Assembly: GCA_964371255.1 (NCBI GenBank) | Contig: CAYJKV010000004.1 | Span: 39,613-103,612 of the forward strand | Direction: 5' to 3' | DNA: 64,000 nucleotides | DNA from: an uncultured Candidatus Saccharibacteria bacterium | GTDB lineage: Bacteria; Patescibacteriota; Andersenbacteria; UBA10190 | Shown: positions 1-64,000 of the stretch, piece by piece | Numbering within the stretch: position 1 is the stretch's first letter | Layout: every line of letters starts with the position of its first letter | Notes under the pieces: generated by a model | Seen by the model: the letters and a program-made list of their open reading frames with translations, nothing else | What the model was told of the DNA's origin: nothing | The model's database searches: none | Made by a program: the position numbers and the translations under genes

Positions 1-2
1 AA

Positions 3-125
3 CGCAGGACGGCACCAGCATGGCGGGACGCGCTGACAAGAGTGCTGGCCACAGATTTTGCGATCAAGCAAGGAAAAGTTGATGCTCGTACAGGTGTATT
101 GATGCTAGTAGCAGGGCTGGGATAG
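3..125 (+). CDS. 3-prime end of an unidentified CDS running off the window start (frame 3, stop TAG at 123-125)
   Basis: Open frame from the window edge ending ...GVLMLVAGLG*. Too short to assign a function. Confidence 0.25.
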   Translation, partial: RRTAPAWRDALTRVLATDFAIKQGKVDARTGVLMLVAGLG

Positions 126-255
126 TAGAATACCAGGGGGGGGTAAATGCATAAAGACTAAACAGCTTGATTTCTCAACGACAGAAGTGGGCGGGAATTA
201 TTTTTTCAAATAGGGACTAGTTTGTTGTGGGTTTTGTCTATTGGCTGTGACTTGT

Positions 256-1302
256 TTAATGCGGTGATGGACTGGGGGTATTACTGGGAATGGGGGTGGA
301 CATGGGAGTAGCCGTAGGTGAAGGCGTTGATATTGGGACGCAATTCTGAGTGTAATTACAGGCAGCATAACAGGTGGCTTCTATGGTAACTGAATGGGGA
401 GGCGACGGTATAACCGGCACGATTTTTGTCATACAGGCTGAGGTGGTCCTGACGGGCGGATCTGTGATCGGATCTCCAAGTGTGTCGATAGGTTGGTACG
501 GGGGATGGTAGACAGCTTTACCCTCTGCCTTACAGCCAGCGTCGCATGCTTTTGGATTAGGTGTGCATTGATACATAGGGTCGTTAGTCGCAAGGGCGGC
601 GCACTTGGTTTCAAGCCCTGCTTTGGCTGCTTCGATAGCTCGTTCTGTCGCTAAGGCTACTAATTGGTTATCGTTCAAATATTCGTCTGTGGCTGTGCCG
701 CGCTTGGTATTCTCTACTTTAAAGGTGCCTTTACTGTCTGGGTTACAGTTATTGCCAACTGAACCAGATTTGTAGCATTGGGGGTAAACTGCAGGCGTAG
801 GGTTGATACCTGCTTTGGGTACGCAGTTGCGGTATAGGCTAGCGTTGAGTTTAGCAGTAAATTTTACATTAAATGGTGGCGTTGTGCTATCCTCTACATC
901 GTATGTAAGCTCAGTAATTCTGGCTGTACATTTAGGCGAATCGAGTGGGTTGTCCTCCGTTTTCTTTGATTCGCATTTTGGGTCTGTGCAGGGGATCTGG
1001 TTTTCGTCTTTCAGTTTTTGTAAATTACAAAATTGTGTTTTTAGCTTGTCTGCTGCTGAGCGTTTAAGTGCATCAGTAACAGGGAGCATGGGCGTAGAAA
1101 GTGTAATGTAGTCTGTCCCGGTGACGTTTTTCTTTTCTGTGGCGGGACGACAAACATATACGGCGGCCCTTAAACTACCATTGACATCAATGTTTTCTTT
1201 TAGGGCGATCGCTAGAATTACAAAAAGGAGACCAATGATAATGAAGCTTAAGATTATGATTGGATTAAGGGTGTGCTTATGTTTCTTATTTTTGGTAGCC
1301 AT
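256..1302 (-). CDS. membrane-anchored, cysteine-rich extracellular protein with a Pro/Thr/Ser-rich C-terminal tail (hypothetical)
   Basis: 348 aa ORF with an N-terminal hydrophobic anchor (IIILSFIIIGLLFVILAIAL), about 20 Cys residues in the ectodomain and a PTATPMSTPIPSNTPSPSP tail. No family recognised. Confidence 0.55.
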   Translation of the reverse strand: MATKNKKHKHTLNPIIILSFIIIGLLFVILAIALKENIDVNGSLRAAVYVCRPATEKKNVTGTDYITLSTPMLPVTDALKRSAADKLKTQFCNLQKLKDENQIPCTDPKCESKKTEDNPLDSPKCTARITELTYDVEDSTTPPFNVKFTAKLNASLYRNCVPKAGINPTPAVYPQCYKSGSVGNNCNPDSKGTFKVENTKRGTATDEYLNDNQLVALATERAIEAAKAGLETKCAALATNDPMYQCTPNPKACDAGCKAEGKAVYHPPYQPIDTLGDPITDPPVRTTSACMTKIVPVIPSPPHSVTIEATCYAACNYTQNCVPISTPSPTATPMSTPIPSNTPSPSPH

Positions 1303-1457
1303 AAGTTTAGTGAAGGATTTTAAATAAAAGATTGCTTACATTATAGCACTATTGTCGAGCAAGGGGGAAAATACTGTGTAATATATAAAGGTTGTGGGAA
1401 CAGCAGGGTGTTGAAATAAAAAAGACGGCTTTTGTCCCGTCTTGGCTGCTTGTTTAG

Positions 1458-2192
1458 TCATTGGGTAATAATTTCGAACTTGTCTTGCCAGCACATACCA
1501 AATTCCTGGTGATCTCCCATTTTGATAGTCACCCAGATATTCTGGCAGTTAAGGTCGGAGGTAAGGCGGGTGAACTGTTCAAGGGTGGAAAGACACAGTT
1601 GATAGTGTTCAATGTCGGCAGGATCGTATTGGAGGCCAAAGTCGACAGTGGCGTAACCGGAAGATCTGAGTTCTTGTTCGTGAAACACTAACATTTCTTG
1701 GGTTTGACTGGGGAGGGAGGATAAAGAACCGTCGGACCTAATGACTAAATATAAGGTGAAAGTGGCGATGGGAGTAATGCCGTCAATCAGTTTTTCGGTT
1801 ACTAACCTCTGCCGGATAGGGGTCAGGTCAGGTATCCTGTTGAGGGCTTCATGGACTGAGTCTTCACCAACAAGGTTGGTGGTGACGGTGTGAGCAAAGC
1901 CTTGGCCTTTTAGTCCATTTGTAACTGAGGTATAAATGAACCTGACTGAAAGTGGATCGCCTGGAGTATGCGCATTGTTGGCCGAATCGTTAGTAAGAAT
2001 AACGCCTTGGATGTTTAGTCCGGCAGTGGCGTCAATGCAATCAGCTATCACCTGGCTGCTTGTTTGGCTAGCATTATCGTCCTGCTTGGTGAGGGGGAGA
2101 AGACATATCACGCTTACAAAAATAGTATTTGCGGCAAACCGGACAAAGTGGTTCATGGCAATTCTCCTGGGCTTAAGATGGGTAAGGGACAA
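1458..2192 (-). CDS. secreted hypothetical protein with a signal peptide
   Basis: 244 aa ORF. The N-terminus MNHFVRFAANTIFVSVICLLPLTKQDD looks like a Sec signal peptide. No family recognised. Confidence 0.55.
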   Translation of the reverse strand: MSLTHLKPRRIAMNHFVRFAANTIFVSVICLLPLTKQDDNASQTSSQVIADCIDATAGLNIQGVILTNDSANNAHTPGDPLSVRFIYTSVTNGLKGQGFAHTVTTNLVGEDSVHEALNRIPDLTPIRQRLVTEKLIDGITPIATFTLYLVIRSDGSLSSLPSQTQEMLVFHEQELRSSGYATVDFGLQYDPADIEHYQLCLSTLEQFTRLTSDLNCQNIWVTIKMGDHQEFGMCWQDKFEIITQ

Positions 2193-2481
2193 ACTAAAAC
2201 AATAGTTGCTCTAATATAAATCTTTATTGACTTTTGTCAACAGGATAATGGAACGAAGAGTGTGAATCAGTCTGGAGCTAGAGTGATGTCTAGTAATATC
2301 TATTCCGTTCAAGTAGTTAAGTGGGTAGGGAGAATCGACTTAACAAATCAATGGCTTATTAGAACTATCCGTTCATGGATAGTTCTAAGCGTGCTGGAAG
2401 GAGGTTTATGGCGTGCGTCAAAAGCGGCCCTAAAATGAATATGACCCAGTCCCAGGCGGGAAAAGGCGGATATATTAGGCT

Positions 2482-2751
2482 TTATTTGGCTGTAATTTTA
2501 GAGATTGCTTTGAGTAGCCTGGATTTTTTGCGGGCTGCTTTGTTGGTATGGAGAACGTTACGTCGCACAGCGCGATCTATGGCTTTTTGGGCAGCGGGAT
2601 AAGCCGTCTCGGCGGCAGATTTGTCGTGGGCCGTAATAGCGTCACGTACGGCATGTGTGGCTGTGCGGATGGCAGACCGCCAGCGGTCGTTCTGGGTGCG
2701 GCGGCGCTGGTTTTTGCGAAGATCTTTTTTAGCGGCTTGTAGTTGTGGCAT
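2482..2751 (-). CDS. rpsT: 30S ribosomal protein S20
   Basis: 89 aa basic protein. AKKDLRKNQRRRTQNDRWRS...AAQKAIDRAVRRNVLHTNKAARKKSRL matches the S20 consensus (AKKR...KAARHKS). Confidence 0.9.
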   Translation of the reverse strand: MPQLQAAKKDLRKNQRRRTQNDRWRSAIRTATHAVRDAITAHDKSAAETAYPAAQKAIDRAVRRNVLHTNKAARKKSRLLKAISKITAK

Positions 2752-2958
2752 GGTGTTTGGAGCTTGAATTAGAAAATTTATATTTAAAAAGAGGGGAGGG
2801 GAAAAAGGTGTTTTATGTTTGTTGAGTGATTATGGGGGAAAATGGGAAATAATTCAAGTGTAGGTTCTTGATCGGGCTGTTTTTTTAGGAATGACTGGTG
2901 ATAGAAAAGAATAGGCTGTAAACCCCGATAATATTAAGCAGACTGCAAGATGAAGAAG

Positions 2959-3276
2959 TTAGGGTAAGGGCGTTGGAGACGGGTAGGGTGGCAATAGCGT
3001 TGGAGACGGGTAGGGTGGCAATAGTGTTGGAGACGGGTAGACCTGTGTCGTAACGCGTCGAGCATTTAGAAAGGTTACAAATTTAGTTGCAGCAAAAAGT
3101 AAAATAAGAAGAATAATTGCCTCTCCGATTTTAATAATAAGTGGTCTTTTGGGGTGTGGATTTGTGTTGGCTTTTGCGTCAGTTGGGGTCAGTGGTGTTG
3201 CGTCGGGGGACGCAAGGGGTGTGGGGTTTTCTGGTGCAGGTTTCTCAGTTTGGTTAGTTGGAACCTGGTTGTTCAT
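2959..3276 (-). CDS. small single-pass membrane protein with a C-terminal PYPSPTLLP tandem repeat (hypothetical)
   Basis: 105 aa ORF with a TM segment IIKIGEAIILLILLFAATKFVTFL. Its C-terminus is encoded by a 27-bp tandem repeat. Confidence 0.4.
   Translation of the reverse strand: MNNQVPTNQTEKPAPENPTPLASPDATPLTPTDAKANTNPHPKRPLIIKIGEAIILLILLFAATKFVTFLNARRVTTQVYPSPTLLPPYPSPTLLPPYPSPTPLP
2963..3040. repeat. 27-bp tandem repeat of about 2.8 copies (unit gttggagacgggtagggtggcaatagc)
   Basis: Read directly from the sequence. It encodes the PYPSPTLLP repeats of the 2959..3276 ORF. Confidence 0.8.
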
Positions 3277-3364
3277 AAGCAGAAACTAGCACAAAAAATT
3301 GTTAGAAACAATAGTGCGCGTTTGAATTCCATAGTGATTTTTGTAAAGAATAAAGCGGGGGTTG

Positions 3365-4413
3365 CTAGGGGTTAGATTGAAGAACTTTTAACGGATAAAG
3401 TAGGTGCGTCGACAGATCAAGTCGGCCGACACCTATCAGGGTGGAGAACTGGTCATGGTAAATAGCATAAAGGTGTTGTTTGCTTGGTAGGGGTGGGGGG
3501 CCAGGCAAAGAGAGATCGGGCTGGAGAGGGCTAGTTAATTGTGTAAGGGTTTTACCTGTAATCCCCTGCTCCCCTATCGTCCGGCCTTGAATGAATTGTG
3601 CGACGTTGACATCTGATAAGTTTATTTTTGGCAGGTGAGCGACTAGGGTTGTAGCTGGCAGGAGACTGTCTTTGATGGTGGTTAAATTCAATTGATTTAA
3701 TTTGACTGAATCAGCAATTTTATGCGGACCAATGCGGGTACGGCGTAATTGCTGGACGTAAGCGCCGGTCTTGAGAGCGATTCCCAGATCGCGGGCGAGG
3801 GAACGGATATAGGTACCGGTGGAGCAGGTAATAGTAAGGGAAAGGCTTGGGTAGTTGAAGGCAGTTAGTTTGATGTCGTGAATGGTAACCAGACGAGGAG
3901 CAAGTGAAGCTTTTATCCCCCGCCGGGCGATGTTATAAGCTCTCTCCCCGGCAATTCTTACGGCGGAGTAGGCTGGTGGTGTCTGCTGGATAGAACCGAT
4001 AAATTGGTTTAAGGTTTTTTGGATTTGAGAGACAGAAGGTCTAGCCTCCTCAACACCGGGTGTTTTATTATTAACACCCGGTGTTTTCCCGGCTAGCGAA
4101 GAGGTGATTTGGCCGGTAAGGTCGTCGGTATCGGATGAGGCGCCGAGAATGAAGGTGGCGTGGTACTCTTTGTCCCAAGCATGAGAATACTCAATCAGGC
4201 GGGTGGCGGAGCCGATGGCAACTAGCAGTACACCAGTAGCGAAAGGGTCGAGGGTGCCAGTGTGGCCTACTTTCAACTGGAGCCGCCGTGAGGTGAAGGC
4301 CGTCTTATTAAATAATGGCGGATGACTAGCAACAAGTAAGCGGCGGATTTGCGCTACAACATCGTGAGATGTTAATTTCGCTGGTTTGTCGATGTTGAGA
4401 AGACCGGATAGGG
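3365..4413 (-). CDS. truB: tRNA pseudouridine(55) synthase TruB, carrying an in-frame low-complexity insertion
   Basis: LLNIDKPAKLTSHDVV...GHTGTLDPFATGVLLVAIGSATRL...YHATFILGASSDTDDLTGQI matches the TruB catalytic core (GHxGTLDP). The likely start is a GTG near 4413; the ATG at 4513 would translate the 'tgaccaat' repeat and is unlikely to be genuine coding sequence. The insertion is AGKTPGVNNKTPGVEEARPS. Confidence 0.8.
4041..4097. repeat. near-palindromic element of about 57 bp inserted in-frame in truB, homologous to 21742..21797 in uvrB
   Basis: tagcctcctcaacaccgggtgttttattattaacacccggtgttttcccggctagc aligns at roughly 80% identity with the uvrB copy. It contains the palindromes aacaccgggtgtt and aacacccggtgtt. 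Confidence 0.75.
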
Positions 4414-4484
4414 TTTTCACAGGAGTATAGTATTGATAAATAATTATAACTTGATCATTAGTGGTGGTCCTTACGATTTTATAA

Positions 4485-4538
4485 ATGACCAATGACCAAT
4501 TTCCAATGACCAATCAAATCCTAATACCAAATGACCAA
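4485..4538. repeat. short tandem oligo repeat (atgaccaat / ccaaatgaccaa)
   Basis: atgaccaatgaccaatttccaatgaccaatcaaatcctaataccaaatgaccaa lies upstream of truB. It is related in style to the ccaaatgccaaa family. Confidence 0.6.
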
Positions 4539-4577
4539 GAGACACAAAGTTTAAAATCCTGAGCTAGCGAAATCCCT

Positions 4578-4599
4578 GCCTACCTACCGGCAGGTAGGC
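4578..4599. promoter_or_regulatory. 22-bp near-perfect palindrome (gcctacctaccggcaggtaggc) between divergent truB and gmd; candidate operator
   Basis: Inverted repeat cctacct/aggtagg around ccgg. It has no T-run, so it is not a terminator. Confidence 0.3.
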
Positions 4600-4757
4600 T
4601 AAACGAATTAGGTGTAGAGAAAAGCGGAAACAGAACAAAGATAACCTAAATTATTAAGTATCGTATGGGTTAGAGGTAAGGAGGTTTCTTTTGCAGTTTT
4701 TGTTATATTTTGTGCTAATCTGGATTAAGACTTGTTAATAAGCTAAATTTTTATTTT

Positions 4758-5720
4758 ATGGCAAAGAAAGCGATAATAACTGGTATTACCGGACAGGATG
4801 GTTCGTACCTATCTGAGCTTTTATTGGAGAAAGGGTATGACGTTTATGGCTTGGTACCCAGGTACGCGACTAATCCGTTTGAAAATATCGAACATATCCT
4901 GGACAAGGTAACGATTATAACTGGTGATTTAAGTGACTCTTCTTCGTTGTTTCGGATGATCAGGGATGTGCAGCCGGATGAAGTTTATAACCTAGGGGCT
5001 CAATCATTTGTGAAGGGCAGCTGGGATTTACCGGAACTGACGGGTGATGTAACAGGGGTTGGCGTAACTCGCATATTAGAAGCCTTGAGATACGAAAAGC
5101 CGGATGCAAGGTTTTATCAGGCCTCAAGTTCTGAGATGTTTGGCAAAGTGGTGGAAACGCCACAGCGGGAAACAACGCCCTTTTATCCACGCAGTCCCTA
5201 TGGGGTAGCAAAGGTTTATGGACATTACATTACTGTAAATTATCGGGAGAGTTATGGGATGTTTGCTTGTTCGGGGATTTTATTTAACCATGAGTCGCCG
5301 CGGCGGGGGCATGAGTTTGTCACGCGCAAAATATCAGAGGGTGTCGCAAAGATAAAATTAGGGCTTGCCAATGAGCTGAGGCTGGGGAATATGGACGCGA
5401 AACGTGATTGGGGATTCGCCGGTGATTATGTGGTAATGATGTGGTTAATGCTGCAGCAGGAAAAACCAGATGACTATGTAATTGGTACTGGCGAGAACCA
5501 TGCGGTGCAGGAGTTTGTGGAATTAGCGTTTGGTCATGCCGGACTGGACTGGAAAAAATATGTGGTGTTGGACGATGCGTTCAAGCGCCCGGCAGAAGTT
5601 GACGAATTACTAGCTGATCCAAAAAAGGCGAAAGATAAGTTAGGGTGGGAGCCGAGAGTCAGTTTTGAGGAATTGGTAAGAATGATGGTGGAGTCGGACT
5701 TAAAGAAACTAAAAGCGTAA
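4758..5720 (+). CDS. gmd: GDP-mannose 4,6-dehydratase
   Basis: 320 aa. [26 protein letters not shown]..., [10 protein letters not shown] and the [37 protein letters not shown] catalytic region all match Gmd. Confidence 0.95.
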
Positions 5721-5766
5721 AACGGCAAGCGGAAAAATAACAATTAAAATTGAAACGCGCGGCAAG

Positions 5767-6783
5767 ATGAAAGGCACGATTGTCATAACGGGAGGTAATG
5801 GATTTGTTGGAAAACATTTGGTGGATGAGCTGCGGCAGGAATGGCCGAAGGCTGTCTTGTTAGTGTGGGATAGAAGGCTGGAGGGTTTGCCAGAAGGGGT
5901 ACAAGGTCAAGCAGTCGACTTAACAATACCGGATAGCTATCGTTCGGCACTGAGAAAACATCAGCCAGAATGGATTGTTCATCTGGCTGCCATTGCGCCG
6001 ATACCGGCAGCCATGAAGGACCCTGAATTAACGAAGCGGGTAAACGTGGACGCCACGCGAGATTTATTGCAGGGGGTGAGGGATGTATCCGAGGGGACTA
6101 AGGTGTTGGCCATTAGTTCTTCTGATTTGTATGGTTCGGCTAATCTCACCATTGGCGAGTCAGCTAAGTATGCTGGACATAGCCTGCGGGAGGAGGCAAC
6201 AGATAAGAACGATGATAACACTCCCCTACCGGAGCTGAATTTACAAGAGGCACAGCCGACTAACCCGTATGCGGCAAGTAAGTTAAGGATGGAAGAAATG
6301 ATCGAGCAAAACTTTAACGACTTGGTGGTGCGAGCTCGGCCGTTTCCTCATATTGGTCCGGGACAAGGCACAGGATTCGTGACAGCTGACTTCGCTTCGC
6401 AAATTGCCCGGGCAGAGAAAGGTGAACAGGAACCGATAATACGCGTAGGGAATTTAGATACTAGACGAGATTTTACGGACGTGCGGGACGTAGTTAGCGC
6501 ATACCGGTTATTAATGGAAAAAGGGCGGTTAGGCGAGGTGTATCATGTGGCATCAGAGAAAGCGGTAAAAATCGAAGAAGTGTTAGAAAGGTTATTAGCA
6601 TTGGCCAAGGTTGATATGAAAGTTGTGCAGGACGAGAGAAAAATGCGGAAGGCGGATGTGGGGGGGCTGGCGGGCAGTGCCCAGAAGCTGCGCGAAGAAA
6701 CCGGGTGGAGGCCGCAAATTGATTTACAGCACTCGTTGACAGACATTCTGGATTGGTGGCGGATGTATTACGGTAACCGATAA
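5767..6783 (+). CDS. NAD-dependent epimerase/dehydratase family reductase, probably GDP-4-keto-6-deoxy-D-mannose reductase (Rmd-like, GDP-D-rhamnose pathway)
   Basis: GGNGFVGKHLV Rossmann motif, YAASK catalytic motif, and RPFPHIGPGQ...GNLDTRRDFTDVRDVVSAYRLL resembling Rmd. It lies immediately downstream of gmd. Confidence 0.7.
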   Translation: MKGTIVITGGNGFVGKHLVDELRQEWPKAVLLVWDRRLEGLPEGVQGQAVDLTIPDSYRSALRKHQPEWIVHLAAIAPIPAAMKDPELTKRVNVDATRDLLQGVRDVSEGTKVLAISSSDLYGSANLTIGESAKYAGHSLREEATDKNDDNTPLPELNLQEAQPTNPYAASKLRMEEMIEQNFNDLVVRARPFPHIGPGQGTGFVTADFASQIARAEKGEQEPIIRVGNLDTRRDFTDVRDVVSAYRLLMEKGRLGEVYHVASEKAVKIEEVLERLLALAKVDMKVVQDERKMRKADVGGLAGSAQKLREETGWRPQIDLQHSLTDILDWWRMYYGNR

Positions 6784-8624
6784 AGAGAATAGCTGCCCTG
6801 CTTCGTGATTAATTCCCAATCTGATTGAATTGATAGGTTGGGATACAAAGAAAGCTCAACGGGTCCGACTACAACGTAATTGGGTTGGATTTGCGGCAGA
6901 GTCAATGATTGACCAGTGTAGAAAGGGCGAATACTAGTTTCTCTTTCAATGTGGTTACCGCCATGAGTCCAGACATGTCCTGGAAAACCCAAGTAGGCAG
7001 AGCGCCCCGATAGGGCAACTGGTGAATTGTGGTATGGAGCAATGAGGATGACGTCGTTTTTATTGGTGCGGTCGCGAATAGATTCGGCCATAGCGATTGA
7101 AGCAGCGTCCCACTCAGTCCAAGCAGGTAGCCCAGGGAGGGTAAGACGGAAGATATCAATAGAACCAGACAAGAGATGAAAAATCAGGGCAGCGGCTATG
7201 ACCGCGCGCCAGTAATATTTTGCCTGTTGCCATAATGCGTGACACGAGGCGGCTACTAAAGGCAGGGTAAAAAGAATCCAGTAAACGAAGATTTTAGTAT
7301 TATCCCACTCCCAGGCAGCGAAGCGCCAAATATTGGCGGCGAGGAAAAGAAGCAGGCCAGCAGCAGCTAGAAGCTTGGTTTCTTTGGGAACCCGCAGAAA
7401 GAAACCGAGCAGGGTGGTGGGGATAAGGAGGCCGGAATTTTTTAGCCAAAAGATAATAATGTTTTGGTTATGTGCCATCCAACCTAATTGGAGGTGCGGT
7501 GAAGCCGCAGCGGAGGCGGGACTAGTAGAGAAATATAGTAGGCTGGGCAAGCCAGTTAAAGCAGTGGTTAAAAAATAGGTTAGCCAGTGTCGACTTGGTT
7601 GACGCAAGACAAGGAAGATAATAACCGGAATCAAGGCGATAACGGTATGGGCGTGGAATAGAGGGAGAAAACCGGACAGTAGGCCAGCAAGGATCATTGT
7701 TTGGTGAGTTAAGGCAGAACGAGGCTGTCTTAATATAAGAAGTATAATGAAAGCTAAAGACATGCCGAACATAAAAGAGCGCTGGGGAAGCAATAAGGAG
7801 ATGATAGGGTTGATAATATAAAAACCAAGAGGGTCGTCTGAGTGGCCGGTGTAATTGATGGGTAAGTTAGCCAACCACTGTAGAATTGACTCATGAGGTA
7901 TGTTGAAGTCACCAACGATCCTGATCCAACCAAAAGTGCTGCCTCCTAACGCGAAAAGAAGGAGGGCAATTAGGGCTGTCCTGGAGTGACTAGTTAAGGC
8001 AAAGGCCAAGTGATAGAAGAGAAAAAGCGTCAGGGGGATAAGAAGAAAAGCCGGCCACACAACAGCCTGGTTGTAGTTAGCGCCAGCGACCAGGAGAATG
8101 GCGGAAAAGAAATTTGAGAAGAAAGGGTAAGTTAGTTTATTGCCAGCCAGAATTGGATTGTCGGGGGGGATGGTTGAGTTATAGGCCAGGTTAGTAATAT
8201 TGGCCATGTGGAAACCGAGATCACCATAGGCGTTAATGATGCTGGTGGACAGTCCCCCAGCGGTGCTGGAATTATAATAAAGCAATTTAGGGGCGATTAA
8301 GGCGGAGATTATTAATAGCACAACCAGGACGATGACTGCTGGTTTGTTATTGTCAAGGCACTTATAGGTCTGCCAATTTTTAATTTTAACTTGCGTGATG
8401 GTCAGATAAACAATTTCTGCGAGCAGGACAGCAACTATCAGATGTCTAGAAAGCAGAAAGAAAGCTGACGATAAATACGTGAGGACAGTGGTAAGAGTGA
8501 GTCCGATAATTGTACCGACGGCTAGAACCAGGGTTCTTTCCCGCCAGTTGGATAGCGTTAAAGTCAGGTTAATGCCTGTTAACGCGGAGACCACAAAGAT
8601 AGCAAGAGGTAAAAGGAGGCTCAT
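6768..8624 (-). CDS. polytopic membrane protein with an extracytoplasmic C-terminal domain; putative GT-C fold glycosyltransferase
   Basis: 618 aa. It has at least 12 predicted TM helices followed by a roughly 150 aa soluble C-terminus, and sits in the glycan locus next to gmd/rmd. Confidence 0.5.
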   Translation of the reverse strand: MSLLLPLAIFVVSALTGINLTLTLSNWRERTLVLAVGTIIGLTLTTVLTYLSSAFFLLSRHLIVAVLLAEIVYLTITQVKIKNWQTYKCLDNNKPAVIVLVVLLIISALIAPKLLYYNSSTAGGLSTSIINAYGDLGFHMANITNLAYNSTIPPDNPILAGNKLTYPFFSNFFSAILLVAGANYNQAVVWPAFLLIPLTLFLFYHLAFALTSHSRTALIALLLFALGGSTFGWIRIVGDFNIPHESILQWLANLPINYTGHSDDPLGFYIINPIISLLLPQRSFMFGMSLAFIILLILRQPRSALTHQTMILAGLLSGFLPLFHAHTVIALIPVIIFLVLRQPSRHWLTYFLTTALTGLPSLLYFSTSPASAAASPHLQLGWMAHNQNIIIFWLKNSGLLIPTTLLGFFLRVPKETKLLAAAGLLLFLAANIWRFAAWEWDNTKIFVYWILFTLPLVAASCHALWQQAKYYWRAVIAAALIFHLLSGSIDIFRLTLPGLPAWTEWDAASIAMAESIRDRTNKNDVILIAPYHNSPVALSGRSAYLGFPGHVWTHGGNHIERETSIRPFYTGQSLTLPQIQPNYVVVGPVELSLYPNLSIQSDWELITKQGSYSLYRLP

Positions 8625-8736
8625 CTAAATAATGAAATCGGAAACAAAAGACATGTCAAGTAGGTGTGTTTGTGATTAGGGATTTTATCAGTGTACACTG
8701 CTGAGATGACAAATCGGTATATAAGTCGGCAAAAGA

Positions 8737-10080
8737 ATGATAAAGGCTATTGACCGCAAAAGTTTGTTAGTGGTAGGGCTATTGATAGTAGCTATGTGGC
8801 TACGTATGTATCGAGTTGAGGTGCTAAATAGTGTGTCTAGCGATGAGAGGTTGTGGTTAATGGCAGGCGTGTCTCTCTTAAAGGAAGGAGTGCCGACAGC
8901 GTGGACAATCGAATGGCCTCAGCATAGATGGGACAAATTCTGGGAAGTAGACCATGGTGTGGTGACACCTTGGCTCGATCATCCCCCGTTATTTGCTTTG
9001 TTTGCTGGGGGATGGTCTATTTTGATGGGAGTAGACGATATTGATAAGACTAACCAAGCCGTACTACGTCTGCCGATGGTAGTGATATCAATGTTAACTA
9101 TCTATATTACATGGCTGGTGGCGAAAGATATTTTTGATGAGCAGGCGGCGCTGTTTGTGTTGGCTGTGTATACCTTTTTTCCGACCGATTTAATAGCCTC
9201 GCGCTTTATATTAGCAGAGCACTTTGTTCCGCTGTTATTAATGTTGGGTGGGTGGGGGTGGTTACGGTGGCTGAATGAGGACGATAACGGGAAAAGAAAA
9301 CGCTGGTTGGCGGTAATGCTATTGGTGTGTTTTGTGGGGCCGCTGGTTAAACTGATCGGTCTGATTGTGCCAATGACGCTGGGATTATTAGCGCTAATGC
9401 ATCGTCAGTATAAGATCACAAGCGGGTTAATAGGAGCGTGTGTTTTATCGTTGGGGACGTATCTCTTATATGCGTGGTCTTATAGTTGGGATGTTTTTGT
9501 CGGGGCGCAGACAGCTCATATGGCCAGACCACAAAACTTTAATCATTTCTGGTCGTTTTTTACTAAATTGAGTGCTGGTAATGTTTATGTTTTTGACCCG
9601 ACAATGATAATAGGATGGGCAGGCTTGTTTATGATTTTGGCAACAACGACAGATAAGCGCGTACGCAATCTCTTTTTTGCAGCGTTGTTGTCCATTTCCT
9701 TTTTTTTCCTGTACGTGGCCTCAGTGGAAAATTATGACTGGTATAAATATCCCATATATCCTTTGATAGCCATTGGAGCAGGATGGCTTTTTTATCGCAT
9801 ATATAAAGGCGACTATTGGTACCTATTTTTCTTCCTGCCTCTGTTAGTAGAAATTATGCAAAACACTGCATTGATCATAGATCAAACACAGCGTAGGACA
9901 TTAATGGCACTGCTGTACATGTTGTCTATCTTTTCGTTTTTGGTGCACGAAACTTTGTTCAAGAGAGTTTTTGTTGGTCTGATGCTATTATTGTTTTTAT
10001 TAGAAACTGTTTGGTATTTACGGATGTTGGGATTTGATTGCTCATTCAAGGATTGTTTTGCCCAAATGTTGAGAATATGA
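8737..10080 (+). CDS. PMT/ArnT-like (GT39/GT83-type) GT-C membrane glycosyltransferase
   Basis: 447 aa multipass protein. The first extracytoplasmic loop carries an acidic DE motif (SSDERLWLMAG), as in PMT/ArnT enzymes. It is translationally coupled to the downstream GT2 polyprenol-phosphate sugar synthase. Confidence 0.6.
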   Translation: MIKAIDRKSLLVVGLLIVAMWLRMYRVEVLNSVSSDERLWLMAGVSLLKEGVPTAWTIEWPQHRWDKFWEVDHGVVTPWLDHPPLFALFAGGWSILMGVDDIDKTNQAVLRLPMVVISMLTIYITWLVAKDIFDEQAALFVLAVYTFFPTDLIASRFILAEHFVPLLLMLGGWGWLRWLNEDDNGKRKRWLAVMLLVCFVGPLVKLIGLIVPMTLGLLALMHRQYKITSGLIGACVLSLGTYLLYAWSYSWDVFVGAQTAHMARPQNFNHFWSFFTKLSAGNVYVFDPTMIIGWAGLFMILATTTDKRVRNLFFAALLSISFFFLYVASVENYDWYKYPIYPLIAIGAGWLFYRIYKGDYWYLFFFLPLLVEIMQNTALIIDQTQRRTLMALLYMLSIFSFLVHETLFKRVFVGLMLLLFLLETVWYLRMLGFDCSFKDCFAQMLRI

Positions 10081-10832
10081 AAATAATCAATGGTTTGTCT
10101 GTGGTCTTGCCTGTATATAATGAGGCGACTGTCATTACAGAGACGGTGAGTAAAGTGTATGAGCACTTGCGTGTTATAGCCGATACATTCGAAATAATAT
10201 TGGTTAATGACGGATCGGACGATGGTACAGCCATGAAGTTGAAAGAACTGCAGCAGAAACTAACAAACTTGAGAGTGCTGGAGCATGAGCAGAACCGGGG
10301 ATATGGTGAAGCACTAAGGACTGGTTTTGATGCGGCGCAGCAGGAATGGATTTTTCAGATGGACTCGGATGGACAGTTTGATATTACGGAAATAGATCGA
10401 TTTATCGAAGAGATAGATAATTTTGATGTGATAGTAGGCTATCGGAGCAAGCGCGCTGATGTTTGGCCGCGGGCTGTGTTGACTTGGGGATATATGACTT
10501 TAGTAAGGAAGCTGTTTGGGTTGAAGGTGAGGGACGTGGGGTGCGCTTTCAAGCTTTTTAAACGAGATAATTGGGAACGAGTTCAACCGATTGTGGCTGC
10601 TGATCACAAGATCTTCTTGGTGGAATGGATAGGGAGATTGCAGGATTTGAAAGTGAGAATAAAGGAATTGCCGGTGAGGCATTTTAAGAGAGTAGGCGGT
10701 CGGCCAACCGGGGCGAGGCTTGACGTGGTGTGGGCAACAATAAAGGAATTGACAAGTTTAAAGCTAGGGAATATGCGTCTCTTGAAAAGGGGCAGAAGTA
10801 GAGATAGCAATATGGATACAGGTGAGGCTTGA
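10077..10832 (+). CDS. GT2 polyprenol-phosphate mannose/glucose synthase (Dpm1/Ppm1-like)
   Basis: LSVVLPVYNEATVI...ILVNDGSDDGT...EHEQNRGYGEALRTGF...QMDSDGQ is the classic GT2 DxD/Dpm1 signature. The ATG at 10077 overlaps the upstream gene's stop. Confidence 0.8.
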   Translation: MKIINGLSVVLPVYNEATVITETVSKVYEHLRVIADTFEIILVNDGSDDGTAMKLKELQQKLTNLRVLEHEQNRGYGEALRTGFDAAQQEWIFQMDSDGQFDITEIDRFIEEIDNFDVIVGYRSKRADVWPRAVLTWGYMTLVRKLFGLKVRDVGCAFKLFKRDNWERVQPIVAADHKIFLVEWIGRLQDLKVRIKELPVRHFKRVGGRPTGARLDVVWATIKELTSLKLGNMRLLKRGRSRDSNMDTGEA

Positions 10833-10882
10833 TTGGTGACGGCAAAGACGGATAAATTTAGTACAATAGATAAGAGCAGAAT

Positions 10883-12241
10883 ATGGTTGGATTAAAAAAT
10901 GTTTCGTTGCTGGATGTGGTCATCATGTCTTTGGCGTTAGGTTGTTTTTATTGGGGGACCTTTTATTATGCTTGGAACAGGACGGTGGCCATGCTTATTG
11001 TCGGGGTAGGTTTGCTGCTAATGTATGAGTTTTTAAGAAGATGGTCAGCCAAGGAGCAGTCGTTGATAAGTTATACTTGGGTGTCGCTAGTGGTTATTGC
11101 GACACTTGGATTGATAGTGAGGTGGCTACTGATAGATATAGTTAGTTATGACATGATCACATTTTTTATCCCCTGGTACGACTATATTGTGGCAAAGGGT
11201 GGCTGGTCGGCACTTGGTTCTAAGGTAGGAGGATATAGCCCCTTTTATTCTTATTTTTTAGCTTTAGCTACTTATTTGCCGGTAAGTAAAGTAGTGGCCA
11301 TCAAAACCTTGCCGATACTATTTGATTTTGTTTTGGCGATATTTATTTATCGGATCGTGAAGCTGAAGTATGGGTCTGCGCCATTGATACCGATAATGGC
11401 TTTTGCGGCAGTAGTTTTTTTGCCGACCTTAGTGTTCAATAGTGGTGATTATGGGCAATTTGATTCGGTTTATATAGCTTTAATCTTTGGATCATTGTAT
11501 TACGCGTTATTAATTGTTGACAAAAAACACGGTTTGCAAAAGGTGTCTTGGGATAAACTTTTAGCGATAAGTTTTTTGGGACTAGCGGTTTCCGTAAAGT
11601 TGCACGCAGTGTTATTTTTAATACCTTTAATGGTTCTTTACGTTAGCCGGTATATCGAAAGGAGATTTTTTGTGCTGGTACCGCTAATTTATTTATTAAT
11701 TATTGCTCCCAGCATGGCTTTGGGCCTGCCGCTAGCTGACGCCATTAATTATCGGACGGTAGAGGTGAATTATTTTAGAGAATTAGCTTCTGGCGCTCCG
11801 ACGATTTATCAGCTACTGCCTTATTATCCGACAAATCCTTTTCAGGTGATAGGAATTTTTTCCGCTGCGATATTGGTTGTTATGATGGCACTATTAATGT
11901 CTAAGCATGAGTTCATAACCAAAGATAGTCTGATTAGAGTAACCATCGTAGCGCTTTTAGTGGTGCCTTTTATATTGCCAGCTATGAGAGAGAGGTATTT
12001 CTTACCAGCAGAAATTGCAGCAATTGTTTATGCTTTTTATTTTCCAAAGAGGTGGTGGGTGCCAGTTGTCTTGAGTACAGTGATGCTGCTGATAAGTAAC
12101 CGTCTAATCTCTTTGCCTGATGAAGTGTTTTTCAAGTGGTATCATTTGTCGTTGGTGGTTGGTTTTTTGGTGGTTGTTGTGTTGAAAGATTTTTTTATAA
12201 ACGAGGTTATCGAAGAAAAACAATTGATATTAAGACGGTGA
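10883..12241 (+). CDS. polytopic membrane protein; putative GT-C mannosyltransferase (DUF2029/GT87-like)
   Basis: 452 aa with about 11 TM helices. The conserved loop DMITFFIPWYDYIVAKGGW...GYSPFYSY resembles GT87/DUF2029 membrane glycosyltransferases. Confidence 0.45.
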   Translation: MVGLKNVSLLDVVIMSLALGCFYWGTFYYAWNRTVAMLIVGVGLLLMYEFLRRWSAKEQSLISYTWVSLVVIATLGLIVRWLLIDIVSYDMITFFIPWYDYIVAKGGWSALGSKVGGYSPFYSYFLALATYLPVSKVVAIKTLPILFDFVLAIFIYRIVKLKYGSAPLIPIMAFAAVVFLPTLVFNSGDYGQFDSVYIALIFGSLYYALLIVDKKHGLQKVSWDKLLAISFLGLAVSVKLHAVLFLIPLMVLYVSRYIERRFFVLVPLIYLLIIAPSMALGLPLADAINYRTVEVNYFRELASGAPTIYQLLPYYPTNPFQVIGIFSAAILVVMMALLMSKHEFITKDSLIRVTIVALLVVPFILPAMRERYFLPAEIAAIVYAFYFPKRWWVPVVLSTVMLLISNRLISLPDEVFFKWYHLSLVVGFLVVVVLKDFFINEVIEEKQLILRR

Positions 12242-14280
12242 GCAGTGAGGTGTACCGATTGGTGCCCTTTTGTTCCGGCTGGGCGGTGTCTTAATCTCTT
12301 GTTTAGTGTTGTTTGGTGTATTAGATAAATTAATAGCAAGGATAGCCAAGTGGCTAGAAATAACGTTACTCCCAATTGGAACAAGGGGTCTTCGTACCTA
12401 ACGAGTATATGGGTAGTGTCGGCAGGTACATTGATCATGATTGGTCCATAGGCAGGAACAACTCGGCCAATCTTCCTGTCGTCAAAGTAGACGACGTAAC
12501 GGGGCAGGGGCGCGATATTAACAATTAACTGATGGGGGGTGTGGTCGGTGGGGTAAATGTTAACTTCATTGACACGAAATTCGTGAGGAACAGTCTTTTT
12601 TGGCTCGGTTGGACTATAGACATACGGTAGGGCATTGGTATTCTCGTAGAGGAGTATTGCCTCGTCTTGATAGAGTGGTTTTAGTTGGGCGTGCTGGTTG
12701 AAATAATTCTGGGCATTAATATTGTTGCGAGTAATAAGATAACGAACGCTCCAGGAGGATAAATAGTCTAGCAGGTCTTTGTCTGGAAATCCTAGAAAGA
12801 CCGCTTTTGCATCCAAGTATAAGGTTAGTTCGTAGTTAATTTTGGCAATCAAGGTGTCATAACCGGCGAAATCATTTAGTCCATAGAGTGAGGCAAAGTT
12901 ATATGTCGTGAAGGAGTAGTCTTCGTAGTCCAATTTATCTACAAAAGAAAAAGTGCGTCCACGCTCAGGCCGAATGTCTTTTTGGACGATTGTTAAAGGT
13001 GAGCTGAGTTCCTTGATGCTCCAGGCCGTGTCTTTGTTATTCCATACAACCAATATGTTTATTGCAAGGGAGAGAAACACTATTGAATAAATTGCTTTTT
13101 TCCCCAGTGCCTTACTTGTTTCAGCTACAGCAGAAGCAATGCCAATGATGGCTAAGGTTAAAAAGAAGATGAAGAAAGGAACGGTTTTATGCGCTCTAGC
13201 AAAATGGCTAATGATGGGTAATTCATAAAGATAACCATACAGTGACGTGCTGAGTAGGTAGGCAATGAGAGCGATCGTGCCATATAATGGCGTTCTGTGG
13301 GCTTTGGTTCGATGTCTGATTTTACGAACAAAAAGCAGAAGCAATAGAGCAAGATTGAATATCCCAACATAATATATGGAAGAGTTGGCTTTCCAAAGTG
13401 TTTGAGGGTGGTATTTAAATAGTTGTGCGTCTGTAAATGTTTTCAGTCTTGTAGGAAAAGACGAAAAGTCTGTTTTGGAGAGTGGTGTTGATCTGAAGTA
13501 AGAATTTATTTGAGCTTCATACATTGGTAATAGCAGTGGCGTGGACGCTAGCAAAAAAATCATTATGGAGAGCAAATATAGAGTCAATAAACTAACCGCA
13601 GGCTTAATTTCCCCCCGGTCTATTTTCTTGAGCATGATTGTGATAACGATCAAAAGTTCAAAAAATAATACCCAGAATGTATGCTCAACGTAACTGCCAA
13701 AGAAGAACCAGAGTTTTGGCAAGGTAAGCAGGACGGCAGATTTAATTTGCGGTTTAGTAGTAAATATGTTCAATAGCAGGAAATTGAGCGGGAGATATAA
13801 TATAAGATTGTTATCGGGAGGCCAAACTGCCCCAAGGGTTACAAGGTAGGGATATGTGCTCCAGACAAGAGAGCCTAGTAGGCACAGGGCTGGCGGTGTT
13901 TTGAGTTGTTTAAGAAACAAGAACATGACGACTGCTCCGGCGAGTCGGTAGAGGATCGCCATGATTTCTATAACGTGAAAAGTGTCGCTAAAAAACAACT
14001 TTGATAGTCCGAACGCGATGTATGGTAGGGGTGATAACACATTAGAGTGGGTGGACGGCAGATGTGTCTGGCCGAGACTCTGATGAAAATTAATTAAGGG
14101 TATGGTTTGGTAGTCAATGATTGAGCGCCAGTTATGTGTGTAATAAGACAAGTTGTAAGTAATACCGTCATAATTTGTAAAGAAAAGAGGGTGATTAGTT
14201 TCTAGGAAAAGCAGCCATATGCCTGTTAGCAAGATAGTGATAACTAGAAATTTGGTAATGATTAGTTTTTGTTGGGCCAT
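12142..14280 (-). CDS. large YfhO-like polytopic membrane protein with a roughly 300 aa extracytoplasmic C-terminal domain (putative glycosyltransferase)
   Basis: 712 aa with many TM helices in the N-terminal 400 aa and a soluble C-terminal domain ending in one last TM. Its 3-prime end overlaps the convergent gene by 100 bp. Confidence 0.5.
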   Translation of the reverse strand: MAQQKLIITKFLVITILLTGIWLLFLETNHPLFFTNYDGITYNLSYYTHNWRSIIDYQTIPLINFHQSLGQTHLPSTHSNVLSPLPYIAFGLSKLFFSDTFHVIEIMAILYRLAGAVVMFLFLKQLKTPPALCLLGSLVWSTYPYLVTLGAVWPPDNNLILYLPLNFLLLNIFTTKPQIKSAVLLTLPKLWFFFGSYVEHTFWVLFFELLIVITIMLKKIDRGEIKPAVSLLTLYLLSIMIFLLASTPLLLPMYEAQINSYFRSTPLSKTDFSSFPTRLKTFTDAQLFKYHPQTLWKANSSIYYVGIFNLALLLLLFVRKIRHRTKAHRTPLYGTIALIAYLLSTSLYGYLYELPIISHFARAHKTVPFFIFFLTLAIIGIASAVAETSKALGKKAIYSIVFLSLAINILVVWNNKDTAWSIKELSSPLTIVQKDIRPERGRTFSFVDKLDYEDYSFTTYNFASLYGLNDFAGYDTLIAKINYELTLYLDAKAVFLGFPDKDLLDYLSSWSVRYLITRNNINAQNYFNQHAQLKPLYQDEAILLYENTNALPYVYSPTEPKKTVPHEFRVNEVNIYPTDHTPHQLIVNIAPLPRYVVYFDDRKIGRVVPAYGPIMINVPADTTHILVRYEDPLFQLGVTLFLATWLSLLLIYLIHQTTLNKRLRHRPAGTKGHQSVHLTAHRLNINCFSSITSFIKKSFNTTTTKKPTTNDK

Positions 14281-14476
14281 ATTAATTTCTTCCCACGCTG
14301 GACAAATATCAGTTGTTAGCGTCGTCGATGTTTATTGGTCTATTTTTGGATATTGTAGCAGTGTCGAAAATCTTGTTAAAGCTAAGGGCTTCCTGTCTAG
14401 CGTGGCTGTTTATTTGAAGGGTTAGCATAGTTCTGACTGTGTAATTGAGTCTTGTAGTGCGTTGCTTTAGACTTGT

Positions 14477-15715
14477 TTGATGAGGAATGGCTTACGACTG
14501 ATCTATGTACTTTGTGGTAATGCTGCCTATAATCGTGGCGATCGGGGTAATCTACTCACCCAGCTGCGTTTGCTGCATGAGGCTTGGCCGGGCGCACAAA
14601 TCGTGATTGATTCTTATCGGCCAGAGGTTGACAGCAAGTGGTACGATGCCATCGTTATTAAGCGGGGATTTTTTTTAACTTGGCAACAATGGCAATACCT
14701 AAAACGGGCGGATGTGGTTGTTTGGGGTGGAGGAGCTTTAATTGCGGACAATTCTTGCCGGACGATTATCCCCTATTGGTTAGCCGTTATTACATTAATT
14801 AAAAAAGTCTTACGTAAACCGGTCATGGCATGGGCTCACGGGTTGGTGGTGGAGACAAAGTTAGGTGCCGTGTTAGCCAAATTAACTTTGAATCAGGTTG
14901 ATATGATAACGGTCAGAGATGGGGATAGTATGAGGACCTTGCAGCGGATTGGAGCAACTCGGCCACCACATTATTTAACAGCTGATCCAGCTATGTTAAT
15001 TAAGCCTTCGTCTTATGAGATAGGGGAAAGATTATTAATAAAAGCAGGGGTGACGTTAGGGCGAGAAAGAAAATTAGTAGCCATCAGCCTGACGTTTTGG
15101 CCTTTTTATCATAAGAGGAATGACATTATACCTTATATGTTTGCGCGGAAGCTTGGCTTAAGAGGGTCGCGGTATGCGCGTGGCTTGGCGAAGTTTAAAA
15201 AAGCAGTAACCGAGTTGATCGATAGGCTGATCGAGCGGCAATCGGTTGACGTGATTTTGATGCCAAGGTACCCCTCTGGCTTATGGGACGATTTAAAACA
15301 TTTGGATGATATCCGTCAAAGGAGTCGGTATAAAAAGAACGTGTTTATTTATCAGGGTGACGAGGTGCCGCCGGTCGATTATCTGGCTATGTGGCGGGTA
15401 TTTAATTTGGTTATTAGTGTGGCTTTGCATGACGCCTTGTTCGCTATTGCTCTTAACCGGCCATGTGTGCAGTTATATTATGAACCAAAGGGCAGGGACT
15501 TAGCCGATGAATTAGAGGCGGATGATTATATGTGCGATTGGTCAGTGTTGTTTGCAGCGGGAGGGCTAGAGCGGATAGTGGATATGGCGGATTTTGCCAT
15601 GAGCCATTCCCTTGATCAGAAAACTAACCAGGGGCTAGAGGCAATGAAGGTGAGAGCTGCACTAAACGTAGATTATTTGCGGGCAATGGTGCGAGAAAAA
15701 GGATTCCGGGCATAA
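14477..15715 (+). CDS. polysaccharide pyruvyl transferase family protein (CsaB/WcaK-like)
   Basis: The N-terminal LCGNAAYNRGDRGNLL matches the GNxGDxxI motif of PF04230 proteins. Size is 412 aa. Confidence 0.55.
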   Translation: MMRNGLRLIYVLCGNAAYNRGDRGNLLTQLRLLHEAWPGAQIVIDSYRPEVDSKWYDAIVIKRGFFLTWQQWQYLKRADVVVWGGGALIADNSCRTIIPYWLAVITLIKKVLRKPVMAWAHGLVVETKLGAVLAKLTLNQVDMITVRDGDSMRTLQRIGATRPPHYLTADPAMLIKPSSYEIGERLLIKAGVTLGRERKLVAISLTFWPFYHKRNDIIPYMFARKLGLRGSRYARGLAKFKKAVTELIDRLIERQSVDVILMPRYPSGLWDDLKHLDDIRQRSRYKKNVFIYQGDEVPPVDYLAMWRVFNLVISVALHDALFAIALNRPCVQLYYEPKGRDLADELEADDYMCDWSVLFAAGGLERIVDMADFAMSHSLDQKTNQGLEAMKVRAALNVDYLRAMVREKGFRA

Positions 15716-15729
15716 CCGGCAAGGCGTGA

Positions 15730-17034
15730 TTGTTGCTCTGGACTATGTGGTCGGTCATTAAAGAAACGTCATTGGTCAGGCATAGCGGGGTTTTGATGGC
15801 GACTGTTTTTTTAACGGGTATTTTAGGGTACATGTTTCATGCAGTGGTGGCGAGAAGGATGTCGGTCGACCAATATGGCGAACTGCAAAGTTTGTTAGCG
15901 TTATTCAATATAGTAGTAGTTTTTACTGGTTGGCTATCGTATTACGGAGTGAGATACGCGGCTGTGTTTGCGGCCGCTGGTGACAAAATAAGCAGTGGTC
16001 AGTTTTGGCGGTGGCTGGATCGGAAAGTATTGATATGGACTATTTGTTTAGGGATCGTTTTTGTGGGAGCGAGTCCGGTGGTAGGCAGCTATTTGCGGGT
16101 GAACAACTGGTGGGGATTGTTTGTGGTTGGTTTGGCAGGAGCTTTATGGTTTATGACCTTATCGAGTGTGGGAGTGCTGACGGGCTGGGAGAGTTTTTTG
16201 TTAATTGGTGGGGTGAACACCGTGGGATCTTTAGTGAAACTGTTGGCAGGGATAGGGTTGGTGGCCATAAACACACAAGCTGCAGTGGTAAGTAGCTCTT
16301 TTTTAATTTCGAGTGTAGTCGTGTGGTTACTCTTTCGCTATATATGCAAAAGAAAGTTTATTGATGGAGAAGAGGTTGCTTCGTCGGTCAGGTGGCGAGA
16401 GACGTATTTTCGAGGAAGGCATATTGGCCACGGGAAAATATTTGTAGTGCTCTTTGCGTGGTTGATGGCGGTATTATTCAGTATTGATTTGTTGGTGGTT
16501 AGACATTTGCTACCTGCTTATTTAACTGGTCAGTATGGTGCATTGAGCTTGTTGGGAAAAACTGCGATGTGGGCGAACTTAACAGTGGTAACAGCGGTTT
16601 TACCGCAAGTGCTAGCGAGGGGATACGACGGCAAAAAAATCGACCATAACACACTGAGCTTGGTTTATGGATTGCTACTTGGTATAGGGGGAGTGACAGT
16701 AACTATATATTATTGGTTTGGATCATTGGTACTTCGGATTTTGTTGGGAGGGCAATATGTTGCTTTAGCTGGTGATTTATGGCTGTTCGCGGTGATGGCG
16801 GCCGGCTTTTCTTTGTTGCATTTGGAGGCCAACTTTGCATTTGCGCGTGATGATTGGCGAATTTTACTGGTTTTGTTAGTCGTTATAGTGTTAATAATTT
16901 GGGGAATTAACATTTATCATGAGTCCATTAAACAGGCGGCGATCAGTATAATTGTTGCGTTAGTTGTTGGTTATGTCGGTGCCTTCGTCTTGAACGTGCA
17001 TAACCGGAAGCTTAGAATTGATGGGATGTTATGA
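15730..17034 (+). CDS. oligosaccharide/polysaccharide flippase (Wzx/MOP superfamily)
   Basis: 434 aa with about 12 TM helices. The N-terminal region (...ARRMSVDQYGELQSLLALFNIV) is typical of the polysaccharide biosynthesis protein family. Confidence 0.6.
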   Translation: MLLWTMWSVIKETSLVRHSGVLMATVFLTGILGYMFHAVVARRMSVDQYGELQSLLALFNIVVVFTGWLSYYGVRYAAVFAAAGDKISSGQFWRWLDRKVLIWTICLGIVFVGASPVVGSYLRVNNWWGLFVVGLAGALWFMTLSSVGVLTGWESFLLIGGVNTVGSLVKLLAGIGLVAINTQAAVVSSSFLISSVVVWLLFRYICKRKFIDGEEVASSVRWRETYFRGRHIGHGKIFVVLFAWLMAVLFSIDLLVVRHLLPAYLTGQYGALSLLGKTAMWANLTVVTAVLPQVLARGYDGKKIDHNTLSLVYGLLLGIGGVTVTIYYWFGSLVLRILLGGQYVALAGDLWLFAVMAAGFSLLHLEANFAFARDDWRILLVLLVVIVLIIWGINIYHESIKQAAISIIVALVVGYVGAFVLNVHNRKLRIDGML

Positions 17035-17804
17035 AAATAAATTTGCATAACAGAAATAATATGGCGGTGCCAGTTGGCTTATCGCCGCACGATAGTGCTT
17101 CTGATAGAGTGCATTACTGGCATATGGCCAGACAAAAAATATTAAAGAGGTGGATCAAACAATATGTTAGTAAAATAGTTCAAAAGGAAAAATTGTCCTT
17201 ACTGGATGTGGGTTGCGGCAGGGGGCTCTATCTGAAATATTTTAGCAATGATTATGACTGTGCTGGCCTAGAACCAGAGATAAGTTTGTTGAAAAAAGCG
17301 AGGATGATAAACCCGAGAGTATGGCAGGCTGGCTTGCCGTTGAAGGATGGGATTGTAAACGAAAAATTCGATATAGTCTTATTGTTAGACGTTTTGGAAC
17401 ACATTAACGATGATGTCGCTGCTCTAAAATCACTAAAACAAGTTTTAAATAATCATGGGAGAATGATTATTAACGTACCGGCGCATGGTTGGTTATGGTC
17501 AACGATAGATGAGGTCAGCGGACACAAGCGACGGTATACAATGAGCTCCATAACGAAAGTAGTGGAAGAGGCAGGTTTTTGCCTGAAACAGATTCGTTAT
17601 TGGGGATCCCTAGGTTTGCCATTGGTATTTTTACAGCGATGGCTGTGGCGAGCGCGGGGTAAGAAGGGTTATCGCATGTATACCCCCGACTTAAGAATCA
17701 ACAAGTTCTTAGGCGAATTATTGTATGGCGAATTTTGTCTGACTGAACGGATTAAATTACCTTTCGGGGTAAGCGTGATAATGGTGATAGTGCCTAAAGA
17801 TTAA
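17031..17804 (+). CDS. class I SAM-dependent methyltransferase
   Basis: LLDVGCGRGLYLKYF (motif I) and DIVLLLDVLEHI (motif II/post I). The ATGA overlap with the flippase gene indicates coupling. Confidence 0.75.
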   Translation: MKINLHNRNNMAVPVGLSPHDSASDRVHYWHMARQKILKRWIKQYVSKIVQKEKLSLLDVGCGRGLYLKYFSNDYDCAGLEPEISLLKKARMINPRVWQAGLPLKDGIVNEKFDIVLLLDVLEHINDDVAALKSLKQVLNNHGRMIINVPAHGWLWSTIDEVSGHKRRYTMSSITKVVEEAGFCLKQIRYWGSLGLPLVFLQRWLWRARGKKGYRMYTPDLRINKFLGELLYGEFCLTERIKLPFGVSVIMVIVPKD

Positions 17805-17898
17805 TCGAGGTTGCTGGTGGGAGTGATGCCAGGATAAATTTTACTTGGATTGCAGGCTAAGATAATCGGCCGGAACGTTTGTGAAGAGCTGGTACGTA

Positions 17899-19776
17899 TT
17901 ATCTGGGGTGGTTGATCCATTGGTCGTGCCAGAGGTGAAGCATAAGAAGAGTCCATATTTTCTTGCGATGGTCAGCTTTGCCTTGTCTGTGCTCGGTTAG
18001 TAAACGATCAACTACCGGGGGCTTTACTATGTCGGCTGCCCGTAGATTGTCAGGCGCTAGTACTTCCCTTGTCCAGTTATACAGTGGTTCGCGTAACCAG
18101 TGACCGAGAGGCAGGGAAAAGCCTTGCTTTCGTCGATCGATGATTTGGCTGGGAATACGACCACGCATCAGTTTTTTTAGAAGATACTTGTTTCTCTTTA
18201 GGTGGATTGGTAAACACATAAGAAAGTTCGTTAAGTCGATGTCGAGGAAGGGGGCTCTGGCTTCTAGACCGGCGTACATGGTGCTCCGATCTAGTTTGGT
18301 GAGAAGGTAATTATTTAGATAGTGATGGATATTGACTAATGAAACAGCGTCTATTGGCGCTAGCTCTTGAGCCAAGTCAGTATATTGAGTGACATCTGCC
18401 AGTACTTGGCCGACATGAGCCCGAAAAGGGTCGGTCAGTATGTCGTTTAGTTCTGTTGGGGAGAATGAGCTAATCCATAACTGATTTCTCATTAGCGGGG
18501 AATAACCTATGCCTTGTAAGAGTGTTTTTATTCTGGAATCAAAAGTTGAATATTCGTATTTGGTGGGGATGAGGTGGACAATCTTTGCCAGGGAGGTCCA
18601 AAGAGAACGAGGTAAAGAGGGGAGGTGTTCGGTGATCTCAGCTGCACGATACATATTGTATCCAGCCAACAATTCATCACTACCTTCACCGGAGAGGGCA
18701 ACGGTAATCAGGCTGCTGGCGAACTTGCTTAACTGATAGGTTGGTAGTAAAACGGGATCGGCCAGTGGTATGTCTAAGAAATGTTTTAGTTCCTCTAAAG
18801 TTTTGCTGACGTCTTGTGCTCTGAAGTACATCGCGTGGTGACGGGTGCCGAGGGCGGTAGCAGCAGTTTGTGAGAAGGATGATTCGTCATAAGATTTTTC
18901 TGTGAAATAAACAGAGAATGACAGTAAATCATTAGTGTTAGTCTGTTTCATGTACCAAGCAATGGTTGTCGAATCTAGACCACCGCTCAGGAATATGCCC
19001 ACTGGCACATCGGCGAGCTGGCGTCTTTTTACTGCCTGAGACAATAGTCCGTCGAGTTGATCAATGGCTGCAGCGTCGGAAGCAAATGAGGTTTTAGGTA
19101 AAAATATTGGTTGCCACCATTTTTTTATGTCCGTGTTTTGTCTGGTGATGCGGGCGTATGATCCCAGCGGTAGTTGCTTGATGGTCTCGTAACCGGTAGC
19201 TGGTGCGGGAACATATGTATACAGGAGATATTTTGAAATTGCTATGGGGTCAACAGTGTGAGGGAGGTCGGGATGGGCCAGCAGTGCTTTTGTTTCGGAG
19301 GCAAAGATGAAAGAATGTCCGAGGTCTGCATAATAAAGCGGTTTTTTTCCAAAAGGATCTCGGGCGAGTAATAATTCCTGTTTTGCCTTATCCCAGAGAG
19401 CTAGGGCGAACATACCGCGTAATTTAGACAAGGCAGAGATGCCCATCTTAGCTAGCAGATGAAGCAGTACCTCGGTATCTGAAGATGATCGTAGTTTGAT
19501 GTCTTGGAGGTATTGCTTGCTGAGTGTCTGGTAGTTGTATATTTCGCCATTGAAAATAATCGTGTAACGTCCGTCGGGAGTTGTCATGGGCTGATGGCCG
19601 CTTGGCGACAGATCAATGATGGCTAGTCGCTGATGCGCCAAGCCGCAGCCGTGGTTGATGTATACACCCTTATCGTCTGGCCCGCGGTAGCTCAATAAAC
19701 CGGCCATTTTATTGAGAGTAGCTTGGTCAATGCTTGCTCCTGCACGTTTGTCCAATATGCCTATAATGCCGCACAT
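17899..19776 (-). CDS. asnB: asparagine synthetase (glutamine-hydrolysing) family amidotransferase
   Basis: Starts MCGIIGIL, with Cys2 as the nucleophile. The PP-loop SGGLDSTTIA and a typical AsnB C-terminal domain are present. The longer ORF starting at 19869 is very unlikely to be the true start. Confidence 0.85.
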   Translation of the reverse strand: MCGIIGILDKRAGASIDQATLNKMAGLLSYRGPDDKGVYINHGCGLAHQRLAIIDLSPSGHQPMTTPDGRYTIIFNGEIYNYQTLSKQYLQDIKLRSSSDTEVLLHLLAKMGISALSKLRGMFALALWDKAKQELLLARDPFGKKPLYYADLGHSFIFASETKALLAHPDLPHTVDPIAISKYLLYTYVPAPATGYETIKQLPLGSYARITRQNTDIKKWWQPIFLPKTSFASDAAAIDQLDGLLSQAVKRRQLADVPVGIFLSGGLDSTTIAWYMKQTNTNDLLSFSVYFTEKSYDESSFSQTAATALGTRHHAMYFRAQDVSKTLEELKHFLDIPLADPVLLPTYQLSKFASSLITVALSGEGSDELLAGYNMYRAAEITEHLPSLPRSLWTSLAKIVHLIPTKYEYSTFDSRIKTLLQGIGYSPLMRNQLWISSFSPTELNDILTDPFRAHVGQVLADVTQYTDLAQELAPIDAVSLVNIHHYLNNYLLTKLDRSTMYAGLEARAPFLDIDLTNFLMCLPIHLKRNKYLLKKLMRGRIPSQIIDRRKQGFSLPLGHWLREPLYNWTREVLAPDNLRAADIVKPPVVDRLLTEHRQGKADHRKKIWTLLMLHLWHDQWINHPR

Positions 19777-19880
19777 ATAGATTAATTTAAACTTTGTTGG
19801 ATGATTGTACCAAAACTGAAATAACTTGCTTGCCAGGAGATCAAGACTGATGATAAATAAAGTGACCAATCTTTAATATC

Positions 19881-21107
19881 ATGATCATAGAACAACCATA
19901 TTTAAGGACGAACCAAGCTGGCGTTAGTGTACGTGCGAAGGTTCAAGTCGAAACAAGCCGCCACTTGTCGCGTGAATTGTGGTTTGAAGTTAATGACAGT
20001 AACGGGCAGTACCTAATGGCATCTTTCGATCCTTTTGTGGTGGGAGTGTTAATGTTAGCTATGTCGTTGGGTGAAGATATCAAAATCAACGGTAATTTAT
20101 CGCCAAAGCTGATTTATGGCTTGAAACAATATCAGCAATATTTTCATTATTGGTTTAAAGACAGATTGCAGGTGGTTGATATTGTGGCTAGTGCGGGCGA
20201 GGAGATGGATGGTGACCATAGGCAAGAAGCAGTCGCCAGTTTTTTTTCTGGTGGAGTTGATTCCTTTTATACACTATGGAGTCATCTACCAGAGCAAGAG
20301 AGAGTTGTCGCCAATCGGCTTACTCATTGTGTTTTCGTGCATGGTTTTGATATTCCGATTAACGATGTAAGAACGTTTGATACGGCGTTTGTGCACTATG
20401 AAAAAATGATGGAGCGGATGGGGATTCAACTGATTGGCGTCAGGACGAATCTGAAGGAACTTTTGATCCATTGTAATGTTGGTTGGGGCATGACGCATGG
20501 TACCGCGCTAGGAGCAGTGGGAATGTTGTGGCAAGGTCTAGTTGGTCGAATGTATATTCCATCAACACAGAAATATTCAGTAACCGAGCCGTGGGGGAGT
20601 AATCCAGTTGTTGATCCGATGTTGTCACTTAATCAGCTAGATTTTGTGCATCACGGGGCACATATGGCAAGGTTGGATAAAATTACCGAGATTTGTCATT
20701 GGCCGGTTGTTTATGATGCTATGCGTGTTTGTTGGTTGCGGCCTAATGGGATTAATAATTGTGGTCGGTGTGAAAAGTGTCTGCGGACAATGATGGCTTT
20801 GGAAATTGAAGGAACCTTGCGTTGTTTTGGTACCTTTCCGAGTAAGCGGGTGGTTAATTGGTCTAAGTGGAAGGTGGTAGATTATTACGAGAAAGGTTAT
20901 TTGGAGGAGCTCAAGGAGAGAGCCGAGCAAAGAAAGAGATTTGATTTGTTGGCGATTATGGAAAAGATACAGCAGAGGTCTAAGTGGTTGCGTGGAGCAT
21001 ATTGGTTAAGGAAAGAACTTTGGTACAAGGGCGGATACATGTTCTTACGGGTAAGAGATTATTGGAGACAGCTGGTTGTGAAAACATTGAAAGGAAAAGA
21101 CTACTAA
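19881..21107 (+). CDS. PP-loop ATP pyrophosphatase family protein; probable N-acetyl sugar amidotransferase (WbuX/WbpG/PseA-like, QueC-like fold)
   Basis: SGGVDS PP-loop motif and a C-terminal Cys cluster NCGRCEKC. It is 408 aa, transcribed divergently from asnB, inside the glycan locus. Confidence 0.55.
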   Translation: MIIEQPYLRTNQAGVSVRAKVQVETSRHLSRELWFEVNDSNGQYLMASFDPFVVGVLMLAMSLGEDIKINGNLSPKLIYGLKQYQQYFHYWFKDRLQVVDIVASAGEEMDGDHRQEAVASFFSGGVDSFYTLWSHLPEQERVVANRLTHCVFVHGFDIPINDVRTFDTAFVHYEKMMERMGIQLIGVRTNLKELLIHCNVGWGMTHGTALGAVGMLWQGLVGRMYIPSTQKYSVTEPWGSNPVVDPMLSLNQLDFVHHGAHMARLDKITEICHWPVVYDAMRVCWLRPNGINNCGRCEKCLRTMMALEIEGTLRCFGTFPSKRVVNWSKWKVVDYYEKGYLEELKERAEQRKRFDLLAIMEKIQQRSKWLRGAYWLRKELWYKGGYMFLRVRDYWRQLVVKTLKGKDY

Positions 21108-23206
21108 GGTTGTTTTAGTTTGATGATAGCGTCTCTTAAAGTGGCGGCTCGTTCGAATTCTAGATTGCGGGCGGCCAGTTCCATCTTGCTGGTCAACTCC
21201 TTAATGATGCGGAGGCGTTCATCGGGCGGTATTTCGTCCGGATCTAGATCATCGATAAGGGCTGGTGTGCGAGCGGTGATGGTGCTGGTCTTAATAGCTT
21301 TTTGGATGGAGTGAGGGGTGATGTGATGGCGCTTGTTATAAGTTTCTTGGATGGCGCGGCGGCGGTTGGTTTCATCAATAGCCTGTTGCATGGAGCCGGT
21401 GATTCGATCGGCGTACATGATGACTTGTCCACGGAGATGCCGGGCAGCGCGGCCCATAGTTTGGACTAGAGTGGTACTGGAGCGTAAGAAACCTTCTTTA
21501 TCGGCATCCATGATGGCTACCAGGGATACTTCTGGCAGGTCCAAACCTTCACGCAGCAGATTAATGCCTACTAATACGTCATATTTACCAAGGCGTAGGT
21601 CGCGCAGTATGACTAGTCGTTCCATCGTGTCGACATCGGAGTGCAAGTAGGCACACTTGATACCCATTTCAATTAAATAGGTGGAGAGCTCCTCCGCCAT
21701 TCGTTTAGTGAGAGTGGTGACAAGGACGCGGCTGGTGAGAGTAGCCTCCTCAGCGCTGGGTGTTTTTTTGCCAACACCTAATGTTTTCCCGGCCGGCTTG
21801 ACGATCAAGCCGGGTGCGTCAGACGAAGCTGACACATCTGGTGTGTCTGCATTCTGAGGTGGCTTAGTACGTTTTTTGATTTCATCGATAATGTCGTCAA
21901 CTTGGTTAGCCAGTGGGCGGATAGAAATTATCGGATCCAGAAGACCGGTGGGGCGGACTAATTGCTCGACTATTTGCTTGCTAGTATTGAGTTCGTACTG
22001 GCTGGGAGTGGCCGAGACAAAAATAGTTGGACTGAGACGGTCTTCAAACTCATTGAATTTGAGGGGACGATTATCGCGGGCGGAGGGAAGGCGAAAACCG
22101 AATTCGATCAAGCTATCTTTGCGGGCTTTGTCGCCCCCATACATGGCGCCAATTTGCGGAATTGTCATGTGAGACTCATCGGCAAAGACAAGAAAACCCT
22201 GTGGTCCATAAGCATGTATAAAATAATCAAGGAGAGTAGTGGGCGGCTGGCCAGATTGGCGGCCATCAATATGGCGAGAATAATTTTCGATGCCGGAAAC
22301 GACGCCGACTTGCTGGATCATTTCCAGGTCGTAGGTGGTTCGTTCGGCAATGCGCTGGGCTTCAATCAGTTTCTGGCGTTTGGTGAAATGATCGACTTGT
22401 TCGGTCATTTCTGATTTGATAGCGGACAGAGCATTAGTTAGCTGGGTAGGGTTGGAAATGAAAAAGGTGGCAGGAAAGATGGTGGCCGAGTCGACTGCAG
22501 AGATGACATCGCCGGTTAAGTCGTGCAGATGAAGAAGTTTTTCAATAGTCGGACCGTAAGATTCAATGCGCAGCAACCGCTCTTCGCCGGAGGGGTGAAT
22601 GTCGATAGTGTCCCCGCGGACACGGAAAGTACCGTGCGGCAGATCAACATCATTGCGGGTGTATTGGAGCTTAGTCAGCTGCTGTAGAATTTCACGGCGT
22701 GAAAACGGCCCATGTTTTTTTAGCTGCAGGCGCTGGTTAAAATAATTAGCTGGCGAGCCGAGTCCATAGATGCAAGAAACGGAAGCGACCACGATAGTGT
22801 CGGTCCGGGTAAGAATTGCCTCCATGGCAGAGTGGCGCAGACGATCAATCTCTTTATTGATGCTGGCGTCTTTGGCGATATAGGTGTCGGTACGGGCCAG
22901 GTATGCTTCCGGCTGGTAATAATCGTAGTAAGAAACAAAGTACTCGACGGCATTGTCTGGAAAGAATTCCCTGAACTCTTCTGCCAGCTGGGCTGCTAAA
23001 GTTTTGTTGTGACTGATAACTAAGGCGGGTTTTTGGGTTTTGGCAATAACAGAGGCCATGGTGTATGTTTTGCCGCTGCCGGTGACGCCTAATAAAGTTT
23101 GTCGCTGGTAACCGTTTTTTAGTCCCGACACCAACTTCTTGATAGCTGGCGGCTGGTCGCCGGATGGTTTGAAAGGCGCTCGTAAATTGAATTTATGAGG
23201 AGTCAC
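21104..23206 (-). CDS. uvrB: excinuclease ABC subunit B, carrying a roughly 45 aa in-frame low-complexity insertion
   Basis: GVTGSGKTYTMASVIAKTQKPALVISHNKTLAAQL...EYFVSYYDYYQPEAY and a C-terminal UVR domain are present. The insertion is KPPQNADTPDVSASSDAPGLIVKPAGKTLGVGKKTPSAEEATLTS. Confidence 0.95.
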   Translation of the reverse strand: MTPHKFNLRAPFKPSGDQPPAIKKLVSGLKNGYQRQTLLGVTGSGKTYTMASVIAKTQKPALVISHNKTLAAQLAEEFREFFPDNAVEYFVSYYDYYQPEAYLARTDTYIAKDASINKEIDRLRHSAMEAILTRTDTIVVASVSCIYGLGSPANYFNQRLQLKKHGPFSRREILQQLTKLQYTRNDVDLPHGTFRVRGDTIDIHPSGEERLLRIESYGPTIEKLLHLHDLTGDVISAVDSATIFPATFFISNPTQLTNALSAIKSEMTEQVDHFTKRQKLIEAQRIAERTTYDLEMIQQVGVVSGIENYSRHIDGRQSGQPPTTLLDYFIHAYGPQGFLVFADESHMTIPQIGAMYGGDKARKDSLIEFGFRLPSARDNRPLKFNEFEDRLSPTIFVSATPSQYELNTSKQIVEQLVRPTGLLDPIISIRPLANQVDDIIDEIKKRTKPPQNADTPDVSASSDAPGLIVKPAGKTLGVGKKTPSAEEATLTSRVLVTTLTKRMAEELSTYLIEMGIKCAYLHSDVDTMERLVILRDLRLGKYDVLVGINLLREGLDLPEVSLVAIMDADKEGFLRSSTTLVQTMGRAARHLRGQVIMYADRITGSMQQAIDETNRRRAIQETYNKRHHITPHSIQKAIKTSTITARTPALIDDLDPDEIPPDERLRIIKELTSKMELAARNLEFERAATLRDAIIKLKQP
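21742..21797. repeat. second copy of the roughly 57 bp near-palindromic in-frame element (see 4041..4097)
   Basis: tagcctcctcagcgctgggtgtttttttgccaacacctaatgttttcccggccggc. It is read in the same frame and orientation as the truB copy. Confidence 0.75.
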
Positions 23207-23313
23207 GTCAAGCAGAGTATCTTTGATATGTTAATATCGCAAGGGGAATAGTGTGTTATAAGGCTAGTTGGAATATGCTTGCGGGGGTTTCGGGGACATC
23301 GTAACCTTAGCGT

Positions 23314-23877
23314 ATGATTGCATTAATTAAGGGAGAAGTAGCCGAAAAAGACGAGAAGTCGTTGGTTGTCATGGCGGGAGGGGTAGGTTATAGAATAGCG
23401 GTGCTGCCAACCCTGCGGAGCCAAGTTAAGACGGGTGAAGCGGTGGAGTTGAGGATTCATCATCATATTAATGACGATAATGAGTCGCTGTATGGATTTG
23501 AGACAAAGGCGGACTTAAATACATTCGAACTGTTGCTCACCGTGCCGTCGGTTGGACCACGGACAGCGATGGCTATCTTAGAAACTGCTCCACCAGTCGT
23601 GTTGGAACAGGCGGTAGCGGAGGAAAATATCGCAGTATTAACAAAAGTCTCGGGAGTTGGCCGAAAAACTGCCGAGCGGATATTGGTGGAATTGAAAGAG
23701 AAGATCAAGGCACCATTAGTAGCAGGAGTAGCGGGCGGGGTGCAGCAGGGAGCAATGGAAGCACTCGTCAGTATTGGGTTCAAGACGGCGCAGGCCAGAG
23801 AAGCAGTGCAAAAATTGCCGGCAGGCGTAAAAACGATTGAGGAAGCGGTACGGGCAGCGTTGAAACAACAAAGCTGA
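23314..23877 (+). CDS. ruvA: Holliday junction DNA helicase RuvA
   Basis: MIALIKGEV...GGVGYRIAV...LYGF...FELLLTVPSVGPRTAMAIL...VSGVGRKTAERI matches RuvA domains I-III. Confidence 0.9.
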   Translation: MIALIKGEVAEKDEKSLVVMAGGVGYRIAVLPTLRSQVKTGEAVELRIHHHINDDNESLYGFETKADLNTFELLLTVPSVGPRTAMAILETAPPVVLEQAVAEENIAVLTKVSGVGRKTAERILVELKEKIKAPLVAGVAGGVQQGAMEALVSIGFKTAQAREAVQKLPAGVKTIEEAVRAALKQQS

Positions 23878-23940
23878 AAGTTCAAAATAAACGAGGCCAC
23901 GAATGGCAACAAGAAGCGTGATGTAAAAAATTGAAGAGCA

Positions 23941-24091
23941 TAAGATGGTTAATAATTTTCAATTTTCAAAGCTCAATTCTCAAATAATTTTTAATGATTC
24001 AATCTATCAAACATTAGTAATTTTATCTTTGTCGTATATATTTGAAAATTATAGACTTGAATGCTTTATTGAAGATTGAAAATTGGTAATT
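23941..24091. repeat. AT-rich dispersed element of about 150 bp with terminal inverted 'aattttcaa / ttgaaaatt' motifs (copy A of 3)
   Basis: Roughly 80% identical to 25121..25285 over about 100 bp; 39088..39185 is a shorter third copy. It ends at the FemAB-like gene start. Confidence 0.7.
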
Positions 24092-25120
24092 GAAAATTAT
24101 ATGAATGTTCGTCTAGCGACAAACCAGGATAAGGAGAGATGGAATGAAGTGGTGATAAATTCGCCGCAGGGTTCTTTTATGCAAGCTTGGGAGTGGGGTG
24201 AGATGCAGCTCTCTTTTGGGCTGCCAGTGTGGCGACTGATAGTGGAAGATGGAGGGTCGTGGGCGGGGGTGGCGCTGGTGATTGAACGTAGTGTGCTGTT
24301 CGGGCGGTGTTGGTTGTATGTGCCGCAGGGACCGCTTTATGAGAGCGAGCCGAGAGTCTGGCGGCTGGTTAATGATAAATTGCGCGAGTTGGGGGCGAGT
24401 CAGAAAGCGATATTTGTTCGTTGTGATCCAATAATCACTCAGGCTAACGGGAACGATGTTTTGTTATTACAGAGCGGCTGGCTGAAGTCCGAGCGAGAGG
24501 TGCAGCCGCGTCATACACTGATGGTGGATCTGACCCAGAGCGAGGACCAATTATTAGAACAGATGCGCCAAAAAACCAGATATAACATCAGGTTGGCACA
24601 GCGGAAAGGCGTAACGGTGAGGTTTTCTCAGGCAAAAGGTGATGTAGAAAATTTTTTGGAATTAACGCGAGAGGTGGAAAGCCGCGGACTGTTCCGTTAC
24701 CATCCCGCGCATTATTACCGGACAATGCTGGAGGTCTTGGGGCCGCATGGTTTGTTGGAGATTGGGGTAGCGGAAATGGAAGGAACGGTTTTGGCGGTAC
24801 ATTTATTATTGAAGTTTGGGAAGAGGGTGACATACGGGCACGGGGCGAGTCTGGCCGGCAAGAGAGAATTGATGGGGCCGCATTTGTTGCAGTGGGAATC
24901 AATTAAGCGGGCGAAAGAACAAGGATACCTGACATATGATTTTTTTGGGGTGGCGGCTGACCAGTCCGACAGCGATCATCCGTGGGCAGGCATTACGCGT
25001 TTTAAGTTAGGTTTTGGCGGTAAGCGAGCAGATTATATTGGTGCGTATGATTTAGTGTTGGATCAGACGTTATATGCCATCTACAATATGGCGCGCCGGA
25101 TGAGGGGAGTTCTGAGATAA
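24092..25120 (+). CDS. FemAB family peptidyl/aminoacyl transferase (peptidoglycan interpeptide bridge formation family, GNAT fold)
   Basis: 345 aa with FemAB-like architecture (MQAWEWGEMQ...YHPAHYYRTMLEV...GHGASLAGKRELMGPHLLQWESIKRAKEQGYLTYDFFGV). Confidence 0.75.
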   Translation, partial: ENYMNVRLATNQDKERWNEVVINSPQGSFMQAWEWGEMQLSFGLPVWRLIVEDGGSWAGVALVIERSVLFGRCWLYVPQGPLYESEPRVWRLVNDKLRELGASQKAIFVRCDPIITQANGNDVLLLQSGWLKSEREVQPRHTLMVDLTQSEDQLLEQMRQKTRYNIRLAQRKGVTVRFSQAKGDVENFLELTREVESRGLFRYHPAHYYRTMLEVLGPHGLLEIGVAEMEGTVLAVHLLLKFGKRVTYGHGASLAGKRELMGPHLLQWESIKRAKEQGYLTYDFFGVAADQSDSDHPWAGITRFKLGFGGKRADYIGAYDLVLDQTLYAIYNMARRMRGVLR

Positions 25121-25285
25121 ATTTTCATTTTTTCCCTAGAGGATCCCTTCAGGACAAAGCTCAATTTTTTATAAATGCCAATGATGCAATTATCGAACAT
25201 TGGTAATTTAAGTTTTGTCGTATATGTTTGAAATTTTTAGTTTGAATGTTTGTCTGCAGGTTGAAAATGGGTAATTGAAAATTAG
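25121..25285. repeat. AT-rich dispersed element, copy B
   Basis: See 23941..24091. It ends at the start of the Mur ligase ORF. Confidence 0.7.
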
Positions 25286-25310
25286 GGGAGAGACATGTAT
25301 CTTTGGGCGT

Positions 25311-26603
25311 ATGAAAGTTAAGCGGTTATATCAGCAACTAAAGAATAGCTATCATTTTTTCCAGGCACATGGGTGGCGATGGTGGTATGGCCGGCCGGAC
25401 AGGGGGATGAAGATATACGGGGTGACCGGTACAAACGGGAAAACCACGACTAGTATCTTGTTGGGGACGATCTTGCGAGAGGCTTATGGACGAGATAAGG
25501 TGGGGCTAATCACGACGATCACTTTTTGGCTAGGAGGAGAAGAGCAAGTGAATGAGACAAAAATGACGACGATGAGAAGCCGCGATGTGTTTAAGCTACT
25601 GCAGCAGATGAAAGACCGGGGAGTGGAGAGGGTAGTGTTAGAAGTAACAAGCCATGCCTTAGATCAGCACCGTTTGGCGGGAATTATGTTGGATGGAGCG
25701 ATTATTCTAAATATCGCGAGGGAGCACTTGGATTATCACGGGACGATGGATGAGTATACGCGAGCTAAGGTTAAAATATCTGACTATTTAGTGGTGGGGG
25801 CACCGTTGGTAGTTAATGCCAAAATCCAAATGCCAAACAAATGCCAAACAAATGCCAAAATCCAAATTATTAAATTGGCAACAGAGCAAGCCAAGAATGT
25901 TGTTACTTCTCTGCCGGGGGAAGTGAATAAAGAAAATGTATTGGCGGTAATATTGTTGGCGCGAGCAGTGGGCGTGGATGAAGCAATAATAAAGCAGGGA
26001 GTGGCAAAGGTTGACCACGTGCAGGGGAGAATGGAGTGGGTAGAGATAAATGACCAAAGCTCAATAACCAAAGCTCAAATGACCAGATGGCGATTGCCTA
26101 GAGTGTTGATTGATTATGCGGTGACACCGGATGCGCTGGAGCAACTATACCAAGAGGTCAGAACAATGACGCGGGGTAAAATATTTGCCGTGCTGGGTGC
26201 GTGCGGACAACGTGACCGTGGGAAGAGACCAATGATGGCTCGGGTGGTGGCGCAATATGCCGACGAGCTTATTTTGACTCGAGAGGATCCGTGGGAAGAA
26301 GAAGAAGAGCAAATCTTCCGGGATTTAGAAAAGGGCTTGGAACCAGGGGTTGGGGTTAATGCCGCTAATGATGGCACGGCTCCGGATAGGCGAGAGCTCA
26401 GTCACGCAGTGTGGCAACGTATAGTCGATAGGCGAAAGGCGATCAAGTTCTGTATTGATAAGGCAGGACTGGACGACGTAGTAGTGGTGACAGGCAAGGG
26501 GGCGGAAACAGGCATGGCGATTGGCAAAAAGATCCTGCCGTGGAGTGATAAACAGGTAATTCAAGAATTGCTGGCGGAAAAAGCGAGAAAAGGCGCGTTA
26601 TGA
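25311..26603 (+). CDS. Mur ligase family protein lacking the N-terminal domain (MurE/MurT-like)
   Basis: P-loop GVTGTNGKTTTS about 45 aa from the start, then VLEVTSHALDQHRL and NIAREHLDYHGTMDEYTRAK (MurE-like middle domain), followed by a C-terminal domain. There is no Mur N-terminal domain. The gene contains an in-frame oligo repeat. Confidence 0.75.
   Translation: MKVKRLYQQLKNSYHFFQAHGWRWWYGRPDRGMKIYGVTGTNGKTTTSILLGTILREAYGRDKVGLITTITFWLGGEEQVNETKMTTMRSRDVFKLLQQMKDRGVERVVLEVTSHALDQHRLAGIMLDGAIILNIAREHLDYHGTMDEYTRAKVKISDYLVVGAPLVVNAKIQMPNKCQTNAKIQIIKLATEQAKNVVTSLPGEVNKENVLAVILLARAVGVDEAIIKQGVAKVDHVQGRMEWVEINDQSSITKAQMTRWRLPRVLIDYAVTPDALEQLYQEVRTMTRGKIFAVLGACGQRDRGKRPMMARVVAQYADELILTREDPWEEEEEQIFRDLEKGLEPGVGVNAANDGTAPDRRELSHAVWQRIVDRRKAIKFCIDKAGLDDVVVVTGKGAETGMAIGKKILPWSDKQVIQELLAEKARKGAL
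25815..25867. repeat. ccaaatgccaaa oligo repeat in-frame within the Mur ligase CDS (encodes NAKIQMPNKCQTNAKIQI)
   Basis: aatgccaaaatccaaatgccaaacaaatgccaaacaaatgccaaaatccaaatt. The same motif is intergenic at 39914..39945. Confidence 0.75.
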
Positions 26604-27019
26604 ATGTGCTGATAATAAATACAGCAGCAGAAAAGCCCTATGTTAGTTTGTATCAGGATAAACAGCGCGTGGGGCATAAGACGTGGTCGGCGGAAGCAGC
26701 GACGGGCTTAAAATTACTGGAGAGAATTGAAGGGATGTTAAAGAAAAGCGGAGTAGGGCCAGAAGATATTAACCGAATTGCGGTGCATGGCGGTCCGGGG
26801 GCGCGCTCGTCTCATGTGCGAGTGGGTGTAGTGGTAGCGTCGATGCTGAGTTTGACGAAGGGGGCAGAATTAGTAAATATAAGTGGCGAAACAGAAACAG
26901 AGGTAGTAGAGCAAGCCATGGACAAGGCGGTAGTGACAGCGATTATAATCAAGTACAAAGAGCGGGGTTACGGGCAGAATAGGGAAAAGGGAGCAAATAA
27001 AAATTGCAAGGGTGCATAA
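26600..27019 (+). CDS. tsaB: TsaB/YeaZ-like protein (tRNA t6A biosynthesis), truncated to the N-terminal half
   Basis: MNVLIINTAAEKPYVSLYQD...IAVHGGPGARSSHVRVGVVVASMLSL aligns with the TsaB N-terminus (IDTATE...IAVGxGPGSFTGVRIG). The protein is only 139 aa. Its start overlaps the upstream stop (ATGA). Confidence 0.55.
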   Translation: MNVLIINTAAEKPYVSLYQDKQRVGHKTWSAEAATGLKLLERIEGMLKKSGVGPEDINRIAVHGGPGARSSHVRVGVVVASMLSLTKGAELVNISGETETEVVEQAMDKAVVTAIIIKYKERGYGQNREKGANKNCKGA

Positions 27020-27303
27020 AATCTATTTTGTCAAAGACGCTTGACGTATGGCCAAAGATTGCTCTATACTTAATTTTACGTTTTTCAGAGGACTGATCTG
27101 TGTGTAGATCAATTTTATATCTAGACCACAGCAGGTGCGCAGAGCACATAAAATTCGCTCTGTTGGGTCTAAAATATCATGCATAACCTGTGGGTTTAGA
27201 AACTTAGACTTTTCCACAGGCACTTGGCTAGTGTTATGGTTTTATAGTATAGAAAAGTATTTTTGTTGGAGTTTATATATAGATAGATAACAAAAAACTG
27301 ATT

Positions 27304-30300
27304 GTGTCAAACGAGGTTAGACAGAGAAAAACTTTTTCAGAGTATTCGGCAGGCGTAGCAGAGCCGCCGCATTTGTTAAGTACAAGTCTTAATTCATACA
27401 AGTGGTTTGTTGAAGAAGGACTGGGAGAGTTATTCAAAGAAATCTCGCCGATAGTGGATTATGCCGGCAACCTGGAATTGTACTTCCTGGACCACTATCT
27501 GGATACACCAAAACATACCGAAGAAACAGCAAAAGACCGCAACGCCACTTTTGAAGCGCCAATTCGGAGCGCGGTGCGCTTGGTAAATAAGAAGACGGGT
27601 GAGGTTAAAGAGCAGGAAGTTTATTTGGGTGAATTTCCGGTAATGACTGACCGAGCGACTTTTGTGATTAATGGCGTGGAGCGTGTTGTAGTAGCCCAGC
27701 TGATTCGTTCACCTGGGGTATTTTTTAACTCCTCTTTTAACAAGGGACGAACTTGGTATGGGGCAAAGATAATTCCTAATCGGGGGGCTTGGTTGGAACT
27801 GGAAACAGCGGCTGATGGAGCCGTTTATGTCCGAATTGACCGTAAGAGAAAAGTGGCGGTCACCAGTTTACTGCGTGCTATGGGGATCGCAACGAACGAC
27901 AAACTTAAGGAACTGTTTAGCAGTTGGGCACAGGAATTAAAGAGCGATAAGGTCAGTGTGGACGAGGTGATGAAATACATCGATGCGACTTTGGCCAAGG
28001 ACGTGGCCAATAACCAGGCGGAAGGCTTAAAAGAAGTTTATAAACGGTTGCGGCCGGGAGATATGGCGACGGCTGATAATGCCAGACAAATGGTGCAGGA
28101 CATGTTTTTCCGGTTTGACCGATATGATTTTGGCGCGGTTGGTCGTTATCGCATGAACCAACGGTTAGGGATGAGTGTGCCGAAGGACCAGGAGAATCGA
28201 GTCTTTAAAGTGGATGACCTGATCGCCGTGATTAGAGAAGTGATACGTTTGAATATTACACAAGAAATGGCTGATGACATCGATCATTTGGGTAACCGGC
28301 GAGTGCGGCCGGTCGGCGAGCTTATTCAAAATAAGTTTCGTGTTGGTTTAATGCGGATGGAGAGAATTGCCAAGGATCGAATGAGCACACTCGACTTGGA
28401 GAAGGTAACTCCGTCCCAGCTGGTGAACGCTCGACCAATTATCGCCGCGGTAAAAGAGTTCTTCACGAGTTCGCAGCTGTCCCAGTTTATGGACCAGACT
28501 AATCCGTTATCGGAAGTGGAGCATAAGCGTCGGATGAGCGCGATGGGGCCGGGTGGATTGGACCGACATCGAGCTGGTTTCGAGGTGCGCGACGTTCATC
28601 GATCCCATTATGGTCGGATATGCCCTATTCAGTCCCCAGAAGGACCAAACATCGGTTTAGTTGGACATATGGCATTGTATTCGCGCTTGAATGAATATGG
28701 TTTCCTGGAAACACCTTATCGGAAGGTAGTGGATGGTCGAGTGACTAAAGAGATTGAATATCTTGACGCTTATAACGAAGAGAAGCACATCATTGCCCAG
28801 GCGGGTGAGTTATTGGACAGTAATGGCCGATTTAAGAGCGAGAAGATTGAAGCTCGTCGCGCGGGGGAATTTTCGGAAGTAGCACCAGATGAAGTGGATT
28901 ATATGGACGTTTCGACAGCGCAAATTGTGAGCATCGCAGCGGGGTTAATTCCCTTTATTGAGCATGATGATGCCCAAAGAGCATTGATGGGTTCGAACAT
29001 GCAGCGGCAAGCGGTCCCGTCCGTGGTGCCGCGGGCGCCGTTGGTAGGAACTGGTTTAGAAGCTCGAGCAGCCAAGGATTCGGGACAAACGATTGTGAGC
29101 GGGCTGGACGGAGAAGTAACAGAAGTAGATGCGCAACATATTGTGGTAGCGGGCAAGGGAGAAGAGAAGGAGATCCATCGTCTGCAGCAGTTCCAGCGGA
29201 GTAACCATTCAACAGCCATGACGCAGAGACCGTTAGTTGATAAGGGACAGGAGGTAAAGAAAGGTGACTTGCTGGCGGACGGTTCAGCCACAGAGCAAGG
29301 TGAGGTTGCGTTAGGACAGAACGTATTGGTCGCTTTCATTCCGTGGTACGGCGGCAACTTTGAAGACGCCATGGTGGTGTCGGAACGGGTCGTTAAAGAC
29401 AATATGTATACCTCCGTGCACGTAGAAGATTTCTTAGTGGATGTGCGGGATACCAAATTAGGGCCGGAAGTGATTACACGAGACATTCCTAATGTCAGCG
29501 AGGAAAAACTGCGGAACCTGGGAGCTGAAGGCATCGTGCGCATTGGAGCGGAAGTGAGATCCGGCGACATTTTAGTGGGAAAAGTTACTAATAAAGGAGA
29601 GACTGATCTAACGGCTGAAGAGAGACTATTGCGAGCGATCTTTGGCGAGAAAGCTAAGGATGTGAAAGACACCTCTTTATATCTGCAGCATGGAGAAATG
29701 GGTAAGGTGGTTGACGTCAAAACGTTTTCTCGAGAAGAGGGAGATAAATTGCCCAGTGGCGTCTTGCAACAAGTACAGGTTAGTGTAGCGACAATGAGAA
29801 AGCTGCAGGTTGGAGATAAGTTGGCCGGCCGACATGGTAACAAAGGCGTCATTTCCGAGATCAGACCAGTCGAAGATATGCCTTACCTAGAAGACGGCAC
29901 GCCAGTGGATGTGGTATTGAATCCAATGGGAGTAGCGAGCCGCATGAATATCGGACAGATACTGGAGACACATTTGGGTATCGCGGCCGCCAAATCAAAT
30001 TACTATGTGGCCACACCGCCATTCGCTGGGGTGACAGAAAAAGAAATCAAGGAACAGCTCAAAGCGGTTGGACTGCCGGAGGACGGTAAGGTTGATTTAT
30101 ACGATGGATTGTCAGGACAAAAGTTTGACCATCGGGTAACGGTGGGCATGATGTATGTGTTAAAGCTGCATCATTTAGTGGATGAGAAGATCCATATGCG
30201 CAGTACCGGGCCGTACTCCCTAGTGACACAACAGCCGTTGGGAGGAAAAGCACAGTTCGGCGGACAGCGCTTTGGGGAAATGGAAGTGTGGGCTCTGGAA

Positions 30301-30579
30301 GCGTATGGCGCGGCCTATAGTTTGCAAGAAATGCTAACGATTAAGTCCGACGATGTGCCGGGCAGAAGCAAAACGTACGAGTCTATCGTGAAGGGGACGT
30401 CAATTCAACCGCCGCGGGTGCCAGCCGCTTTTGATGTCTTAGTCAAGGAGTTGAAGGGTTTGGCGCTGGATGTGGAGTTGTTGGGCGGCGTCATAGAGCA
30501 AAAAGCAGAGGAAGAAGCGCTGTCCGGCGTGGCGATTGAAGCGGCGGCGGATAAGGGAAGAGAAATTAAGATTAGATAA
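27304..30579 (+). CDS. rpoB: DNA-directed RNA polymerase subunit beta
   Basis: 1091 aa with canonical RpoB blocks (FFRFDRYDFGAVGRYRMNQRLG, SQLSQFMDQTNPLSEVEHKRR, NMQRQAVP, GGQRFGEMEVWALEAYGAAY). GTG start. Confidence 0.97.
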   Translation: MSNEVRQRKTFSEYSAGVAEPPHLLSTSLNSYKWFVEEGLGELFKEISPIVDYAGNLELYFLDHYLDTPKHTEETAKDRNATFEAPIRSAVRLVNKKTGEVKEQEVYLGEFPVMTDRATFVINGVERVVVAQLIRSPGVFFNSSFNKGRTWYGAKIIPNRGAWLELETAADGAVYVRIDRKRKVAVTSLLRAMGIATNDKLKELFSSWAQELKSDKVSVDEVMKYIDATLAKDVANNQAEGLKEVYKRLRPGDMATADNARQMVQDMFFRFDRYDFGAVGRYRMNQRLGMSVPKDQENRVFKVDDLIAVIREVIRLNITQEMADDIDHLGNRRVRPVGELIQNKFRVGLMRMERIAKDRMSTLDLEKVTPSQLVNARPIIAAVKEFFTSSQLSQFMDQTNPLSEVEHKRRMSAMGPGGLDRHRAGFEVRDVHRSHYGRICPIQSPEGPNIGLVGHMALYSRLNEYGFLETPYRKVVDGRVTKEIEYLDAYNEEKHIIAQAGELLDSNGRFKSEKIEARRAGEFSEVAPDEVDYMDVSTAQIVSIAAGLIPFIEHDDAQRALMGSNMQRQAVPSVVPRAPLVGTGLEARAAKDSGQTIVSGLDGEVTEVDAQHIVVAGKGEEKEIHRLQQFQRSNHSTAMTQRPLVDKGQEVKKGDLLADGSATEQGEVALGQNVLVAFIPWYGGNFEDAMVVSERVVKDNMYTSVHVEDFLVDVRDTKLGPEVITRDIPNVSEEKLRNLGAEGIVRIGAEVRSGDILVGKVTNKGETDLTAEERLLRAIFGEKAKDVKDTSLYLQHGEMGKVVDVKTFSREEGDKLPSGVLQQVQVSVATMRKLQVGDKLAGRHGNKGVISEIRPVEDMPYLEDGTPVDVVLNPMGVASRMNIGQILETHLGIAAAKSNYYVATPPFAGVTEKEIKEQLKAVGLPEDGKVDLYDGLSGQKFDHRVTVGMMYVLKLHHLVDEKIHMRSTGPYSLVTQQPLGGKAQFGGQRFGEMEVWALEAYGAAYSLQEMLTIKSDDVPGRSKTYESIVKGTSIQPPRVPAAFDVLVKELKGLALDVELLGGVIEQKAEEEALSGVAIEAAADKGREIKIR

Positions 30580-30585
30580 CTTATT

Positions 30586-33500
30586 ATGAGAGACGAAGTA
30601 AAAAGTATTGCTGATTTTGACGCCGTGCGCTTAACACTAGCGTCGCCGGAAAAGATACTGGATTGGTCCCACGGTGAGGTCACTAAACCGGAAACCATTA
30701 ACTACCGCACGCAAAAGCCGGAGAAAGACGGTTTGTTTGACGAGAGAATTTTTGGTCCGACAAAAGACTGGGAATGTTACTGCGGTAAATACCGACGGAT
30801 CCGTTACAAGGGGATTATTTGTGACAAATGCGGGGTGGAGGTCACGCGGTCAATTGTCCGACGCGAACGTATGGCCCATATTAAATTGGCGACACCGGTA
30901 TCTCATATTTGGTTTTTACGAGGCGTACCGTCCAAGATGGGTTTATTATTAGATATAAATGTCAGTCAATTAGAAAAAGTAATATATTTTGCTTCATATA
31001 TAGTGACAGAGGTGGATGAGACGGCCAAAAAAGAAGTGTTGGCACGCCTAGACAGTGAAGGAAATTCGAAGCGTACCGCTTTGAAGAAAGGCTATAAGCA
31101 GCTGCGAGCGGCGGTGGAGAAAGGTAATGTTAAGAAAAAAGAACAATTGATTAAGCAAGAAAAAGAAGAGACTGATAAATTGAACGCGGCGATCAATAAA
31201 GCTGAGAATAGTCTGAAAGATTTGAAACCTTACCAGATAATTTCTGAGGTGGAATATCGAGAATTGTCGCTCAAATATGGCCACGTATTTAAAGCGGGTA
31301 TTGGATCGGAAGCAATCCGCTCTATTTTTGAAGCGATGGATTTGGAAAAAATTTCAACTAAGTTTTTAAGTGAGCTAGAGGAAGCGTCGGCGGCCAAGCG
31401 GAAGAAAATTTCGCGGCGATTATCGCTGGTGCGCTCATTGCAAAAAGCGCTGATCAGACCCGAGTGGATGTTCTTAACGGTCTTGCCAGTGATTCCACCA
31501 GACTTACGCCCGATGGTGCAGTTAGACGGGGGAAGATTTGCGGCGTCGGATTTGAATGATTTATACAGACGAGTAATTAATCGCAATAATCGCTTGCGCC
31601 GTTTGTTGGAGTTGGGTGCGCCGGAGGTCATTACACGTAATGAGAAGCGGATGCTGCAAGAGGCAGTTGACGCTTTGATCGACAACGCAGCGAGACGGGG
31701 ATCGACCACGACCAGCGTGACTGGACAGAGAAGACAGCTCAAGTCTTTGGCTGACATGCTAAAAGGTAAACAGGGGCGATTCCGACAGAATTTATTAGGG
31801 AAAAGGGTAGATTACTCAGGACGGTCCGTGATTGTCGTGGGGCCCGAGTTGGAATTACACCAGTGCGGTTTACCGAAATTAATGGCCTTGGAACTGTTCA
31901 AGCCGTTTGTGATTCACGAGTTAATCGAAAGAGAATTGGCGCATAACATTCGGTCTGCATCACGTTTAATCGAACAGAGTGTGCCAGAAGTATGGGATGC
32001 ATTAGAAGATGTAACCAGTTCACATAAAGTGTTGCTGAACAGAGCGCCAACTTTGCATCGTTTGGGTATTCAAGCTTTCCAACCAGTGCTAATAGAGGGC
32101 AAAGCTATCCAGATCCACCCGATGGTGACGACACCGTTTAACGCAGATTTTGACGGTGACCAAATGGCAGTTCATGTGCCGTTATCCGATAAAGCCCGGT
32201 ACGAGGCGGATGAGATCATGTTGTCGAGTCATAATTTATTGAAACCCGCGGACGGCCAGCCAGCGACATCAGCCACCCAAGACATTGTGCTGGGTATCTA
32301 CTATATAACCAAGCCGATAAAAGGATCCTTGGGCGAAGGCAAGACGTTCTCGTCTTTTGCTGAAGCTTTGATGGCTTACGAAATGGATTATATAGCAGTC
32401 AACGCGAGCATCAATTTGCCGAACCCAGAAAAACCAAAGGAAATGGTGGAGACGACCATCGGGCGGGTTGCTTTGTACGAAGTCTTACCGGAAGGTTTTG
32501 GTTTTATTAACGAGACCTTAGATAAATCCAAACTGAAAAAGATTATCGGTCGAGTGCTAGGCCAGCACGGCCAAGCTGTCACCGCCTCTTTCTTGGACCG
32601 GCTAAAGAGTTTAGGTTTCAAGTTCGCGACACGCAGCGGTTTGTCTTGGGGGATGAATGATTTGATCGTGCCAACCGAAAAGAAATCAATCTTGAAGGAA
32701 GCGCAAGCCAAAGTGGATATTATTAGCGATCAATACAAGAATGGATTGTTAACAAATGAGGAGAGATATCGAATGACGGTAGCGGTTTGGGAAGAGGTGC
32801 GTGAGCAGATGAATAAATTAGGAGAAAAGACTTTGGACAATAACGGGACAGTATACCAATTAGTGAATTCCGGAGCACGCGGTTCATGGACGCAGGTCAT
32901 GCAGATGATGGGTATGAAAGGAACAGTGGCAGGACCAACCGGAGAAGTAGTGGAGGTACCGATTAAGAGTAGTTTTAAGGAAGGATTCTCCGCTCTGGAA
33001 TACTTCTTGTCGACGCACGGAACTCGAAAAGGTATGGCGGATACCGCCCTAAGAACTGCCACCGCTGGATATTTAACCAGACGTTTGGTAAACGTGGCAC
33101 AAGACGTGGTGGTCCACGACGAAGACTGTCAGGACACTGAGGGTGGAGTGGTGACAGCTGAAGACAGCGAAGAAATTGGGACGACCTTAGGAGCCCGGGT
33201 GATGGGCCGTGTATTGGCAGCGCCGTTACGTCATCCCAAGACGGAGGAAGTAGTGTTTCAACGCGGCACTTCAATTGGCCGGCCAGAAGCGGAAAAGATT
33301 GATCAATTGGGTGTGCCGGAAGTAATAGTACGCTCGGTGGTGACATGTAAAGCGCCGGATGGTATTTGCCGGCAATGTTACGGATGGGACTTGGGTCGCA
33401 ATGAAGTGGTAGAAATTGGACAGCCGGTGGGAGTAGTAGCAGCCCAGTCTATCGGTGAGCCTGGAACACAGTTAACAATGAGAACTTTCCATTCTGGCGG

Positions 33501-34452
33501 AGTAGGCGGCGGCGACATCACCCAAGGATTACCGCGGGTGGAGGAATTGTTTGAGGCTCGCGTGCCCAAAGGTGAAGCGATTATGAGTAATATTGATGGA
33601 ATAGTTAAGATTCGTCATGAAAAGGACGAGATTCAGTTAACCGTAACGTCGAAGGGCACTATTATCCGACACTTTGATATTCGCGGAGCTAAATTAGTGA
33701 AAGGGGTGAAGGATAAGGCGTCCGTTAAAGAAGGAGATATCTTGTTTACGAATGTGCATGCGGAAAAGACTAAGGCGCCGTTTAGCGGCACACTTAACTT
33801 GCATGAAGATAAATTAACTCTCCGAGGCCGCAGTAAGGAAGTCGGGGAATACACGGTACCAGGCAATACAACCTTGAATGTTAAAGATGGCGAAGAAGTT
33901 TCCGCTGGAGAGCAGTTAACTGAAGGACACTTGAATGTGCAGGATTTATTCGCGGTGGCTGGCGTGCGCGCGGTGCAGCGATACATCTTACGTGAAGTAC
34001 AACAGGTCTATGCCATACAAGGAGAAACAATTAATGATAAACATTTGGAGATTATTGTCAGACAAATGATGAGCCGCGTCAGAGTGCATGAGTCAGGCGA
34101 TACAGAGTTGCTGTCTGGGCGGATTGTTGAGTTAGCCGAATATTTAGCAGCAAACAAGAAAGCGGAAGCGGAAGGCAAGAAGTTGGCAGTAGGTGAGCGG
34201 CTGCTATTAGGTATTACAAAAGTGTCGCTGACGACGCGAAGTTTCTTAGCCGCAGCATCGTTTATGGAAACAGCTAGAGTGATGATTGACGCGGCGGTAA
34301 CAGGTAGAGCAGATAACCTGGAAGGACTCAAAGAAAACGTGATAATCGGCCGACTAATACCAGTGGGAACAGGTTATGAGGATAGTCGTGTAGCGGGAGA
34401 CCAAGCGGATTCGGTAGCCGAAATTGAGAATAAACGGGACCAAGTTGAATAA
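30586..34452 (+). CDS. rpoC: DNA-directed RNA polymerase subunit beta-prime
   Basis: 1288 aa. Zn-finger CYCGKYRRIRYKGIICDKCGVEV, the catalytic NADFDGDQMAVH motif and a conserved C-terminal region. Confidence 0.97.
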   Translation: MRDEVKSIADFDAVRLTLASPEKILDWSHGEVTKPETINYRTQKPEKDGLFDERIFGPTKDWECYCGKYRRIRYKGIICDKCGVEVTRSIVRRERMAHIKLATPVSHIWFLRGVPSKMGLLLDINVSQLEKVIYFASYIVTEVDETAKKEVLARLDSEGNSKRTALKKGYKQLRAAVEKGNVKKKEQLIKQEKEETDKLNAAINKAENSLKDLKPYQIISEVEYRELSLKYGHVFKAGIGSEAIRSIFEAMDLEKISTKFLSELEEASAAKRKKISRRLSLVRSLQKALIRPEWMFLTVLPVIPPDLRPMVQLDGGRFAASDLNDLYRRVINRNNRLRRLLELGAPEVITRNEKRMLQEAVDALIDNAARRGSTTTSVTGQRRQLKSLADMLKGKQGRFRQNLLGKRVDYSGRSVIVVGPELELHQCGLPKLMALELFKPFVIHELIERELAHNIRSASRLIEQSVPEVWDALEDVTSSHKVLLNRAPTLHRLGIQAFQPVLIEGKAIQIHPMVTTPFNADFDGDQMAVHVPLSDKARYEADEIMLSSHNLLKPADGQPATSATQDIVLGIYYITKPIKGSLGEGKTFSSFAEALMAYEMDYIAVNASINLPNPEKPKEMVETTIGRVALYEVLPEGFGFINETLDKSKLKKIIGRVLGQHGQAVTASFLDRLKSLGFKFATRSGLSWGMNDLIVPTEKKSILKEAQAKVDIISDQYKNGLLTNEERYRMTVAVWEEVREQMNKLGEKTLDNNGTVYQLVNSGARGSWTQVMQMMGMKGTVAGPTGEVVEVPIKSSFKEGFSALEYFLSTHGTRKGMADTALRTATAGYLTRRLVNVAQDVVVHDEDCQDTEGGVVTAEDSEEIGTTLGARVMGRVLAAPLRHPKTEEVVFQRGTSIGRPEAEKIDQLGVPEVIVRSVVTCKAPDGICRQCYGWDLGRNEVVEIGQPVGVVAAQSIGEPGTQLTMRTFHSGGVGGGDITQGLPRVEELFEARVPKGEAIMSNIDGIVKIRHEKDEIQLTVTSKGTIIRHFDIRGAKLVKGVKDKASVKEGDILFTNVHAEKTKAPFSGTLNLHEDKLTLRGRSKEVGEYTVPGNTTLNVKDGEEVSAGEQLTEGHLNVQDLFAVAGVRAVQRYILREVQQVYAIQGETINDKHLEIIVRQMMSRVRVHESGDTELLSGRIVELAEYLAANKKAEAEGKKLAVGERLLLGITKVSLTTRSFLAAASFMETARVMIDAAVTGRADNLEGLKENVIIGRLIPVGTGYEDSRVAGDQADSVAEIENKRDQVE

Positions 34453-34728
34453 TTTAGAGGGGCTTGATTAATCCGACAGGACCGCAAAGTGGTCGGCGAA
34501 ATAAAATTCTGTTTATGGTAAATAGTGGCTTGTTTTAGCTGATAATGTTTGGCGTATAAGCGGCAGGTTGCTTGGTAAGGATGATGAGGCAGCTGATAGG
34601 ATAGTATTTTCAATAGTTTCTGAGCTAATTTATTAGCTCGAACACAGTTGGGGTAAGATGTATACTAAACCCATAATAACGGGAGTCTCGTGGTTGTTAA
34701 TTAGAGCAATTAATTACTTAGCGAATAG

Positions 34729-36939
34729 ATGAATCTTATGCGTCTAAATCCTTTTAGCAGGAAAAGAAAACGTCGTCGGACTTCGCATGTACCGGTCGAA
34801 ACAGGCTGGCTTTCGCCGTACGCGAAGAAGGCGGTGACCGGGATTATTCTGTTAGTTGTAGCGTTAATTGCACTGCTCAGTTTTGCAGATATGGCTGGCC
34901 CGTTTGGCGAGGGTTTGCAAAATATTTTTGTTATGCTGTTTGGCTGGCTGGGATATATCATGCCGATTGCTTTGATAGCGCTGGGTGTTTACCTGGTATG
35001 GCCACAATGGGTGACCTTGGAAAGACTGCGAGTAATCGGAGTGGCCCTAGCGCTGCTTGGCTTATTAGGATTGTTACATATCTGGGGGGTGCCTGATGAT
35101 GATATGCTGCAAGCGGCTTATGACGGTCGGGGAGGCGGATTTATAGGTTTTATGTTGAGTTTTCCCTTGAGTCAAGCGTTATCGCAGGTGGCAGCGGCGT
35201 TAATTTTTTTGGGTGCATTTTTTATCGGTTTAATCTTAACATTCCGGTTGTCGCCGGCCGATATTTGGGAAAAAGTGACCGGATCATGGACAGGAACAGA
35301 AGCAGGGGAAGAAGAGAGCGAAGACATGGTGGAAAGGGTGCCTCATTTTCGAGTTAATCCGGTGCTTCGGGCGCCGGTCGTTACGGAGCCGGCAGTAGCA
35401 GATAATACCGAGGAGGGAAATAAGGCGTTAGTGAAAAGAAACTTGAGCCGTCGCTACCGACCGGCCATTTTAAAGTATCTGCAAGAATCCTCGACGGCTG
35501 CCAAGCTGAACAAGGATGACGAAAGAAACATTAAGGAAGCGATCCGGCGGACGTTAGAGAACTTTGGAATTATGGTAGAGATGGGTGGAACAAATGTGGG
35601 GCCAACAGTGACGCAATTTACCCTACGACCGGAGGAAGGGATTAAGCTATCACGCATTACTGCCCTGCAGAACGATCTAGCTTTAGCCTTGGCGGCTCAT
35701 CCGATTAGGATTGAAGCGCCGATCCCGAATACTAATTTAGTGGGCATAGAAATACCAAATAAGGCACCTTCGTTAGTTCGCCTGCGAGGGTTACTAACGT
35801 CGCGGGAGTTCAAGGAGGCGGAAACTCCACTGGCGTTTCCAATGGGTTTGGATGTGTCGGGGAAGGTCGTGGTGGAATCACTTGATCGACTGCCGCACCT
35901 GTTAATAGCGGGAGCGACCGGGTCCGGGAAATCAGTTTGTATTCATTCGTTGTTGATTTCCTGGTTATTTAGAAATTCTCCCGAGGCGTTGAAACTAATC
36001 ATGGTAGATCCGAAACGGGTGGAGTTAACGCCTTATAACGGTATCCCCCACTTATTGTCACCGGTGATAGTAGATACAGAAAAGACGATAAATGCGTTGA
36101 AGTGGGCGATTGAGGAGATGGAGACTAGGTACCGGTTATTGGAGGATTCTGGTTCGCGTAATTTGCCGTCTTTTAATTTGAATAATCCGACGGAGGCTAA
36201 ACCGTACATAGTAGTCGTGATTGATGAGTTAGCAGACTTAATGGTGAAACATGCCCGGGAAGTGGAGGGACCAATTGTGCGTCTCAGCCAGATGGCTCGG
36301 GCTGTGGGTATACACCTGGTGTTAGCAACACAGCGACCGTCAGTGAATGTGCTGACTGGATTAATTAAGGCTAACGTGTCATCCCGGGTCGCTTTCACGG
36401 TGGCGTCGCAGGTTGATTCCAGAACGATATTGGATATGGCCGGTGCAGAGAAATTGGTTGGCCGAGGGGATATGTTATATTTGGCGGGAGACAAGGCCCG
36501 GCCGGTCCGTATTCAGGGCGGGTTTGTCTCGGAAGAAGAAGTAAGGAACGTGGTGGATGTGATCAAAGAATCGGGTGATCCGGAATATGATGAATCAATA
36601 ACGTCCGTGATGCATGGTGGGAGCGGCGGTGGCGGACATAGCGACAGCGGCGATGATCCTTTGTTTGAAGAAGCAAAAAAGTTAGTTAGACAGGCGGGCA
36701 AGGCGAGCGCGAGCCTGCTGCAGCGCCGGTTAAGGGTGGGCTACGCACGGGCGGCGAGATTGTTAGATATGCTAGAAGATAAACAGGTGATTGGGGTGGC
36801 AGAGGGGAACAAGCCGCGGCCGGTGTTGATGGGTGAGGACAGTGAGGGAACAGAGGCGGTGGAGGAGAGAGTGGAAGTGGAGGATGAACAAGACGTGGGC
36901 GGCGGGGAAGAAGCACTGTATCAGGACAGTAAATGGTAA
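34729..36939 (+). CDS. ftsK: DNA translocase FtsK/SpoIIIE
   Basis: N-terminal TM helices, Walker A AGATGSGKSVCIHSLLIS, Walker B VVVIDELADLM, and a C-terminal gamma winged-helix domain (LLQRRLRVGYARAARLLDMLE). Confidence 0.9.
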   Translation: MNLMRLNPFSRKRKRRRTSHVPVETGWLSPYAKKAVTGIILLVVALIALLSFADMAGPFGEGLQNIFVMLFGWLGYIMPIALIALGVYLVWPQWVTLERLRVIGVALALLGLLGLLHIWGVPDDDMLQAAYDGRGGGFIGFMLSFPLSQALSQVAAALIFLGAFFIGLILTFRLSPADIWEKVTGSWTGTEAGEEESEDMVERVPHFRVNPVLRAPVVTEPAVADNTEEGNKALVKRNLSRRYRPAILKYLQESSTAAKLNKDDERNIKEAIRRTLENFGIMVEMGGTNVGPTVTQFTLRPEEGIKLSRITALQNDLALALAAHPIRIEAPIPNTNLVGIEIPNKAPSLVRLRGLLTSREFKEAETPLAFPMGLDVSGKVVVESLDRLPHLLIAGATGSGKSVCIHSLLISWLFRNSPEALKLIMVDPKRVELTPYNGIPHLLSPVIVDTEKTINALKWAIEEMETRYRLLEDSGSRNLPSFNLNNPTEAKPYIVVVIDELADLMVKHAREVEGPIVRLSQMARAVGIHLVLATQRPSVNVLTGLIKANVSSRVAFTVASQVDSRTILDMAGAEKLVGRGDMLYLAGDKARPVRIQGGFVSEEEVRNVVDVIKESGDPEYDESITSVMHGGSGGGGHSDSGDDPLFEEAKKLVRQAGKASASLLQRRLRVGYARAARLLDMLEDKQVIGVAEGNKPRPVLMGEDSEGTEAVEERVEVEDEQDVGGGEEALYQDSKW

Positions 36940-37604
36940 GCGCAATAGGCGGTAAAAAGACGGCGAAAAAGAGGGTGGGTCAGCAGTTGAGAGAAGCTCG
37001 ATTGGCGCGGCGATTGACGGTGGACGAAGTGGCTGTTGGGATTCGAATTCCACCTAAACAATTACGGGCATTAGAAGATGGAAACTTTAATGTGTTTTCG
37101 GCGGAAATATACGCCAAGGGAGCCTATACTAAATATGCTGCCTATTTAGGAGTAGATAATAACGATACATGGCACTCTTTTTTGCGGACTTTGGCGGGAG
37201 CCAGTGTTCAGGTGCCACTGCGGATACCGATACCAGCGACCTGGTGGCAAAGAGCTTTAACACCAACAGGCGTGGTTGTGTTGGTGGTCGGGCTGATTGT
37301 GTTAGCGGTGGCTGGGTATATCAGTTGGCAAGTAGTCTCCTTTGTCCGTGTACCGGAGTTAGAGCTACTGGAACCATTAGTGCCGGTTGTAGAAGGGCCG
37401 GATCTAATAATCAAAGGTCGAGCAGAAAAAGACGCAGTAGTTGAAGTAAATGGAGAGAGGGTGCTACTTAATGATGGGGGCGAATTTGAATATGTGTTAC
37501 CAGTAAAAGATGGTATTAATGTTCTGGAAGTGCGAGCGAGCGGGGCGAGCGGGCGGCTTAATACCATAACGAAACATTTATTAGTACCGAGAAATAAAAA
37601 CTAA
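36933..37604 (+). CDS. RodZ-like protein (N-terminal XRE-type HTH, single TM, extracytoplasmic C-domain)
   Basis: LREARLARRLTVDEVAVGIRIPPKQLRALEDGNF helix-turn-helix, a TM at GVVVLVVGLIVLAVAGYISW, then a C-terminal domain. Confidence 0.55.
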   Translation: MVSAIGGKKTAKKRVGQQLREARLARRLTVDEVAVGIRIPPKQLRALEDGNFNVFSAEIYAKGAYTKYAAYLGVDNNDTWHSFLRTLAGASVQVPLRIPIPATWWQRALTPTGVVVLVVGLIVLAVAGYISWQVVSFVRVPELELLEPLVPVVEGPDLIIKGRAEKDAVVEVNGERVLLNDGGEFEYVLPVKDGINVLEVRASGASGRLNTITKHLLVPRNKN

Positions 37605-37697
37605 GGGAATGGATAGGGCAACCCATTACCTGTCCTAAAAAACGTCTTGGGAACAACTGTGGTTGCGTTCGGAAGGGTGGCGCGGTACCGTTGTAGG

Positions 37698-38744
37698 ATG
37701 CCCAAGCAGAAAGTAAAAACACAAGAAACAATAAACGTGCAGCGGAACGAGGCGGTGGCCTTAGCAGTGGAAGAAATTAAGGAGCGGTTTGGAGAAGGGG
37801 CGATTATGAAATTGGGTGAGGCGAAGAAAGTTGATATTGACGCGATTAGTACGGGCTCCATTTCGTTGGATATTGCTCTCGGAATCGGCGGCGTGCCGCG
37901 AGGCAGAATTGTGGAGATATACGGTCCGGAATCGAGCGGTAAATCAACTCTAGCCCTGCATATATCAGCCAGTGCTCAGAGGAAGGGTGGTACGGTGGCC
38001 TATGTTGATGCGGAACATGCACTGGACCCCAACTATGCCAAGAAACTTGGGGTACAAGTTGATGACCTGCTGATTAGTCAGCCGGATACAGGTGAGCAGG
38101 CGTTAGAAATCGTGGAAACATTAGTTTCTTCAGCAGCGATTGACCTGGTGGTGATAGATTCGGTAGCGGCGTTAACCCCGCGGGCGGAAATTGAAGGAGA
38201 GATGGGCGATTCACATATGGGTTTACAAGCGCGATTAATGAGCCAGGCGCTGCGAAAACTGACTGCTATCACAGCCAAATCCAACACAACAGTTATTTTC
38301 ATTAACCAGATTCGCATGCAGATAGGAGTTATGTTTGGCAATCCGGAGACCACGACTGGTGGAAAAGCATTAAAGTTTTATTCGAGCGTGCGCCTAGAAG
38401 TGAGGCGGCGGGCACAAATAAAGCTGGGAGAGAAAATAATCGGTAACCGCGTATACGCAAAGGTAGTCAAGAATAAAGTGGCGCCGCCGTTCAAGGTGGC
38501 TGAGTTTGATATTATGTATAACGAAGGGATTAGTTGGGAGGGAGACTTGGTGGATAAAGGGATTGAATATAAGTTAATCCAAAAGGCCGGCAGCTGGTTG
38601 TCTTACGGGGAGCAGAAGCTAGGACAAGGGAGGGAAGCTTCGAAACGATATTTACGGACAGACAAAAAATTAGCAAAAAAAATTGAAGAAGAAATTTGGC
38701 AAGCGGTGGAGAGGGAAGAGAAAGACAGCAACGAGAAAGGATAG
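37698..38744 (+). CDS. recA: recombinase RecA
   Basis: [47 protein letters not shown] and [38 protein letters not shown] match RecA. The likely start is MPKQK at 37698, inside the longer ORF. Confidence 0.95.
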
Positions 38745-38769
38745 TTCGCTTGAAGTGCGGCAAAGAAAC

Positions 38770-39099
38770 TTAGCGGGGCAAGTCCTGGTTTTGTAAAAGC
38801 GTTTCCAGGCTATCGTCAGGAGCCATTTTATTGCGGCGAACGAGGCCACAGACTTCACATTCTTGAATCAAATCTAGTTTGGTCGGGTCTGTTCCTTCAT
38901 ACGAAATGGTCGGCATCAGGCCATGACATGAAGCGGAGCGATCGCCGGGGACGCGGCCGTCAACATGTTTACTGGTCAGGCAATGGGGACAGTGGTTGCG
39001 AAATGTTTGGGGAGCAGGCGGGACGTTGGCATCGCACTTGGCGCAGATAAAGGGATCATTACGGGGGATGAAGTTGCGACGAGAATTTTCAATTTTCAT
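38770..39099 (-). CDS. RNHCP domain-containing protein
   Basis: FRNHCPHCLTSKHVD...ECEVCG is the RNHCP zinc-ribbon-like signature. Its first codons (MKIENS) are encoded by the AT-rich dispersed element. Confidence 0.7.
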   Translation of the reverse strand: MKIENSRRNFIPRNDPFICAKCDANVPPAPQTFRNHCPHCLTSKHVDGRVPGDRSASCHGLMPTISYEGTDPTKLDLIQECEVCGLVRRNKMAPDDSLETLLQNQDLPR

Positions 39100-39185
39100 T
39101 TTTCAATTTTCAAATAATTTCAAGCAGTCAATTTTCAACCTGACACTGTTTGCGAATTGAAAATTGGGTTTTGAAAATTGGTTAT
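39088..39185. repeat. AT-rich dispersed element, short copy C
   Basis: gaattttcaattttcatttttcaattttcaaataattt...ttgcgaattgaaaattgggttttgaaaattgg shares both termini with copies A and B. Confidence 0.6.
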
Positions 39186-39191
39186 TGTGGT

Positions 39192-39410
39192 CTATTGTCC
39201 TCGATAACCAAGTAGTCCCATTTCTCTGGCGCGTTTGATCTCGCGGGAGAGGTGTCGCTGGTGCTTGGCGCAGCTGCCGGTCTTTTTGCGAGGCAATATT
39301 TTCTTTTGTCCGCTAATAAAATGCTGGAGCACTTCGGTGTCACGAAAGGTGACCTGTTTAATACGTTTGGCGCAAAGTAAGCAGGAGGTGTTGATTGGTT
39401 TTGAACGCAT
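39192..39410 (-). CDS. rpsR: 30S ribosomal protein S18
   Basis: 72 aa. ...LQHFISGQKKILPRKKTGSCAKHQRHLSREIKRAREMGLL matches S18 (KILPRRxTGxxAKxQRxLAxAIKRAR). Confidence 0.9.
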   Translation of the reverse strand: MRSKPINTSCLLCAKRIKQVTFRDTEVLQHFISGQKKILPRKKTGSCAKHQRHLSREIKRAREMGLLGYRGQ

Positions 39411-39422
39411 AAATTTATAAAG

Positions 39423-39893
39423 TTAAAATGGTATGTCTTCGATTCTAATCTCTTCATCACTAATGGTAGCAGGAGCGGCTTCCTCGGCCGATTTAGTGTC
39501 GGAAGACGGCGAAGCGTAAGTGTTAGCAGCGGCACGAGCTGGGGCAGGAGCGGAAGGTGAATCGCCGCGGCTGCCTAACATAATCATGTTGTCGGCAATG
39601 ACTTCAGTGCGGTAATTCTTCTTTCCGTCTTTGCCTTCCCAAGTGCGAGTTTGTAAATGTCCCTCGAGATAAATTTGTTTACCTTTGGTTAGGTACTGGG
39701 CGCAGATTTCTGCCAGGCGCCGCCAGGTAACTACGTTATGGAATTCAGTGCGGTCTTGCTGGTTGCCCTGTTGGTCTTTCCAAACACGATTAGTTGCCAC
39801 ACTGAATGAGGCGACGGTAATACCTTGGGGAGTCGTGCGTACCTCGGGATCGGCAGTGAGCCGGCCGATTAACATAACTTTGTTTAAATCCAT
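39423..39893 (-). CDS. ssb: single-stranded DNA-binding protein
   Basis: OB-fold N-terminus MDLNKVMLIGRLTADPEVRTTPQG...TEFHNVVTWRRLAEI... and an acidic C-terminal tail ending DIPF. Confidence 0.9.
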   Translation of the reverse strand: MDLNKVMLIGRLTADPEVRTTPQGITVASFSVATNRVWKDQQGNQQDRTEFHNVVTWRRLAEICAQYLTKGKQIYLEGHLQTRTWEGKDGKKNYRTEVIADNMIMLGSRGDSPSAPAPARAAANTYASPSSDTKSAEEAAPATISDEEIRIEDIPF

Positions 39894-39913
39894 AATAAAA
39901 AGCTTAGGCTTTT

Positions 39914-39945
39914 AAAATCCAAATGCCAAAATCCAAATGCCAAAC
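39914..39945. repeat. ccaaatgccaaa oligo repeat (aaaatccaaatgccaaaatccaaatgccaaac) in the ssb-rpsF intergenic region
   Basis: Direct read. It is followed by a second short tandem repeat, gaatttgaaatttgggctttgaaatttgacatttgg. Confidence 0.7.
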
Positions 39946-40003
39946 TTTTTTAGATTGGCTTGGGCTTGAATTTGAAATTTGGGCTTTGAAATTTGACATT
40001 TGG

Positions 40004-40453
40004 TCACTTAACTTCTTCTTCCAGGGCTTCCTCAATCTTCTCTTCAACTTCGGCCATGGTCACTTTTTTGCCGACAGGTTTATTGGAGGAGTCTGGAGTT
40101 GGGCTGACGGCGGTCTTTTCCGGGGCGTCAAAAATAGCAGCGGATATTTCTTCGCGGCGGGCAGTTTGTAAGACGGTAACGCGCAGGATATCGGCATGCT
40201 TTTTAAGAGTTGCCTGTAACTCGTTGATTTTTTCTGGATCGAGTTGGATTTGCATAACACGCAGCCAGGCCACTCTTTGATCGGCAATGGGGTAGTTTAG
40301 CCGGCGACGGCTACCGGGAGTATCGGAAGGGGAAGTATAGCTGATCTCACCGCCGATATCGTTGACGATTTTGTCTATAGCTTCATCAAGCTCTTCTTTT
40401 TTTGCTTCATCTAGCCTAGGATCGGCCAAGTAGGTGATCTCGTAATCGTGCAT
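40004..40453 (-). CDS. rpsF: 30S ribosomal protein S6
   Basis: MHDYEITYLADPRLDE...WLRVMQIQLDPEKINEL matches S6. It completes the canonical rpsF-ssb-rpsR order. Confidence 0.9.
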   Translation of the reverse strand: MHDYEITYLADPRLDEAKKEELDEAIDKIVNDIGGEISYTSPSDTPGSRRRLNYPIADQRVAWLRVMQIQLDPEKINELQATLKKHADILRVTVLQTARREEISAAIFDAPEKTAVSPTPDSSNKPVGKKVTMAEVEEKIEEALEEEVK

Positions 40454-40681
40454 TTTTATTAGTCTTTACAATTTATAATGAATGTATTTTAGTATGGTTT
40501 TATCGCCTGATGGTGTTGAAATTAACACGGTTGAGCAGTTTTGTTCAGGCTTTTGCATCCTACTTGAAAAATGTATTTATGTCAAAAAGAGGGTTGATAA
40601 AATTATGACGGGCAGGTAAGTTGTAGAGACTTTAGGAAGAAATTCATAATTTGTTCTCTGCAAAAAGTGAGGAGGAGAAAC

Positions 40682-41020
40682 ATGAGGTTTAAACCCAGGA
40701 AGGTTGGAGAAAGAAGGGACGCGGCTAACTATACCATTGAGGTAGTTATGACGGATACGCTTGGTCGGGAACGCGGCAGTATCAAGGCTTGGCAGGCCAG
40801 AAGGTGGTTGGCACAGATGAACCGGATAAGTCCTAATCAAGCACAGGCTTTGTTAGACCAGGCGGATGAGGCTTATGAAATAGTGCAAGCCAACCGGCGC
40901 GTCTTTGGAAAGTCATGCCAAGGTGACGGGGAAGCAACAAGCGTGTTGACAGACTCATGTATCGACGATACCGTCATTGATGAGGAACCGCAGGAGAGGG
41001 AGAGAAAAGAAAGACGATAG
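40682..41020 (+). CDS. small hypothetical protein
   Basis: Strong SD ggagg 6 nt upstream of the ATG at 40682, and a rho-independent terminator immediately downstream. No family recognised. Confidence 0.45.
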   Translation: MRFKPRKVGERRDAANYTIEVVMTDTLGRERGSIKAWQARRWLAQMNRISPNQAQALLDQADEAYEIVQANRRVFGKSCQGDGEATSVLTDSCIDDTVIDEEPQERERKERR

Positions 41021-41035
41021 CAGAGAAACCTCAAG

Positions 41036-41058
41036 CCCTGAAAAATCAGGGTTTTTTA
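41036..41058 (+). terminator. rho-independent terminator (ccctga-aaaa-tcaggg followed by tttttt)
   Basis: Perfect 6-bp stem, 4-nt loop and T6 tract. It lies between convergent genes. Confidence 0.7.
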
Positions 41059-41143
41059 ATAATAATTAGTGGAAGGAAATCGGAAAATAAGGATGAAGCC
41101 GAGCGAAGGAAAGGAGCGGGGACGGGGAAGAACACGTCATCAG

Positions 41144-42226
41144 CTAGGAGGAGAATTTAAAAAACATAACATCGCCATCTTGGACGAGATAGGTTTTGCC
41201 TTCGTCGCGCACATGGCCGGCGCTGCGGGCAGCTGTGTGCGAACCGGTCTGAACAAGGTCGTCATAAGCGACAGTTTCTGCGCGAATAAATCCTTTCTCC
41301 ATGTCGGAATGGATTTGTCCGGCAGCCTCCGGGGCGAGGGCACCGCGTGGTACAGTCCAGGCTCTTGTTTCGGTGGGGCCAGAGGTGAAGAAAGTGATGA
41401 GGTGAAGAAGGGCATAGCCTGCTTGAACCAAGCGGTCCAGACCGGTATTGGTCAGACCATATTCCCGCAGGAAGATTATTCGTTCGTCATCGGGCAATTG
41501 CACCAGCTCCTGCTCAATCTTGACGGAGATGGGCAGGACGTGGTCGGTGTGGCTAAAGACGGCGGAGAACTCTTCGGGAGACAAAGATATTTGCTGGTCG
41601 CTAACGTTGGCGATGTATAGAACGGGCTTGCTGGTCAGGAGAGGAATAGTTTTATTGAGTTCAGTTTCTTCGGGAGTGAGAGGCAGGGTGCGAGCGGGCT
41701 GGTTGGCATTCAAATGTTCGGATATTTTAGCTAATAACACATCAAGTGCTTGGGCGGATTTATCGTTGCCCCTGATTTTTTTATCAAGGTTAGTGCGCAT
41801 TTTATCGACGACAGATAAATCGGCTAAGATAAGTTCAGTATTAATGATATCAACGTCGCGTTTGGGGTCGACAGTTTGTTCGACGTGGATGATAGTTGAG
41901 TTGTCAAAGAAACGAACGACATGAACGATGGCATCAACTTCCCGGATATTGGCCAGGAATTGATTACCTAATCCTTCGCCTTGGTGAGCGTTTTTAACCA
42001 AACCGGCAATGTCGACGAACTCTATGGTAGTGGGAGTAATTTTAGCTGACTTGGATAGCACTGATAATTTATTGAGACGTTCATCAGGTACGGCAACAAC
42101 ACCGACATTAGGAGTAATGGTGGTGAACGGGACGTTTTGCGCTTTGGCTGCCTGTTTGGTTAAAGCGTTAAAAAGAGTGGATTTACCCACGTTAGGCAGA
42201 CCAATGATCCCAAGAGAAAGTGGCAC
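41144..42226 (-). CDS. ychF: ribosome-binding ATPase YchF (Obg-like GTPase family)
   Basis: G1 GIIGLPNVGKSTLFNALT, a TGS/YchF C-terminal domain (…GALAPEAAGQIHSDMEKGFIRAETVAYDDL…), 360 aa. Confidence 0.9.
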   Translation of the reverse strand: MPLSLGIIGLPNVGKSTLFNALTKQAAKAQNVPFTTITPNVGVVAVPDERLNKLSVLSKSAKITPTTIEFVDIAGLVKNAHQGEGLGNQFLANIREVDAIVHVVRFFDNSTIIHVEQTVDPKRDVDIINTELILADLSVVDKMRTNLDKKIRGNDKSAQALDVLLAKISEHLNANQPARTLPLTPEETELNKTIPLLTSKPVLYIANVSDQQISLSPEEFSAVFSHTDHVLPISVKIEQELVQLPDDERIIFLREYGLTNTGLDRLVQAGYALLHLITFFTSGPTETRAWTVPRGALAPEAAGQIHSDMEKGFIRAETVAYDDLVQTGSHTAARSAGHVRDEGKTYLVQDGDVMFFKFSS

Positions 42227-42375
42227 AGGGGTTAATTTAGGCTATTAAGCGCGTATGTCATGGTTTTGACCTTACCATAATACAGTCTGTTTGGCAAGGT
42301 GACATAAAAGTGCTAAGATCGATTGTTAGTTTGTACTTTTCACCGAGACAAATAAACGTCTCACCGCATACAGGA

Positions 42376-43041
42376 GAATACCAAATGTCTACTACGGCCG
42401 TTTCCAATCGGGACAAGTTAGCTAAAGTTCTAGCCGGCTTGTCTGACATTCAGATTGACGCTGTTACACCATTGTTCGAAGACGTCGCCGAAGCGGCACG
42501 GACCGATAACTGTCTCAACCGTGTATCACGCGACAAGTTCAGGCGAGATCTTAACCTTAAACGCCTCCTCAACCCCACCATCACCGAGCTCGTCGGCATA
42601 GTTCTTGCTCCGAAGGACACACCTCTCGCCGACCGCATCAATGACGGCGATTACAAAGGCGGAGTCAACTCTGACATTACGGCCGAGTGTTTTCCAATCA
42701 CTCACGACGCCGGTCCTGTGCCCCTGGTACTCGCCGACTTTGGGTCCGAAGTAAGCAGTGAAGAGGTTGAACAATGGTGCCAGGCCGATGGTGGCTACGA
42801 AGTAGCCTATCCAGAAGATGGTTTGGCTGTCGGCGCTACTTCTCAGCACCAACACCTCCAGCTACAAAATCCCATTGTTGTGCTCGGAGGTCCTCCCGCG
42901 TTTCTGGGCGGTGCTCGTCGTGTGCTCTACTTCTTCGGGTGGGGTGACGGGCGTCGTCTGCACCTGCACTGCTACGGCAGCAGGTGGTACGGCTACTGTC
43001 GTTTTCTCCTCCGCAAGGTATCTAAGCCCTCGGGCTCTTGA
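42376..43041 (+). CDS. hypothetical protein (island-associated; possibly frameshifted at the 3-prime end)
   Basis: SD aggaga 7 nt before the ATG at 42376. The codon style differs from the backbone. An overlapping alternative frame is open at 42818..43171, so there may be a frameshift or pseudogene. Confidence 0.35.
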   Translation, partial: EYQMSTTAVSNRDKLAKVLAGLSDIQIDAVTPLFEDVAEAARTDNCLNRVSRDKFRRDLNLKRLLNPTITELVGIVLAPKDTPLADRINDGDYKGGVNSDITAECFPITHDAGPVPLVLADFGSEVSSEEVEQWCQADGGYEVAYPEDGLAVGATSQHQHLQLQNPIVVLGGPPAFLGGARRVLYFFGWGDGRRLHLHCYGSRWYGYCRFLLRKVSKPSGS

Positions 43042-43095
43042 TACCTCAGAACTTGGCTGCCACTTGGTCCCTTCCGTCGTTCGTCGTTCTTTCGT

Positions 43096-43136
43096 CCCTC
43101 AACGAAGACTAAACATCTTTCGCGAGGGATTTTTAT
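43096..43136 (+). terminator. candidate rho-independent terminator (ccctc...gaggg followed by ttttt, with a nested hairpin)
   Basis: ccctcaacgaagactaaacatctttcgcgagggattttta. It has a long loop, so confidence is lower. Confidence 0.35.
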
Positions 43137-43192
43137 TTATCCAGAATTGTATTAAGGTAAAAAATGGATAGTAGGTGTGTATTTTAAGCTAC

Positions 43193-43480
43193 GGGTTGCG
43201 CTTTAATAATTCTGCCCAAAGAATCACGCTGTAATATCACTCGCGCCTTTCTCGGTTTCGGAATTGGCAGTCTGAAGGTGGTTTCTAAAAGTCGAGTTGC
43301 GTAGTCATGATGCCGATTCTCAACATACGATCCCAACCTTTCGGTGGTTAACGGAATATGACCACATACGTCAACTTGTTTCTGTCCATATACAGTTATC
43401 TTATCAATCAGATCCCTTATAATGGCACGTTTGTTGCTAAAATCAAGTTTTTGAAGTAGGTATTGCGTTGTTAATTGTAG
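43193..43480 (-). pseudogene. C-terminal remnant of a large serine recombinase/integrase (no start codon)
   Basis: The minus-strand frame is open for about 95 codons without a Met: QKLDFSNKRAIIRDLIDKITVYGQKQVDVCGHIPLTTERLGS... This resembles the C-terminal (DUF4368-like) segment of large serine recombinases (…LIxKIxVYxDxIEI…). Stop codons lie on both sides. Confidence 0.35.
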
Positions 43481-43515
43481 TAGTATAATTAATAATATTC
43501 TTCAAAAAACATTCT

Positions 43516-44778
43516 ATGTATCTTCGTTCTACACTAACACTATTGTTTGTCAGTATAGTGGTTTTCGTATCACTACTACTCACAGCACCAGCTTTCGCCT
43601 ACTTGTTAATTGATAGTCACGGTACTGTTTCTAGATTGAGTACACAAGTGTTAGGTGATAGCGACTCTAGCGGTAGTGGGAGTGGCGGCGATGATCAGGG
43701 TGAGGGTGAGACTGGAGAAGACGACGAAGATAATAGCGGTGAGAGTGAAAAGACAGCCGAAGAAGAACAACAAGAGGCAGCCAAGAAAGAGGCCGAGCGA
43801 GTTCGCGAGACTACTAAAGAATCGGAGACTGAAAGCAGTACAGGCGTCAAAACAAAATTAAAGCGAGAAGATGATGGTCGAATGAAGACAGAGGTTAGGT
43901 TACAGGACGGTACGAGGATAAAAACAGAAACCCGTGCTGGCGGAGCGCGTACGGATGTATACAACGGCACGACTAAAATTCGTTTTGAGCGCGAAGGTGA
44001 CCGATTTCGCATCAAAGCGGAAAATGAATTGGGACAAGAAATTGAACTGGAAGAGCGTGAAGGTGATGATCTAGATACCGAAGAAGACAATGAAGCTGAA
44101 CTTAAAGGCACTTTAGTTAAAGTTGATAACGTCTTTCAACTGACTTCCAGCGGTGTAACGTACATTCTTCTACCTACTGAAGGTTTGGTTCTTGATAGCC
44201 TTGTTGGCCAATTTGTAGAAGTTGAGGGCATCCCAACTGCTGAATCACCTACGACGCTAACTATTACCAAGGCCAAACTTGAAAATACTGACGAGACTGA
44301 AGATGAAATTGTAGTTGAAGGGCGAGCTGATCTGTTAAAGATTCGTGCCCTCCAAAACAAAGCTATTATCGAGCGTCTTAATGTTCAGGCACTAACTGAT
44401 CTGCCGCTCTCGGTTGATCTGACCACTAATATATTGACTGTTACTACTCCTGCTGGTGAAAAACAGGTTACGGTTCTGCCTGATCAGGCCGTACAAAATA
44501 TGTTAGCGGCCAATGCCATTGATCGCTTAGGCGGGGAAGCACTTGTTGAAGAAGTGCGTCAAGGAAATATTCAAACCCTCGGCCAGGTGGTTGAACTAGG
44601 GCTGCGCAACAATGTGCCTGTTTACCAGGTTCAAGGTATTAAGAATCATCGCTTCTTAGGATTCTTTCCTGTGACGACTGACGTTACAGTAACGGTTTCG
44701 GCTGAGACTGGCGAGATTGTGGATACGAACCAGTCGCTCGGAGCTACTATACTTGATTTCTTCTCGATTTCGGCGTAA
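43516..44778 (+). CDS. secreted or membrane-anchored protein with a highly acidic Gly/Asp/Glu-rich region (hypothetical)
   Basis: N-terminal TM or signal (LTLLFVSIVVFVSLLLTAPAFAYLL), then GSGSGGDDQGEGETGEDDEDNSGESEKTAEEEQQEAAKKEAER..., 420 aa. Confidence 0.55.
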   Translation: MYLRSTLTLLFVSIVVFVSLLLTAPAFAYLLIDSHGTVSRLSTQVLGDSDSSGSGSGGDDQGEGETGEDDEDNSGESEKTAEEEQQEAAKKEAERVRETTKESETESSTGVKTKLKREDDGRMKTEVRLQDGTRIKTETRAGGARTDVYNGTTKIRFEREGDRFRIKAENELGQEIELEEREGDDLDTEEDNEAELKGTLVKVDNVFQLTSSGVTYILLPTEGLVLDSLVGQFVEVEGIPTAESPTTLTITKAKLENTDETEDEIVVEGRADLLKIRALQNKAIIERLNVQALTDLPLSVDLTTNILTVTTPAGEKQVTVLPDQAVQNMLAANAIDRLGGEALVEEVRQGNIQTLGQVVELGLRNNVPVYQVQGIKNHRFLGFFPVTTDVTVTVSAETGEIVDTNQSLGATILDFFSISA

Positions 44779-44874
44779 GCAGCTCTGCGTGCCCATACAT
44801 TTGGACCAAGAAAACTACAGTAGACTGCACGGCTTTACACATTTATTATTGGAGCCTTGGAGCGGACAATGCGG

Positions 44875-44990
44875 CCTAGCTTGTCCCGTTGGGCTATAAG
44901 CTGCTCTTTTCGGGGCTTAGGGCAATCGAATGCCAAGCGGAATTGCATCGGTTCAAAGGTTGGGGTGGTAACGCTCCGATCCCGACTCTC
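44875..44990. repeat. structured repeat element of about 115 nt, copy 1 (5-prime module agcttgtcccgttgggctataagc...cgggg; 3-prime module ggggtggtaacgctccgatcccgactctc)
   Basis: Shares conserved 5-prime and 3-prime modules with 49402..49537; the centre is variable. A partial 5-prime module is at 54264..54296. Confidence 0.65.
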
Positions 44991-45068
44991 AACATATAAC
45001 CGTATTTTACTTATTTAAACTAATCATGTAAAGTTTAATTATAGAATATCATAATTAAAGTTACAATA

Positions 45069-46205
45069 GTGGCAAAAAAACAACAGTTCCAAGCGGGGTA
45101 TTTTCGGCAGCAGGAGGGGTATAAGAGCTTCTTTCCGGCCAAGCTAGACTCCACTTATCGGTGGGCTGATTCTGATATTGATGGTTTATTGGAAGAAGCA
45201 ACTCGTTACTTGGGTGAACTTAACGCTTACTCGCGTCTTGTCCCCGATGTCGATTTTTTTATTGGCATGCATATTTTTAAAGAAGCGATCACGTCTAGTC
45301 GAATTGAAGGTACTAAAACGGCTCTTGACGAAGCGCTTTTACCTGAGGAAGAAGTTAATCCTGAGCGTCGGGACGATTGGACTGAAGTACGAAATTATAT
45401 AAGGGCAATGAATTACGCTATTAATCAATTAGATACGCTACCACTTTCGATGCGTTTAATGAGGGGGGCTCATGCTATCTTATTATCTGGAGTGCGGGGT
45501 GAACATAGAAACCCAGGAGAGGTGCGCAAGAGTCAGAATTGGATTGGAGGATCTAGCTTGAGGGACGCTATTTTTATTCCTCCGCCCGATACTCAAGTGC
45601 CAGAGCTCTTAGCTGGCTTGGAGCGTTTCTTGCATGACAAAAATAGTAAACTACCTAGACTGATAAAAATTGCTATTGGTCATTACCAGTTTGAAACAAT
45701 TCATCCTTTTCTGGATGGTAATGGCCGTATCGGCCGTTTGATGATTACCCTATATCTTGTATCAGAGGGCGTGCTTAGTAGGCCGACTCTCTACTTGTCT
45801 GACTTTTTCGAAAAGCATAAGGGCTCGTACTATGATGCCTTAACAATGGTACGGACTTCCCATAATCTTGATCAGTGGATTAAGTTTTTTTTGGCGGGAG
45901 TCGCTCAGACGGCACGCTCGGGGGCGGTGACATTCGAGGGTATTATCTCATTGCGTCAACGTGCAGAGCAAGGAATTATGACTTTGGGTAAGCGTTCAAA
46001 AACTGGCCAAGCTCTTTTGGAGAAGCTGTTTTCTCAACCAATCGTTAATACAAAACAGGTGGTTGATTTTCTTAATATTTCACCTCCTTCTGCAAATTCA
46101 TTGGTGGCGGCATTCGTTGATCTGGGAATATTACGGGAGGTGACAGGTTATAAACGCAATCGCTTGTTTGAGTTTACTGAATACGTAAAGCTGTTTGAAA
46201 AGTAG
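45069..46205 (+). CDS. Fic family protein (AMPylator/adenylyltransferase; class II with N-terminal inhibitory motif; C-terminal winged helix)
   Basis: Fic core [20 protein letters not shown] (HxFx(D/E)GNGRxxR). Inhibitory motif TSSRIEGT ([ST]xxxE[GN]) upstream of the core. 378 aa. GTG start. Confidence 0.9.
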
Positions 46206-46493
46206 TCTTCATAGACTGATCGAGCTGATCTGTATCAAGCTTTTCAAAAAAGCGCATCAATATCTGAATGCTGGCGGCCTTCCAGCTGTGCTGTTGTTGT
46301 ACGGAGTGAGCAGGTTGTGAGGAGGGGCGGGTAAATAACTTTAGCTGGACAGTCATTACAAAAGTAGCAGATACGTATATGAGCGAAGTCGGCTTTGAAC
46401 GGCAATTATTCCGATCGCTTGCTTGGTTTGTTTTAGCTTAATAAAGCAATATTAGGGACAAGCAGGAGCGTATACTACCTTAGTATTTGATTA

Positions 46494-46522
46494 TTGACAT
46501 GTATGTTGTCTAACGATAATAT
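46494..46522 (+). promoter_or_regulatory. consensus sigma70-type promoter (TTGACA, 17 nt spacer, TAATAT) upstream of the 46607 gene
   Basis: ttgacatgtatgttgtctaacgataatat: perfect -35 hexamer, 17-nt spacer and a 5/6 match at -10. Confidence 0.6.
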
Positions 46523-46606
46523 CGGTTAACTGTTCTCTAGGGTACGTGCTGGTATTGTAGACACGTTGTCTGCCCCTGCACCGCCCGTTAATCGAGGAGC
46601 CATAAT

Positions 46607-47269
46607 ATGGCTACAGCATTCGGACGAGCTAAGAAGGTTATGGAGCAATTGGAACGGCTAAGTGATCAGCAAGCTGACGATCTTATCGACGGCGGCTACA
46701 TCGCGGCCGTGCGAGAAGCCAAACAGTCAGGAACTTTGCCTGACGAAGAGGTGTTTCGTCAGTTTCTTGGCCTAGACAAACGTTTGCGAGGGATGGCAAC
46801 TGTTGATCTCTCCGCTCGGGCAGAGCCGTTCGCAGCAGCCGACTACTTCAAGAATCGCGCTGGTCTGTATATTTGGGATGGGTTCAAGAGCCGAGTGTCG
46901 TCAGTTGCTGGCACGGTAACAACCACACCGGCAACCAAATCTTCCAGCTTCGACCTTAAGAAAAGCAGCGCCGATCAACGGATCCGCGTCGAATTGCCGG
47001 AAGACCATGTATTCCCTGATGCCAGTGTTTTTTGCTCATATCTGGCCGGCATGATCGACCGTCAACCAAACGGTAAAGAAGGAGCTTTGCTGAATAACGG
47101 CCTCGCCAACATTTTCTATGTCAATGTTGATGACCGGGTCGTTGCCGTCTACGTCGGCTGGAATGCTGGTGACCAGTGGTGGGGCGTCGATGCCTGCGGG
47201 TTGGACGTCGATGTCTTCTCGGCGGGTAGCCGTGTTTTCTCTGCGACTGCTGTCGCTAAGGCACTTTGA
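46607..47269 (+). CDS. hypothetical protein (island-associated, downstream of Fic)
   Basis: 220 aa ORF with a strong upstream promoter and a downstream terminator. No recognisable family. GC-richer codon style. Confidence 0.55.
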   Translation: MATAFGRAKKVMEQLERLSDQQADDLIDGGYIAAVREAKQSGTLPDEEVFRQFLGLDKRLRGMATVDLSARAEPFAAADYFKNRAGLYIWDGFKSRVSSVAGTVTTTPATKSSSFDLKKSSADQRIRVELPEDHVFPDASVFCSYLAGMIDRQPNGKEGALLNNGLANIFYVNVDDRVVAVYVGWNAGDQWWGVDACGLDVDVFSAGSRVFSATAVAKAL

Positions 47270-47290
47270 TCTTTTGCTCTTAGACCCTTT

Positions 47291-47339
47291 GCCTCTTTGA
47301 TTCTTTGCGTCACCGCATCGAACCAAAGAGGCTTTTTTG
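47291..47339 (+). terminator. rho-independent terminator (gcctctttg...caaagaggc followed by tttttt)
   Basis: 9-bp perfect stem around a roughly 24-nt loop, followed by T6. Confidence 0.55.
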
Positions 47340-47780
47340 TTACACTGACTTCCGGAGCTCTTGATACTGCTTCGGTTACGGTTTGAGCAAGGAGTTTTGG
47401 ACGATCTGATCGCCAGAGTTCCGTCGGTCATGGCTTGGGCAAGCGTGATCCAGTATGAATTTACCTGACACCTTCACGACTTCTTCGCAGAGTAAATCAA
47501 GTTAGACTTTATTAAGCTTGGTTCTAATGGTAATCACTGCAGTAACCGCAAAACATAACCAAGCGTAATATACAGTGTTTTCAACGCTTGGCGGCACTAT
47601 GTTATTGTCGTCCAGGCTAATCATAGATACCGGCAAAGACAAGTCCGAGCGAGAACGGGAGAAGCCATTTTTTTGCTTGAGCAGGGATTTCGCCTACGTC
47701 GCAACATCAAGATATGATATTATTTTTTTAACATCTCGATACAAATAGTGACTCTTGAAATTTTTTTAAGCGACGGTGCA

Positions 47781-49403
47781 ATGAAACAGTGGTTTGGGGT
47801 CGTTCTTCTGTTGGTTGTATGTGTAGGGATGGGGCATCCCTTGTCAGCATACGCGGCGACTTTGCTTTCTAATATCAGTCAGAGCAATGATAAGGGCACG
47901 AGTATTTTTCGTAGTAACATTTGGGTGGCCTATCGTTTGACCGCTGGTTCACCTGCGACTATTGATAGCGTTACGTTGAATCTAGACCCTACCGCCGGAA
48001 ACTATACCGGCTTCTCTACATATACTTCAGGAGTAATCCGATTTTACAACGATAATTCTGGCGTAGTCGGCAGTGCAATTCCAGGCACTTTAGCGTATAC
48101 ATCAACTAATTCGGGAACCGGGCATACCGTCTATGCGAACGCCAGCGGCACTATTACAATTCCGAGCGCTGGAAATTACTGGATTGCGCTGACATGTTCA
48201 GCTTGTGCAAATATTGATTACCGTGAATCCAGTTCGGCAAGTTATTCGGGTGCTACCGACTGGCAGACAATTATTGGCAGCGCTTCCATATCCACGAGCA
48301 ATAATAAGGGCAGCAGTTGGGGAACACCATATTCTTCTTCTACCTATGGGGCCGTGATGATGACTATCGCCGGAACAGAAACTGATAACACGGCGCCAAC
48401 AGCTTCTACTCTTGCGCCAGCCGATGACGCGACTGGAGTGGCTCTGGATACCAATCTGGTGATTACTTTTGATGAGGCAGTTGACGCCGAATCTGGTAAC
48501 TTCACGATAAAGATGTCTGCTAATGATTCAACTGTTGAAACAATTGATGTGACGAGTGACAAAGTAACAGGCTCAGGTTCAACTGAAATTACTATTGACC
48601 CAGCGACAACGTTAACGGGCAGTACAGACTATTATGTGAACATCGATGCCACAGCATTTGATGATGCAGCTGGGAATAGCTATGCAGGCATGAACAGTGC
48701 AACAGCATGGAATTTTACAACGGTGGTTGTGCCGACACCAGCGCCGTCGACTTCTGAAAACACCGAGCAAAATACTGTTACCAACAAGACATTTGTGAAT
48801 GTGATCACAGAAGGTAACGATGAAGGAGGGCCGATTCCATTAAAACCAGTTATCACGTCAGATAATCAGGTAATACACAGCAAAGAAACCAATACAACAC
48901 AACAGCAAGAAGTAAAAGAGGGCTCGAACACGGCGATCACATCAAAGATCCCTGATGCTGATCAGGTGCAACAAGTGTATGTGAAAATTGCCGGAAAAAA
49001 GGTTCCTTTGAAAGTGAAAGATGACACATTCACATTTACGATAACATTAGGGTCTGATTTACCCCCGGGGCGGCATCCATATATATTGACGGCTGATTAT
49101 GGAATTTTTGCACTGCGACAACAAGGAGAGTTAATCGTGAATGCGCCGGAGCAGCCAACTCCTGCTGAATTGATTGCTCAGCAGGGGGATATTTTTAGCA
49201 AAGTATTTGATCGTAATGCTTCCAGTGAAGAAGGGCAGTATTGGACGAAGCGAATTTTAGCGGGAGAAAAGAAGACAGCACCGGAGCTCTATGGTGCAAT
49301 GCAATGGCAGCGTATTCACCGGGCGATTGCTGTTGTTCCTGCGGTGGCTGGTATGTTTACTAGCTCAGCAATGACGACTTGGCTATCACCAGTTACTGAC
49401 TAA
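47781..49403 (+). CDS. secreted Ser/Thr-rich protein with a bacterial Ig-like (Big_5/SbsA-type) domain; putative adhesin or surface protein
   Basis: Signal peptide MKQWFGVVLLLVVCVGMGHPLSAYA. The segment PADDATGVALDTNLVITFDEAVDAESGNFTI...IDPATTLTGSTDYYVNIDATAFDDAAGNSYAG matches the SbsA-type Ig-like domain pattern (P.D.atgV...i.i.F.e.v......f........DaAGN). Confidence 0.7.
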   Translation: MKQWFGVVLLLVVCVGMGHPLSAYAATLLSNISQSNDKGTSIFRSNIWVAYRLTAGSPATIDSVTLNLDPTAGNYTGFSTYTSGVIRFYNDNSGVVGSAIPGTLAYTSTNSGTGHTVYANASGTITIPSAGNYWIALTCSACANIDYRESSSASYSGATDWQTIIGSASISTSNNKGSSWGTPYSSSTYGAVMMTIAGTETDNTAPTASTLAPADDATGVALDTNLVITFDEAVDAESGNFTIKMSANDSTVETIDVTSDKVTGSGSTEITIDPATTLTGSTDYYVNIDATAFDDAAGNSYAGMNSATAWNFTTVVVPTPAPSTSENTEQNTVTNKTFVNVITEGNDEGGPIPLKPVITSDNQVIHSKETNTTQQQEVKEGSNTAITSKIPDADQVQQVYVKIAGKKVPLKVKDDTFTFTITLGSDLPPGRHPYILTADYGIFALRQQGELIVNAPEQPTPAELIAQQGDIFSKVFDRNASSEEGQYWTKRILAGEKKTAPELYGAMQWQRIHRAIAVVPAVAGMFTSSAMTTWLSPVTD

Positions 49404-49537
49404 GCTTGTCTCGTTTGGCTATAACCCGATATTTACGGGGCTTGGGAGGCCAAAACGTAAAAGCAAAAGGAAGTGATTCAAACCCTTCGACGCAGCTACA
49501 GGGTAAAGGTCGGGGTGGTAACGCTGTGATCCCAATC
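49402..49537. repeat. structured repeat element, copy 2; it begins at the adhesin stop codon
   Basis: taagcttgtctcgtttggctataaccc...cgggg...ggtcggggtggtaacgctgtgatcccaatc. The same modules as copy 1, in the same orientation. Confidence 0.65.
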
Positions 49538-49627
49538 TTTTATGACCTGTAAAATTAGTAGCTCATTTCTTTATTTTTTTTTCAGTGGTTGGGGTATTGA
49601 TGATTGACGACGGATCGCCCAGGAGAA

Positions 49628-51061
49628 CTAAAGAGTGGTCAAATGGATGGAATACTCGTCCGGTTTATTGGGCTTGATTTGGCTGGCGACAATCATGATG
49701 GGATCTCCTTGGTAAAGATGGTACTGGCGCAGTAAGAGTTGTTTGGTGCTGGCGGTAAGATTAATGGTTGAGTGTCTAGATAAAACAGGAGTAATTCCCC
49801 AACTTAAGAGCAGTTGCTGGTAAGTTGCGGTGGAAGCGGCGAGCGCCAGGATGGGCAAGTGAGGCCGCAAGCGAGAAAACGCGCGAGCAAAATAACCAGA
49901 TTGGGTGCTGACAATAATCGCTTTGGCATTCAGCATACGAGCGAGAGCGACGACGTTCTCGGCAATAGCCAACGGGGAGGTGGAAGGAAGTTTGGCCGGC
50001 AAGGGTTGGGTGAGCAAAGCGGAGGCTTCGGTCGAGATGATAATATCATTCATCATCCGGACAGCCCGAACGGGAAATTTGCCCATGGCGGTTTCTCCGG
50101 AAAGCATGACGGCATCGGTGTGATCGAAGACGGCGTTCGCCACATCGGAAACTTCGGCCCGCGTGGGACGCGGATTAAATTGCATCGTGCCAAGCATCTC
50201 AGTGGCGGTGATCACGGGCTTACCGGCATTCAGGCATTTATGAATAATGCCTTTTTGATGGAGGGGGACTTGAGCGATTGGTGTTTCCAGGCCTAAGTCG
50301 CCCCGGGCAATCATGACGGCGTCTGCTTCGGCGAGAATGGCATCGAAATGTTCCAAAGCTTCAGGCTTTTCGATTTTAACTATTACCTGCGGAGGCGGCA
50401 TATAGGCAGGCAGGTAGCGTTTAATTTTTTGTTTTAATTTAATAACATCGTTAGCGCTGCGGACAAAAGACAGAGCGACAAAATCAATGCCTTGTTGCAG
50501 ACCGAAACGCAGATCTGCTTCGTCCTTGGTAGTTAGCGGTTTTTCGACCAGTGAGAGGTGAGGAATATTAATCCCTTTGTGGGACAGCAGGGTACCGCCC
50601 AAAAGAACCCGGGCCTGGATGTGGCTGCCGCGACGGCGTATGACCTGCAACTCTTTAGTACCGTCATCGAGGAGAATTAAATCATTAATTTCCACCGCAG
50701 ATTTTAATTCGCGATAGGGAACGGGGATAGTGCCAGATGGGCTGGTAGTGGCACCGGCAACGAGGGTGACGATGGATCCTTCACGCAGTTCCAGGCCGGC
50801 TGCCGGCAACTCTCCGATTCTAATTTTCGGCCCCTGTAAGTCTAACAGCAGGGCGACGGGGAGGCTGGCTTGCCGGGAGGCGCGACGGACCTTTTGCAGC
50901 AAGGCTCGGTTACTGTCATGGGTGCCGTGGGAAAAATTGAAGCGAGCCACATTCATGCCGGCCTTGATCATGTCGCGCAGAATGTCTGACGATGAACTAG
51001 CGGGACCGATAGTACAGACAATCTTGGTGCGTTTATGCTGAGTGATTAATGATGCGGGCAT
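49628..51061 (-). CDS. pyk: pyruvate kinase
   Basis: KRTKIVCTIGPASSSSDILRDMIKAGMNVARFNFSHGTHD, ...MIARGDLGLE..., 477 aa. Confidence 0.9.
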   Translation of the reverse strand: MPASLITQHKRTKIVCTIGPASSSSDILRDMIKAGMNVARFNFSHGTHDSNRALLQKVRRASRQASLPVALLLDLQGPKIRIGELPAAGLELREGSIVTLVAGATTSPSGTIPVPYRELKSAVEINDLILLDDGTKELQVIRRRGSHIQARVLLGGTLLSHKGINIPHLSLVEKPLTTKDEADLRFGLQQGIDFVALSFVRSANDVIKLKQKIKRYLPAYMPPPQVIVKIEKPEALEHFDAILAEADAVMIARGDLGLETPIAQVPLHQKGIIHKCLNAGKPVITATEMLGTMQFNPRPTRAEVSDVANAVFDHTDAVMLSGETAMGKFPVRAVRMMNDIIISTEASALLTQPLPAKLPSTSPLAIAENVVALARMLNAKAIIVSTQSGYFARAFSRLRPHLPILALAASTATYQQLLLSWGITPVLSRHSTINLTASTKQLLLRQYHLYQGDPIMIVASQIKPNKPDEYSIHLTTL

Positions 51062-51322
51062 GACTTAGATGAAACGGAGTATTAATAATAACCTCTATTC
51101 ATACCCTACAGAGGCCCGACAGTCAAAAGTTGAAAAAACTAGATCTTGACTTTTATAGAATCACAGACATGCTAAAGAGGTTCTGTTTTGTCATGTGTCA
51201 TAACAAACAAGGCGAGTAGTTGGAGGTTTGCCGCGGAGCAGAATTCTATAGTACTCGTCTTGGCAGCAGAACCAAGAATTTTGGCACAATATGGCAAGGG
51301 AAGAAAATTACTATTTTTACTT

Positions 51323-52858
51323 ATGGCTATGAAAAAGAGGAAGGCGCGTAAACCGGTAGTGCTGGTAGTTTTAGACGGCTGGGGAGTATTTGACGGCCGC
51401 GAACATAACGCGATTGAAATGGCTGATACGCCTTTTTATGACTATCTCTGGCAAACTTTTCCGCAGGCCGCTCTGGACGCGAGTGAAGAGAAGATTGGTT
51501 TGCCGGTGGGACAGATGGGCAATAGTGAAATTGGTCATATGACAATCGGAGCGGGCAAAATTATCGCGAATGATTTGGTACGGATAGCGCATGCCATAAA
51601 AGATAAGAGCTGGGAGGCCAATCCGGCGTTTACGACTTTATTTGAACATGTAAAGAAGTATAATTCGACTTTGCATGTGCAGGGCTTGCTGAGTCCGGGC
51701 GGCGTGCACAGTCACATGGATCACTTGACGGCATTTTTACGCACGGCTAAGCAGGCCGGAATCACCCAGGTGGTTATTCATGTGATTACGGATGGGCGAG
51801 ATACACCCCCGCACAGCGCGGCAGGTTACCTGCAACAATTAGAAGATAGTATAGATGAGACAGGGATTGGCTTTATTGCGACGGCTACCGGGCGTTTCTA
51901 CGCGATGGACAGAGATAATAATTGGGATCGGCTGGAAAAAATGGAAAAAGCTATTTTCGACTGCGCAGGCAAAGTGTGCCAACTGAAAAAGCCATCAGTG
52001 GTGCTGAACGAATTGTATGAGCAGGGAATGGCGGATGAACATATTGAGCCGATTGTTTTTTTGGATGATCAAGGACAAACCTATCCGATTAAAAAAAATG
52101 ATGGGGTCTTTTTCTTTAATTTTCGTCCCGATCGGGCACGAATGCTATCGCGTCGAGTGATGGATAGGTCAAAGCAGGAAAATTTATGTTTTGTTACGAT
52201 GACCCAATATGACGAGTCGTTTGAATGCCTGGCGGCCTTCCCGCCGGTGGGGATTGAAACAACACTAGCGGCGGAAGTGTCGAGAGCGAAACTGAAGCAA
52301 GCGCATGTCGCGGAAACGGAGAAGTATGCTCACGCCACATATTTTTTGAATGGCGGCCGGCAAGATCCATATGAAGGCGAAGCACAAATTTTAGTGGAGA
52401 GCAGAAAGGACGTGCTGACCCACGACTTGGCGCCAAAGATGCGGGCGAAAGAGATTGCCAGCAAAGTGGTAGAACAAATAACACGAGACACCGATTTTAT
52501 ATTTGTTAATTTTGCCAATGCAGACATGGTGGGACATACCGGTAACGAAACGGCCATTATTGAAGCGGTGGCCGAAGTAGATCGGCAGTTAAAACGAGTG
52601 GTGGAGGCGGCGCAGAAGAAAGACGGTGTGGTTTTAGTCACTTCGGACCATGGTAACGCTGAAGTGATGGTGGATCCGGCGACGGGGGAAAGGCATACGG
52701 CGCATACGCTCAACTTAGTCCCGGCAATTTTAACGGACGCTTCATGTCGTTTAAGGAAGCGTGGTACGCTGGCGGATATAGCACCAACGGTGCTAGCCCT
52801 ATTGGGTATACGCCAGCCGAAGGCGATGACTGGAAAGAATCTAATTATTACTAAATAA
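51323..52858 (+). CDS. gpmI: 2,3-bisphosphoglycerate-independent phosphoglycerate mutase
   Basis: VVLVVLDGWG..., catalytic Ser region GNSEIGHMTIGAG, and VTSDHGNAE near the C-terminus. The likely start is MAMKKRK at 51323. Confidence 0.9.
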   Translation: MAMKKRKARKPVVLVVLDGWGVFDGREHNAIEMADTPFYDYLWQTFPQAALDASEEKIGLPVGQMGNSEIGHMTIGAGKIIANDLVRIAHAIKDKSWEANPAFTTLFEHVKKYNSTLHVQGLLSPGGVHSHMDHLTAFLRTAKQAGITQVVIHVITDGRDTPPHSAAGYLQQLEDSIDETGIGFIATATGRFYAMDRDNNWDRLEKMEKAIFDCAGKVCQLKKPSVVLNELYEQGMADEHIEPIVFLDDQGQTYPIKKNDGVFFFNFRPDRARMLSRRVMDRSKQENLCFVTMTQYDESFECLAAFPPVGIETTLAAEVSRAKLKQAHVAETEKYAHATYFLNGGRQDPYEGEAQILVESRKDVLTHDLAPKMRAKEIASKVVEQITRDTDFIFVNFANADMVGHTGNETAIIEAVAEVDRQLKRVVEAAQKKDGVVLVTSDHGNAEVMVDPATGERHTAHTLNLVPAILTDASCRLRKRGTLADIAPTVLALLGIRQPKAMTGKNLIITK

Positions 52859-52874
52859 TTTATATTTATCTCTT

Positions 52875-54167
52875 ATGAAAATTGCGCATATTCAAGGCCG
52901 GCAGATCATTGATTCGCGGGGTAATCCAACGGTGGAAGCGGATGTAATGGTAGAAAATGACGTTATGGGTAGAGCGGCGGTTCCTTCGGGTGCTTCCACT
53001 GGAACTAACGAAGCGGTGGAATTGAGGGACGAAGATCCGAAGTATTTTAGAGGAAAAGGTGTGCAAAAAGCGGTAGTAAACGTGAATACGGAGATTGCTG
53101 AGCTATTAGTGGGGAAGGACGTGACTGACCAGACAGGGCTGGATCAGGCCATGATTGAGCTGGATGGCACAGCAAATAAAAAACGACTGGGCGCGAATGC
53201 GATACTGGCCGTGTCATTGGCGGTGGCGCAGGCGGCGGCGCAGGTTAAACAACAGTCATTGTTTGCATATATTCATGACATAAGCCAGACAAAAGAGCCG
53301 TTCAGTTTACCAATGCCGATGATGAATGTTATTAACGGAGGACAGCATGCGGCCGGATCCACAGATATTCAGGAATTTATGATTATTCCGGTAGGGGCGG
53401 CTTCATTCAGCCAAGCAGTGCAGATGGGCAGCGAGATATTCCATAGTCTGGCGTCAGTCTTAAGGAAAAAAGGATATAGTACGACGGTGGGTGACGAAGG
53501 TGGTTACGCCCCGGCAGTTAAACAAGGCAATAAAGAGGCGTTGGAGCTGATCAGTCTGGCGGTAAAGGAAGCGGGGTATGTTTTAGGGAAAGATGTGGTT
53601 TTCGGATTAGATGTGGCGGCTTCGGAACTGTACGAGAATGGATCGTATCTTCTCAAAACTGAAGGCAAACGATTGACCACCGAAGAAATGATTGCGTGGC
53701 TGCTATCTCTGGGCCAGGATTATCCCATTGTTTCAATAGAAGATGGCTTGGCGGAAGATGATTGGCCGGGATGGAAAACGCTGACAGCGCAGGCAGGTGA
53801 ACGGCTCCAGATTGTGGGTGATGATTTGCTGGTGACGAACGTGTCGTTCTTAAAGCGGGCGATAAAAGAGAAGGCGGGCAATGCTATTTTAGTGAAATTG
53901 AACCAGATTGGCACGTTAACTGAAACCATTAAGGCGGTGCAGCTGGCGCAGCAGCATGATTGGCAGGCAATAATTTCCCATCGATCGGGAGAAACAGAAG
54001 ATACGACTATTGCTCATTTGGTAGTAGGGTTAGCGACCGGTCAGATTAAAACTGGATCGATGTCACGTACTGACCGAGTGGCTAAATACAATGAATTGCT
54101 GCGCATTGAGGAAGTCTTGGGGAAGGAAGCAAAGCTGGCTAAAAATGTATTTGAAATACAAACGTAG
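52875..54167 (+). CDS. eno: enolase
   Basis: MKIAHIQGRQIIDSRGNPTVEADV..., SHRSGETEDTTIAHLVV, 430 aa. Confidence 0.97.
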   Translation: MKIAHIQGRQIIDSRGNPTVEADVMVENDVMGRAAVPSGASTGTNEAVELRDEDPKYFRGKGVQKAVVNVNTEIAELLVGKDVTDQTGLDQAMIELDGTANKKRLGANAILAVSLAVAQAAAQVKQQSLFAYIHDISQTKEPFSLPMPMMNVINGGQHAAGSTDIQEFMIIPVGAASFSQAVQMGSEIFHSLASVLRKKGYSTTVGDEGGYAPAVKQGNKEALELISLAVKEAGYVLGKDVVFGLDVAASELYENGSYLLKTEGKRLTTEEMIAWLLSLGQDYPIVSIEDGLAEDDWPGWKTLTAQAGERLQIVGDDLLVTNVSFLKRAIKEKAGNAILVKLNQIGTLTETIKAVQLAQQHDWQAIISHRSGETEDTTIAHLVVGLATGQIKTGSMSRTDRVAKYNELLRIEEVLGKEAKLAKNVFEIQT

Positions 54168-54263
54168 GCCTGCATCAAGCCCGGAGTCAAAGTGGGACGG
54201 ATGATAATGGAATAAAGAGGAAATGGACTGGCTTGGGTGACTTTCAGGCTATTGATCGCGGAC

Positions 54264-54296
54264 GGCTATAAGCGGTACGCTCGGGGTAATTTTTTA
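54264..54296. repeat. partial copy of the 5-prime module of the 44.9/49.4 kb repeat element (ggctataagcggtacgctcggggtaatttttt), 3-prime of eno
   Basis: ggctataagc-N-cgggg matches copies 1 and 2. It is followed by a T-run. Confidence 0.4.
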
Positions 54297-54454
54297 TACA
54301 AAAAAACGCCGGATTGGCGATAAATGTAGTATTTATTAATTGTACCACTGGTTTTTGCATGCCTGGTGGAAAAGTGCCTGAATGATAGATAAAAACGCAA
54401 CGCAGGCATATTGACGGGTATTTTTTTGGACGACGTTTGTTGTATGGTTAGGGT

Positions 54455-54712
54455 ATGTCAAAGAAGTGGTGTGTATACATCGTTAGATGCAAGGACAAAA
54501 CTTTGTATACGGGATATACCAATGATTTAGAAAAGAGAGAATTATCACACAATAAGGGAATAGGGGCGAGGTATACCAGACAGAGGCGGCCGGTTCAGGT
54601 CATATATGTTGAGGAGTTTAGTAGTAAAGGAAAAGCTTTGAGTCGGGAATATGAAATAAAACAGATGACGAGAGAGGAAAAGGAAGAGTTAATCAGACGA
54701 AGCAACAGTTAA
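54455..54712 (+). CDS. GIY-YIG nuclease family protein (small UPF0213-type)
   Basis: WCVYIVRCKDKTLYTGYTNDLEKRELSHNKG...QVIYVEEF is the GIY-YIG signature. 85 aa. Confidence 0.8.
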   Translation: MSKKWCVYIVRCKDKTLYTGYTNDLEKRELSHNKGIGARYTRQRRPVQVIYVEEFSSKGKALSREYEIKQMTREEKEELIRRSNS

Positions 54713-54761
54713 TGACAGGGCAGGGTTTGACTTGGCCGGCAGTAAATAATAGCTTGGATAC

Positions 54762-54965
54762 ATGAATGGACAGAGAAGGGAAGATATTTATGCCGGGCTG
54801 ACAGTAGACATTGTCTTGAAACAAGACCAGCGAACAGGAAAGCTGACGCGTGGGGTTGTGCAGGATATTCTGACTAGCTCTTCATTTCACAGCCGAGGAA
54901 TCAAAGTGCGTCTGATAACCGGGGAGGTTGGCCGCGTGCAGAATATTTTGAGTGATAACGATTAA
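54762..54965 (+). CDS. YwbE/DUF2196 family small protein
   Basis: ...GLTVDIVLKQDQRTGKLTRGVVQDILT...HSRGIKVRLITGEVGRVQNI closely matches the conserved YwbE pattern. 67 aa. Confidence 0.6.
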   Translation: MNGQRREDIYAGLTVDIVLKQDQRTGKLTRGVVQDILTSSSFHSRGIKVRLITGEVGRVQNILSDND

Positions 54966-55040
54966 ATACTTCAGAGGAAGAAACGTTTTACAGTATATAT
55001 TTGACAGGCATTGGTGGATGTTATAGTGTAATTTACAAGG

Positions 55041-56930
55041 TTGTTTGTAACTAACACTATAATGAAATCACTATTTAGGTCGCAGTTAACATACAAAATC
55101 CTAAAATTTCTTAGCAGGAACCAGAAGTCGCACTATTTGGCGGAAATAGCCAGGAGCATTCAGTCCGATCCGGGTAACACCACAAAAGAATTAAAACGTT
55201 TAACTGAAGAGGGGTATTTGGTTCAGAGCGAAGAAAATGGCCGAAAATATTATGCATTAAGCGTTGACCTGCCGCATTTTAGTAAACTTGTCGGTTTATT
55301 AGAAAATGAGGCTGATCAAGAGTTCCAAAAATACTTTAGTATAGAGTGGATGCTGGGAGAGGACATTCCTAACATGACCCCATTTTTTAGCATGATCTGG
55401 CTAAATTGTTTTGTAGACGAGTTTGCCCAGCCAGGTGGCAAAGCTTATCGCAAGATTGCAGGAATCTACAAAGATTATCACTTATGGTTTTATTTCGAGA
55501 AAGAGAGTGCTAAGGAGGTCGCCAGCCACATTGTCAATCGTTTTGCGGCTGACCCTGACTTCATGACGCAAATCAACAAAGAGATTGTGGCTCATTCAGA
55601 TAAACTGCGTTCCTATTCCGAGACTATTCCGGAGACTGGATTGGAAAAGCTGTCGGCAAAGCAATTGTGGCAGATATTCAAACAGCATGAAGATATACAT
55701 ACAGCTTATTATCAGTGGGGATGGCTGCCGGTGGCGGCAGATATGTTTACTGATGAGTTGACGGAGAAAGGTAAAGTGGTTTTGCGCGAACACGGGGCTG
55801 GAGAAGATGAAGTGAATGAATATTTGGTGGTACTTACCCAACCGACCAAACCGTCGCTGATGAAACAAGAAGCTGATGAGCTTATTGATATCGCCTTGGA
55901 CGTGCAAAAGGACGAAAAACAAGCCGCTTTATTTTACGAGCTAATGCGGAAGTTCAAAGAGGACGAGGTTAAGGAGTTTGGGCTGTATACCCACAGCCCA
56001 CAATACGAAAAGGCTTTAGAAGAAAAGGTGCGGGAATTGATTAGTGAAATACCGCAAGATATATTGCAACGTTTACAAGAGCATCAGGCTAAGTATTTTT
56101 ACACTAGATTTCTTTTTACAGAGGAACAAGGCGTTTACAGTTTTGAGCATTATCTGAAGGGGTTGGTGCGTTTAGTTTGCCGAGGCGACGAGTTGCGACT
56201 AGAAAGAGAAAAGAGCAAATGGGAAATTAAAGTAGCTGAAAAAAAGAAAAAAGAGGTTAGTAGAACAATGCACCTTGAGTCCAAATGGATCACTTTCTTT
56301 GAAGAGTGGGGTGGCTTTATGGTGACGAAGATTTACCGCCGATATGCCCAGTTGTTTGCGCTGTCTAAAATGAGCGCTGTATTGGAAGAAATTGGCCGAC
56401 GACTAAGCTTACCGCAAAAGGAAGTTAGTTTTATGACCAGCGAAGAGATTGAAGCTGCTTTGCTTGGCAAGGCAATAGATAAAGATGTGATTAAGGCGCG
56501 GGTGCCGTTTTCTGTCTACTATGCTGATAAGGATACGCATAAGTTTTACATTGGCAGCGAAGCTAAACGTGCCGCAAAGCTTATTCAGAAAGAAGTGATT
56601 GAACAGGTTAATGAATTTACGGGGCAATGTGGCTGTCAGGGTTATGCTAAAGGCAAGGTTAAAATAGTTAATGTGGTGGCAGATATGAGTAAAGTAGTGC
56701 CGGGAGATATTTTGGTTTCCATATCAACACAGCCTGATCTATTACCGGCTATGAAAAAGGCAGCGGCATTTGTGACGGAACAAGGGGGGGTGACATCTCA
56801 TGCTGCGATTGTGGCGCGGGAGATGAATAAACCGTGTGTGATTGGCACAAAGATAGCAACCAAAGTTTTGAAAGATGGTATGGAAGTTGAAGTGGACGCA
56901 ACAAGGGGAAGGGTGACACTATTACAGTGA
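55041..56930 (+). CDS. winged-helix (ArsR/MarR-like) DNA-binding domain, a large middle domain and a C-terminal PEP-utilizer mobile (swivel phosphohistidine) domain
   Basis: N-terminus LTYKILKFLSRNQKSHYLAEIARSIQSDPGNTTKELKRLTEEGYLVQSEENGRKYYAL (wHTH). C-terminus ...GGVTSHAAIVAREMNKPCVIGT (PEP-utilizers His motif). 629 aa. It is the first gene of a five-gene coupled operon. Confidence 0.7.
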   Translation: MFVTNTIMKSLFRSQLTYKILKFLSRNQKSHYLAEIARSIQSDPGNTTKELKRLTEEGYLVQSEENGRKYYALSVDLPHFSKLVGLLENEADQEFQKYFSIEWMLGEDIPNMTPFFSMIWLNCFVDEFAQPGGKAYRKIAGIYKDYHLWFYFEKESAKEVASHIVNRFAADPDFMTQINKEIVAHSDKLRSYSETIPETGLEKLSAKQLWQIFKQHEDIHTAYYQWGWLPVAADMFTDELTEKGKVVLREHGAGEDEVNEYLVVLTQPTKPSLMKQEADELIDIALDVQKDEKQAALFYELMRKFKEDEVKEFGLYTHSPQYEKALEEKVRELISEIPQDILQRLQEHQAKYFYTRFLFTEEQGVYSFEHYLKGLVRLVCRGDELRLEREKSKWEIKVAEKKKKEVSRTMHLESKWITFFEEWGGFMVTKIYRRYAQLFALSKMSAVLEEIGRRLSLPQKEVSFMTSEEIEAALLGKAIDKDVIKARVPFSVYYADKDTHKFYIGSEAKRAAKLIQKEVIEQVNEFTGQCGCQGYAKGKVKIVNVVADMSKVVPGDILVSISTQPDLLPAMKKAAAFVTEQGGVTSHAAIVAREMNKPCVIGTKIATKVLKDGMEVEVDATRGRVTLLQ

Positions 56931-57877
56931 TGACCTACACCAAGACTTTCTCGGAAATATCAAAAAGCGATACGGCCATAGCCGGTGGCAAAGGGGCGTC
57001 ACTGGGCGAAATGACGCAAGCAGGCATTCAAGTGCCGCCTGGATTTGTGATTCTGGCACCCGCTTTTGATGAGTTTCTGAAAATTACTGACCTAAACGTG
57101 GAGCTGGATGCCATTTTGGACCAAGTGAACCATGAGGTAATGCACGAGGTGGATGACGCGTCAGAAAAGATTAAAGCCCTGATTTTGGGTAAAGAAATAC
57201 CGGCAAGTATGGCCAAGGAAATTATTTCTGCTTTCGATGAGTTAGACGCGGAATTCGTGGCTGTTCGTTCCAGTGCCACTTCTGAAGACTCCGCGGCGGC
57301 AGCGTGGGCGGGACAATTAGATACTTATCTCAATACGACCGAAGAAAATTTACTGGCCAATGTTAAAAAATGCTGGGCTTCGCTCTTTACGCCGCGGGCC
57401 ATTTTCTATCGTTTTGAAAAGGGATTACATGGGACACCAATTTCGGTCGCTGTCGTAGTCCAAAAAATGATCCAATCTGAAGTTTCAGGTATCGCTTTTT
57501 CGGTTCATCCTGTCACGCAAGATTACGACCAGCTAATTATTGAAGCTGGCTTCGGGTTGGGGGAGGCGATTGTCTCCGGCTCAGTTACACCAGACAGCTA
57601 TGTGATCGAAAAAAGCAGTTGGAAGTTACTCGATAAAAATATAACTACTCAAGAGCGGGGATTATTTCGTAAGGACGAAGGCGGCAATGATTGGCAAGAT
57701 ATTCCAACCACGAAAGGTGAGCAGCCGACGCTAACTGATGATGAAGTTATAGGCCTGGCAAAACTCATAGTTAAAATTGAGAGGCACTATGGTTTTCCCG
57801 TTGATGTTGAATGGGCACGAGAGAAGAATAGCTTTTATATCGTTCAAAGCCGTCCGATTACGACTCTGAATAAATAA
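56927..57877 (+). CDS. stand-alone PEP synthase/PPDK N-terminal ATP-grasp nucleotide-binding domain protein (PPDK_N)
   Basis: GGKGASLGEM...GIQVPPGFVI..., VAVRSSATSEDSAAAAWAGQLDTYLN and VVVQKMIQSEVSGIAFSVHP match the PEP synthase/rifampin phosphotransferase ATP-grasp domain. 316 aa, with no swivel or PEP-binding domain. ATGA overlap with the upstream gene. Confidence 0.8.
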   Translation: MMTYTKTFSEISKSDTAIAGGKGASLGEMTQAGIQVPPGFVILAPAFDEFLKITDLNVELDAILDQVNHEVMHEVDDASEKIKALILGKEIPASMAKEIISAFDELDAEFVAVRSSATSEDSAAAAWAGQLDTYLNTTEENLLANVKKCWASLFTPRAIFYRFEKGLHGTPISVAVVVQKMIQSEVSGIAFSVHPVTQDYDQLIIEAGFGLGEAIVSGSVTPDSYVIEKSSWKLLDKNITTQERGLFRKDEGGNDWQDIPTTKGEQPTLTDDEVIGLAKLIVKIERHYGFPVDVEWAREKNSFYIVQSRPITTLNK

Positions 57878-57890
57878 CGAAGAGAAAGTT

Positions 57891-59189
57891 ATGGCAGATA
57901 ACAAATGGCATTATCTTGGCAGATGGATTGAACCGGTATTGTCATGTGGTCTATGGTTGGAATGGAAAAACTTAACGGATGATATAGGACTTCATTTTAA
58001 AGGAGATATCGCCGTTTTGGATGGCTATCAGTATATTCTTAACGAAGATGTTAAAACAGCCAGTAAATTTTTGAATGACACAATCGTAAATAGCCCAGAA
58101 TGGTTTAATGTTTTTTTCAGACTTTGTGACGAGAAAATAGAGAAAGTATTATCGTTTAAGAATAAGAACGACCTGAGCGGCTTATTGATCGCTGCCACTA
58201 ATTCCTTGGGGCTAGTTACTATTCTGATAATGTTTGATATTGGGTATCAGAAATACATCAAAAAGATAGCGAAAAGACAAAACTTTGACGAAGAAGAATT
58301 TTTCTCTTTGGTCAAGCCGCATCGAAATACTTTGTTAATGGACTATATTCAGGAACTTAAGCAGCTGGATAAAAACAGTGAAGAGGCAAAAGAAAACTTT
58401 ATCAAGAAATATGGTTGGGTAGGAAAACATGTATTTCTGGGTGATGGTTTAACGCGTGAAAAGCTGGAACAGGAGCTGATTGATATTCCCAAACAAAAAA
58501 GTGCAAAAACCAAAGAAAGTATTAAGAAGTTGCCAAAAAAGTTGGCTGACCTATTGTCCCTTGGAAACAAGTTCGCTTTTTACCGCTCTTATATAGTTGA
58601 GTGCACCAATAGTGTCGTCTATGAGTACTGCCCAATTGTTAAAGAACTTGGCGAAAAGCGTGGCTTAATTTGGGATGATGTTTTACTTTTAGATTATCAG
58701 GAGGTTATTGACTTAAATGAGAAAAATGAAAAGCCTCACAATTTCGAGAAAAGGAGAAATGGCTACGGGAAAATAATAAAAGACGGCAAGAAAGTTATTG
58801 TCACGGGTGCCAGTTTAGAGAAGGAATTGAACAGGTTTCGGGAAAAAGTTGATAAAGATGTAAAAGAGATAAAAGGAATGGTTGCCTCTAAGGGGGGTAT
58901 CATTATAGGCATTGTGAGGGTTGTAGAGGAGTCGGCAATAATTTCCAAAATGAAGGAGGGTGATATCTTGGTGGCTAACGAGACTACTCCAGATTACGTT
59001 GTGGGCATGAAAATTGCTGGGGCTATTATAACCAATCAAGGAGGTATAACTTCTCACGCCGCAATTACCAGCAGGGAAATGGGTATTCCTTGTATAATCG
59101 GGACGAAAATCGCCACCCAAATTCTCAAAGACGGAGATTTGGTGGAAGTGGATGCAGAGAAGGGGATTGTGAGGAAGATTAATGGCTGA
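57891..59189 (+). CDS. PEP-utilizer mobile (swivel) domain protein with a unique N-terminal domain (paralog 2)
   Basis: C-terminus ...GDILVANETTPDYVVGMKIAGAIITNQGGITSHAAITSREMGIPCIIGTKIATQILKDGDLVEVDAEKGIVRKI. The roughly 320 aa N-terminal region is unrelated to known domains. Confidence 0.75.
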   Translation: MADNKWHYLGRWIEPVLSCGLWLEWKNLTDDIGLHFKGDIAVLDGYQYILNEDVKTASKFLNDTIVNSPEWFNVFFRLCDEKIEKVLSFKNKNDLSGLLIAATNSLGLVTILIMFDIGYQKYIKKIAKRQNFDEEEFFSLVKPHRNTLLMDYIQELKQLDKNSEEAKENFIKKYGWVGKHVFLGDGLTREKLEQELIDIPKQKSAKTKESIKKLPKKLADLLSLGNKFAFYRSYIVECTNSVVYEYCPIVKELGEKRGLIWDDVLLLDYQEVIDLNEKNEKPHNFEKRRNGYGKIIKDGKKVIVTGASLEKELNRFREKVDKDVKEIKGMVASKGGIIIGIVRVVEESAIISKMKEGDILVANETTPDYVVGMKIAGAIITNQGGITSHAAITSREMGIPCIIGTKIATQILKDGDLVEVDAEKGIVRKING

Positions 59190-59200
59190 CAAAGAAGGTT

Positions 59201-60253
59201 ATGGATATTAATAGTTTTGAGAGATCAGACTGGAATCAAATATGGGCAGGCGATTGGAGTTTGCTCTCCTGTTCGCAATTTGGCGAGCAGTACACGAAAA
59301 CTCTTATCGTCAATGGTAAAGTGTTTATGTCCCAAACTGTTCTTATGATTGAGGATGGTAAGAGCGCTGGCTTTATGACGCAGGCTGACAAAGACGCCTT
59401 TGGTAAGCATTTAGCCCAGGAGGTTGTTGATAATCCCAGCCGTGTCCAAGAAATTGCGGCTAATTTTAAACGACAGGTTGATTTGACGATGGAGTTGATG
59501 AATAAGTATAAAACCAGTGAAATCACCAAAGAAATTTACGAAGCTTTCTGGGAGCGCATACTGGAATACTACAAACCGCATGTGAATGTTAAGTATATTG
59601 TTGATTATCTTGATCCAGAACTGTTGAAAAAATATTTACCGGAGCTGGAAGAAGCACGGGTGTACGCTGAGCCTGTTTTCAAGCACTCGGAAGAATTTAT
59701 GCAGGCTATGGCGCAGCAACAAGGGGCTAAAATTGGTTATCCCACTGAACTAATATTGTGCTTGTTGATAGAAGAACTGCCATCGCTATGGAAGAGCGAA
59801 GCATTGCCAGCACAAGTAGTATTGCGACAGAGATATGATAGAAGTGCGTTGTTAGTTGATCTGTCTGATCAGTTGCTTTGCGTTGGTGATGAGGTGAGCG
59901 AGATTGATCAGTTTATCCATGGAGCGACGGAAGATGAAGTAATCAAAGGAGCAACAGCGTACCCAGGGCACGCGAAAGGAACCGTGCGAATTATCTTTGA
60001 TCCGACTAAAGCTGATCATTTTCAGAATGGCGACATTTTAGTAACTCACATGACGCGGCCGGAATACTTACTGATTATGAAAAAGGCTGCGGCTATCGTG
60101 ACTGAGGCTGGCGGCATATTGTCGCATGCGGCCATCACGTCACGCGAATTAAAAAAGCCGTGTGTGATAGGGACGAATAAGGCTACCAAGATATTGAAAG
60201 ATGGAGACCTGGTTGAGGTAGATGCGGATAAAGGGATTGTGAGGAAAATATGA
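59201..60253 (+). CDS. PEP-utilizer mobile (swivel) domain protein with a unique N-terminal domain (paralog 3)
   Basis: C-terminus ...GDILVTHMTRPEYLLIMKKAAAIVTEAGGILSHAAITSRELKKPCVIGTNKATKILKDGDLVEVDADKGIVRKI. Confidence 0.75.
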   Translation: MDINSFERSDWNQIWAGDWSLLSCSQFGEQYTKTLIVNGKVFMSQTVLMIEDGKSAGFMTQADKDAFGKHLAQEVVDNPSRVQEIAANFKRQVDLTMELMNKYKTSEITKEIYEAFWERILEYYKPHVNVKYIVDYLDPELLKKYLPELEEARVYAEPVFKHSEEFMQAMAQQQGAKIGYPTELILCLLIEELPSLWKSEALPAQVVLRQRYDRSALLVDLSDQLLCVGDEVSEIDQFIHGATEDEVIKGATAYPGHAKGTVRIIFDPTKADHFQNGDILVTHMTRPEYLLIMKKAAAIVTEAGGILSHAAITSRELKKPCVIGTNKATKILKDGDLVEVDADKGIVRKI

Positions 60254-61353
60254 AGAAGGATGGGAGTAATATTGCTGCTCGTATTAAGGAATTGAAACTG
60301 AAGCCAGGACTGCGCCGGGACATTTCGCTCTTTGGGGAAAGTTGTATAGCGCTCGGCTATACTCGAAATCTAAAGGAATTAACTGGTTTCGGCGTAAGTG
60401 CCTTTGGGGGGATAAGTATCGAGAATCAATATTTATCATTAATTGATGTTGAGGATTTATCCAGAAAGGTTGATATTTATTTAAGTCAACTTGGATCGGA
60501 AAGTTTAATTGGGGGAGAGCTAGATCGATTTTATACTCGATACAAGCATGAGCGTCAAGTATATGAGAAGATTTGGGCGGCTTACCAGGCTCGGAAGCCG
60601 GAGGATTATCTTAGGAAAATTGTGAGTTTATATCCTGACCATGCGGCGACGGTCGGGTTTTACAACAGCTTAATGCGTTATTTGGGAGAGGAAGAAAGCA
60701 AGGGACAATTGTCACCAAAGCTGGTAAGCCGCATAGGAATGGAGAGAAACGAAGTAGCTGGTCTTTATCCGAAAATCGAAAGGATATTAAAGTTATTGGC
60801 GGAGAAATTTTCAGAGACGGAGGGGGAGGTAGGGGAGATGATCAGGTTTTGTTTACGAGGCGAGATTCAGCAATGGTTAGAGAGTGGCGAGTTAGCAGGA
60901 GAAACTGAACTTGGAGAGCGGCAGCGGCAATACGTTCACTTGCGGATAGCGGAGTCTGATGAAGAATTATTATCCACTGACAACGGGGATTATGTAGCAA
61001 TAAAGGAGTGGTTATTTGGGAATCAATCAAATTCGACGGGAGTTATCCGAGGCGTGGGAGCATTTCCAGGCAAAAGATCAGGTGTGGTGTATAAGGGAGA
61101 CAAGACGGTTATTTCGGTGCCTACATATGATTTTATATTGGTAGCGGTGCAGACGCATCCTGATTGGGTACCATTAATCAAAAGAGCCAAAGCGATAGTG
61201 ACTGATGAGGGGGGTCGCTTATGTCATGCGGCTATAACAGCGCGGGAACTTAAGGTTCCTTGTGTCATTGGCACCAAAATGGCCACGCAAATTCTAAAAG
61301 ACGGTGATCTAGTGGAAGTGGATGCAGCGAAGGGGATAGTGAGAAAAATATGA
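60250..61353 (+). CDS. PEP-utilizer mobile (swivel) domain protein with a unique N-terminal domain (paralog 4)
   Basis: C-terminus ...HPDWVPLIKRAKAIVTDEGGRLCHAAITARELKVPCVIGTKMATQILKDGDLVEVDAAKGIVRKI. ATGA overlap with the upstream gene. Confidence 0.75.
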   Translation: MKKDGSNIAARIKELKLKPGLRRDISLFGESCIALGYTRNLKELTGFGVSAFGGISIENQYLSLIDVEDLSRKVDIYLSQLGSESLIGGELDRFYTRYKHERQVYEKIWAAYQARKPEDYLRKIVSLYPDHAATVGFYNSLMRYLGEEESKGQLSPKLVSRIGMERNEVAGLYPKIERILKLLAEKFSETEGEVGEMIRFCLRGEIQQWLESGELAGETELGERQRQYVHLRIAESDEELLSTDNGDYVAIKEWLFGNQSNSTGVIRGVGAFPGKRSGVVYKGDKTVISVPTYDFILVAVQTHPDWVPLIKRAKAIVTDEGGRLCHAAITARELKVPCVIGTKMATQILKDGDLVEVDAAKGIVRKI

Positions 61354-61387
61354 GCTTATCCAAAGAACAAGTTTTTGTAATTGTTTT

Positions 61388-61612
61388 ATGAAGATTTTGG
61401 TACAAATAAAACCGCGATCAAGCCAGGCGAAGGTGGAACAGATTAATGATGGAGAGTATAAGGTGTGGGTGCGGGCGGTGCCGGAGAAGGGTCAGGCGAA
61501 TGAGGAGATGCAGCAGCTGTTGGCGGATTATTTTCGAGTCAAAAGAGCAGCGGTGCGGCTGGTGATCGGAAAAACGGCGCGGGAGAAGCTAGTGGAGATT
61601 ATCGGGAAGTGA
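61388..61612 (+). CDS. DUF167/YggU family protein
   Basis: 74 aa. ...VRAVPEKGQANEEMQQLLADYFRVKRAAVRLVIGKTAREKLVEI fits the YggU pattern (P.dGkAN..l..fla.......v.iv.G..sr.K.v.i). Confidence 0.65.
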   Translation: MKILVQIKPRSSQAKVEQINDGEYKVWVRAVPEKGQANEEMQQLLADYFRVKRAAVRLVIGKTAREKLVEIIGK

Positions 61613-61702
61613 AGCATAAAACTTAGCGTGTCGGGATTGGCTAAGTCGCCTTGTTTAATGACAGATGGCTGTTATGGTGGTGGGGATAAGGAGGTGACTA
61701 TT

Positions 61703-61873
61703 ATGCATTATGTATGTCCAGAGTGCGGCGGTGTCGCAGACCACAAGAAGGTATGTGAGACGTCCGGGTGCAGCAGGGAAGGGCATGAAATGATGGAATG
61801 CGATTGCACGGATAACAAACATGAAGGGGTTTTAGAAGCTGCTAACAATAAGGAAAAGAAGGAAGAAGAGTAG
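61703..61873 (+). CDS. small zinc-ribbon protein (hypothetical)
   Basis: SD aaggagg 8 nt before ATG 61703. MHYVCPECGGV...CETSGCSREGHEMMECDC has paired Cys motifs and a Lys/Glu-rich tail. Confidence 0.45.
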   Translation: MHYVCPECGGVADHKKVCETSGCSREGHEMMECDCTDNKHEGVLEAANNKEKKEEE

Positions 61874-62096
61874 CAATGTTTTAACAATAATTAAGGGGCA
61901 CAGCTGGGCGGGATACGTCTAGGTGCGGGAAAATCTGGGGTTTGAAGGGAGCCAAATGGCCGGTGAGCAGAGAATGATCATCTGCTTATTCTTAGTGCAA
62001 AACAATTCGCCTAGACATAAGCCCGTTTGAGTTAAGGACGGAGAAATTATGTTGGATTGGAAGATAATTTTTGGATGGTATATTTTTAGGTAAGAT

Positions 62097-62306
62097 ATGA
62101 CAAAAAGTCCTAAAAGATTATTTCGCAGCCGGACTAATAAGGTGTTGGCCGGAGTATGCGGCGGCTTAGGCGAATATATGAATGTAGATCCGGTCGTAAT
62201 TAGACTGATGTGGTTGCTCTTAGTGATTGCTACCGGTTTTGTGCCAGGGGTAGTGGTATATGTGATCTCGATATTTCTGATTCCGCTGGAGGAGACAGTG
62301 CGATAA
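62097..62306 (+). CDS. PspC domain-containing small membrane protein
   Basis: LFRSRTNKVLAGVCGGLGEYMNVDPVVIRLMWLLLVIATGF...IFLIP matches the PspC signature (R...ViaGVcGGlaeYfgiDptlvRl). 69 aa. Confidence 0.75.
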   Translation: MTKSPKRLFRSRTNKVLAGVCGGLGEYMNVDPVVIRLMWLLLVIATGFVPGVVVYVISIFLIPLEETVR

Positions 62307-62471
62307 ATAATAGTTAATCGGCTGTGCAGAAAATAGAAGGGAGGGGGCGATAATATTGGCGAGGCCCTGTGTAGTCTTTTTGTGGCTGAGATTATGGCAG
62401 CGCGGAGGGGGTGTTGATAAAACGGCGGGATAAAGCTTGCGTGAGGGAGGCGAGTTAGGCATGGTCGTGCT

Positions 62472-62669
62472 ATGCCATATAGAAGCAGAACGGACTTGCC
62501 GTCTGGGGTGCGGAAAAAGCTATCGCCGCATGCCGAAAACATTTATATCAAGGCGTTTAACAGCGCGGCCGACCAATACAGTTCAGAGGATAGGGCACAC
62601 CGGGTAGCTTGGGCGGCGGTTAAGCGCCAGTACGAAAAAGGCAGTGACGGGAAATGGCATGATAAATAA
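62472..62669 (+). CDS. ChaB family protein
   Basis: MPYRSRTDLPSGVRKKLSPHAENIYIKAFNSA...EDRAHRVAWAAVKRQYEKGSDGKWHDK closely matches the ChaB pattern (MPYk...LP..v...LP.haq.iy..aFNsA...y..eerA..vAWaAVK..Yek..dGkW). Confidence 0.75.
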   Translation: MPYRSRTDLPSGVRKKLSPHAENIYIKAFNSAADQYSSEDRAHRVAWAAVKRQYEKGSDGKWHDK

Positions 62670-62985
62670 ATATTTAATCGAAGATGTTTTGATGAGGGAC
62701 AAGGTTTATCCGAATACCCCAAGGAAGGTAGTGGGTAAAGTAGGCGGTCAGGCGGGAAGGGTTGTTGGTTATGTTATGGGCGTAATAGTTATAGACTCTT
62801 TTTTTCTAATTGGATTGCCGATTATGTTGAGGGGAGCGGAGACAGTCGATAATGATGCTATGTTGTTAAATAAAATTGATCGACAGTTAGATATTGAGAG
62901 GGATATTGGATACATAGTAAATTTTCAAGGGAGATTACAAGTGCCAAATAATAACGGGCAGCATTTAGCTTGTTACCACCCTTGA
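62659..62985 (+). CDS. hypothetical small membrane protein
   Basis: ORF with one predicted TM (VVGYVMGVIVIDSFFLIGLPIML). No family recognised. Confidence 0.3.
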   Translation: MINKYLIEDVLMRDKVYPNTPRKVVGKVGGQAGRVVGYVMGVIVIDSFFLIGLPIMLRGAETVDNDAMLLNKIDRQLDIERDIGYIVNFQGRLQVPNNNGQHLACYHP

Positions 62986-63159
62986 TGAAGAATTAAAAGA
63001 CAATTGGAGATGAGTTGGTAAGTCGTTGAGGTAAAGTTTTTGCCTTCCTTAAAAGTTACTGCAAGGGCAGGATGGGGGTGTGGGGCACACTGTTATTTAT
63101 GGTGTTTTGGTGCTTTTCTTTGTTTTATGGCTTAATAAAGCCGTGCTTATATATTACTA

Positions 63160-63188
63160 TTGACAATAGTAGTTTTTGGTGATATAGT
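63160..63188 (+). promoter_or_regulatory. consensus-like sigma70 promoter (TTGACA, 17 nt spacer, TATAGT), followed by a roughly 350-nt GC-rich leader
   Basis: ttgacaatagtagtttttggtgatatagt. The downstream ORF starts at 63546. Confidence 0.5.
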
Positions 63189-63545
63189 TACAAGTTATAA
63201 AAGCAGGGCAGTAACTTGAAAAACTAGATAGCAAGAAACATGGAAAGCCTAAAAGTTTAGGACAGGGCGATATTGTTATGGAGCGGGGATCGCTTTGCAG
63301 AGCGGTGACCTGGAAAACAAGCCAGTAGTTCGCATGGATAGTTCTTGCCTAGAAACGGACGAGCCTTATCTGTTCATTTTATGCGGGCGGATAAGGTTTC
63401 CGTCTCTGGCGGTGTCAGTGCCTATTGGCGCTGGTCGCCAGTGATGGGAAAAATCGGTTAATCTGGTTTGTTTACCGGGTTAGGTGAGTCTCATAGTAAA
63501 AGAGAGCCGATAATAATTTAATAGTTCTCTGGAAGGAGATTAAGG

Positions 63546-63803
63546 ATGAGGATAGGAACAAGAGTGATTGTCGACCAAGTCCTGCCTTTGCGATTGTCTG
63601 GATTTCGGTCTGTTGGCTCTGGATCAAATCCAAACGCAAATTGTCGTCCGGGCGCTTGCGGAGTTGTTGACGGCGATTACGCGGAAGGATGTTTCAAGAT
63701 CCGTCATGATGACGGAAGTGTTTGCCGATACTTGGCTGAAGAACTTCTCCCACTCACGCCGGAGTTGATGAGAAGGTTTGTAGTCGATGTTGGGACGAAC
63801 TGA
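63546..63803 (+). CDS. small hypothetical protein
   Basis: Strong SD aaggag 7 nt before the ATG. 85 aa. No family recognised. Confidence 0.45.
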   Translation: MRIGTRVIVDQVLPLRLSGFRSVGSGSNPNANCRPGACGVVDGDYAEGCFKIRHDDGSVCRYLAEELLPLTPELMRRFVVDVGTN

Positions 63804-64000
63804 CTGGTGTCTTTTGTCTTTTTTCAACGGACAGTTTTATTCTGGAGGAAGATAACAATTGTTGTTTTCCTCCATCTTTCCAAGCTCATTTCTGAAGAAG
63901 AAATGGTTTTGGCAGGAGTTCATTGCCGAACTCTTTGATGGGGAGTAAAACTTCGATTGTGTATTACAGAAGCTTCCGGTTTCTGAAATAACGGCAATCA

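Follow-up and report, generated by a model that had tools for sequence, protein, structure and literature searches.

Positions 42227–49627 of the window (the whole 64,000-nt stretch of DNA analyzed here), a 7.3-kb block between ychF and pyk, most probably hold a fossil tandem array of one family of integrative elements, which carry large serine recombinases (LSRs) of an uncharacterized clade and insert into the first codons of ychF. The earlier note on this DNA had proposed a degraded integrative element between the two genes. That proposal is upheld by LSR remnants, att-type junctions and an unadjusted strand skew, with probably three elements taking the place of one, and all of the features it listed were found where it had placed them.

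Recombinase remnants beside ychF

The target gene, ychF (41144–42226, minus strand; Pfam MMR_HSR1 and YchF-GTPase_C), opens with the codons GTG CCA CTT TCT CTT GGG ATC (42206–42226), which end in a conserved core, GGGATC (42206–42211); 3′ of this core lies the host half-site (B′), coding for the P-loop IIGLPNVGKS. Three LSR remnants are present on the same strand (43184–43480, 44835–44995 and 49396–49539), each holding a copy of the ychF first codons in a different reading frame. The core GG(G/C)ATC is found, together with the ychF start or a copy of it, at 42206–42226, 43309–43326, 44978–44995 and 49528–49539. A tblastn search with full-length LSRs recovered no LSR sequence in the window beyond these three. 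The remnants are gene fragments and not enzymes, as none has an intact catalytic domain or a complete ORF. A single recombinase remnant had been described previously, as a start-less C-terminal LSR fragment on the minus strand at about 43193–43480; the fragment is real and its open frame and homology (below) agree with that description, but there are three remnants and not one.

Remnant 1 (43184–43480) was recognized as an attP-like junction (P-O-P′) through phmmer and through a DNA match to the recombinase/ychF junction of locus L091. On the minus strand, 43187–43480 comprises 98 open codons without a start codon, followed by a stop at 43184–43186. It is made up of 51 codons from the end of the LSR body (43327–43480), a mimic of the ychF start, ATGTTGAGAATCGGCATC, reading MLRIGI in another frame (43309–43326), and the conserved LSR tail, ending in FRLPIPKPRKARVILQRDSLGRIIKAQPVA (43187–43308). 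Searching 1.84 billion representative proteins with phmmer returned 41 matches and identified the fragment as homologous to the LSR C terminus; the best match, P0018 (Pfam Resolvase, Recombinase and Zn_ribbon_recom), was 86% identical, aligned at its residues 472–527, and other matches run through the whole tail. At the DNA level, remnant 1 and the L091 junction differ by a single mismatch over 40 nt as far as GGCATC, where they diverge, with L091 running on as ychF and remnant 1 as LSR tail; the same split is seen in L134.

Remnant 2 (44835–44995), a tail-only junction identified by direct repeat, translation and tblastn to LSR tails, consists of a ychF-start copy, ATGTTGAGAGTCGGGATC (MLRVGI; 44978–44995), the tail YVESRDRSVTTPTFEPMQFRLAFDCPKPRKEQLIAQRDKLGRIVRSKAPIINV (44838–44977) and a stop (44835–44837), and is a direct repeat of 49403–49535. 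Remnant 3 (49396–49539) is the outermost, attL-type junction (B-O-P′), as judged from translation, junction alignment and its repeat with remnant 2. It begins with the decayed original 5′ end of ychF, ending in AAGATTGGGATC (KIGI; 49528–49539), which still adjoins pyk. Its tail (49396–49527) is frameshifted, opening with DHSVTTPTF and closing in the other frame with FAFTFWPPKPRKYRVIAKRDKLSQ and a stop, and is overlapped and truncated by the 3′ end of a Big_5 gene. The tails of remnants 2 and 3, like that at 1177–1330 of L015, start exactly at the ychF-start copy. The segment between the outermost junction and the pyk stop codon (49540–49627, minus strand) is presumed, from its position and the junction model, to be the ancestral DNA that preceded ychF (the host B arm); it has no similarity to the upstream region in the closest relative, L001.

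The three remnants might instead derive from one element, inserted once, through later internal duplication or rearrangement or through homologous recombination between related elements. The block of 110–135 nt that remnants 2 and 3 have in common, with 90% identity over 29 nt of it (49505–49533 and 44955–44983), would suit this account, as would the fact that a single homologous crossover between a circular element and a resident remnant also yields flanking direct repeats; there is, besides, no surviving LSR body with which to date the events. We nevertheless consider a single insertion improbable. The tail of remnant 1 belongs to a different subfamily, past the crossover its DNA has no relation to remnants 2 and 3, and the point at which each remnant starts or switches is exactly the ychF-start core, as site-specific recombination would predict and random duplication would not. 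Moreover, tandem tails are common at other loci (L015, L092, L131, L134, L153, L171 and L176), and in L134 an intact element comes after an old remnant. We favor successive insertions, of which the three remnants imply at least two and probably three.

Intact relatives and a model of integration

Intact versions of the recombinase are found at ychF in other genomes. A full-length LSR lies directly upstream of ychF in L091, L003, L046 and L056, on the same strand and overlapping the ychF start by 35–55 nt, and the last residues of these LSRs are frame-shifted ychF P-loop codons. One element, L130, is complete; it measures 12,182 bp and also encodes a small resolvase and a primase. One of its ends carries a duplicate of the ychF start, ATGAAACTATCAATCGG, with the LSR tail, and the other carries the LSR, ATGAAACTATCTATCGG and ychF. 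Joining the two ends in silico restored an in-frame LSR of 588 aa with the conserved tail, and gave a reconstructed attB of MKLSIGIVGLPNVGKS. The island in the window is likewise bounded by att-type junctions that share the core with the target site; L130 shows the same architecture, with its LSR intact and both ends preserved. A search of viral contigs turned up no free form of attP. None of the relatives compared has pyk adjoining ychF; they carry other genes upstream of ychF, and the empty-looking relatives L001, L092 and L109 bear traces of element-derived ychF starts.

Taken together, these alignments map the two sites and the outcome of integration. The attB spans the ychF start and the P-loop DNA (M-x-L-K-V/I-G-I / V-G-L-P-N-V-G-K-S), and the crossover falls at or just past the GGN glycine codon. 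The attP lies in the LSR gene of the element itself, within its 3′ end, where the LSR frame (LG[SY]..E.R) also codes, in another frame, for a substitute ychF start (MLR[VI]GI or similar). Integration leaves the LSR directly upstream of ychF, deprived of its tail of ∼40 residues (F.F..LP.PRK.RII..RD..GRI) and with a new end made of out-of-frame P-loop codons. From then on ychF starts from the element-borne mimic, and the displaced original start, fused to the detached LSR tail, marks the far end of the element.

Because the element arm copies the ychF start, the junction on the ychF side would still be attB-like and open to renewed insertion. Newer elements would then stack beside ychF, with older ones shifted outward. 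Read from pyk, the proposed order is A (Big_5 protein, DGR-type variable protein and SoFic; remnant 3), B (acidic protein; remnant 2) and C (orf243; remnant 1), and the orf243 unit is probably the youngest. All three LSR genes would later have been deleted wholly or partly, leaving an island that could not move on its own and a cargo that would now be fixed.

Several observations run counter to parts of this model. In the window, ychF no longer has an LSR body beside it, and the present ychF start, which is unlike the 5′ end in L001, matches neither the native start of relatives nor the MLR[VI]GI mimic; the innermost junction is for these reasons one that we infer and do not see. It is possible that remnant 2 is a junction of host type that arrived together with flanking DNA, because its upstream arm is AT-rich and not recognizably LSR-derived beyond the 18-nt mimic. 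The sole basis for proposing re-insertion at the ychF-side junction is arm similarity (17/18 and 18/20 nt), and attR is not a known target of serine integrases.

Detached tails were also sought in metagenomes with the back-translated tail motif. The scan found 106 tails in 102 loci, where by our own rough estimate ∼1–2 would be expected by chance, and almost none of them was still joined to an LSR body. Of 81 unique tails, 47 had a ychF-like start 47–89 nt upstream in another frame, compared with 0/74 and 1/85 in control regions. For 11 unique tails a ychF start was found in the locus, and in 11 out of 11 it was downstream on the same strand, 1.0–8.9 kb away. An alternative is that the unit of tail and ychF-start copy is a functional small gene or regulatory module (e.g., a peptide driven by a duplicate of the ychF promoter) that selection keeps alongside the islands at ychF, and not a scar. 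The strong protein-level conservation of the motif over 106 detached copies might suggest as much, as might the many short database "proteins" that consist of this tail (phmmer) and the three minus-strand promoter-like sites that a promoter scan placed ahead of remnant 2 (45004–45075). However, the conservation of the matches follows in part from the scan itself, whose pattern required the motif to be intact. No start codon is present in the tail frame, which meets stops 25–40 codons upstream, the ychF-start copies lie in a different frame that runs into early stops, remnant 3 is frameshifted and truncated, and the tail of L130 completes an LSR ORF exactly. We judge selection for such a module to be very improbable and regard the units as integration scars.

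More tentatively, the exchange of tails may act as a state switch. The full-length LSR would be confined to the excised circle and to tandem arrays, and the integrated, tail-less LSR, with frame-shifted ychF codons at its end, would have altered activity, stability or directionality; ychF would in addition serve as a self-renewing docking site that gathers genes for defense and hypervariable ligands across the candidate phyla radiation. We regard this combined proposal as possible but doubtful.

Cargo and strand composition of the island

The cargo assigned to unit A includes three genes on the plus strand. The first (45069–46205) encodes a class II Fic AMP-transferase, as had been noted before, which has an inhibitory helix at its N terminus and a winged HTH at its C terminus (Pfam Fic_N, Fic and HTH); the motif HxFx(D/E)GNGRxxR is at residue 212 and the inhibitory motif SSRIEG at residue 76. 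It matches the PADLOC SoFic profile end to end (E 7e-116; profile positions 5–359 of 361) and SoFic chains in the PDB over the full length (E about 1e-35); no AS1-like partner is established for it. By full-length architecture and motifs it is a SoFic-type protein with a putative role in defense, SoFic being an anti-phage abortive-infection Fic family (PADLOC PDLC03963) whose function is known from its characterized members (PMC12249575; 10.1101/2022.05.11.491447).

The second gene, orf220 (CDS 46607–47269), lies in a transcription unit of its own (46494–47338), with a promoter-like TTGACA-17-TAATAT at 46494–46522 and a terminator hairpin with T-run at 47291–47338 (z −5.9). This agrees with the earlier note, which had called the 220-aa product unknown; the protein can, however, be assigned to a family. 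It is one of the C-type-lectin-fold variable proteins of a family targeted by diversity-generating retroelements (DGRs). Its homologue P0005 in L085 and L086 has a variable/template repeat of 114 nt with 18 of 20 mismatches at template A, and DGR lectin variable proteins such as TvpA (PDB 2y3c) likewise combine an adenine-specific variable/template repeat with a lectin-like fold. In contrast to complete DGRs, orf220 is accompanied by no template repeat (none in the 64-kb window, in L015 or in L082) and by no reverse transcriptase or Avd (none in the window by tblastn with the L092 proteins). It is a member of a DGR target-protein family that is not part of a complete DGR in the window. A homologue is also found upstream of ychF in L015, beyond the outer junction detected there, a further point against the model.

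The third gene of unit A (47748–49403; Pfam Big_5, E 2.5e-19) encodes a secreted protein that is rich in Ser and Thr and has a Big_5 Ig-like domain; its true start is likely the Met at 47781, and in L081 a 540-aa gene is called on the same DNA. Unit B carries a secreted acidic protein of 420 aa (43516–44778, plus strand) with a hydrophobic, signal-like N-terminal segment. Asp and Glu make up 18.5% of it overall and 33% of residues 46–125, and its C terminus is weakly PepSY-like (E 6.7e-4, below the Pfam cutoff). Both proteins are thus much as first described, a Big_5 Ser/Thr-rich protein and a secreted poly-acidic one. Unit C carries orf243 (42385–43041, plus strand), of 218 aa from the ATG at 42385 in an ORF that opens at 42310. 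Only four homologues were found; in their alignment the C-terminal 40 residues are hypervariable but finish with an invariant CRFLLRK. No match to orf243 was found in Pfam, PADLOC or PHROGs, and its AF2 model (pLDDT 49) was unusable. Host-interaction or surface functions had been proposed earlier for the cargo as a whole; with a SoFic-type Fic and a member of a DGR-target family, it is better seen as a set of conflict or variable-ligand genes than of host-interaction effectors.

The island also stands out in strand composition. Over 1-kb windows, the plus strand of the backbone has an extreme excess of G over C (skew 0.261 ± 0.065, n = 219). The island has a mean skew of 0.080, its windows fall 1.8–4.7 SD under the backbone mean, and no backbone window falls under the island mean. 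At third codon positions, in plus-strand orientation, the skew is +0.26 to +0.59 in 35 out of 40 backbone genes, on either strand, and +0.12 to +0.30 in the other five; the five island genes have −0.35 (orf243), +0.05, +0.33, −0.18 and +0.16. The C-ending codon style reported for these genes is no sign of foreign codon usage, since minus-strand genes of the backbone, ychF and pyk among them, likewise have 36%–38% C3. The difference lies in a replication-strand skew that is missing or reversed, strongly so in just two of the five genes. The compositional comparison with the contig has a divided outcome, as GC skew is distinct whereas GC content and strand-symmetrized tetranucleotides are barely so (z ≤ 2.3, equaled by several backbone windows). 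Skew is also absent upstream of ychF in L001, L015 and L091. These data support the view that the island has not adjusted to the strand bias of its host. In a further counterpoint to stacking, third-position skew is not monotonic from C to A, and orf220, in the "oldest" unit, is still reversed.

The near-backbone GC content and tetranucleotides, and the plainly reversed skew of two genes, would also be expected of a native island altered by local inversion or by relaxed selection on fast-evolving surface genes. We disfavor this as extremely unlikely. An inversion would flip all of the genes, yet their values span −0.35 to +0.33; recombinase remnants and att-type junctions stand at the block bounds; and no homologue of the island proteins was found upstream of ychF in L001–L005 or L023, and among all the relatives compared the orf220 homologue of L015 was the one exception; and cargo homologues turn up in unrelated contexts elsewhere. 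Acquisition by integration remains our preferred reading.

Significance and relation to known systems

Among bacteria of the candidate phyla radiation, genomes are tiny and few routes of gene gain are recognized. Our comparison shows what appears to be a widespread, previously undetailed route, in which insertion at the ychF start would give rise to small cargo islands in such bacteria. If true, an LSR family that docks at P-loop codons, among the most conserved DNA of bacteria, and repairs the gene it hits would explain how these islands form and why they so often persist as recombinase-less fossils. Islands at ychF carry defense genes (SoFic, restriction-modification), DGRs and their targets, and surface proteins. 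The tail motif together with the ychF-start copy offers a simple marker for delimiting them in metagenome bins, and dozens of short "hypothetical proteins" in databases would be att-site scars. Builders of integration tools may also take an interest in an LSR whose target is highly conserved and almost universal in bacteria, with attP and attB mapped from sequence.

LSR-encoding pipolins of Actinomycetota have been reported with ychF as an integration site (bioRxiv 10.1101/2024.05.22.595293). Going by the accessible portions of that preprint, they have in common with the family in the window an LSR (Resolvase, Recombinase and Zn ribbon), a position adjacent to ychF and defense-type cargo, and the small resolvase and primase described there are also present in L130. 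They differ in host, the ychF elements occurring in Patescibacteria (the candidate phyla radiation), and in that no piPolB was seen in the latter. The same portions assign ychF by gene context only, without a first-codon crossover, LSR-borne mimic, detached tail or tandem stacking (10.1101/2024.05.22.595293). In Streptococcus pneumoniae, prophage PPH005 lies between ychF and a DUF951 gene. It resembles the LSR elements as a mobile element with an int gene immediately upstream of ychF, but has an intergenic attB and a Firmicute host and is a full prophage, and the accessible part of its report describes no start-codon replacement (PMC8637289). The LSR of the ychF elements has at most 29% identity to any plasmid-borne LSR, and its matches in the PDB span part of the N-terminal catalytic domain only.

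In tRNA-gene islands the element carries a copy of the displaced part of the target gene, which stays functional, a partial-gene repeat marks the far end, and reuse of the site stacks islands. All of these traits are common to the ychF elements. The tRNA islands use the 3′ end of a tRNA gene and a tyrosine recombinase, whereas the ychF elements use the 5′ end of a protein-coding gene and a serine recombinase, with the restored segment embedded in another frame of the recombinase gene. In SSV1-type archaeal viruses, the tyrosine integrase gene is split in two upon integration. Mycobacteriophage BPs has its attP inside the repressor gene, with integration-dependent immunity and a tyrosine integrase (PMC4557955). 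In both, as in the ychF elements, attP lies within a coding sequence of the element and integration alters the C terminus of the product, but the ychF elements appear to exchange only a conserved tail of ∼40 residues beyond the known LSR domains. The tail switch suggested above would resemble the integration-dependent immunity of BPs, but acting on the recombinase itself.

Recombinase remnants and the cargo they separate

The earlier note had read a recombinase fragment at 43193..43480, in the stretch between ychF (41144–42226, minus strand) and pyk (49628–51061, minus strand). This fragment is a true remnant of a large serine recombinase (LSR). It belongs to a frame of 98 open codons on the minus strand (43187–43480; remnant 1). 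A word-indexed protein search with the 98 residues gave no candidates; an exhaustive phmmer search gave 41 matches, headed by the database protein P0018 (529 aa). P0018 shares 86% identity with remnant 1 across the overlap and carries three domains, namely Resolvase, Recombinase and Zn_ribbon_recom. Other matches, among them P0020, P0021, P0023 and P0042, run on through a conserved C-terminal tail, F.F..LP.PRK.RII..RD..GRI. Most of the database "proteins" among P0021–P0058 that match the remnant are ORFs of 40–150 aa, and these appear to be gene calls on detached LSR tails, that is, att-site scars labelled as hypothetical proteins.

The remnants number three rather than one. A direct repeat pairs 44877–44985 with 49403–49535, and its minus-strand translation is the LSR tail, intact in one copy (...FRLAFDCPKPRKEQLIAQRDKLGRIV...) and frameshifted and truncated in the other. 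That this repeat is a piece of an RNA gene (RNase P-like GGTAACGC) was considered and dropped, since Rfam was empty and the repeat translates as LSR tail; neither tRNA genes nor Rfam matches turned up in scans of the whole window. All three remnants (43184–43480, 44835–44995 and 49396–49539) are oriented toward ychF.

Five plus-strand gene calls lie among the remnants: orf243 (42310/42385–43041), a 420-aa acidic protein (43516–44778), a Fic protein (45069–46205), orf220 (46607–47269) and a Big_5 protein (47748–49403), the Fic and Big_5 genes also with Pfam matches. The Fic protein matches the PADLOC profile of SoFic, a Fic defence-protein type, end to end (E 7e-116), matches solved SoFic structures and has both catalytic and inhibitory motifs. 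Fic homologues recur next to tails in five metagenome loci (L098, L136, L143, L144 and L160). A 41-codon ORF with a TTG start (46195–46320, plus strand) overlaps the end of the SoFic-type gene, stop codon included, and might correspond to AS1, the small antitoxin reported downstream of a characterised SoFic (PMC12249575).

The orf220 family is made up of proteins targeted by diversity-generating retroelements (DGRs). A 114-nt repeat pair associated with the family (2282–2395 versus 2724–2837 in locus L085; also 2003–2116 in L086) differs at 20 positions, 18 of them template adenines, and structure prediction gives the family a C-type-lectin-like fold. For the window's own orf220, no template repeat or reverse transcriptase was found within the 64 kb. 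In L085–L088 the family gene sits beside a Y1_Tnp transposase. A ychF-linked island in L092 (3676–5105; ychF at 8008) holds a DGR core of RVT_1 reverse transcriptase and bAvd. Beside this core is an LSR that is frameshifted and has its whole tail; a further LSR remnant occupies 7007–7156. The orf243 protein has four homologues and a hypervariable C-terminus, in which a 40-residue variable stretch is bounded by the invariant PIV.LG ... CRFLLRK, and its gene (from 42385) has a reversed third-position GC skew, as does orf220. It may represent a second hypermutation-target family. A search for variable and template repeats in orf243 and its homologues was negative, and the structure model (pLDDT 49) was unusable. 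We rejected the idea that orf220 and orf243 are paralogues, as they share no similarity.

The rpsF–ychF gap (40454–41143, ∼690 nt) is without a convincing gene. Its sole ORF (117 aa, plus strand, 40667–41020) has no Pfam match, and the equivalent place in the related locus L091 holds a 136-aa gene on the opposite strand.

Junctions at the first codons of ychF

In four related loci (L091, L003, L046 and L056), a full-length LSR on the ychF strand immediately precedes ychF and overlaps the ychF start by 35–55 nt; the C-terminal LSR residues are out-of-frame ychF P-loop codons. L091 and remnant 1 agree at 39 of 40 nt up to ...ATGTTGAGA(G/A)TCGGCATC; past this shared stretch, L091 goes on as GTCGGACTGCCCAACGTCGG (ychF) and remnant 1 goes on as tail. 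The 18-mer common to both encodes MLR(V/I)GI in a second frame, which gives ychF a replacement start. Remnants 2 and 3, and a stretch of L015 (1177–1330), are tails that begin exactly at a copy of the ychF start.

The complete case is L130, which has a copy ATGAAACTATCAATCGG plus tail at position 85 and, at its other end, an LSR followed by ATGAAACTATCTATCGG and ychF at position 12267. When its two ends are joined, the LSR reads without interruption through the conserved tail, with 588 aa in place of the 550 aa of the integrated form; joining the outer arms gives MKLSIGIVGLPNVGKS. No far-end junction was found within the 10-kb flanks of L003, L046 and L091; a match at position 5950 of L091 was taken as chance. 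Three loci without an adjoining LSR (L001 2470–2510, L092 8008–8050 and L109 3088–3160) have TGGGATATG, reading ...W-D-M, immediately before the ychF start. This sequence agrees with the LSR-coding arm (…MGYE…) of intact elements, which suggests that the ychF 5′ ends in these loci are also element-derived.

If successive elements inserted at the ychF-side junction, the resulting tandem array would have internal junctions that combine the LSR of the older element with the tail of the newer. Remnant 1 resembles such a junction, as does L134, where an older LSR remnant with tail is followed by a ∼6-kb element whose intact LSR abuts ychF. Read from the pyk end, the window holds a presumed host arm (49540–49627) with the decayed original ychF start (49528–49539); tail 3 and unit A (Big_5, orf220 and SoFic); a start-mimic with tail 2 and unit B (the acidic protein); and, innermost, 51 LSR-body codons with mimic and tail 1, unit C (orf243) and then ychF. 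The state of decay fits unit A as the oldest: a frameshift and a cut by the Big_5 stop mark remnant 3, no LSR body is left in remnant 2, and 51 of its codons survive in remnant 1. We infer both the order of events and the re-use of the ychF-side junction. The island is now an immobile fossil.

Strand skew of island and backbone

The C-ending codon style described in the earlier note is real. It comes from the absence of strand skew and not from a codon usage of foreign origin: even the minus-strand genes ychF and pyk are rich in C3. The backbone has an unusually strong plus-strand excess of G over C across the whole 64 kb (skew 0.261 ± 0.065 in 1-kb windows). The island mean is 0.080, a value that every backbone window reaches or exceeds, and the island's own windows lie 1.8–4.7 SD under the backbone mean. 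Plus-oriented third-position skew is +0.26 to +0.59 in 35 of 40 backbone genes, whichever strand is coding, and +0.12 to +0.30 in the other five; the five island genes have −0.35, +0.05, +0.33, −0.18 and +0.16. The asymmetry of the backbone is well above typical bacterial values, and at this strength skew becomes a very sensitive island detector in the lineage. In relatives, skew is strong downstream of ychF and near zero upstream of it. A single polarity holds over all 64 kb and also downstream of ychF in L001, L002, L015 and L091; close relatives have −0.2 to −0.44 on the ychF strand.

The compositional contrast proposed earlier holds for skew; by GC content or strand-symmetrised tetranucleotides, the island is scarcely set apart. 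Tetranucleotide distance was set aside as a marker, being weak and also seen outside the island. Such barely distinct composition is compatible with donors that were related organisms. Dating the three units by skew alone was likewise abandoned, as the values are not monotonic. The window's strongest tetranucleotide outlier falls in a paralogue array (55041–61353) of four proteins with a PEP-utilizers mobile domain at the end of each, accompanied by a separate PPDK_N protein; it comprises the genes at 56927–59189, which have lowered third-position GC skew (0.12–0.15) and low GC. L189 has a comparable series of paralogues upstream of ychF.

Detached tails in metagenomes and known ychF-linked elements

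We scanned metagenomes with a degenerate back-translated DNA pattern for PKPR....I..RD..GRI and found 106 tails in 102 loci, against a chance expectation of about 1–2 (our own estimate); an exact DNA search for the remnant 2/3 arm gave zero metagenome matches. Pieces identical to the window occur in ERZ13692945 and in Logan runs. In nearly all of these loci, stops 25–40 codons upstream close the tail frame and leave the tail with no LSR body attached. A ychF-like start (M.L.[VI]G) lies in another frame 47–89 nt upstream of 47/81 unique tails, compared with 0/74 and 1/85 in controls. Eleven unique tails share a locus with a detected ychF start, which in 11/11 is downstream on the same strand, at 1.0–8.9 kb. 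Many tail-bearing mini-islands have no LSR (e.g., L096, L109 and L189), and post-insertion loss of the recombinase is therefore common. Two tails share one locus in L131, L153, L171 and L176, and also in L015 and L092. Intact relatives encode a primase, a small resolvase, DUF5659, an AAA_25 protein or restriction-modification genes.

Viral contigs in IMG/VR had neither the tail motif nor a relative of P0018, and plasmid LSRs share no more than 29% identity with the LSR clade. The literature searched described no crossover in the first ychF codons, no start-codon mimic inside the LSR gene, and no detached conserved tail, stacking or spread in Patescibacteria. A pneumococcal prophage is reported to integrate just upstream of ychF (PMC8637289), and a study of LSR-encoding pipolins of Actinomycetota names ychF as an integration site (10.1101/2024.05.22.595293). 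The pipolin assignment, as given there, is by gene context and in Actinomycetota, whereas here the crossover itself is mapped, in Patescibacteria.

Follow-up and report, generated by a model that had tools for sequence, protein, structure and literature searches.

The gene ychF is an integration site of pipolins that encode a large serine recombinase (LSR) (PMC11551731), and a pneumococcal prophage with a tyrosine integrase has been described immediately upstream of ychF (PMC8637289). Recombinases whose att site lies inside their own open reading frame are known as the "suicidal" integrases of archaeal SSV-type elements (PMC8371274, PMC7253208), and a review has described recombinases with a site in their own gene as confined to the archaea (PMC8371274). 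The SSV-type enzymes are tyrosine recombinases that use tRNA targets, and integration splits the integrase gene into two non-functional halves. In the Myxococcus phage Mx8, attP lies within the 3' end of intP, and integration changes the C-terminus of the integrase (intP to intX).

We analysed a 64-kb stretch of bacterial DNA (the whole of which we call the window), for which a preliminary description had reported two copies of a bipartite repeat and had suggested that they might be recombination or attachment sites, a structured RNA, or a REP-like repeat. We conclude that the repeats are very probably junction relics of integrative elements that were inserted by an LSR into codons 5-7 of ychF. 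The attachment-site suggestion was thus sound in substance, as the copies look like attL-type relics of LSR elements and a 37-codon LSR remnant is fused to one of them. It had overlooked that the repeats code on the opposite strand, for the 3' end of a recombinase, that there is a third copy, and that the ychF target is 1 kb away.

Repeat copies in the window and their coding strand

Both copies first described (44875..44990 and 49402..49537) are present at those places and share one orientation. The 14-mer GGGGTGGTAACGCT occurs exactly twice in the 64 kb, with no occurrence outside these copies, and with up to 2 mismatches it has 3 matches vs 0.25 expected in the window; the 3' module of the repeat is a 29-nt pair of 90% identity in a direct-repeat search. 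We used an nhmmer profile of the window copies and their relatives to delimit the copies, which places c1 at 44858-44997 and c2 at 49390-49547, slightly wider than before. The same search of the window yielded an additional copy, c0, at 43196-43328, more diverged and in the same orientation (E 3e-9, scored before c0 joined the model), bringing the total to three rather than two. A partial 5' module that had been noted near eno at 54264 was not recovered by nhmmer at E<=10, and for this reason we treat it as a chance resemblance. What had been called a variable centre is homologous but diverged sequence, plus a 25-nt insertion in c2, which is a small inverted repeat (ACCCT..AGGGT). The placement of the copies just downstream of genes for secreted proteins was correctly reported: c1 begins about 80 nt past the stop of the gene for a signal-peptide protein, and c2 overlaps the stop codon of the gene for a Big_5 protein.

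On the minus strand the copies show the marks of coding sequence. When seven of them are translated as the reverse complement, the products form a clean protein alignment free of stops (for example, ENRHHDYATRLLETTFRLPIPKPRKARVILQRDSLGRIIKAQ in c0 against TDRDRSVTTPTFELIPFTFTFWPPKPRKARVIVQRDQRGRIVHSQP in L008a), and on that strand the 5' module consists of codons for PKPRK..I.QRDKLG and the 3' module of codons for SRDRSVTTPTFE. We call the encoded segment the tail. Across 12 copies, entropy at the three codon positions is 1.10/0.87/1.46 and pN/pS is 0.53, with 2 stops in the tail frame (both natural ends) vs 17-47 in the other five frames; the synonymous swaps in the codon alignment include Arg AGA<->CGN and other multi-step changes. 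For 98 distinct metagenome tails, which were gathered with a protein profile that favours open-frame copies, the entropies are 0.94/0.63/1.51 and there are 18 stops in frame vs 177-440 in the other frames. An alternative plus-strand open reading frame (..GWGGNAPIP..) was rejected, since its frames contain stops, including an in-frame TAG in L011a, and the changes are mostly non-synonymous; in a peptide search with this frame the query's own ORF was the only match.

Several other identities were considered and set aside. An integron attC was rejected because the two modules are not complementary to each other and the associated recombinase is a serine recombinase. A T-box-like reading of GGGTGGTAACGC and readings as a MITE, a DGR or an IS200/IS605 end were dropped from the sequence, as the anatomy did not fit. 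No terminal inverted repeats were visible when both copies were read by eye; the automated repeat search covered direct repeats.

In the orientation of ychF, the order of features in the window is pyk / c2 / Big_5, 220-aa unknown, Fic / c1 / PepSY-like / LSR remnant and c0 / 243-aa ORF / ychF (Table 1), with the Big_5, 220-aa unknown and Fic genes on the strand opposite to ychF. GC skew is 0.02-0.14 across 42-49.5 kb vs 0.15-0.32 in the flanks. Apart from the 37-codon remnant beside c0, no LSR body was found elsewhere in the window, and the window sequence just upstream of ychF is not recognisably LSR-derived.

Table 1. Features of the ychF-proximal array, with positions in the window and the evidence used to place them
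Feature	Position	Strand	Basis
ychF (GTPase), proposed integration target	41144..42226	-	Pfam YchF-GTPase_C and MMR_HSR1
Core-like CTTGGGATC in ychF codons 5-7	42206..42214	-	sequence
243-aa ORF between ychF and c0, no Pfam match	42310..43041	+	
c0, intact 50-codon tail (L/M)GSYVENRHHDYATRLLETTFRLPIPKPRKARVILQRDSLGRIIKAQPVA*	43184..43336	-	nhmmer, ORF, HMM E 4e-21
c0 core ATCGGCATC	43309..43317	-	junctions aligned on core
LSR body remnant, 37 codons, ..KLDFSNKRAIIRDLIDKITVYGQKQVDVCGHIPLTTER, in frame with c0	43337..43450	-	tblastn, translation, alignment
420-aa signal-peptide protein, weak PepSY match, putative cargo between c0 and c1	43516..44778	+	
c1 (first copy described), putative attL-type junction and P' arm	44835..45005	-	protein HMM E 2e-22, translation, codon alignment
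c1 core GTCGGGATC, where tail homology begins	44978..44986	-	junctions aligned on core
Putative displaced ychF start stub of c1, ATG TTG AGA GTC GGG ATC (MLRVGI)	44978..44995	-	
Putative cargo between c1 and c2	45069..49403	+	domain search
Fic/DOC protein	45069-46205	+	
220-aa unknown	46607-47269	+	
Big_5 surface protein	47748-49403	+	
c2 (second copy described), decayed tail	49400..49547	-	partial HMM match 49402-49476, E 4e-9
25-nt insertion only in c2, aaacccttcgacgcagctacagggt	49480..49504	+	alignments
c2 core ATTGGGATC	49528..49536	-	junctions aligned on core
Pyruvate kinase (pyk), host gene at far edge of array	49628..51061	-	domain search

Other repeats and variable segments were seen in the window. 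Downstream of eno (54455-54965), strains of the same organism differ (L001 11629-11838 vs L002 11453-11963): one strain has a 69-aa GIY-YIG ORF, while the other, like the window, has an 85-aa GIY-YIG ORF and a 67-aa DUF2196 ORF, this small segment being polymorphic and possibly mobile. At 55041-61353, paralogous PEP-utilizer/PPDK_N genes share a 92-nt repeat at their 3' ends with 61-84% identity; this gene cluster is also found beside the ychF hotspot in L014 and L022. In the direct-repeat search, the AT-rich intergenic motifs ATTGAAAATTGGTAATTGAAAATT, AATTTTCAATTTTCA.. and AATGCCAAAATCCAAATGCCAAAC recur about 14-15 kb apart (23954-25284, 25815-25874, 39084-39179 and 39908-39945). A 52-nt repeat of 81% identity (4042-4093 and 21742-21793), with an internal inverted repeat AACACCGGGTGTT..AACACCCGGTGTT, looks terminator-like or site-like.

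Tails, large serine recombinases and the start of ychF

The tail has a consensus of about 50 residues, ..TTPTFE..F.F..PKPRK.RIIV.RD.LGRIVHSKPP. Its profile matched 250 cluster representatives at E<=1e-3 in an exhaustive database, most of them 45-90 aa, and 10 relatives in a word-indexed database. Against Pfam, NCBIfam, PHROGs, PADLOC and the PDB the tail has no match save a 14-residue chance match to a LeuRS hairpin, in which tail residues 36-49 (IVERDKLGRIVHSK) nearly equal residues 612-625 of E. coli LeuRS (IVERDEKGRIVKAK; E 0.03, probably a coincidence). An AF2 model is confident only for a C-terminal beta-hairpin, residues 32-48. The hosts are uncultured bacteria, many from the 0.1-um fraction of groundwater, and are probably Patescibacteria/CPR.

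Homology connects these tails to LSRs. In proteins P0082, P0154, P0098, P0019, P0036 and P0104 the tail stands in frame at the extreme end of LSR C-terminal parts, and the long tail proteins show a zinc-ribbon region, a coiled coil and ..VIKDIIDKVIIKER..VEV.GHIPL..; the length of the LSR remnant varies (302 aa for P0082, 145 aa for P0036). In P0157, P0158, P0160 and P0162, which are full-length LSRs (527-528 aa; Resolvase, Recombinase and Zn_ribbon_recom domains), the shared sequence extends to ..NIQYEPKRRD, and the protein stops 3-12 unrelated residues later. In c0, L021, L022 and L027 the LSR frame crosses the junction core (described below) and enters the tail with no intervening stop, and it is likewise continuous in P0019, P0036, P0098 and P0154. 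The tail is fused in frame to an LSR C-terminus in eight independent sequences, and the LSR frame at the ychF junction is in phase with the tail frame at the far junction. The continuous LSR-core-tail arrangement would represent the attP state. No full-length LSR (at least 500 aa) continuing into a tail was found among these sequences, all fusions being N-terminally truncated and at most 302 aa, and a search of IMG/VR for tails gave no viral or circular contig with one. An exact-pattern scan of one genome per GTDB species returned two true relatives (L008 and L011, each with a second, diverged tail copy nearby) and three chance matches; the same kind of scan gave one chance coding match only in viral contigs and, with the strict 3' module, none in JGI metagenomes.

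Junctions aligned across several genomes define a 9-bp core, RTNGGGATY, at which the homology breaks off sharply. To the right of the core, tails share sequence with one another, and to the left of it the arms are unrelated; LSR-ychF junctions have the same core, after which the sequence runs on into ychF. All four combinations of arms are found around the core: host-core-tail, LSR-core-ychF, LSR-core-tail and native ychF. In a crude, ungapped dyad test around the core, symmetric matching reached at best 12-15 of 26 positions, which did not exceed the level in shuffled sequences. The core is the presumptive crossover site, as judged from the alignments.

On one side of the core, LSR genes overlap the start of ychF in L019, L020, L043 and L067, and the core region of intact LSR genes supplies the YchF start, M-x-L-S-V-G-I. 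The overlapping bases, G ATG AAC CTA AGC GTC GGG ATT GTG GGG TTG CC, read ..DEPKRRDCGVA* in the LSR frame and MNLSVGIVGLP, the YchF N-terminus, one frame over; it is because of this overlap that full-length LSRs end shortly past YEPKRRD. Such overlaps appear to be P-core-host junctions (attR-type). On the other side, the pattern M-x(1-5)-[VIL]-G-[IVLT] occurs at the 5' edge of the tail, in the +1 frame, in 65 of 127 tails, the other two frames giving 0 and 3. The stub in these 65 tails is YchF-like (M-N/S-L-S-V/I-G-T/I), and TATAAT-like boxes often lie 8-12 nt upstream of it. By their sequence and position these stubs seem to be displaced 5' ends of ychF, so that isolated tails would be host-core-P' junctions (attL-type).

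The window copies can be read against this pattern. The window ychF begins GTG CCA CTT TCT CTT GGG ATC ATT GGT CTG CCT AAC (VPLSLGIIGLPNVGKS). On the minus strand, c1 encodes an LSR tail (..YVESRDRSVTTPTFEPMQFRLAFDCPKPRKEQLIAQRDKLGRIVRSKAPIINV*), and its core bases translate as YVESRDRSVTTP in the tail frame and, shifted by one frame, as MLRVGIGALPP; the stub is one frame off the tail frame, ORF 44894..44995(-) reads MLRVGIGALPP.., and a TAAAAT -10-like box stands 9 nt upstream of the stub. We regard the c1 core as the likely crossover region. The tail of c2 is frameshifted by the 25-nt insertion, has a premature stop after ..WDHSVTTPTFTL and has lost its C-terminal codons where the Big_5 gene ends, and TTGGGATCA is common to the c2 core and the present 5' end of ychF. 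At c0, residues 45-132 of P0019 match window positions 43447-43196 by tblastn (E 8e-19). The LSR remnant together with c0 is best read as a P-core-P' (attP-like) junction, such as would be expected within an array of tandem elements.

The position of tails relative to ychF is consistent across genomes. Scanning the JGI metagenomes with the profile detected 120 tails at 80 loci. In all 25 of the loci with ychF, this gene is downstream of the tails and on the same strand, 592-7102 nt past the last tail, and the 40 tails found in addition to the seed tails all share the strand of their seed; the longest row holds five tails in succession. Tails are likewise upstream of ychF and co-oriented with it in the window, L011, L014, L016, L019 and L022. 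Among the 36 JGI loci with at least 3 kb past the last tail, ychF was present in 22 and none was seen in 14. Loci lacking ychF may represent larger elements, or a recombinase subfamily with another target; in L033, L034, L041, L071 and L102 the tail is at about 10 kb and the 10 kb that follow it contain no ychF. L014 comes from a relative of the window organism; there, an LSR remnant directly adjoins ychF, with two tails upstream. In L019 and L020 rpsF and ssb follow ychF, as in the window (ssb, rpsF and ychF at 39.4-42.2 kb). At loci with an intact LSR, the distance from the LSR start back to the nearest upstream tail, which has the same orientation, is about 5.2-5.5 kb (L043 and L067), 6 kb (L019) or about 8.6 kb (L096).

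No conserved gene was found between the last tail and ychF. The L019 element encodes a repressor-like HTH protein, a small terminase subunit, a large primase-like protein, an HTH_17 protein and the LSR. Intact ychF-integrated elements (L019 3768-11587; L020 1-4522) are only about 7-8 kb, and the L019/L020 set of small terminase, primase (Prim-Pol in L020), DUF5659, HTH_17 and repressor-like HTH proteins recalls phage satellites, not full prophages. Cargo beside tails is often defence-like (L013 1-9967; L021 6458-10961; L017 956-3648; L018 1-5980), including type I R-M, an Eco57I-like methylase, a TIR response regulator, SNF2/PIF1 helicases and DUF4325; adjoining DUF4325 is an unannotated ORF without a Pfam match, of 106 aa in L013 and 273 aa in L021.

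Proposed integration mechanism and alternative explanations

We propose that an intact integrated element would carry its LSR gene at the ychF-proximal end, reading into ychF, with the last LSR codons (..YEPKRRD..) giving, one frame over, the YchF start codon and first residues (M-N-L-S-V-G-I). The element would in this way restore the ychF gene that it interrupts. The gene's original promoter and start codon, along with its opening five or six codons, would be pushed to the far end of the element, where the displaced ychF end would be joined at the 9-bp core to the P' arm, which would be the "bipartite element" of the preliminary description. Once the element is excised and circular, the LSR reading frame would extend past the core and include the tail of about 50 residues, and on integration 3-12 unrelated residues would take the place of this tail. 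The attP site thus seems to lie inside the LSR reading frame, and integration would therefore swap the C-terminus of the recombinase; the excised element would presumably express an LSR-plus-tail protein. If elements entered one after another at the ychF start that each insertion regenerates, and later lost their recombinase genes, the outcome would be arrays of the form tail - cargo - tail - cargo - ychF, and the arrays presumably arose in this way.

Applied to the window, the array appears to consist of three decayed LSR elements accreted at ychF, with their recombinases lost. The cargo, which would now be fixed in the chromosome, comprises the Fic protein, the Big_5 surface protein, the PepSY-like secreted protein and two unknowns, one of which, the 243-aa ORF, is presumed to be cargo of the element nearest ychF. 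If the repeats are LSR-insertion junctions that encode the recombinase end, it follows that the window holds three decayed, captured islands and not an RNA or REP element.

It could be argued instead that the repeats belong to a free-standing gene family of about 50 aa (for instance a directionality factor, an antitoxin or a regulator) whose members are simply often located close to ychF, in which case the two modules would be the conserved N- and C-terminal codons. The open 50-codon ORF of c0 with its TTG start, the many homologues called as proteins of 40-90 aa, several with ATG starts (MGYE.., MLKYTH..), the conservation of the frame at the protein level and the confident AF2 beta-hairpin at residues 32-48 all fit such a family. 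The apparent starts, however, fall on the junction core and on the Leu codon of the LGYE motif of the LSR, the latter being the TTG of c0; c1 lacks a start codon where the family normally has one, c2 is broken, 17 of 98 tails have in-frame stops, and the displaced ychF ATG is in a different frame. Given also the eight independent in-frame fusions to an LSR C-terminus and the lack of a conserved partner gene, we consider a free-standing gene unlikely. That deletions left the copies behind as random 3' ends of serine recombinase genes, with no relation to a recombination site, is very unlikely: the window does lack an intact LSR, c0 does keep 37 extra LSR codons, and LSR remnants of various lengths exist, as in P0082 and P0036, but deletions would predict scattered end points, whereas independent tails from different genomes lose homology at one 9-bp core, a ychF start stub lies exactly at the core in half of the tails, and intact LSRs beside ychF end just past that same core.

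A plus-strand structured RNA, 3'-UTR element or REP-like repeat, as offered in the preliminary description, is in our estimation improbable in the extreme. The copies do follow plus-strand genes in one orientation, and a single GNRA-capped hairpin can be drawn in the 3' module; in L016, however, the neighbours are all co-oriented with the tail ORFs, so lying in sense to the upstream gene is not a rule. No Rfam family matched in the window at the gathering threshold, with nothing relevant at E<=10 around c1, and a tRNA/tmRNA scan of the window was likewise negative. Folding z-scores for the plus strand were -1.52 and +0.36, no better than shuffles, and a covariation check by RNAalifold on six copies gave a consensus of -6.8 kcal/mol with a covariation term of -0.11 kcal/mol. 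Substitutions track the codon periodicity of the opposite strand. The copies are also tied to ychF rather than dispersed as a REP-like repeat would be: in the window there are only 3 in 64 kb, all within 7.4 kb of ychF, and on related contigs the tails are just upstream of ychF wherever that gene is within the sequence.

Comparison with known systems

If the repeats are junction relics as we propose, they can now be read as a record of three past integrations, which would explain why genes for Fic, surface and secreted proteins lie between ychF and glycolysis genes in this organism. The unannotated module of about 50 residues (250 clusters, without a Pfam entry) could also serve as a marker for islands and their borders in uncultured, probably CPR, genomes.

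We found no description of an attP site inside the frame of a serine recombinase in the literature searched, and relative to that literature an attP within an LSR reading frame, with exchange of the C-terminus, would appear to be new. If true, serine recombinases would have their first example of this arrangement, bacteria would have an equivalent of the archaeal "suicidal" integrases, and the statement that recombinases with a site in their own gene are restricted to archaea (PMC8371274) would need to be qualified. The form of the recombinase would then be coupled to the integration state. We suggest, more tentatively, that with attP inside the LSR gene the excised form makes an LSR of about 580 aa with a beta-hairpin tail and the integrated form a tail-less one, the tail acting as a state-dependent switch of recombination direction or activity; we hold this to be possible rather than probable. 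Such a switch could replace or complement a separate directionality factor, and serine integrases are widely used as genome-engineering tools.

Like the described elements that target ychF, those discussed here have the recombinase gene at the element end beside ychF, use a hotspot at the 5' side of ychF, and carry island cargo between directly repeated junction sequences. They differ in that the junction is within ychF codons 5-7, with the YchF start re-supplied in a frame that overlaps the last codons of the recombinase, in that some 150 nt of conserved coding sequence stand at the far junction, and in that relics form arrays of up to five. The resemblance to tandem island accretion at tRNA genes is that the target end is regenerated and a displaced copy is left at the far side, giving direct-repeat arrays that separate cargo, although here the regenerated part is the 5' end of a protein gene (a start codon and about six codons), provided by an alternative frame of the recombinase gene, rather than a tRNA 3' end. 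With the SSV-type systems they would share a site within the reading frame of the recombinase, the transfer of a portion of the gene to the element's opposite end on integration, and the accumulation of captured, non-excisable elements flanked by gene fragments. Unlike those systems, the ychF elements use a serine recombinase in bacteria and would exchange only the last 50 or so codons, leaving the recognised LSR domains in one piece. Mx8 is closer in being bacterial and in changing only the C-terminal coding end of its recombinase gene on integration, but its IntP belongs to the tyrosine recombinases and targets a site other than ychF. The ychF elements would thus work like the SSV- and Mx8-type arrangements without being members of either, because of their serine chemistry and because only about 50 C-terminal codons would be exchanged.

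Follow-up and report, generated by a model that had tools for sequence, protein, structure and literature searches.

An operon of five genes (g1 to g5), all of which are intact, tightly coupled and encoded on the forward strand, is found in a 64,000-nt stretch of DNA (the whole stretch analysed, referred to as the window) from a host that is probably an ultrasmall (CPR) bacterium. Depending on the start codon of g1, the open reading frames extend from position 55041 or 55062 to 61353. The features of the operon are as follows, with X denoting the domain that precedes the swivel domain and RPH standing for rifampin phosphotransferase:

55021..55062, forward strand: imperfect 18-nt inverted repeat, TTATAGTGTAATTTACAA / TTGTAACTAACACTATAA, ending at the g1 start codon
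55062..56930, forward strand: g1, 622 aa, winged helix, X and swivel; alternative TTG start at 55041
55062-55331, forward strand: predicted ArsR/MarR-like winged helix of g1 (residues ~1-90)
55338-56642, forward strand: RPH-like substrate-binding domain X of g1 (residues ~93-527)
56643-56927, forward strand: phosphohistidine swivel domain of g1 (PF00391), His580 codon at 56799-56801
56930..57877, forward strand: g2, 315 aa, ATP-grasp subunit consisting of PPDK_N (PF01326) alone
57891..59189, forward strand: g3, 432 aa, X at 57891-58901 and swivel at 58902-59186, His389 codon at 59055-59057
59201..60253, forward strand: g4, 350 aa, compact X at 59201-59965 and swivel at 59966-60250, His309 codon at 60125-60127
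60250..61353, forward strand: g5, 367 aa, X at 60250-61065 and swivel at 61066-61350, His326 codon at 61225-61227

The start codon of g1 is most likely the ATG at 55062 rather than the TTG at 55041, because it is selected by gene callers and shared by orthologues, and that of g2 is most likely the ATG at 56930. With the latter start, g1 and g2 overlap by 1 nt at a TGATG junction, and the ATGA overlap that an initial annotation had placed at 56927 is lost, whereas the one at 60250 was found at the g4/g5 junction. Genes g2 and g3 are separated by 13 nt and g3 and g4 by 11 nt, in line with the original description of five co-directional genes with tiny or overlapping junctions. Identical proteins are encoded in the same order on at least 23 metagenomic contigs, each of which was assembled independently. 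A domain search of the rest of the 64,000-nt window revealed no other swivel or ATP-grasp domains. Genes for pyruvate kinase, iPGM and enolase are located directly upstream of the operon.

Domain composition of the encoded proteins

The C-termini of g1, g3, g4 and g5 match PF00391 with E-values of 2e-26 to 5e-25 (1.8e-26 for g1, 2e-26 for g3 and 5.3e-25 for g5), and all four proteins retain the catalytic motif GG-x-x-[SC]-H-A-A-I, which bears out the earlier reading that they end in a conserved PEP-utilizer swivel domain. The swivels share 49-59% pairwise identity and the X domains roughly 22-26% in forced global alignments. The C-terminal tails are identical in peptide sequence, but the underlying DNA is just 61-84% identical and differs at synonymous sites, which argues for selection rather than recent gene conversion; this conservation pattern fits selection for docking to one partner. 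Conserved surface motifs are common to all four swivels. For both the ATP-grasp and the swivels, archaeal PEP synthase (8a8e) has the most similar sequence.

The second gene had been annotated as an ATP-grasp domain alone, and indeed, g2 matches PF01326 (PPDK_N) over residues 18-315 (E-value 1.6e-95) and possesses no other domain. PPDK_N is likewise the sole Pfam domain in all 120 of the best g2 homologues listed, most of which are about 315 aa long. The PDB matches of g2 are archaeal PEP synthase (251 bits), the ATP-grasp of RPH (213 bits) and 9goj (205 bits). The motifs GGKG, RSSAT, DTY, DxEW and QSRP are all kept in the alignment, and so are the ATP-site residues: K21, R113 and T132 of g2 align with K22, R117 and T136 of RPH (alignment to 5FBS), which have nucleotide- or phosphate-positioning roles in the RPH ATP site (PMC4844700). 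g2 is presumed to be the ATP-binding component that charges the histidines of the swivels.

The N-terminal regions of the four swivel proteins had initially been regarded as mutually unrelated; this view is contradicted by blastp, X-only HMM-HMM comparisons and the AF2 folds of g1 and g4. Profile and fold comparisons identify at least three of the X domains, those of g1, g3 and g4, as divergent homologues of the rifampin-binding domain of RPH, and in these proteins the helical RPH-type domain directly precedes the swivel. The proposal that the order of variable domain and swivel corresponds to RPH with the ATP-grasp removed is thereby supported. The g1-family profile matches residues 495-866 of RPH (E ~5e-35) and the g3-family profile residues 558-867 (E 5e-27). 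No profile match begins before RPH residue 495, and conservation of the N-terminal part of the domain, which contacts rifampin in RPH, was not detected. The top six Foldseek matches of the g1 AF2 model (pLDDT 87.8) are all RPH-Lm, and the g4 model also matches the RPH substrate-binding domain in a fold search. Furthermore, the NCBIfam RedH model matches residues 241-430 of g3. Two known domains had been considered for the N-terminal regions, of which the rifampin-binding-like one was found in g1, g3 and g4 and the PEP-binding TIM barrel was not: none of the five proteins matches PEP-utilizers_C (PF02896) at E <= 0.1.

Comparison of the paralogues with blastp gave 38-40% identity over 183 aa for g1-g4 and g3-g4 and 34% over 280 aa for g4-g5, in each case with the swivel included. 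When the X domains were compared by hhalign, g1 and g3 aligned over 265 columns (probability 93%) and g4 and g5 over 68 columns (probability 92.5%), and the match between g1 and g4 was confined to the last ~70 columns. Family-profile comparison revealed no direct likeness of the g5 X domain to RPH outside the swivel, as the g5-family profile meets RPH only at residues 745-866; it would thus be linked to the RPH domain only via g4. Of the four X domains, this one is the least well characterised. HMMER places the K-x-x-R-K motif of the g1 family on R666-E-Y-P-K670 of RPH, with a different register in MAFFT, which aligns Y-R-S-Y of g3 with Y-R-E-Y of RPH and places g1 and g4 elsewhere, so that the register is ambiguous between the two programs. 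An Arg is invariant in the g1 family (R426) and in the g4 family (R153), and g5 may lack the Arg of the RPH R666-E667-x-x-K670 block. Each paralogue has its own conserved family of full-length orthologues; those of g1 with ~625 aa are 50-58% identical, and the 80 loci described below yielded only two orthologues of g5.

In addition, g1 carries a predicted N-terminal winged helix, which the initial annotation had assigned to one of the proteins. Residues ~1-90 of its AF2 model superpose on MepR, AntR, ZitR and SqrR (Foldseek; TMt 0.5-0.68), and the Pfam matches of this region (EarA, MarR and HTH_IclR) are weak and all below gathering scores. The region is thus predicted to be an ArsR/MarR-like winged helix with a putative function in DNA binding. 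Some sources label g1 orthologues as ArsR-family or wHTH proteins, and orthologues of ~535 aa lack the winged helix. The inverted repeat at 55021..55062 is a candidate operator for the winged helix of g1, or a candidate leader hairpin; no similar sequence was found upstream of three orthologues.

One ATP-grasp and several modules in CPR and DPANN genomes

The 20-kb loci around g2 homologues were surveyed in 80 CPR and DPANN species genomes. Exactly one ATP-grasp is present in every locus (80/80), and it is accompanied by 0-7 modules, which are either separate genes or fused, with at least two modules in 43 and at least four in 22 of the 80 loci. The combination of a stand-alone PPDK_N protein with multiple swivel modules, whose recurrence in other genomes the initial annotation had left to a neighbourhood survey, is therefore a recurrent one, and this one-to-many layout occurs unannotated across CPR bacteria and DPANN archaea. 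Nearly all genes are co-directional (226/227). The ATP-grasp is fused to a module in 24 of the 80 loci, and polyproteins with 2-7 swivels, mostly behind an ATP-grasp and free of N runs, are found in ten; the fused form AG-(X-swivel)n reaches a length of more than 3,600 aa. These fusions and multi-module polypeptides provide a Rosetta-stone argument for one ATP-grasp acting with several modules. Together with the pattern of the 80 loci, they give strong comparative support to the prediction that a single ATP-grasp serves several swivel proteins.

The X domains are highly diversified, with 191 modules falling into 80 clusters. Module content turns over fast, even among relatives whose ATP-grasp is 75-80% identical to g2, and individual module types are conserved between phyla and between domains of life, with identities of 40-58%. 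Related clusters also contain interspersed genes of the His_Phos_1 type (phosphatases), the family to which the phosphohistidine phosphatase SixA belongs. Two loci contain modules remote from any ATP-grasp, namely an orphan g1-type gene without an ATP-grasp within 10 kb (L091) and six modules in a locus from which the ATP-grasp is absent (L092); it is thus possible that some modules act by themselves or receive phosphate from a different donor. No conserved non-dikinase neighbour hinting at a pathway was found around the related loci.

Relation to known dikinases

The initial annotation knew of no described system with this architecture. This does not apply to the split itself, since HpeHI, CreHI and PpsAB are biochemically characterised two-component 1:1 dikinases (PMC12167813), but the literature searched yielded no one-to-many arrangement, no wHTH-fused member and no polyprotein forms. 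As in the operon, the two components are encoded by separate adjacent genes: HpeI, CreI and PpsB are stand-alone ATP-grasp proteins, and HpeH, CreH and PpsA carry a swivel His domain at the C-terminus and, ahead of it, a substrate-binding domain resembling that of RPH. His581 in the swivel of HpeH is essential, the products are of the AMP type and the HpeHI complex is transient; HpeH alone can move phosphate from 4-phosphoacetophenone to acetovanillone (PMC12167813). HpeH, CreH and PpsA, which were compared here by published description, share ~45% pairwise identity among themselves. They form 1:1 pairs, whereas four modules per ATP-grasp are found here and up to seven in relatives, and most modules of the operon are smaller (350-432 aa versus ~640 aa). 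Moreover, the known pairs act on phenolics in the aromatic catabolism of free-living bacteria, while the hosts of the systems described here are CPR bacteria and DPANN archaea, and the winged-helix module and the multi-module polyproteins of relatives set this group further apart. NCBIfam PRK08296-type models match the swivel part only, far below cut-off.

RPH-Lm (PDB 5HV1, 5FBS), which among solved structures is nearest in fold to g1 and g4, possesses the same three domain types in the same order, but it is one polypeptide with a single substrate domain, whose rifampin-contacting N-terminal part is not detectable here. An ATP-grasp, a central domain and a swivel are also found in the prodiginine ligases PigC, RedH and HapC, and the similarity of g3 and g4 to the RedH and PigC models covers the C-terminal ~120-190 residues of these models, with all scores falling well short of the family cut-offs; unlike the operon products, these ligases are single polypeptides, in which phosphorylation drives condensation. 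PEP synthase and PPDK differ in that their TIM barrel is missing here and the swivel follows an RPH-like helical domain; the scores for their NCBIfam equivalog models are all far below cut-off.

Proposed function and alternative explanations

Taken together, the five genes probably specify a small-molecule dikinase that is split and multi-headed and belongs to the RPH and PpsAB-CreHI-HpeHI family, with dikinase chemistry and trans-charging as predicted properties. g2 would bind ATP and pass the beta-phosphate to the conserved histidine of a swivel, thereby releasing AMP and Pi. The phosphorylated swivel would then swing back to the X domain of its own polypeptide (g1, g3, g4 or g5), where the phosphate would be transferred to a hydroxyl or enol group of the bound ligand. 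Since the X domains have diverged strongly and the four swivels have remained similar, one ATP-charging subunit would serve four acceptor specificities in trans, and each module presumably has a separate, distinct small-molecule substrate. The winged helix of g1 may tie ligand or phosphorylation state to transcription, possibly via the inverted repeat at its own start.

The same dikinase chemistry could also serve an array in which each module inactivates a different antimicrobial of hosts or neighbours, as RPH does. Among solved structures, RPH comes closest to g1 and g4, diverged RPH clades have been proposed to act on other small molecules (PMC4844700), and fast module turnover and X diversity are typical of accessory or defensive functions. 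However, the part of RPH that contacts rifampin is not detectably conserved, an identity of 40-58% across phyla and domains is more suggestive of housekeeping than of an arms race, and the intercalated phosphatases would reverse inactivation, which makes such an array unlikely. Another alternative is a signalling or regulatory phosphorelay, which would transfer phosphate from the histidine to proteins rather than to metabolites, or control the module itself, for instance DNA binding by g1. The predicted winged helix of g1, the inverted repeat adjoining its start codon and the intercalated His_Phos_1-type genes speak for this idea. In PTS enzyme I, a swivel domain hands phosphate to proteins. 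We nevertheless consider a phosphorelay quite improbable, as only one of four modules has a predicted DNA-binding domain, which is missing from the ~535-aa orthologues, the X folds are those of small-molecule-binding domains and no HPr-like or receiver partner was found in the operon.

It is also conceivable that only the adjacent pair uses the ATP-grasp in a 1:1 manner as in HpeHI and that the other modules are ATP-grasp-independent phosphotransferases, which act between phospho-metabolites or use PEP or another donor. The activity of HpeH alone (PMC12167813) and the orphan modules and module clusters without an ATP-grasp within 10 kb are in favour of this idea, but it appears very improbable in view of natural polyproteins that set 2-7 modules behind a single ATP-grasp, of the surface motifs shared by all four swivels and of the lack of an alternative donor domain such as a PEP-binding TIM barrel. 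That the genes are the remains of a degraded or frameshifted PEP synthase or PPDK, or the product of faulty assembly, is next to impossible, even though PEP synthase is the best NCBIfam match of the ATP-grasp and the swivels and glycolytic genes lie just upstream. That neighbourhood is not kept, as only one of the 80 loci has a related gene close to the ATP-grasp; PEP-utilizers_C is absent from every frame product, there are four swivels instead of one and each reading frame has full-length orthologues, which occur in many genomes. The identical proteins on at least 23 independent contigs refute both a frameshift and an artefact, in agreement with the initial view that the genes are not one ordinary enzyme in pieces.

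If the operon is a split dikinase as proposed, high-driving-force phosphorylation could serve genome-reduced symbionts in trapping or activating scavenged metabolites, although this role is speculative. A more far-reaching and tentative idea, which is possible but rather doubtful, is that of an inter-domain-transferred phosphorylation hub of CPR and DPANN organisms, in which one ATP-grasp would charge a changeable set of 1-7 modules, encoded separately or strung together in one polyprotein. The diversified RPH-like domain of each module would capture its own compound, a metabolite scavenged from the host or a precursor of the envelope, and the wHTH module would link phosphoryl flux to transcription. 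If true, the hub would in function be a soluble, ATP-powered analogue of the logic of the PTS, in which one enzyme I serves many substrates.

Organization and integrity of the operon

The operon region of the window is made up of five ORFs, all of which point in the same direction; that the five genes are coupled, as noted in the initial annotation, is a real observation and lies well above chance.

Genes of the operon (positions in the window)
55062-56930, + strand: g1, 622 aa (629 aa from an upstream TTG at 55041); region X and swivel
56930-57877, + strand: g2, 315 aa; stand-alone ATP-grasp protein
57891-59189, + strand: g3, 432 aa; region X and swivel
59201-60253, + strand: g4, 350 aa; region X and swivel
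60250-61353, + strand: g5, 367 aa; region X and swivel

The start codons ATG 55062 of g1 and ATG 56930 of g2 are the choice of the public-assembly gene callers and of orthologue alignments. With these starts, the g1/g2 junction is a TGATG with a 1-nt overlap rather than the ATGA overlap initially described; it is followed by gaps of 13 nt and 11 nt and by the 4-nt ATGA overlap between g4 and g5 at 60250, which had been read correctly. Terminator-like sites within the five-gene block are not more frequent than in shuffled sequence. Pfam searches confirmed that four of the proteins end in a phosphohistidine swivel (PF00391, PEP-utilizers; E 2e-26 to 5e-25 in g1, g3, g4 and g5) and that PPDK_N (PF01326, E 1.6e-95) is the sole domain of g2. 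No further swivel or ATP-grasp domain was found elsewhere in the 64-kb window. Neither of two objections considered at the outset, a PEP synthase or PPDK split by frameshifts and a His motif that is not conserved, holds. Each of the four module proteins retains a complete GGxx[SC]HAAI motif (His580 in g1, His389 in g3, His309 in g4 and His326 in g5). A frameshifted, fragmented or degraded PEP synthase is excluded by the absence of the PEP-binding TIM barrel PF02896 from all five proteins, the presence of four swivels, the full-length orthologues and the occurrence of all five proteins, identical and in unchanged order, on 23 or more metagenome contigs that were assembled independently, which excludes both frameshifts and misassembly.

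Kinship with rifampin phosphotransferase

The ATP-grasp protein g2 resembles three structures to about the same degree: the ATP-grasp domain of an archaeal PEP synthase (8a8e, 251 bits), that of the rifampin phosphotransferase RPH (213 bits) and the PDB chain 9goj (387 residues, 205 bits). In an alignment to RPH, K21, R113 and T132 of g2 correspond to K22, R117 and T136, for which mutagenesis has shown a role in positioning ATP (PMC4844700), and the DxEW and QSRP motifs are likewise kept in g2. All of the best 120 g2 homologues listed contain PPDK_N as their sole Pfam domain; they are mostly around 315 aa long and 65-83% identical, and the few among them with a source name belong to Patescibacteria, Nanoarchaeota and Woesearchaeota. 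The ATP-grasp copies of archaeal loci (L015, L026, L033, L040, L061 and L077, from DPANN or Bathyarchaeia MAGs) are 56-68% identical to g2, which matches the identity between CPR phyla and suggests that genes were transferred between the two domains.

The regions preceding the swivels, here referred to as X, had been regarded as mutually unrelated, a view that did not hold. The four swivels share 49-59% identity with one another, and the X regions roughly 22-26% when global alignment is forced. With the swivel included in the alignment, blastp links g4 to g5 (34% over 280 aa) and both g1 and g3 to g4 (38-40% over 183 aa). HMM-HMM comparisons from which the swivel was removed connect g1 X with g3 X (93% probability over 265 columns), and the final approximately 70 columns of g4 X with those of g1 X (94%) and g5 X (92.5%). 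Searches of the PDB with family profiles led to RPH-Lm, matching residues 495-866 for g1 (E ~5e-35), 558-867 for g3 (E 5e-27), 700-866 for g4 and 745-866 for g5; of the affinities proposed for the N-terminal regions, the rifampin-binding-like one was thus recovered, but the TIM barrel was not. AlphaFold2 modelled g4 with very high confidence (pLDDT 96.3, pTM 0.92), and its model of g1 (pLDDT 87.8, pTM 0.80) has RPH-Lm as its six top Foldseek matches (E 6e-13 to 6e-11, TM 0.43-0.48 on the query). In both models, X starts with the same order of elements, namely strand, helix, beta-hairpin and then helices. Based on profile matches and predicted fold, the "large unknown domain" of g1 is a variant RPH substrate-binding domain. 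The RPH-like assignment is least secure for g5 X, since it is linked through g4 only. At the RPH block R666-E667-x-x-K670, the register is ambiguous: HMMER places K-x-x-R-K of the g1 family there, whereas MAFFT shifts g1 and sets YRSY of g3 against YREY of RPH. With the same ambiguity of register, g5 may lack the Arg of this catalytic block.

The predicted winged helix of g1 and the surroundings of the operon

Residues ~1-90 of the g1 model superpose on the ArsR/MarR-type winged-helix regulators MepR, AntR, ZitR and SqrR, and g1 may thus bind DNA. An 18-nt inverted repeat (window 55021-55062; 89% complementary, 6-nt spacer), which contains the palindrome TGTAA-T-TTACA, terminates exactly at the ATG of g1; ~20 nt upstream there is a TTGACA hexamer. 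The repeat is a candidate operator, to which the winged helix of g1 would bind, or else may form a leader hairpin. A conserved operator was rejected, as three g1 orthologues have upstream inverted repeats, none of which shares sequence with that of the window. An anti-phage defence system was likewise rejected, as PADLOC yields generic wHTH matches to g1 and nothing else.

The interval from enolase to the operon (54455-54966) contains two short reading frames that some assemblies call, a GIY-YIG gene of 85 aa and a DUF2196 ORF of 67 aa. Just downstream of g5, a Cys-rich ORF of 81 aa that contains CxxC motifs is located at 61628-61873, and public assemblies call a small PF02594 (PF1765-like) gene between the two. 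On the + strand, which carries nearly all long ORFs of the window, 2-kb windows show a strongly positive GC skew from end to end (0.19-0.35, down to 0.06-0.12 at 42-50 kb). No tRNA genes or Rfam matches were found in the whole 64-kb window.

One ATP-grasp protein and several substrate modules

Species-representative genomes were scanned for related loci, and the 80 loci returned, which by record title derive from CPR lineages and DPANN archaea, with some titles reading Gammaproteobacteria or Bdellovibrionales, were searched with HMMs derived from the swivels and the ATP-grasp of the window. The arrangement of a stand-alone PPDK_N protein with several swivel paralogs recurs: each of the 80 loci contains exactly one ATP-grasp gene, accompanied by zero to seven modules (several of the zero cases look contig-truncated), with two or more modules in 43 loci and four or more in 22. 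Nearly all genes (226/227) are co-directional with the ATP-grasp. The latter stands alone in 56 loci and is fused to a module in 24, giving RPH-like proteins of 660-850 aa, and in 10/80 loci two to seven modules are joined in a single ORF. In one Woesearchaeota MAG (L015:10001-16654), a 2,217-aa polyprotein has the order ATP-grasp-(X-swivel)4; in another (L033:9995-20933), one ATP-grasp and seven X-swivel modules are encoded by one ORF that exceeds 3,646 aa and runs past the end of the locus. No masked bases are present in these and the other polyprotein ORFs. The polyproteins provide Rosetta-stone evidence that one ATP-grasp would work with several modules. In L015, a remnant of the ATP-grasp C-terminus, ~25 aa long (GSPCDIELAKEKGKSSIVQSRPRTT, compared with GFPCDIEWAKEKGKFYIVQSRPITT in the intact domain), trails each of the internal swivels, three of the four, which suggests that modules arose by duplication of whole ATP-grasp-X-swivel units followed by loss of the ATP-grasp.

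At E 1e-20, the 191 X domains separate into 80 clusters, yet at E 1e-5 one component unites 167 of them, including all four types of the window. Every paralogue of the window belongs to a separate conserved family of orthologues: proteins of the g4 type (~350 aa, 40-55% identical) occur in both CPR and DPANN, and g1-type wHTH-X-swivel proteins (~625 aa, 50-58% identical) are accompanied by ~535-aa forms without the winged helix. A search with g4 X alone over 1.84 billion representatives matched just 259 clusters, a small number of which lie within fusion proteins of 680-2,648 aa. Two loci with an ATP-grasp close to g2, L093 (80% identical; three to four modules with LMWPc and NUDIX genes) and L094 (75% identical; six modules), have unrelated genomic surroundings, and since such close relatives differ in their module sets, module content must turn over quickly. 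No conserved non-dikinase neighbour points to a pathway; the top family, found in 12/80 loci, is a generic ABC ATPase. A functional link to the upstream pyruvate kinase, iPGM and enolase genes was rejected as a conserved feature, since only one of the 80 loci has a glycolytic gene (iPGM) close to the ATP-grasp.

The split as such is already known, since it has been established biochemically for HpeHI, CreHI and the phenylphosphate synthase PpsAB (PMC12167813). Like the window, these systems combine a stand-alone ATP-grasp polypeptide with an RPH-like substrate domain and swivel on the other; however, they are 1:1 pairs, whereas in the window one ATP-grasp is found with four modules. RPH, a member of a wide superfamily of presumed small-molecule dikinases, carries ATP-grasp, rifampin-binding domain and swivel His in this order on a single chain (PMC4844700), whereas g2 is separate from the X-swivel proteins. 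In HpeHI, the swivel His is essential, the main product is AMP and the complex is transient, and HpeH alone exchanges phosphate between substrates (PMC12167813). The claim that no system of this architecture has been described therefore stands for the one-to-many layout but not for the split: no description of a CPR/DPANN multi-module dikinase was found in the literature searched, in which coverage of subscription journals is thin, so that absence is no proof.

By homology with RPH and HpeHI, g2 would bind ATP and pass the beta-phosphate to the swivel His, thereby producing AMP and Pi; the charged swivel would then swing back onto its own X domain and phosphorylate the substrate bound there, which presumably differs between the four modules. 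The C-terminal peptides of the four swivels are near-identical, yet the encoding DNA is merely 61-84% identical with synonymous differences, which rules out gene conversion. These peptides are under purifying selection, as expected if all four dock on one partner. The initial annotation, in which one ATP-grasp would charge all modules, seems largely right as to mechanism, and we consider it fairly probable that the operon encodes a multi-headed, shared-ATP-grasp dikinase of a kind that is widespread and unannotated in CPR and DPANN genomes.

An RPH-like resistance array would share this mechanism and differ in role alone; it would fit the fast module turnover, but is unlikely given how deeply the individual module types are conserved and given the phosphatases in related clusters. 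Phosphatase-type genes occur within or beside such clusters (L053:8978-9862(-), L054:16931-17824, L086:3801-4403, L031:15127-15591(-) and L061:9399-9992; also L092 and L093); loci with such a gene inside the cluster are in the minority. By clustering, ~15 loci have His_Phos_1-like genes, with marginal Pfam support; HAD genes are found in six loci, LMW-PTP in three and L093, and HD in three and L092. The window's own cluster contains none. Intercalated phosphatases could reset His~P or act on products, and are a lead only. A regulatory phosphorelay, hinted at by the winged helix of g1 and by the inverted repeat at its start, is a slightly poorer prospect given that three of the four modules have no winged-helix domain. 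There is also a slim chance that g2 forms a 1:1 pair with one module and the others act independently of an ATP-grasp. The exchange activity of HpeH would allow this, and orphan modules exist: on a contig of 1.03 Mb from Patescibacteria (L091:10001-11878), a lone g1-type wHTH-X-swivel gene has glycosyltransferase and queuosine genes as neighbours, with no ATP-grasp found within 10 kb, and L092:1-11878 comprises six swivel-module genes, one HD and one His_Phos_1 gene, with no ATP-grasp found in the 22-kb locus. The polyproteins, however, speak against such independence.

CPR and DPANN genomes are roughly 1 Mb in size and contain few recognisable biosynthetic or salvage enzymes, and many of them spend 5-11 kb on the dikinase system. 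Current databases label these genes "PEP-utilizing enzyme" or "pyruvate, water dikinase" and nothing more, and counting them as PEP synthase would lead metabolic reconstructions to wrongly infer gluconeogenic capacity. The compact modules, some of just 350 aa and confidently modelled, would be attractive for finding new phosphorylation chemistries. Should many substrate modules indeed depend on one ATP-grasp, the system would be the first dikinase with a one-to-many layout; it would be a natural case in which subunits are shared combinatorially within the PEP-synthase/RPH superfamily, and would open a route to metabolites that these symbionts take from their hosts.

Follow-up and report, generated by a model that had tools for sequence, protein, structure and literature searches.

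The gene W1, which lies in the 64-kb stretch of DNA analysed here (the window), probably encodes a bifunctional protein, an H-type subunit of a split RPH/HpeHI/PpsAB-type dikinase that also serves as a winged-helix autorepressor of its own operon. Very few regulators can be recognised in Patescibacteria and DPANN archaea, and a large share of the genes conserved in them is unassigned. The W1 family and its predicted operator, two copies of TTGTyT-N3-ArACAA spaced 21 bp apart, offer a directly testable regulatory circuit in these uncultivated organisms. The locus also belongs to a large system for which we found no description, in which a single ATP-grasp subunit is accompanied by many paralogous acceptor-specific phosphocarrier subunits, and which is conserved across two domains of ultra-small symbionts. 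Metabolic reconstructions probably list this system, wrongly, as PEP synthase or PPDK; if its acceptors are scavenged metabolites, it could explain the trapping of host-derived nutrients. A literature search found no report of HTH-dikinase fusions or of PEP-utilizer clusters in Patescibacteria. W1 and the genes downstream of it comprise the following features:

55062-56930, + strand: W1 gene, 622 aa (winged helix, RPH-like acceptor-binding domain and swivel phosphohistidine domain)
55083-55259, + strand: winged helix-turn-helix domain, aa 8-66, with the recognition helix GNTTKELKRLTEE at aa 37-49 and the wing at aa 53-66 (RKYY)
55347-56501, + strand: central domain (aa 96-480), alpha/beta with a helical part, a homologue of HpeH and of the domain of RPH that binds rifampin
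56511-56921, + strand: swivel (PEP-utilizers mobile) domain, aa 484-620 (Pfam PF00391, E 1.8e-26, matching aa 554-623 in a 629-aa reading)
56799-56801, + strand: codon of the catalytic His580, in the motif GGVTSHAAIVAR
56930-57877, + strand: ATP-grasp (PPDK_N) subunit G, 315 aa (Pfam PPDK_N, E 1.6e-95; public gene call)
57891-59189, + strand: paralogue 2, 432 aa, variable N-terminal domain and swivel His (PEP-utilizers, E 2e-26)
59201-60253, + strand: paralogue 3, 350 aa, variable domain and swivel His (Pfam, NCBIfam)
60250-61353, + strand: paralogue 4, 367 aa, variable domain and swivel His, overlapping paralogue 3 by 4 nt (Pfam, NCBIfam)

The winged helix and the PEP-utilizers swivel lie within a single open reading frame, as the original prediction, made from the letters of the window, had proposed. 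The two are not joined directly: a domain of ~385 residues (aa 96-480), which that prediction did not mention, intervenes. The architecture of W1 is kept in ~96-100 full-length homologues from Patescibacteria (~625 aa, 49-59% identity), and with some 96 such proteins the domain fusion is not a chance event. AF2 predicts W1 as a single chain with a pLDDT of 89.2 and a pTM of 0.82. Translation was assigned to the ATG at 55062 rather than to the TTG at 55041, which was ruled out: the N-termini of the aligned full-length homologues, including all 44 W1 orthologues from the loci, read M-K/E-x-L-F-x-S at this ATG, public gene calls start there, and with the TTG the second of the two operators described below (55045-55059) would be part of the coding sequence. 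Both codons precede the winged helix, and so the concern that the true start might lie beyond this domain does not apply.

Several features of the C-terminal parts of W1 identify it as a dikinase subunit. The motif GGVTSHAAIVAR is invariant in 55 homologues and matches the swivel motif GGxT(S/C)HAA(I/V)(I/V)(A/S)R of two-component dikinases (PMC12167813). His580 is positioned within ~50 residues of the C-terminus of the 622-aa protein, as expected of a dikinase H/A subunit, and the PDB matches of this region are the swivel domains of PEP synthase, PPDK and enzyme I. N-terminal to the swivel is the domain homologous to the RIF-binding domain of RPH, which resembles a small-molecule pocket domain and is the putative acceptor-substrate site; with this RPH-like domain, W1 counts as an enzyme, the acceptor-binding/phosphocarrier component of a split dikinase for small molecules. 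Orthologues at 45-50% identity exist that are without any DNA-binding domain and keep the same invariant central-domain residues, and the enzyme function therefore appears to be primary. An identity as PEP synthase or PPDK was ruled out, as Pfam detected no C-terminal PEP/pyruvate-binding TIM-barrel (PF02896) in any of the five operon proteins and NCBIfam PEP_synth covers only the swivel or ATP-grasp parts, at 111-120 bits versus cut-offs of 598-740. Scanning the genome collection with the full-length alignment gave results dominated by swivel-domain matches, mostly to distant relatives. A distant relative (P0177) is fused to nucleoside-phosphorylase (PNP_UDP_1) and HD domains.

The second component of a split dikinase, a separate ATP-grasp partner, is encoded by G, whose start codon overlaps the stop codon of W1 (TGATG). 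Of 26 informative non-redundant W1 loci, 21 have G downstream in the same orientation, 13 of them directly next to W1. W1 is solitary in the other five, with no ATP-grasp gene within 7-10 kb downstream, so that control of G by W1 cannot be universal. The two components also occur as single-chain fusions in both orders, X-His-PPDK_N (L130, P0181, P0188 and P0205) and PPDK_N-X-His (P0144). Paralogue 2 is without a DNA-binding domain and resembles the C-terminal part of RedH/PigC/RPH (NCBIfam). One ATP-grasp gene is present for the four swivel proteins of the window, and for up to 11 elsewhere.

The N-terminus of W1 folds as a winged helix-turn-helix, with three helices and a beta hairpin wing, and we consider the ArsR/MarR-like winged helix of the original prediction to be genuine. 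Profile searches give borderline support: the isolated domain passes the Pfam cut-off for EarA (24.4 bits vs 22) and falls short for MarR (23.3 vs 24.6) and HTH_5 (15.3 vs 22), and full-length W1 scores below the cut-off for both EarA (21.8 vs 22) and MarR (19.6 vs 24.6). Basic and polar residues are conserved on the recognition helix and wing (K35, N39, R42, K61 and K62). PADLOC profiles returned only generic matches to the winged-helix region (PDC-M05A, E 4e-8; CasR) and none to the other four operon proteins, so that the operon does not match a known anti-phage defence system.

The promoters of orthologous loci contain paired 15-bp palindromes, TTGTyT-N3-ArACAA, which are exactly 21 bp apart in 27 of 37 non-redundant W1 loci and read TTGTCTTATAGACAA-N6-TTGTCTTCAAGACA in their canonical orthologue form. 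Both copies follow the -10 box and precede the ATG, for the most part at -40 and -19 relative to this codon. The pair did not occur in any of 200 shuffle sets, nor in any of 32 loci whose orthologue is without a winged helix; it is also present in L166 and L167. The ten W1 loci without a clean pair within 120 nt include some with sites further upstream (L091, L096, L001 and L083). This pattern appeared only with the ~37 loci obtained from a metagenome scan, the first four orthologous loci having shown no obvious common palindrome and no adjoining ATP-grasp gene. When ~400 kb of flanking DNA was scanned, sites of at least 14 bits were almost confined to the promoter of W1 itself. On comparative evidence, then, there is a specific palindromic operator at the promoter that W1 would regulate. 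The original prediction had suggested looking for a palindromic operator upstream of the gene, and predicted operators conserved across orthologous loci were indeed found; given a genuine winged helix and a conserved palindromic operator, the role of transcription factor that it assigned to W1 is well founded.

The DNA-binding module and the sites vary among related proteins. K42-type paralogues (helix ANVHKEL) carry sites of the type TTGTAT-N3-TTACAA, and some other paralogues contain an Xre HTH_26 domain (E 3e-11) or a MarR domain significant in Pfam. In orthologues whose N-terminus is a different small domain, the stretch from the TATA box to the ATG contains ACTAAG repeats of its own, in 10 copies versus 0.19 expected. 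An alternative N-terminus (MV+ALIEL...), which has no Pfam or PDB sequence match and which AF2 models as two helices only, following a disordered N-terminus, is tentatively a ribbon-helix-helix.

These observations bear on two other roles for the winged helix. Winged-helix domains can mediate protein-protein contacts, and the sub-threshold Pfam scores of full-length W1 would agree with a dimerisation or partner-docking module that does not bind DNA, the palindromes then being the sites of another regulator or a part of the promoter architecture. We regard this as very improbable, as the palindrome pair is found only where the downstream gene encodes a winged helix (27/37 vs 0/32), the conserved residues are those of the recognition helix and wing, changes in this helix track changes in the half-sites, and some relatives have another type of DNA-binding domain where W1 has its winged helix. 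Alternatively, the winged helix might tether the dikinase to DNA for the phosphorylation of a DNA-associated or nucleic-acid substrate, a role akin to the phosphotransfer protein recruited to DNA that the original prediction had offered as its second option. Dikinases can use targeting modules for polymer substrates, as in glucan water dikinase, whose carbohydrate-binding modules target it to starch (PMC13553574), and the domain fusion of P0177 would fit a nucleic-acid-related substrate. However, the sites are sequence-specific and, at high scores, almost confined to the gene's own promoter, the 45-50% identical orthologues dispense with DNA binding, and the central domain resembles a small-molecule pocket; a DNA tether is thus the least probable of the readings considered here, and it would be surprising if it proved correct.

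Within the window itself, the region upstream of W1 contains the following elements:

55001-55006, + strand: -35-like hexamer TTGACA, read from the sequence; TTGACA or TTGACT is at the equivalent position in most orthologous loci
55022-55029, + strand: -10-like region, deduced from the sequence, overlapping operator 1
55024-55038, + strand: candidate operator 1, TAGTGT-AAT-TTACAA, 38 nt upstream of the ATG
55045-55059, + strand: candidate operator 2, TTGTAA-CTA-ACACTA, 17 nt upstream of the ATG and 21 bp from operator 1

Two readings of the -10 element are possible, TATAGT (55022-55027), which gives a 15-nt spacer, and TAGTGT (55024-55029), which gives one of 17 nt; in orthologues, a TAtTAT or TAATAT box directly abuts or overlaps the first operator. 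A consensus promoter scan did not list a promoter at 55001, owing to the imperfect -10 element or the 15-nt spacer, and the promoter was assigned from the orthologous loci. Operator 2 is the reverse complement of operator 1 except for the central triplet, and the two are the only exact matches in the window, with no further sites of this type in the 64 kb. Together they form the sole inverted repeat in the window with at least 16/18 complementarity and a gap of at most 12 nt, one that did not arise in any of 5000 shuffles. Their position and 21-bp spacing match the -40/-19 operator pairs of the orthologues. The canonical matrix scores these two sites at about zero (-0.7 and 0.2 bits), and the operator assignment here is therefore based on position, spacing, an inverted repeat that is unique in the window and one co-varying residue (R42K). 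The recognition helix encoded in the window has diverged at S35, G38, T40 and K42 (R42K), matching where the window operator diverges, and the site TAGTATTTTTTACAA of a K42-type paralogue (L109) is identical to operator 1 at 12 of 15 positions.

The poor recognition of these sites by the canonical matrix could also mean that autoregulation has been lost in this lineage, the inverted repeat (55021-55062) forming a hairpin in the leader RNA or in the DNA or being palindromic by chance. In favour of this, W2-class paralogues have long inverted repeats that run from the -10 box to the ATG; these differ in sequence from locus to locus and look more like a conserved structure than a conserved operator. 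Against this improbable reading stand the quality of the repeat, unmatched in 64 kb and in the shuffles, the retention of the 21-bp register and position of the orthologous pairs, and half-sites that keep the TTGT/ACAA core and resemble the K42-type sites. The left arm also overlaps the likely -10 box, so that the repeat would not be fully transcribed and a leader hairpin is disfavoured. Rfam searches of the leader and window gave no match to an RNA element at gathering thresholds.

The analysis shows the domain architecture of W1, its fold and conservation, and an operator pattern strictly tied to the winged helix. What we infer of W1, namely its DNA binding, repression, enzyme chemistry and effector, can be joined into one scheme for the bifunctional enzyme and autorepressor. 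By analogy with its family, G would present ATP, and the swivel His580 would take the beta-phosphate with release of AMP and Pi and deliver it to a small-molecule acceptor in the central RPH-like domain. The winged helix, presumably in the form of dimers, would bind the two 15-bp operators 21 bp apart, as the comparison of loci suggests; at its own promoter these extend over the -10 element, the region where transcription would start and the short leader. In this way W1 would repress the operon W1-G-paralogue 2-3-4. Since the only ATP-grasp gene is part of this operon, W1 would determine how much of the shared charging subunit is available to all swivel-His paralogues. In the least certain step, repression may be released by the state of the enzyme part, whether acceptor bound, phosphorylated at His or docked to G; control by the enzyme state, resembling that in BirA or PutA, is the most likely arrangement, and His-phosphorylation, substrate binding and partner binding are the candidate signals for DNA binding.

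A phosphorelay-type regulator, as the original prediction had envisaged, would refine the scheme above and does not exclude it. W1 would then be mainly a transcription factor, its binding to DNA being switched when G phosphorylates His580, and the central domain would act mainly in sensing or as a phosphatase site. Every homologue with the winged helix has the swivel His motif unchanged, W1 is the family member most often directly upstream of, and translationally coupled to, G, and the level of His~P would naturally report ATP-grasp activity versus acceptor availability. However, no sequence link connects the His domain with the winged helix, the two being at opposite ends of the chain with ~400 residues between them, the DNA-binding-free orthologues argue that the enzyme function is primary, and ligand-gated enzyme-repressors such as BirA and PutA provide a simpler precedent; we consider this reading unlikely. 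More specifically, and with similarly low confidence, W1 might be gated by phosphorylation of its own swivel His, reading the flux through a hub-and-spoke network of one ATP-grasp 'charger' and up to ~11 acceptor-specific carriers and feeding back on the charger gene. If true, such His-gated control would be a third kind of phosphohistidine-based transcriptional control beside two-component systems and PTS/PRD regulators, and one confined to Patescibacteria and DPANN archaea with their reduced genomes.

Among known enzymes, the closest counterparts of W1 and G are HpeHI of Rhodococcus, CreHI of Corynebacterium and the phenylphosphate synthase PpsAB of Thauera, in which a separate ATP-grasp subunit is likewise encoded beside a subunit with an RPH-like domain and a C-terminal swivel. 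The HpeHI study defines this split architecture and its mechanism (PMC12167813). The GGxT(S/C)HAA motif is common to all of them, and the chemistry of W1 is presumed to be the same: ATP + acceptor + H2O -> AMP + Pi + acceptor-P via phosphohistidine (PMC12167813). In contrast to these enzymes, W1 adds an N-terminal winged helix and a conserved predicted auto-operator, its ATP-grasp gene serves four swivel proteins (up to 11 elsewhere), it is found in Patescibacteria and DPANN archaea, whereas they belong to degraders of aromatic compounds, and outside the swivel its similarity is detectable by structure only. RPH-Lm (PDB 5hv1, 5fbt and 5fbu) combines ATP-grasp, RIF-binding and swivel domains, in this order, in a single chain without a DNA-binding domain; it is 13-18% identical to W1, and nothing points to rifampin as the substrate of W1.

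Among regulators, W1 differs from the ArsR/SmtB and MarR families, to which its Pfam scores are at or below threshold, in that it is without the metal site or the MarR-type dimerisation helices and has as its sensor an enzyme module of ~550 aa. Bifunctional enzyme-repressors are few and include BirA, a winged helix joined to biotin ligase, PutA, a ribbon-helix-helix joined to proline dehydrogenase, and NadR; a dikinase subunit doubling as a repressor would join them. The logic proposed for W1 is that of these proteins, an enzyme with a small N-terminal DNA-binding domain whose operators overlap the promoter of its own pathway, so that catalysis and repression are coupled. Their catalytic domains are unrelated to that of W1, and the likeness is not one of homology; we know of no precedent among them for coupling via a mobile phosphohistidine domain. 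A link between transcription and phosphohistidine transfer that starts at a PEP-utilizer-type swivel is found in the PTS-linked regulators (the PRD-containing LicT, MtlR and LevR, and EI-Ntr). W1 has no PRD, EIIA/B or HPr domains in Pfam or NCBIfam searches, and whereas the phosphate of these regulators comes from PEP via enzyme I, that of W1 would come from ATP via its ATP-grasp subunit.

One long open reading frame on the plus strand spans 55041-56930, where the original prediction placed a fusion of a winged helix to a phosphohistidine swivel domain. Aligned full-length homologues open with MK(N/S)LFKS, corresponding to the window's ATG at 55062, and public gene callers select the same codon; we therefore assign this gene, W1, to 55062-56930 (622 aa), with the winged helix lying inside the reading frame under either start codon. 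Among 5.8 billion proteins searched, approximately 96 were full-length homologues of about 625 aa (49-59% identity and 95-100% coverage, nearly all 99-100%), and almost all of those that are named carry the label Patescibacteria. The same search returned a second set, of about 535-545 aa, that lacks the N-terminus and covers only 85% of the query. Existing automatic annotations in the family include 'phosphohistidine swiveling domain-containing protein/ArsR family regulator'.

The C-terminus of W1 matches the PEP-utilizers mobile (swivel phosphohistidine) domain in Pfam (E 1.8e-26). Scanning the whole frame yielded a cluster of sub-threshold winged-helix families at the N-terminus (EarA, MarR, IclR and HTH_27); when the first 92 residues were scanned alone, EarA passed its cut-off (24.4 versus 22 bits) and MarR narrowly missed. 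A confident AlphaFold2 model built with 55 homologues (pLDDT 89.2, pTM 0.82) is divided as follows.

Domains of W1 in the AlphaFold2 model
Residues 8-66: winged helix (helix-helix-helix-strand-strand)
Residues 73-92: long linker helix
Residues 96 to about 480: alpha/beta and all-helical domain
Residues 484-620: swivel domain

The top Foldseek match in the PDB was the Listeria rifampin phosphotransferase, RPH (5hv1, 5fbt and 5fbu; E 2.5e-13, about 680 columns), followed by lower matches of the swivel domain to PPDK and enzyme I and of the N-terminus to ArsR/MarR/PadR repressors. Both predicted domains are thus real, but the original prediction had overlooked the domain of about 385 residues between them, which is homologous to the rifampin-binding domain of RPH. 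Taken alone, this central domain defines a family that comprises, at 50% identity and E <= 1e-3, 347 representative clusters; most of the proteins have about 500 aa. The catalytic motif of W1, GGVTSHAAIVAR, contains His580 and is invariant throughout the homologue alignment.

The stop codon of W1 overlaps the ATG of the next gene, G, in the sequence TGATG, and three further genes follow closely.

Genes of the window operon
55062-56930, plus strand: W1
56930-57877: G, a PPDK_N ATP-grasp domain only (Pfam, E 1.6e-95)
57891-59189: differing N-terminal part, swivel His domain
59201-60253: differing N-terminal part, swivel His domain
60250-61353: differing N-terminal part, swivel His domain

From these domains the operon is predicted to code for one ATP-grasp protein and four phosphocarrier/acceptor proteins. 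Identity as PEP synthase or PPDK was ruled out because the PEP/pyruvate TIM barrel is absent from the operon proteins in Pfam and NCBIfam scores fall far below the cut-offs. A PADLOC scan gave no link to a defence system. Upstream, 51188-54965 encodes a cofactor-independent phosphoglycerate mutase, enolase, a small GIY-YIG protein and a DUF2196 protein, and a DUF167/YggU gene (61388-61612) comes after the operon; inspection of four annotated loci carrying the orthologue showed none of these flanking genes beside it. Plus-strand GC skew is strongly positive over most of the window (about 0.2-0.35) and 0.06-0.16 at about 42-52 kb, and Rfam gave no match at gathering thresholds across positions 1-64000.

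The association of W1 with G extends to relatives. Counting as W1 every orthologue with the winged helix, 21 of 26 informative non-redundant loci have G downstream of it in the same orientation, in 13 as the immediate neighbour; W1 is solitary in 5 loci. Single-chain fusions, X-His-PPDK_N in L130, P0181, P0188 and P0205 and PPDK_N-X-His in P0144, support the partnership of W1-type and ATP-grasp proteins. A distant relative, P0177 (1468 aa), carries a PNP_UDP_1 nucleoside-phosphorylase-superfamily domain and HD fused to an X-His-PPDK_N unit, a possible hint that nucleosides or nucleotides may be among the acceptors. We also retrieved 80 metagenome loci with an alignment of the N-terminal half and classed their reading frames by BLAST similarity to the five operon proteins of the window. 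At least three co-directional swivel-His genes are clustered in 41 of these loci, with a maximum of nine, and a second ATP-grasp gene was found in none of the 80. The window has four such genes (the 56930-61353 region plus W1), and the maximum in the genome collection is 11. Hub-and-spoke clusters, in which one PPDK_N gene accompanies many paralogues of variable domain plus swivel His (L019, L015, L128, L132, L135 and L138), occur in Patescibacteria as well as DPANN archaea.

The palindromic operator sought upstream of W1 was found as a recurrent pattern. Alignment of the 200 nt upstream of W1 across 37 non-redundant loci revealed a 15-bp palindrome, TTGTyT-N3-ArACAA, in two tandem copies. Scoring with a position matrix derived from the palindromes detected pairs spaced exactly 21 bp in 27 of the 37 loci; relative to the ATG, nearly all of these sit at -40 and -19. 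No such pair was detected in 200 shuffled-sequence sets or upstream of 32 orthologues without the winged helix (class O). Alongside the architecture, fold and conservation of the protein, we thus observe an operator pattern strictly tied to the winged helix, at which binding is predicted. Sites of at least 14 bits in approximately 400 kb of flanking DNA almost all precede W1, a few preceding a W2 gene (W2 being paralogues that are more distant and have a winged helix of their own), and the same pairs are present in two more loci, L166 and L167, from close relatives. A TTGACA-like -35 and a TAtTAT-like -10 lie upstream of the palindromes; since the first palindrome adjoins or overlaps both the -10 box and the point where transcription is expected to start, and the second occupies the short leader, the layout is that of a repressor. 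About 13 W1 loci (among them L101, L104, L105, L107, L109 and L117-L119) also have a conserved TTGTCAAT element some 30 nt 5' of the -35 box (roughly -82 to -105 relative to the ATG), which may represent a third half-site or, read as ATTGACA on the opposite strand, a divergent -35.

The window's own promoter departs from this consensus. Its two sites, 21 bp apart and downstream of TTGACA at 55001-55006, score poorly under the canonical matrix (-0.7 and 0.2 bits).

Predicted operators of the window
55024-55038: operator 1, TAGTGTAATTTACAA, -38 from the ATG
55045-55059: operator 2, TTGTAACTAACACTA, -17 from the ATG

Jointly they form an inverted repeat with 18-nt arms; no other inverted repeat in the 64 kb reaches 16/18 complementarity, nor did any in 5000 shuffles, and the window holds no other exact copy of their motif. 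The recognition helix is likewise a family outlier at conserved positions.

Recognition helix of the window protein and of the family
Position 35: S in the window; K in 41/47 of the family
Position 38: G in the window; A in the family
Position 40: T in the window; V or I in the family
Position 42: K in the window; R in 45/49 of the family

The W2 helix, ANVHKEL, also has K at position 42, and W2 sites read TTGTAT-N3-TTACAA or TAGTAT-N3-TTACAA; that of L109, TAGTATTTTTTACAA, is identical to window site 1 at 12 of 15 positions. Helix and half-site thus appear to have changed together, in few independent events, and this joint change supports the window pair as a real operator. The best window matches to the canonical R42-type matrix, TTGTTTAAGAAACAA at 13906-13920 (13.7 bits) and TTGTTTTGTAGACGA at 55406-55420 (12.4 bits, within the W1 coding region), are probably due to chance.

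Other members of the family carry different N-terminal heads. Seven of 32 class O loci encode a distinct N-terminus of about 45 residues (MVKALIEL...NLVKAKHG...IDFIVKRF), several in DPANN-type archaeal contexts with BRE/TATA promoters. AlphaFold2 renders it as a disordered stretch followed by two helices, compatible with a ribbon-helix-helix, for which no Pfam or PDB sequence match was found. ACTAAG hexamers are repeated between TATA box and ATG in these loci (10 copies versus 0.19 expected in seven 60-nt regions; examples in the upstream 60 nt of L004:1806, L134:1306, L139:7836, L146:4677 and L163:5234). A neighbouring paralogue, L166:4249-5928, joins a swivel His protein to an HTH_26 domain of Xre type (a significant match, E 3e-11), a predicted third class of DNA-binding head in this gene family. 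The W2 paralogues P0163 and P0168 reach Pfam MarR thresholds, and a Micrarchaeota relative bears an archaeal winged helix. That DNA-binding heads were acquired repeatedly and independently argues for transcriptional feedback as a general property of the enzyme system. Another N-terminal variant, the fourth on this orthologue, is MAYLYKKKIGNKEYYYLR...YLG, which matches nothing in Pfam (P0104, L148:7800-9602 and L130:6794-9499, the last with a C-terminal ATP-grasp fusion, 902 aa in total). The W2 paralogues with helix ANVHKEL (about 604 aa) have one TTGTAT-N3-TTACAA-type site 5' of their -35 and a long inverted repeat from -10 box to ATG, whose symmetry is kept while its sequence varies by locus (upstream 100 nt of L101:9984, L104:9972, L106:3199, L109:2925, L111:3619, L116:211 and L120:7612); this repeat may serve as an operator that co-evolves, or may play a structural role.

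We propose that W1 dimers would occupy both operators on the same DNA face and repress the operon of W1, G and paralogues. G would charge His580 using ATP, the phosphoryl group would be handed to an acceptor bound in the central domain, and DNA binding would respond to whether the enzyme is acceptor-bound, phosphorylated or in complex with G. That His phosphorylation itself controls DNA binding, as originally proposed, seems to us rather improbable; by analogy with BirA or PutA, a switch gated by a ligand is at least as likely. The other original proposal, a phosphotransfer protein recruited to DNA, is disfavoured: a DNA-tethered kinase is unlikely, given that the sites do not extend beyond the promoter of the gene itself and that some orthologues have no DNA-binding domain.

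Both split dikinases of the RPH type and fusions of enzyme to repressor have precedents. In the literature searched we located no account of a dikinase subunit that bears a DNA-binding domain, or of the one-ATP-grasp, many-carrier clusters of Patescibacteria and DPANN archaea. The main interest of the W1 system is that its predicted operator makes it immediately testable. In the two-component small-molecule dikinases HpeHI, CreHI and PpsAB, an RPH-like acceptor domain and swivel His share one chain, with the ATP-grasp on the other, and the catalytic motif is GGxT(S/C)HAA(I/V)(I/V)(A/S)R (PMC12167813). W1 and G are split in exactly the same way, and the motif is present in W1.
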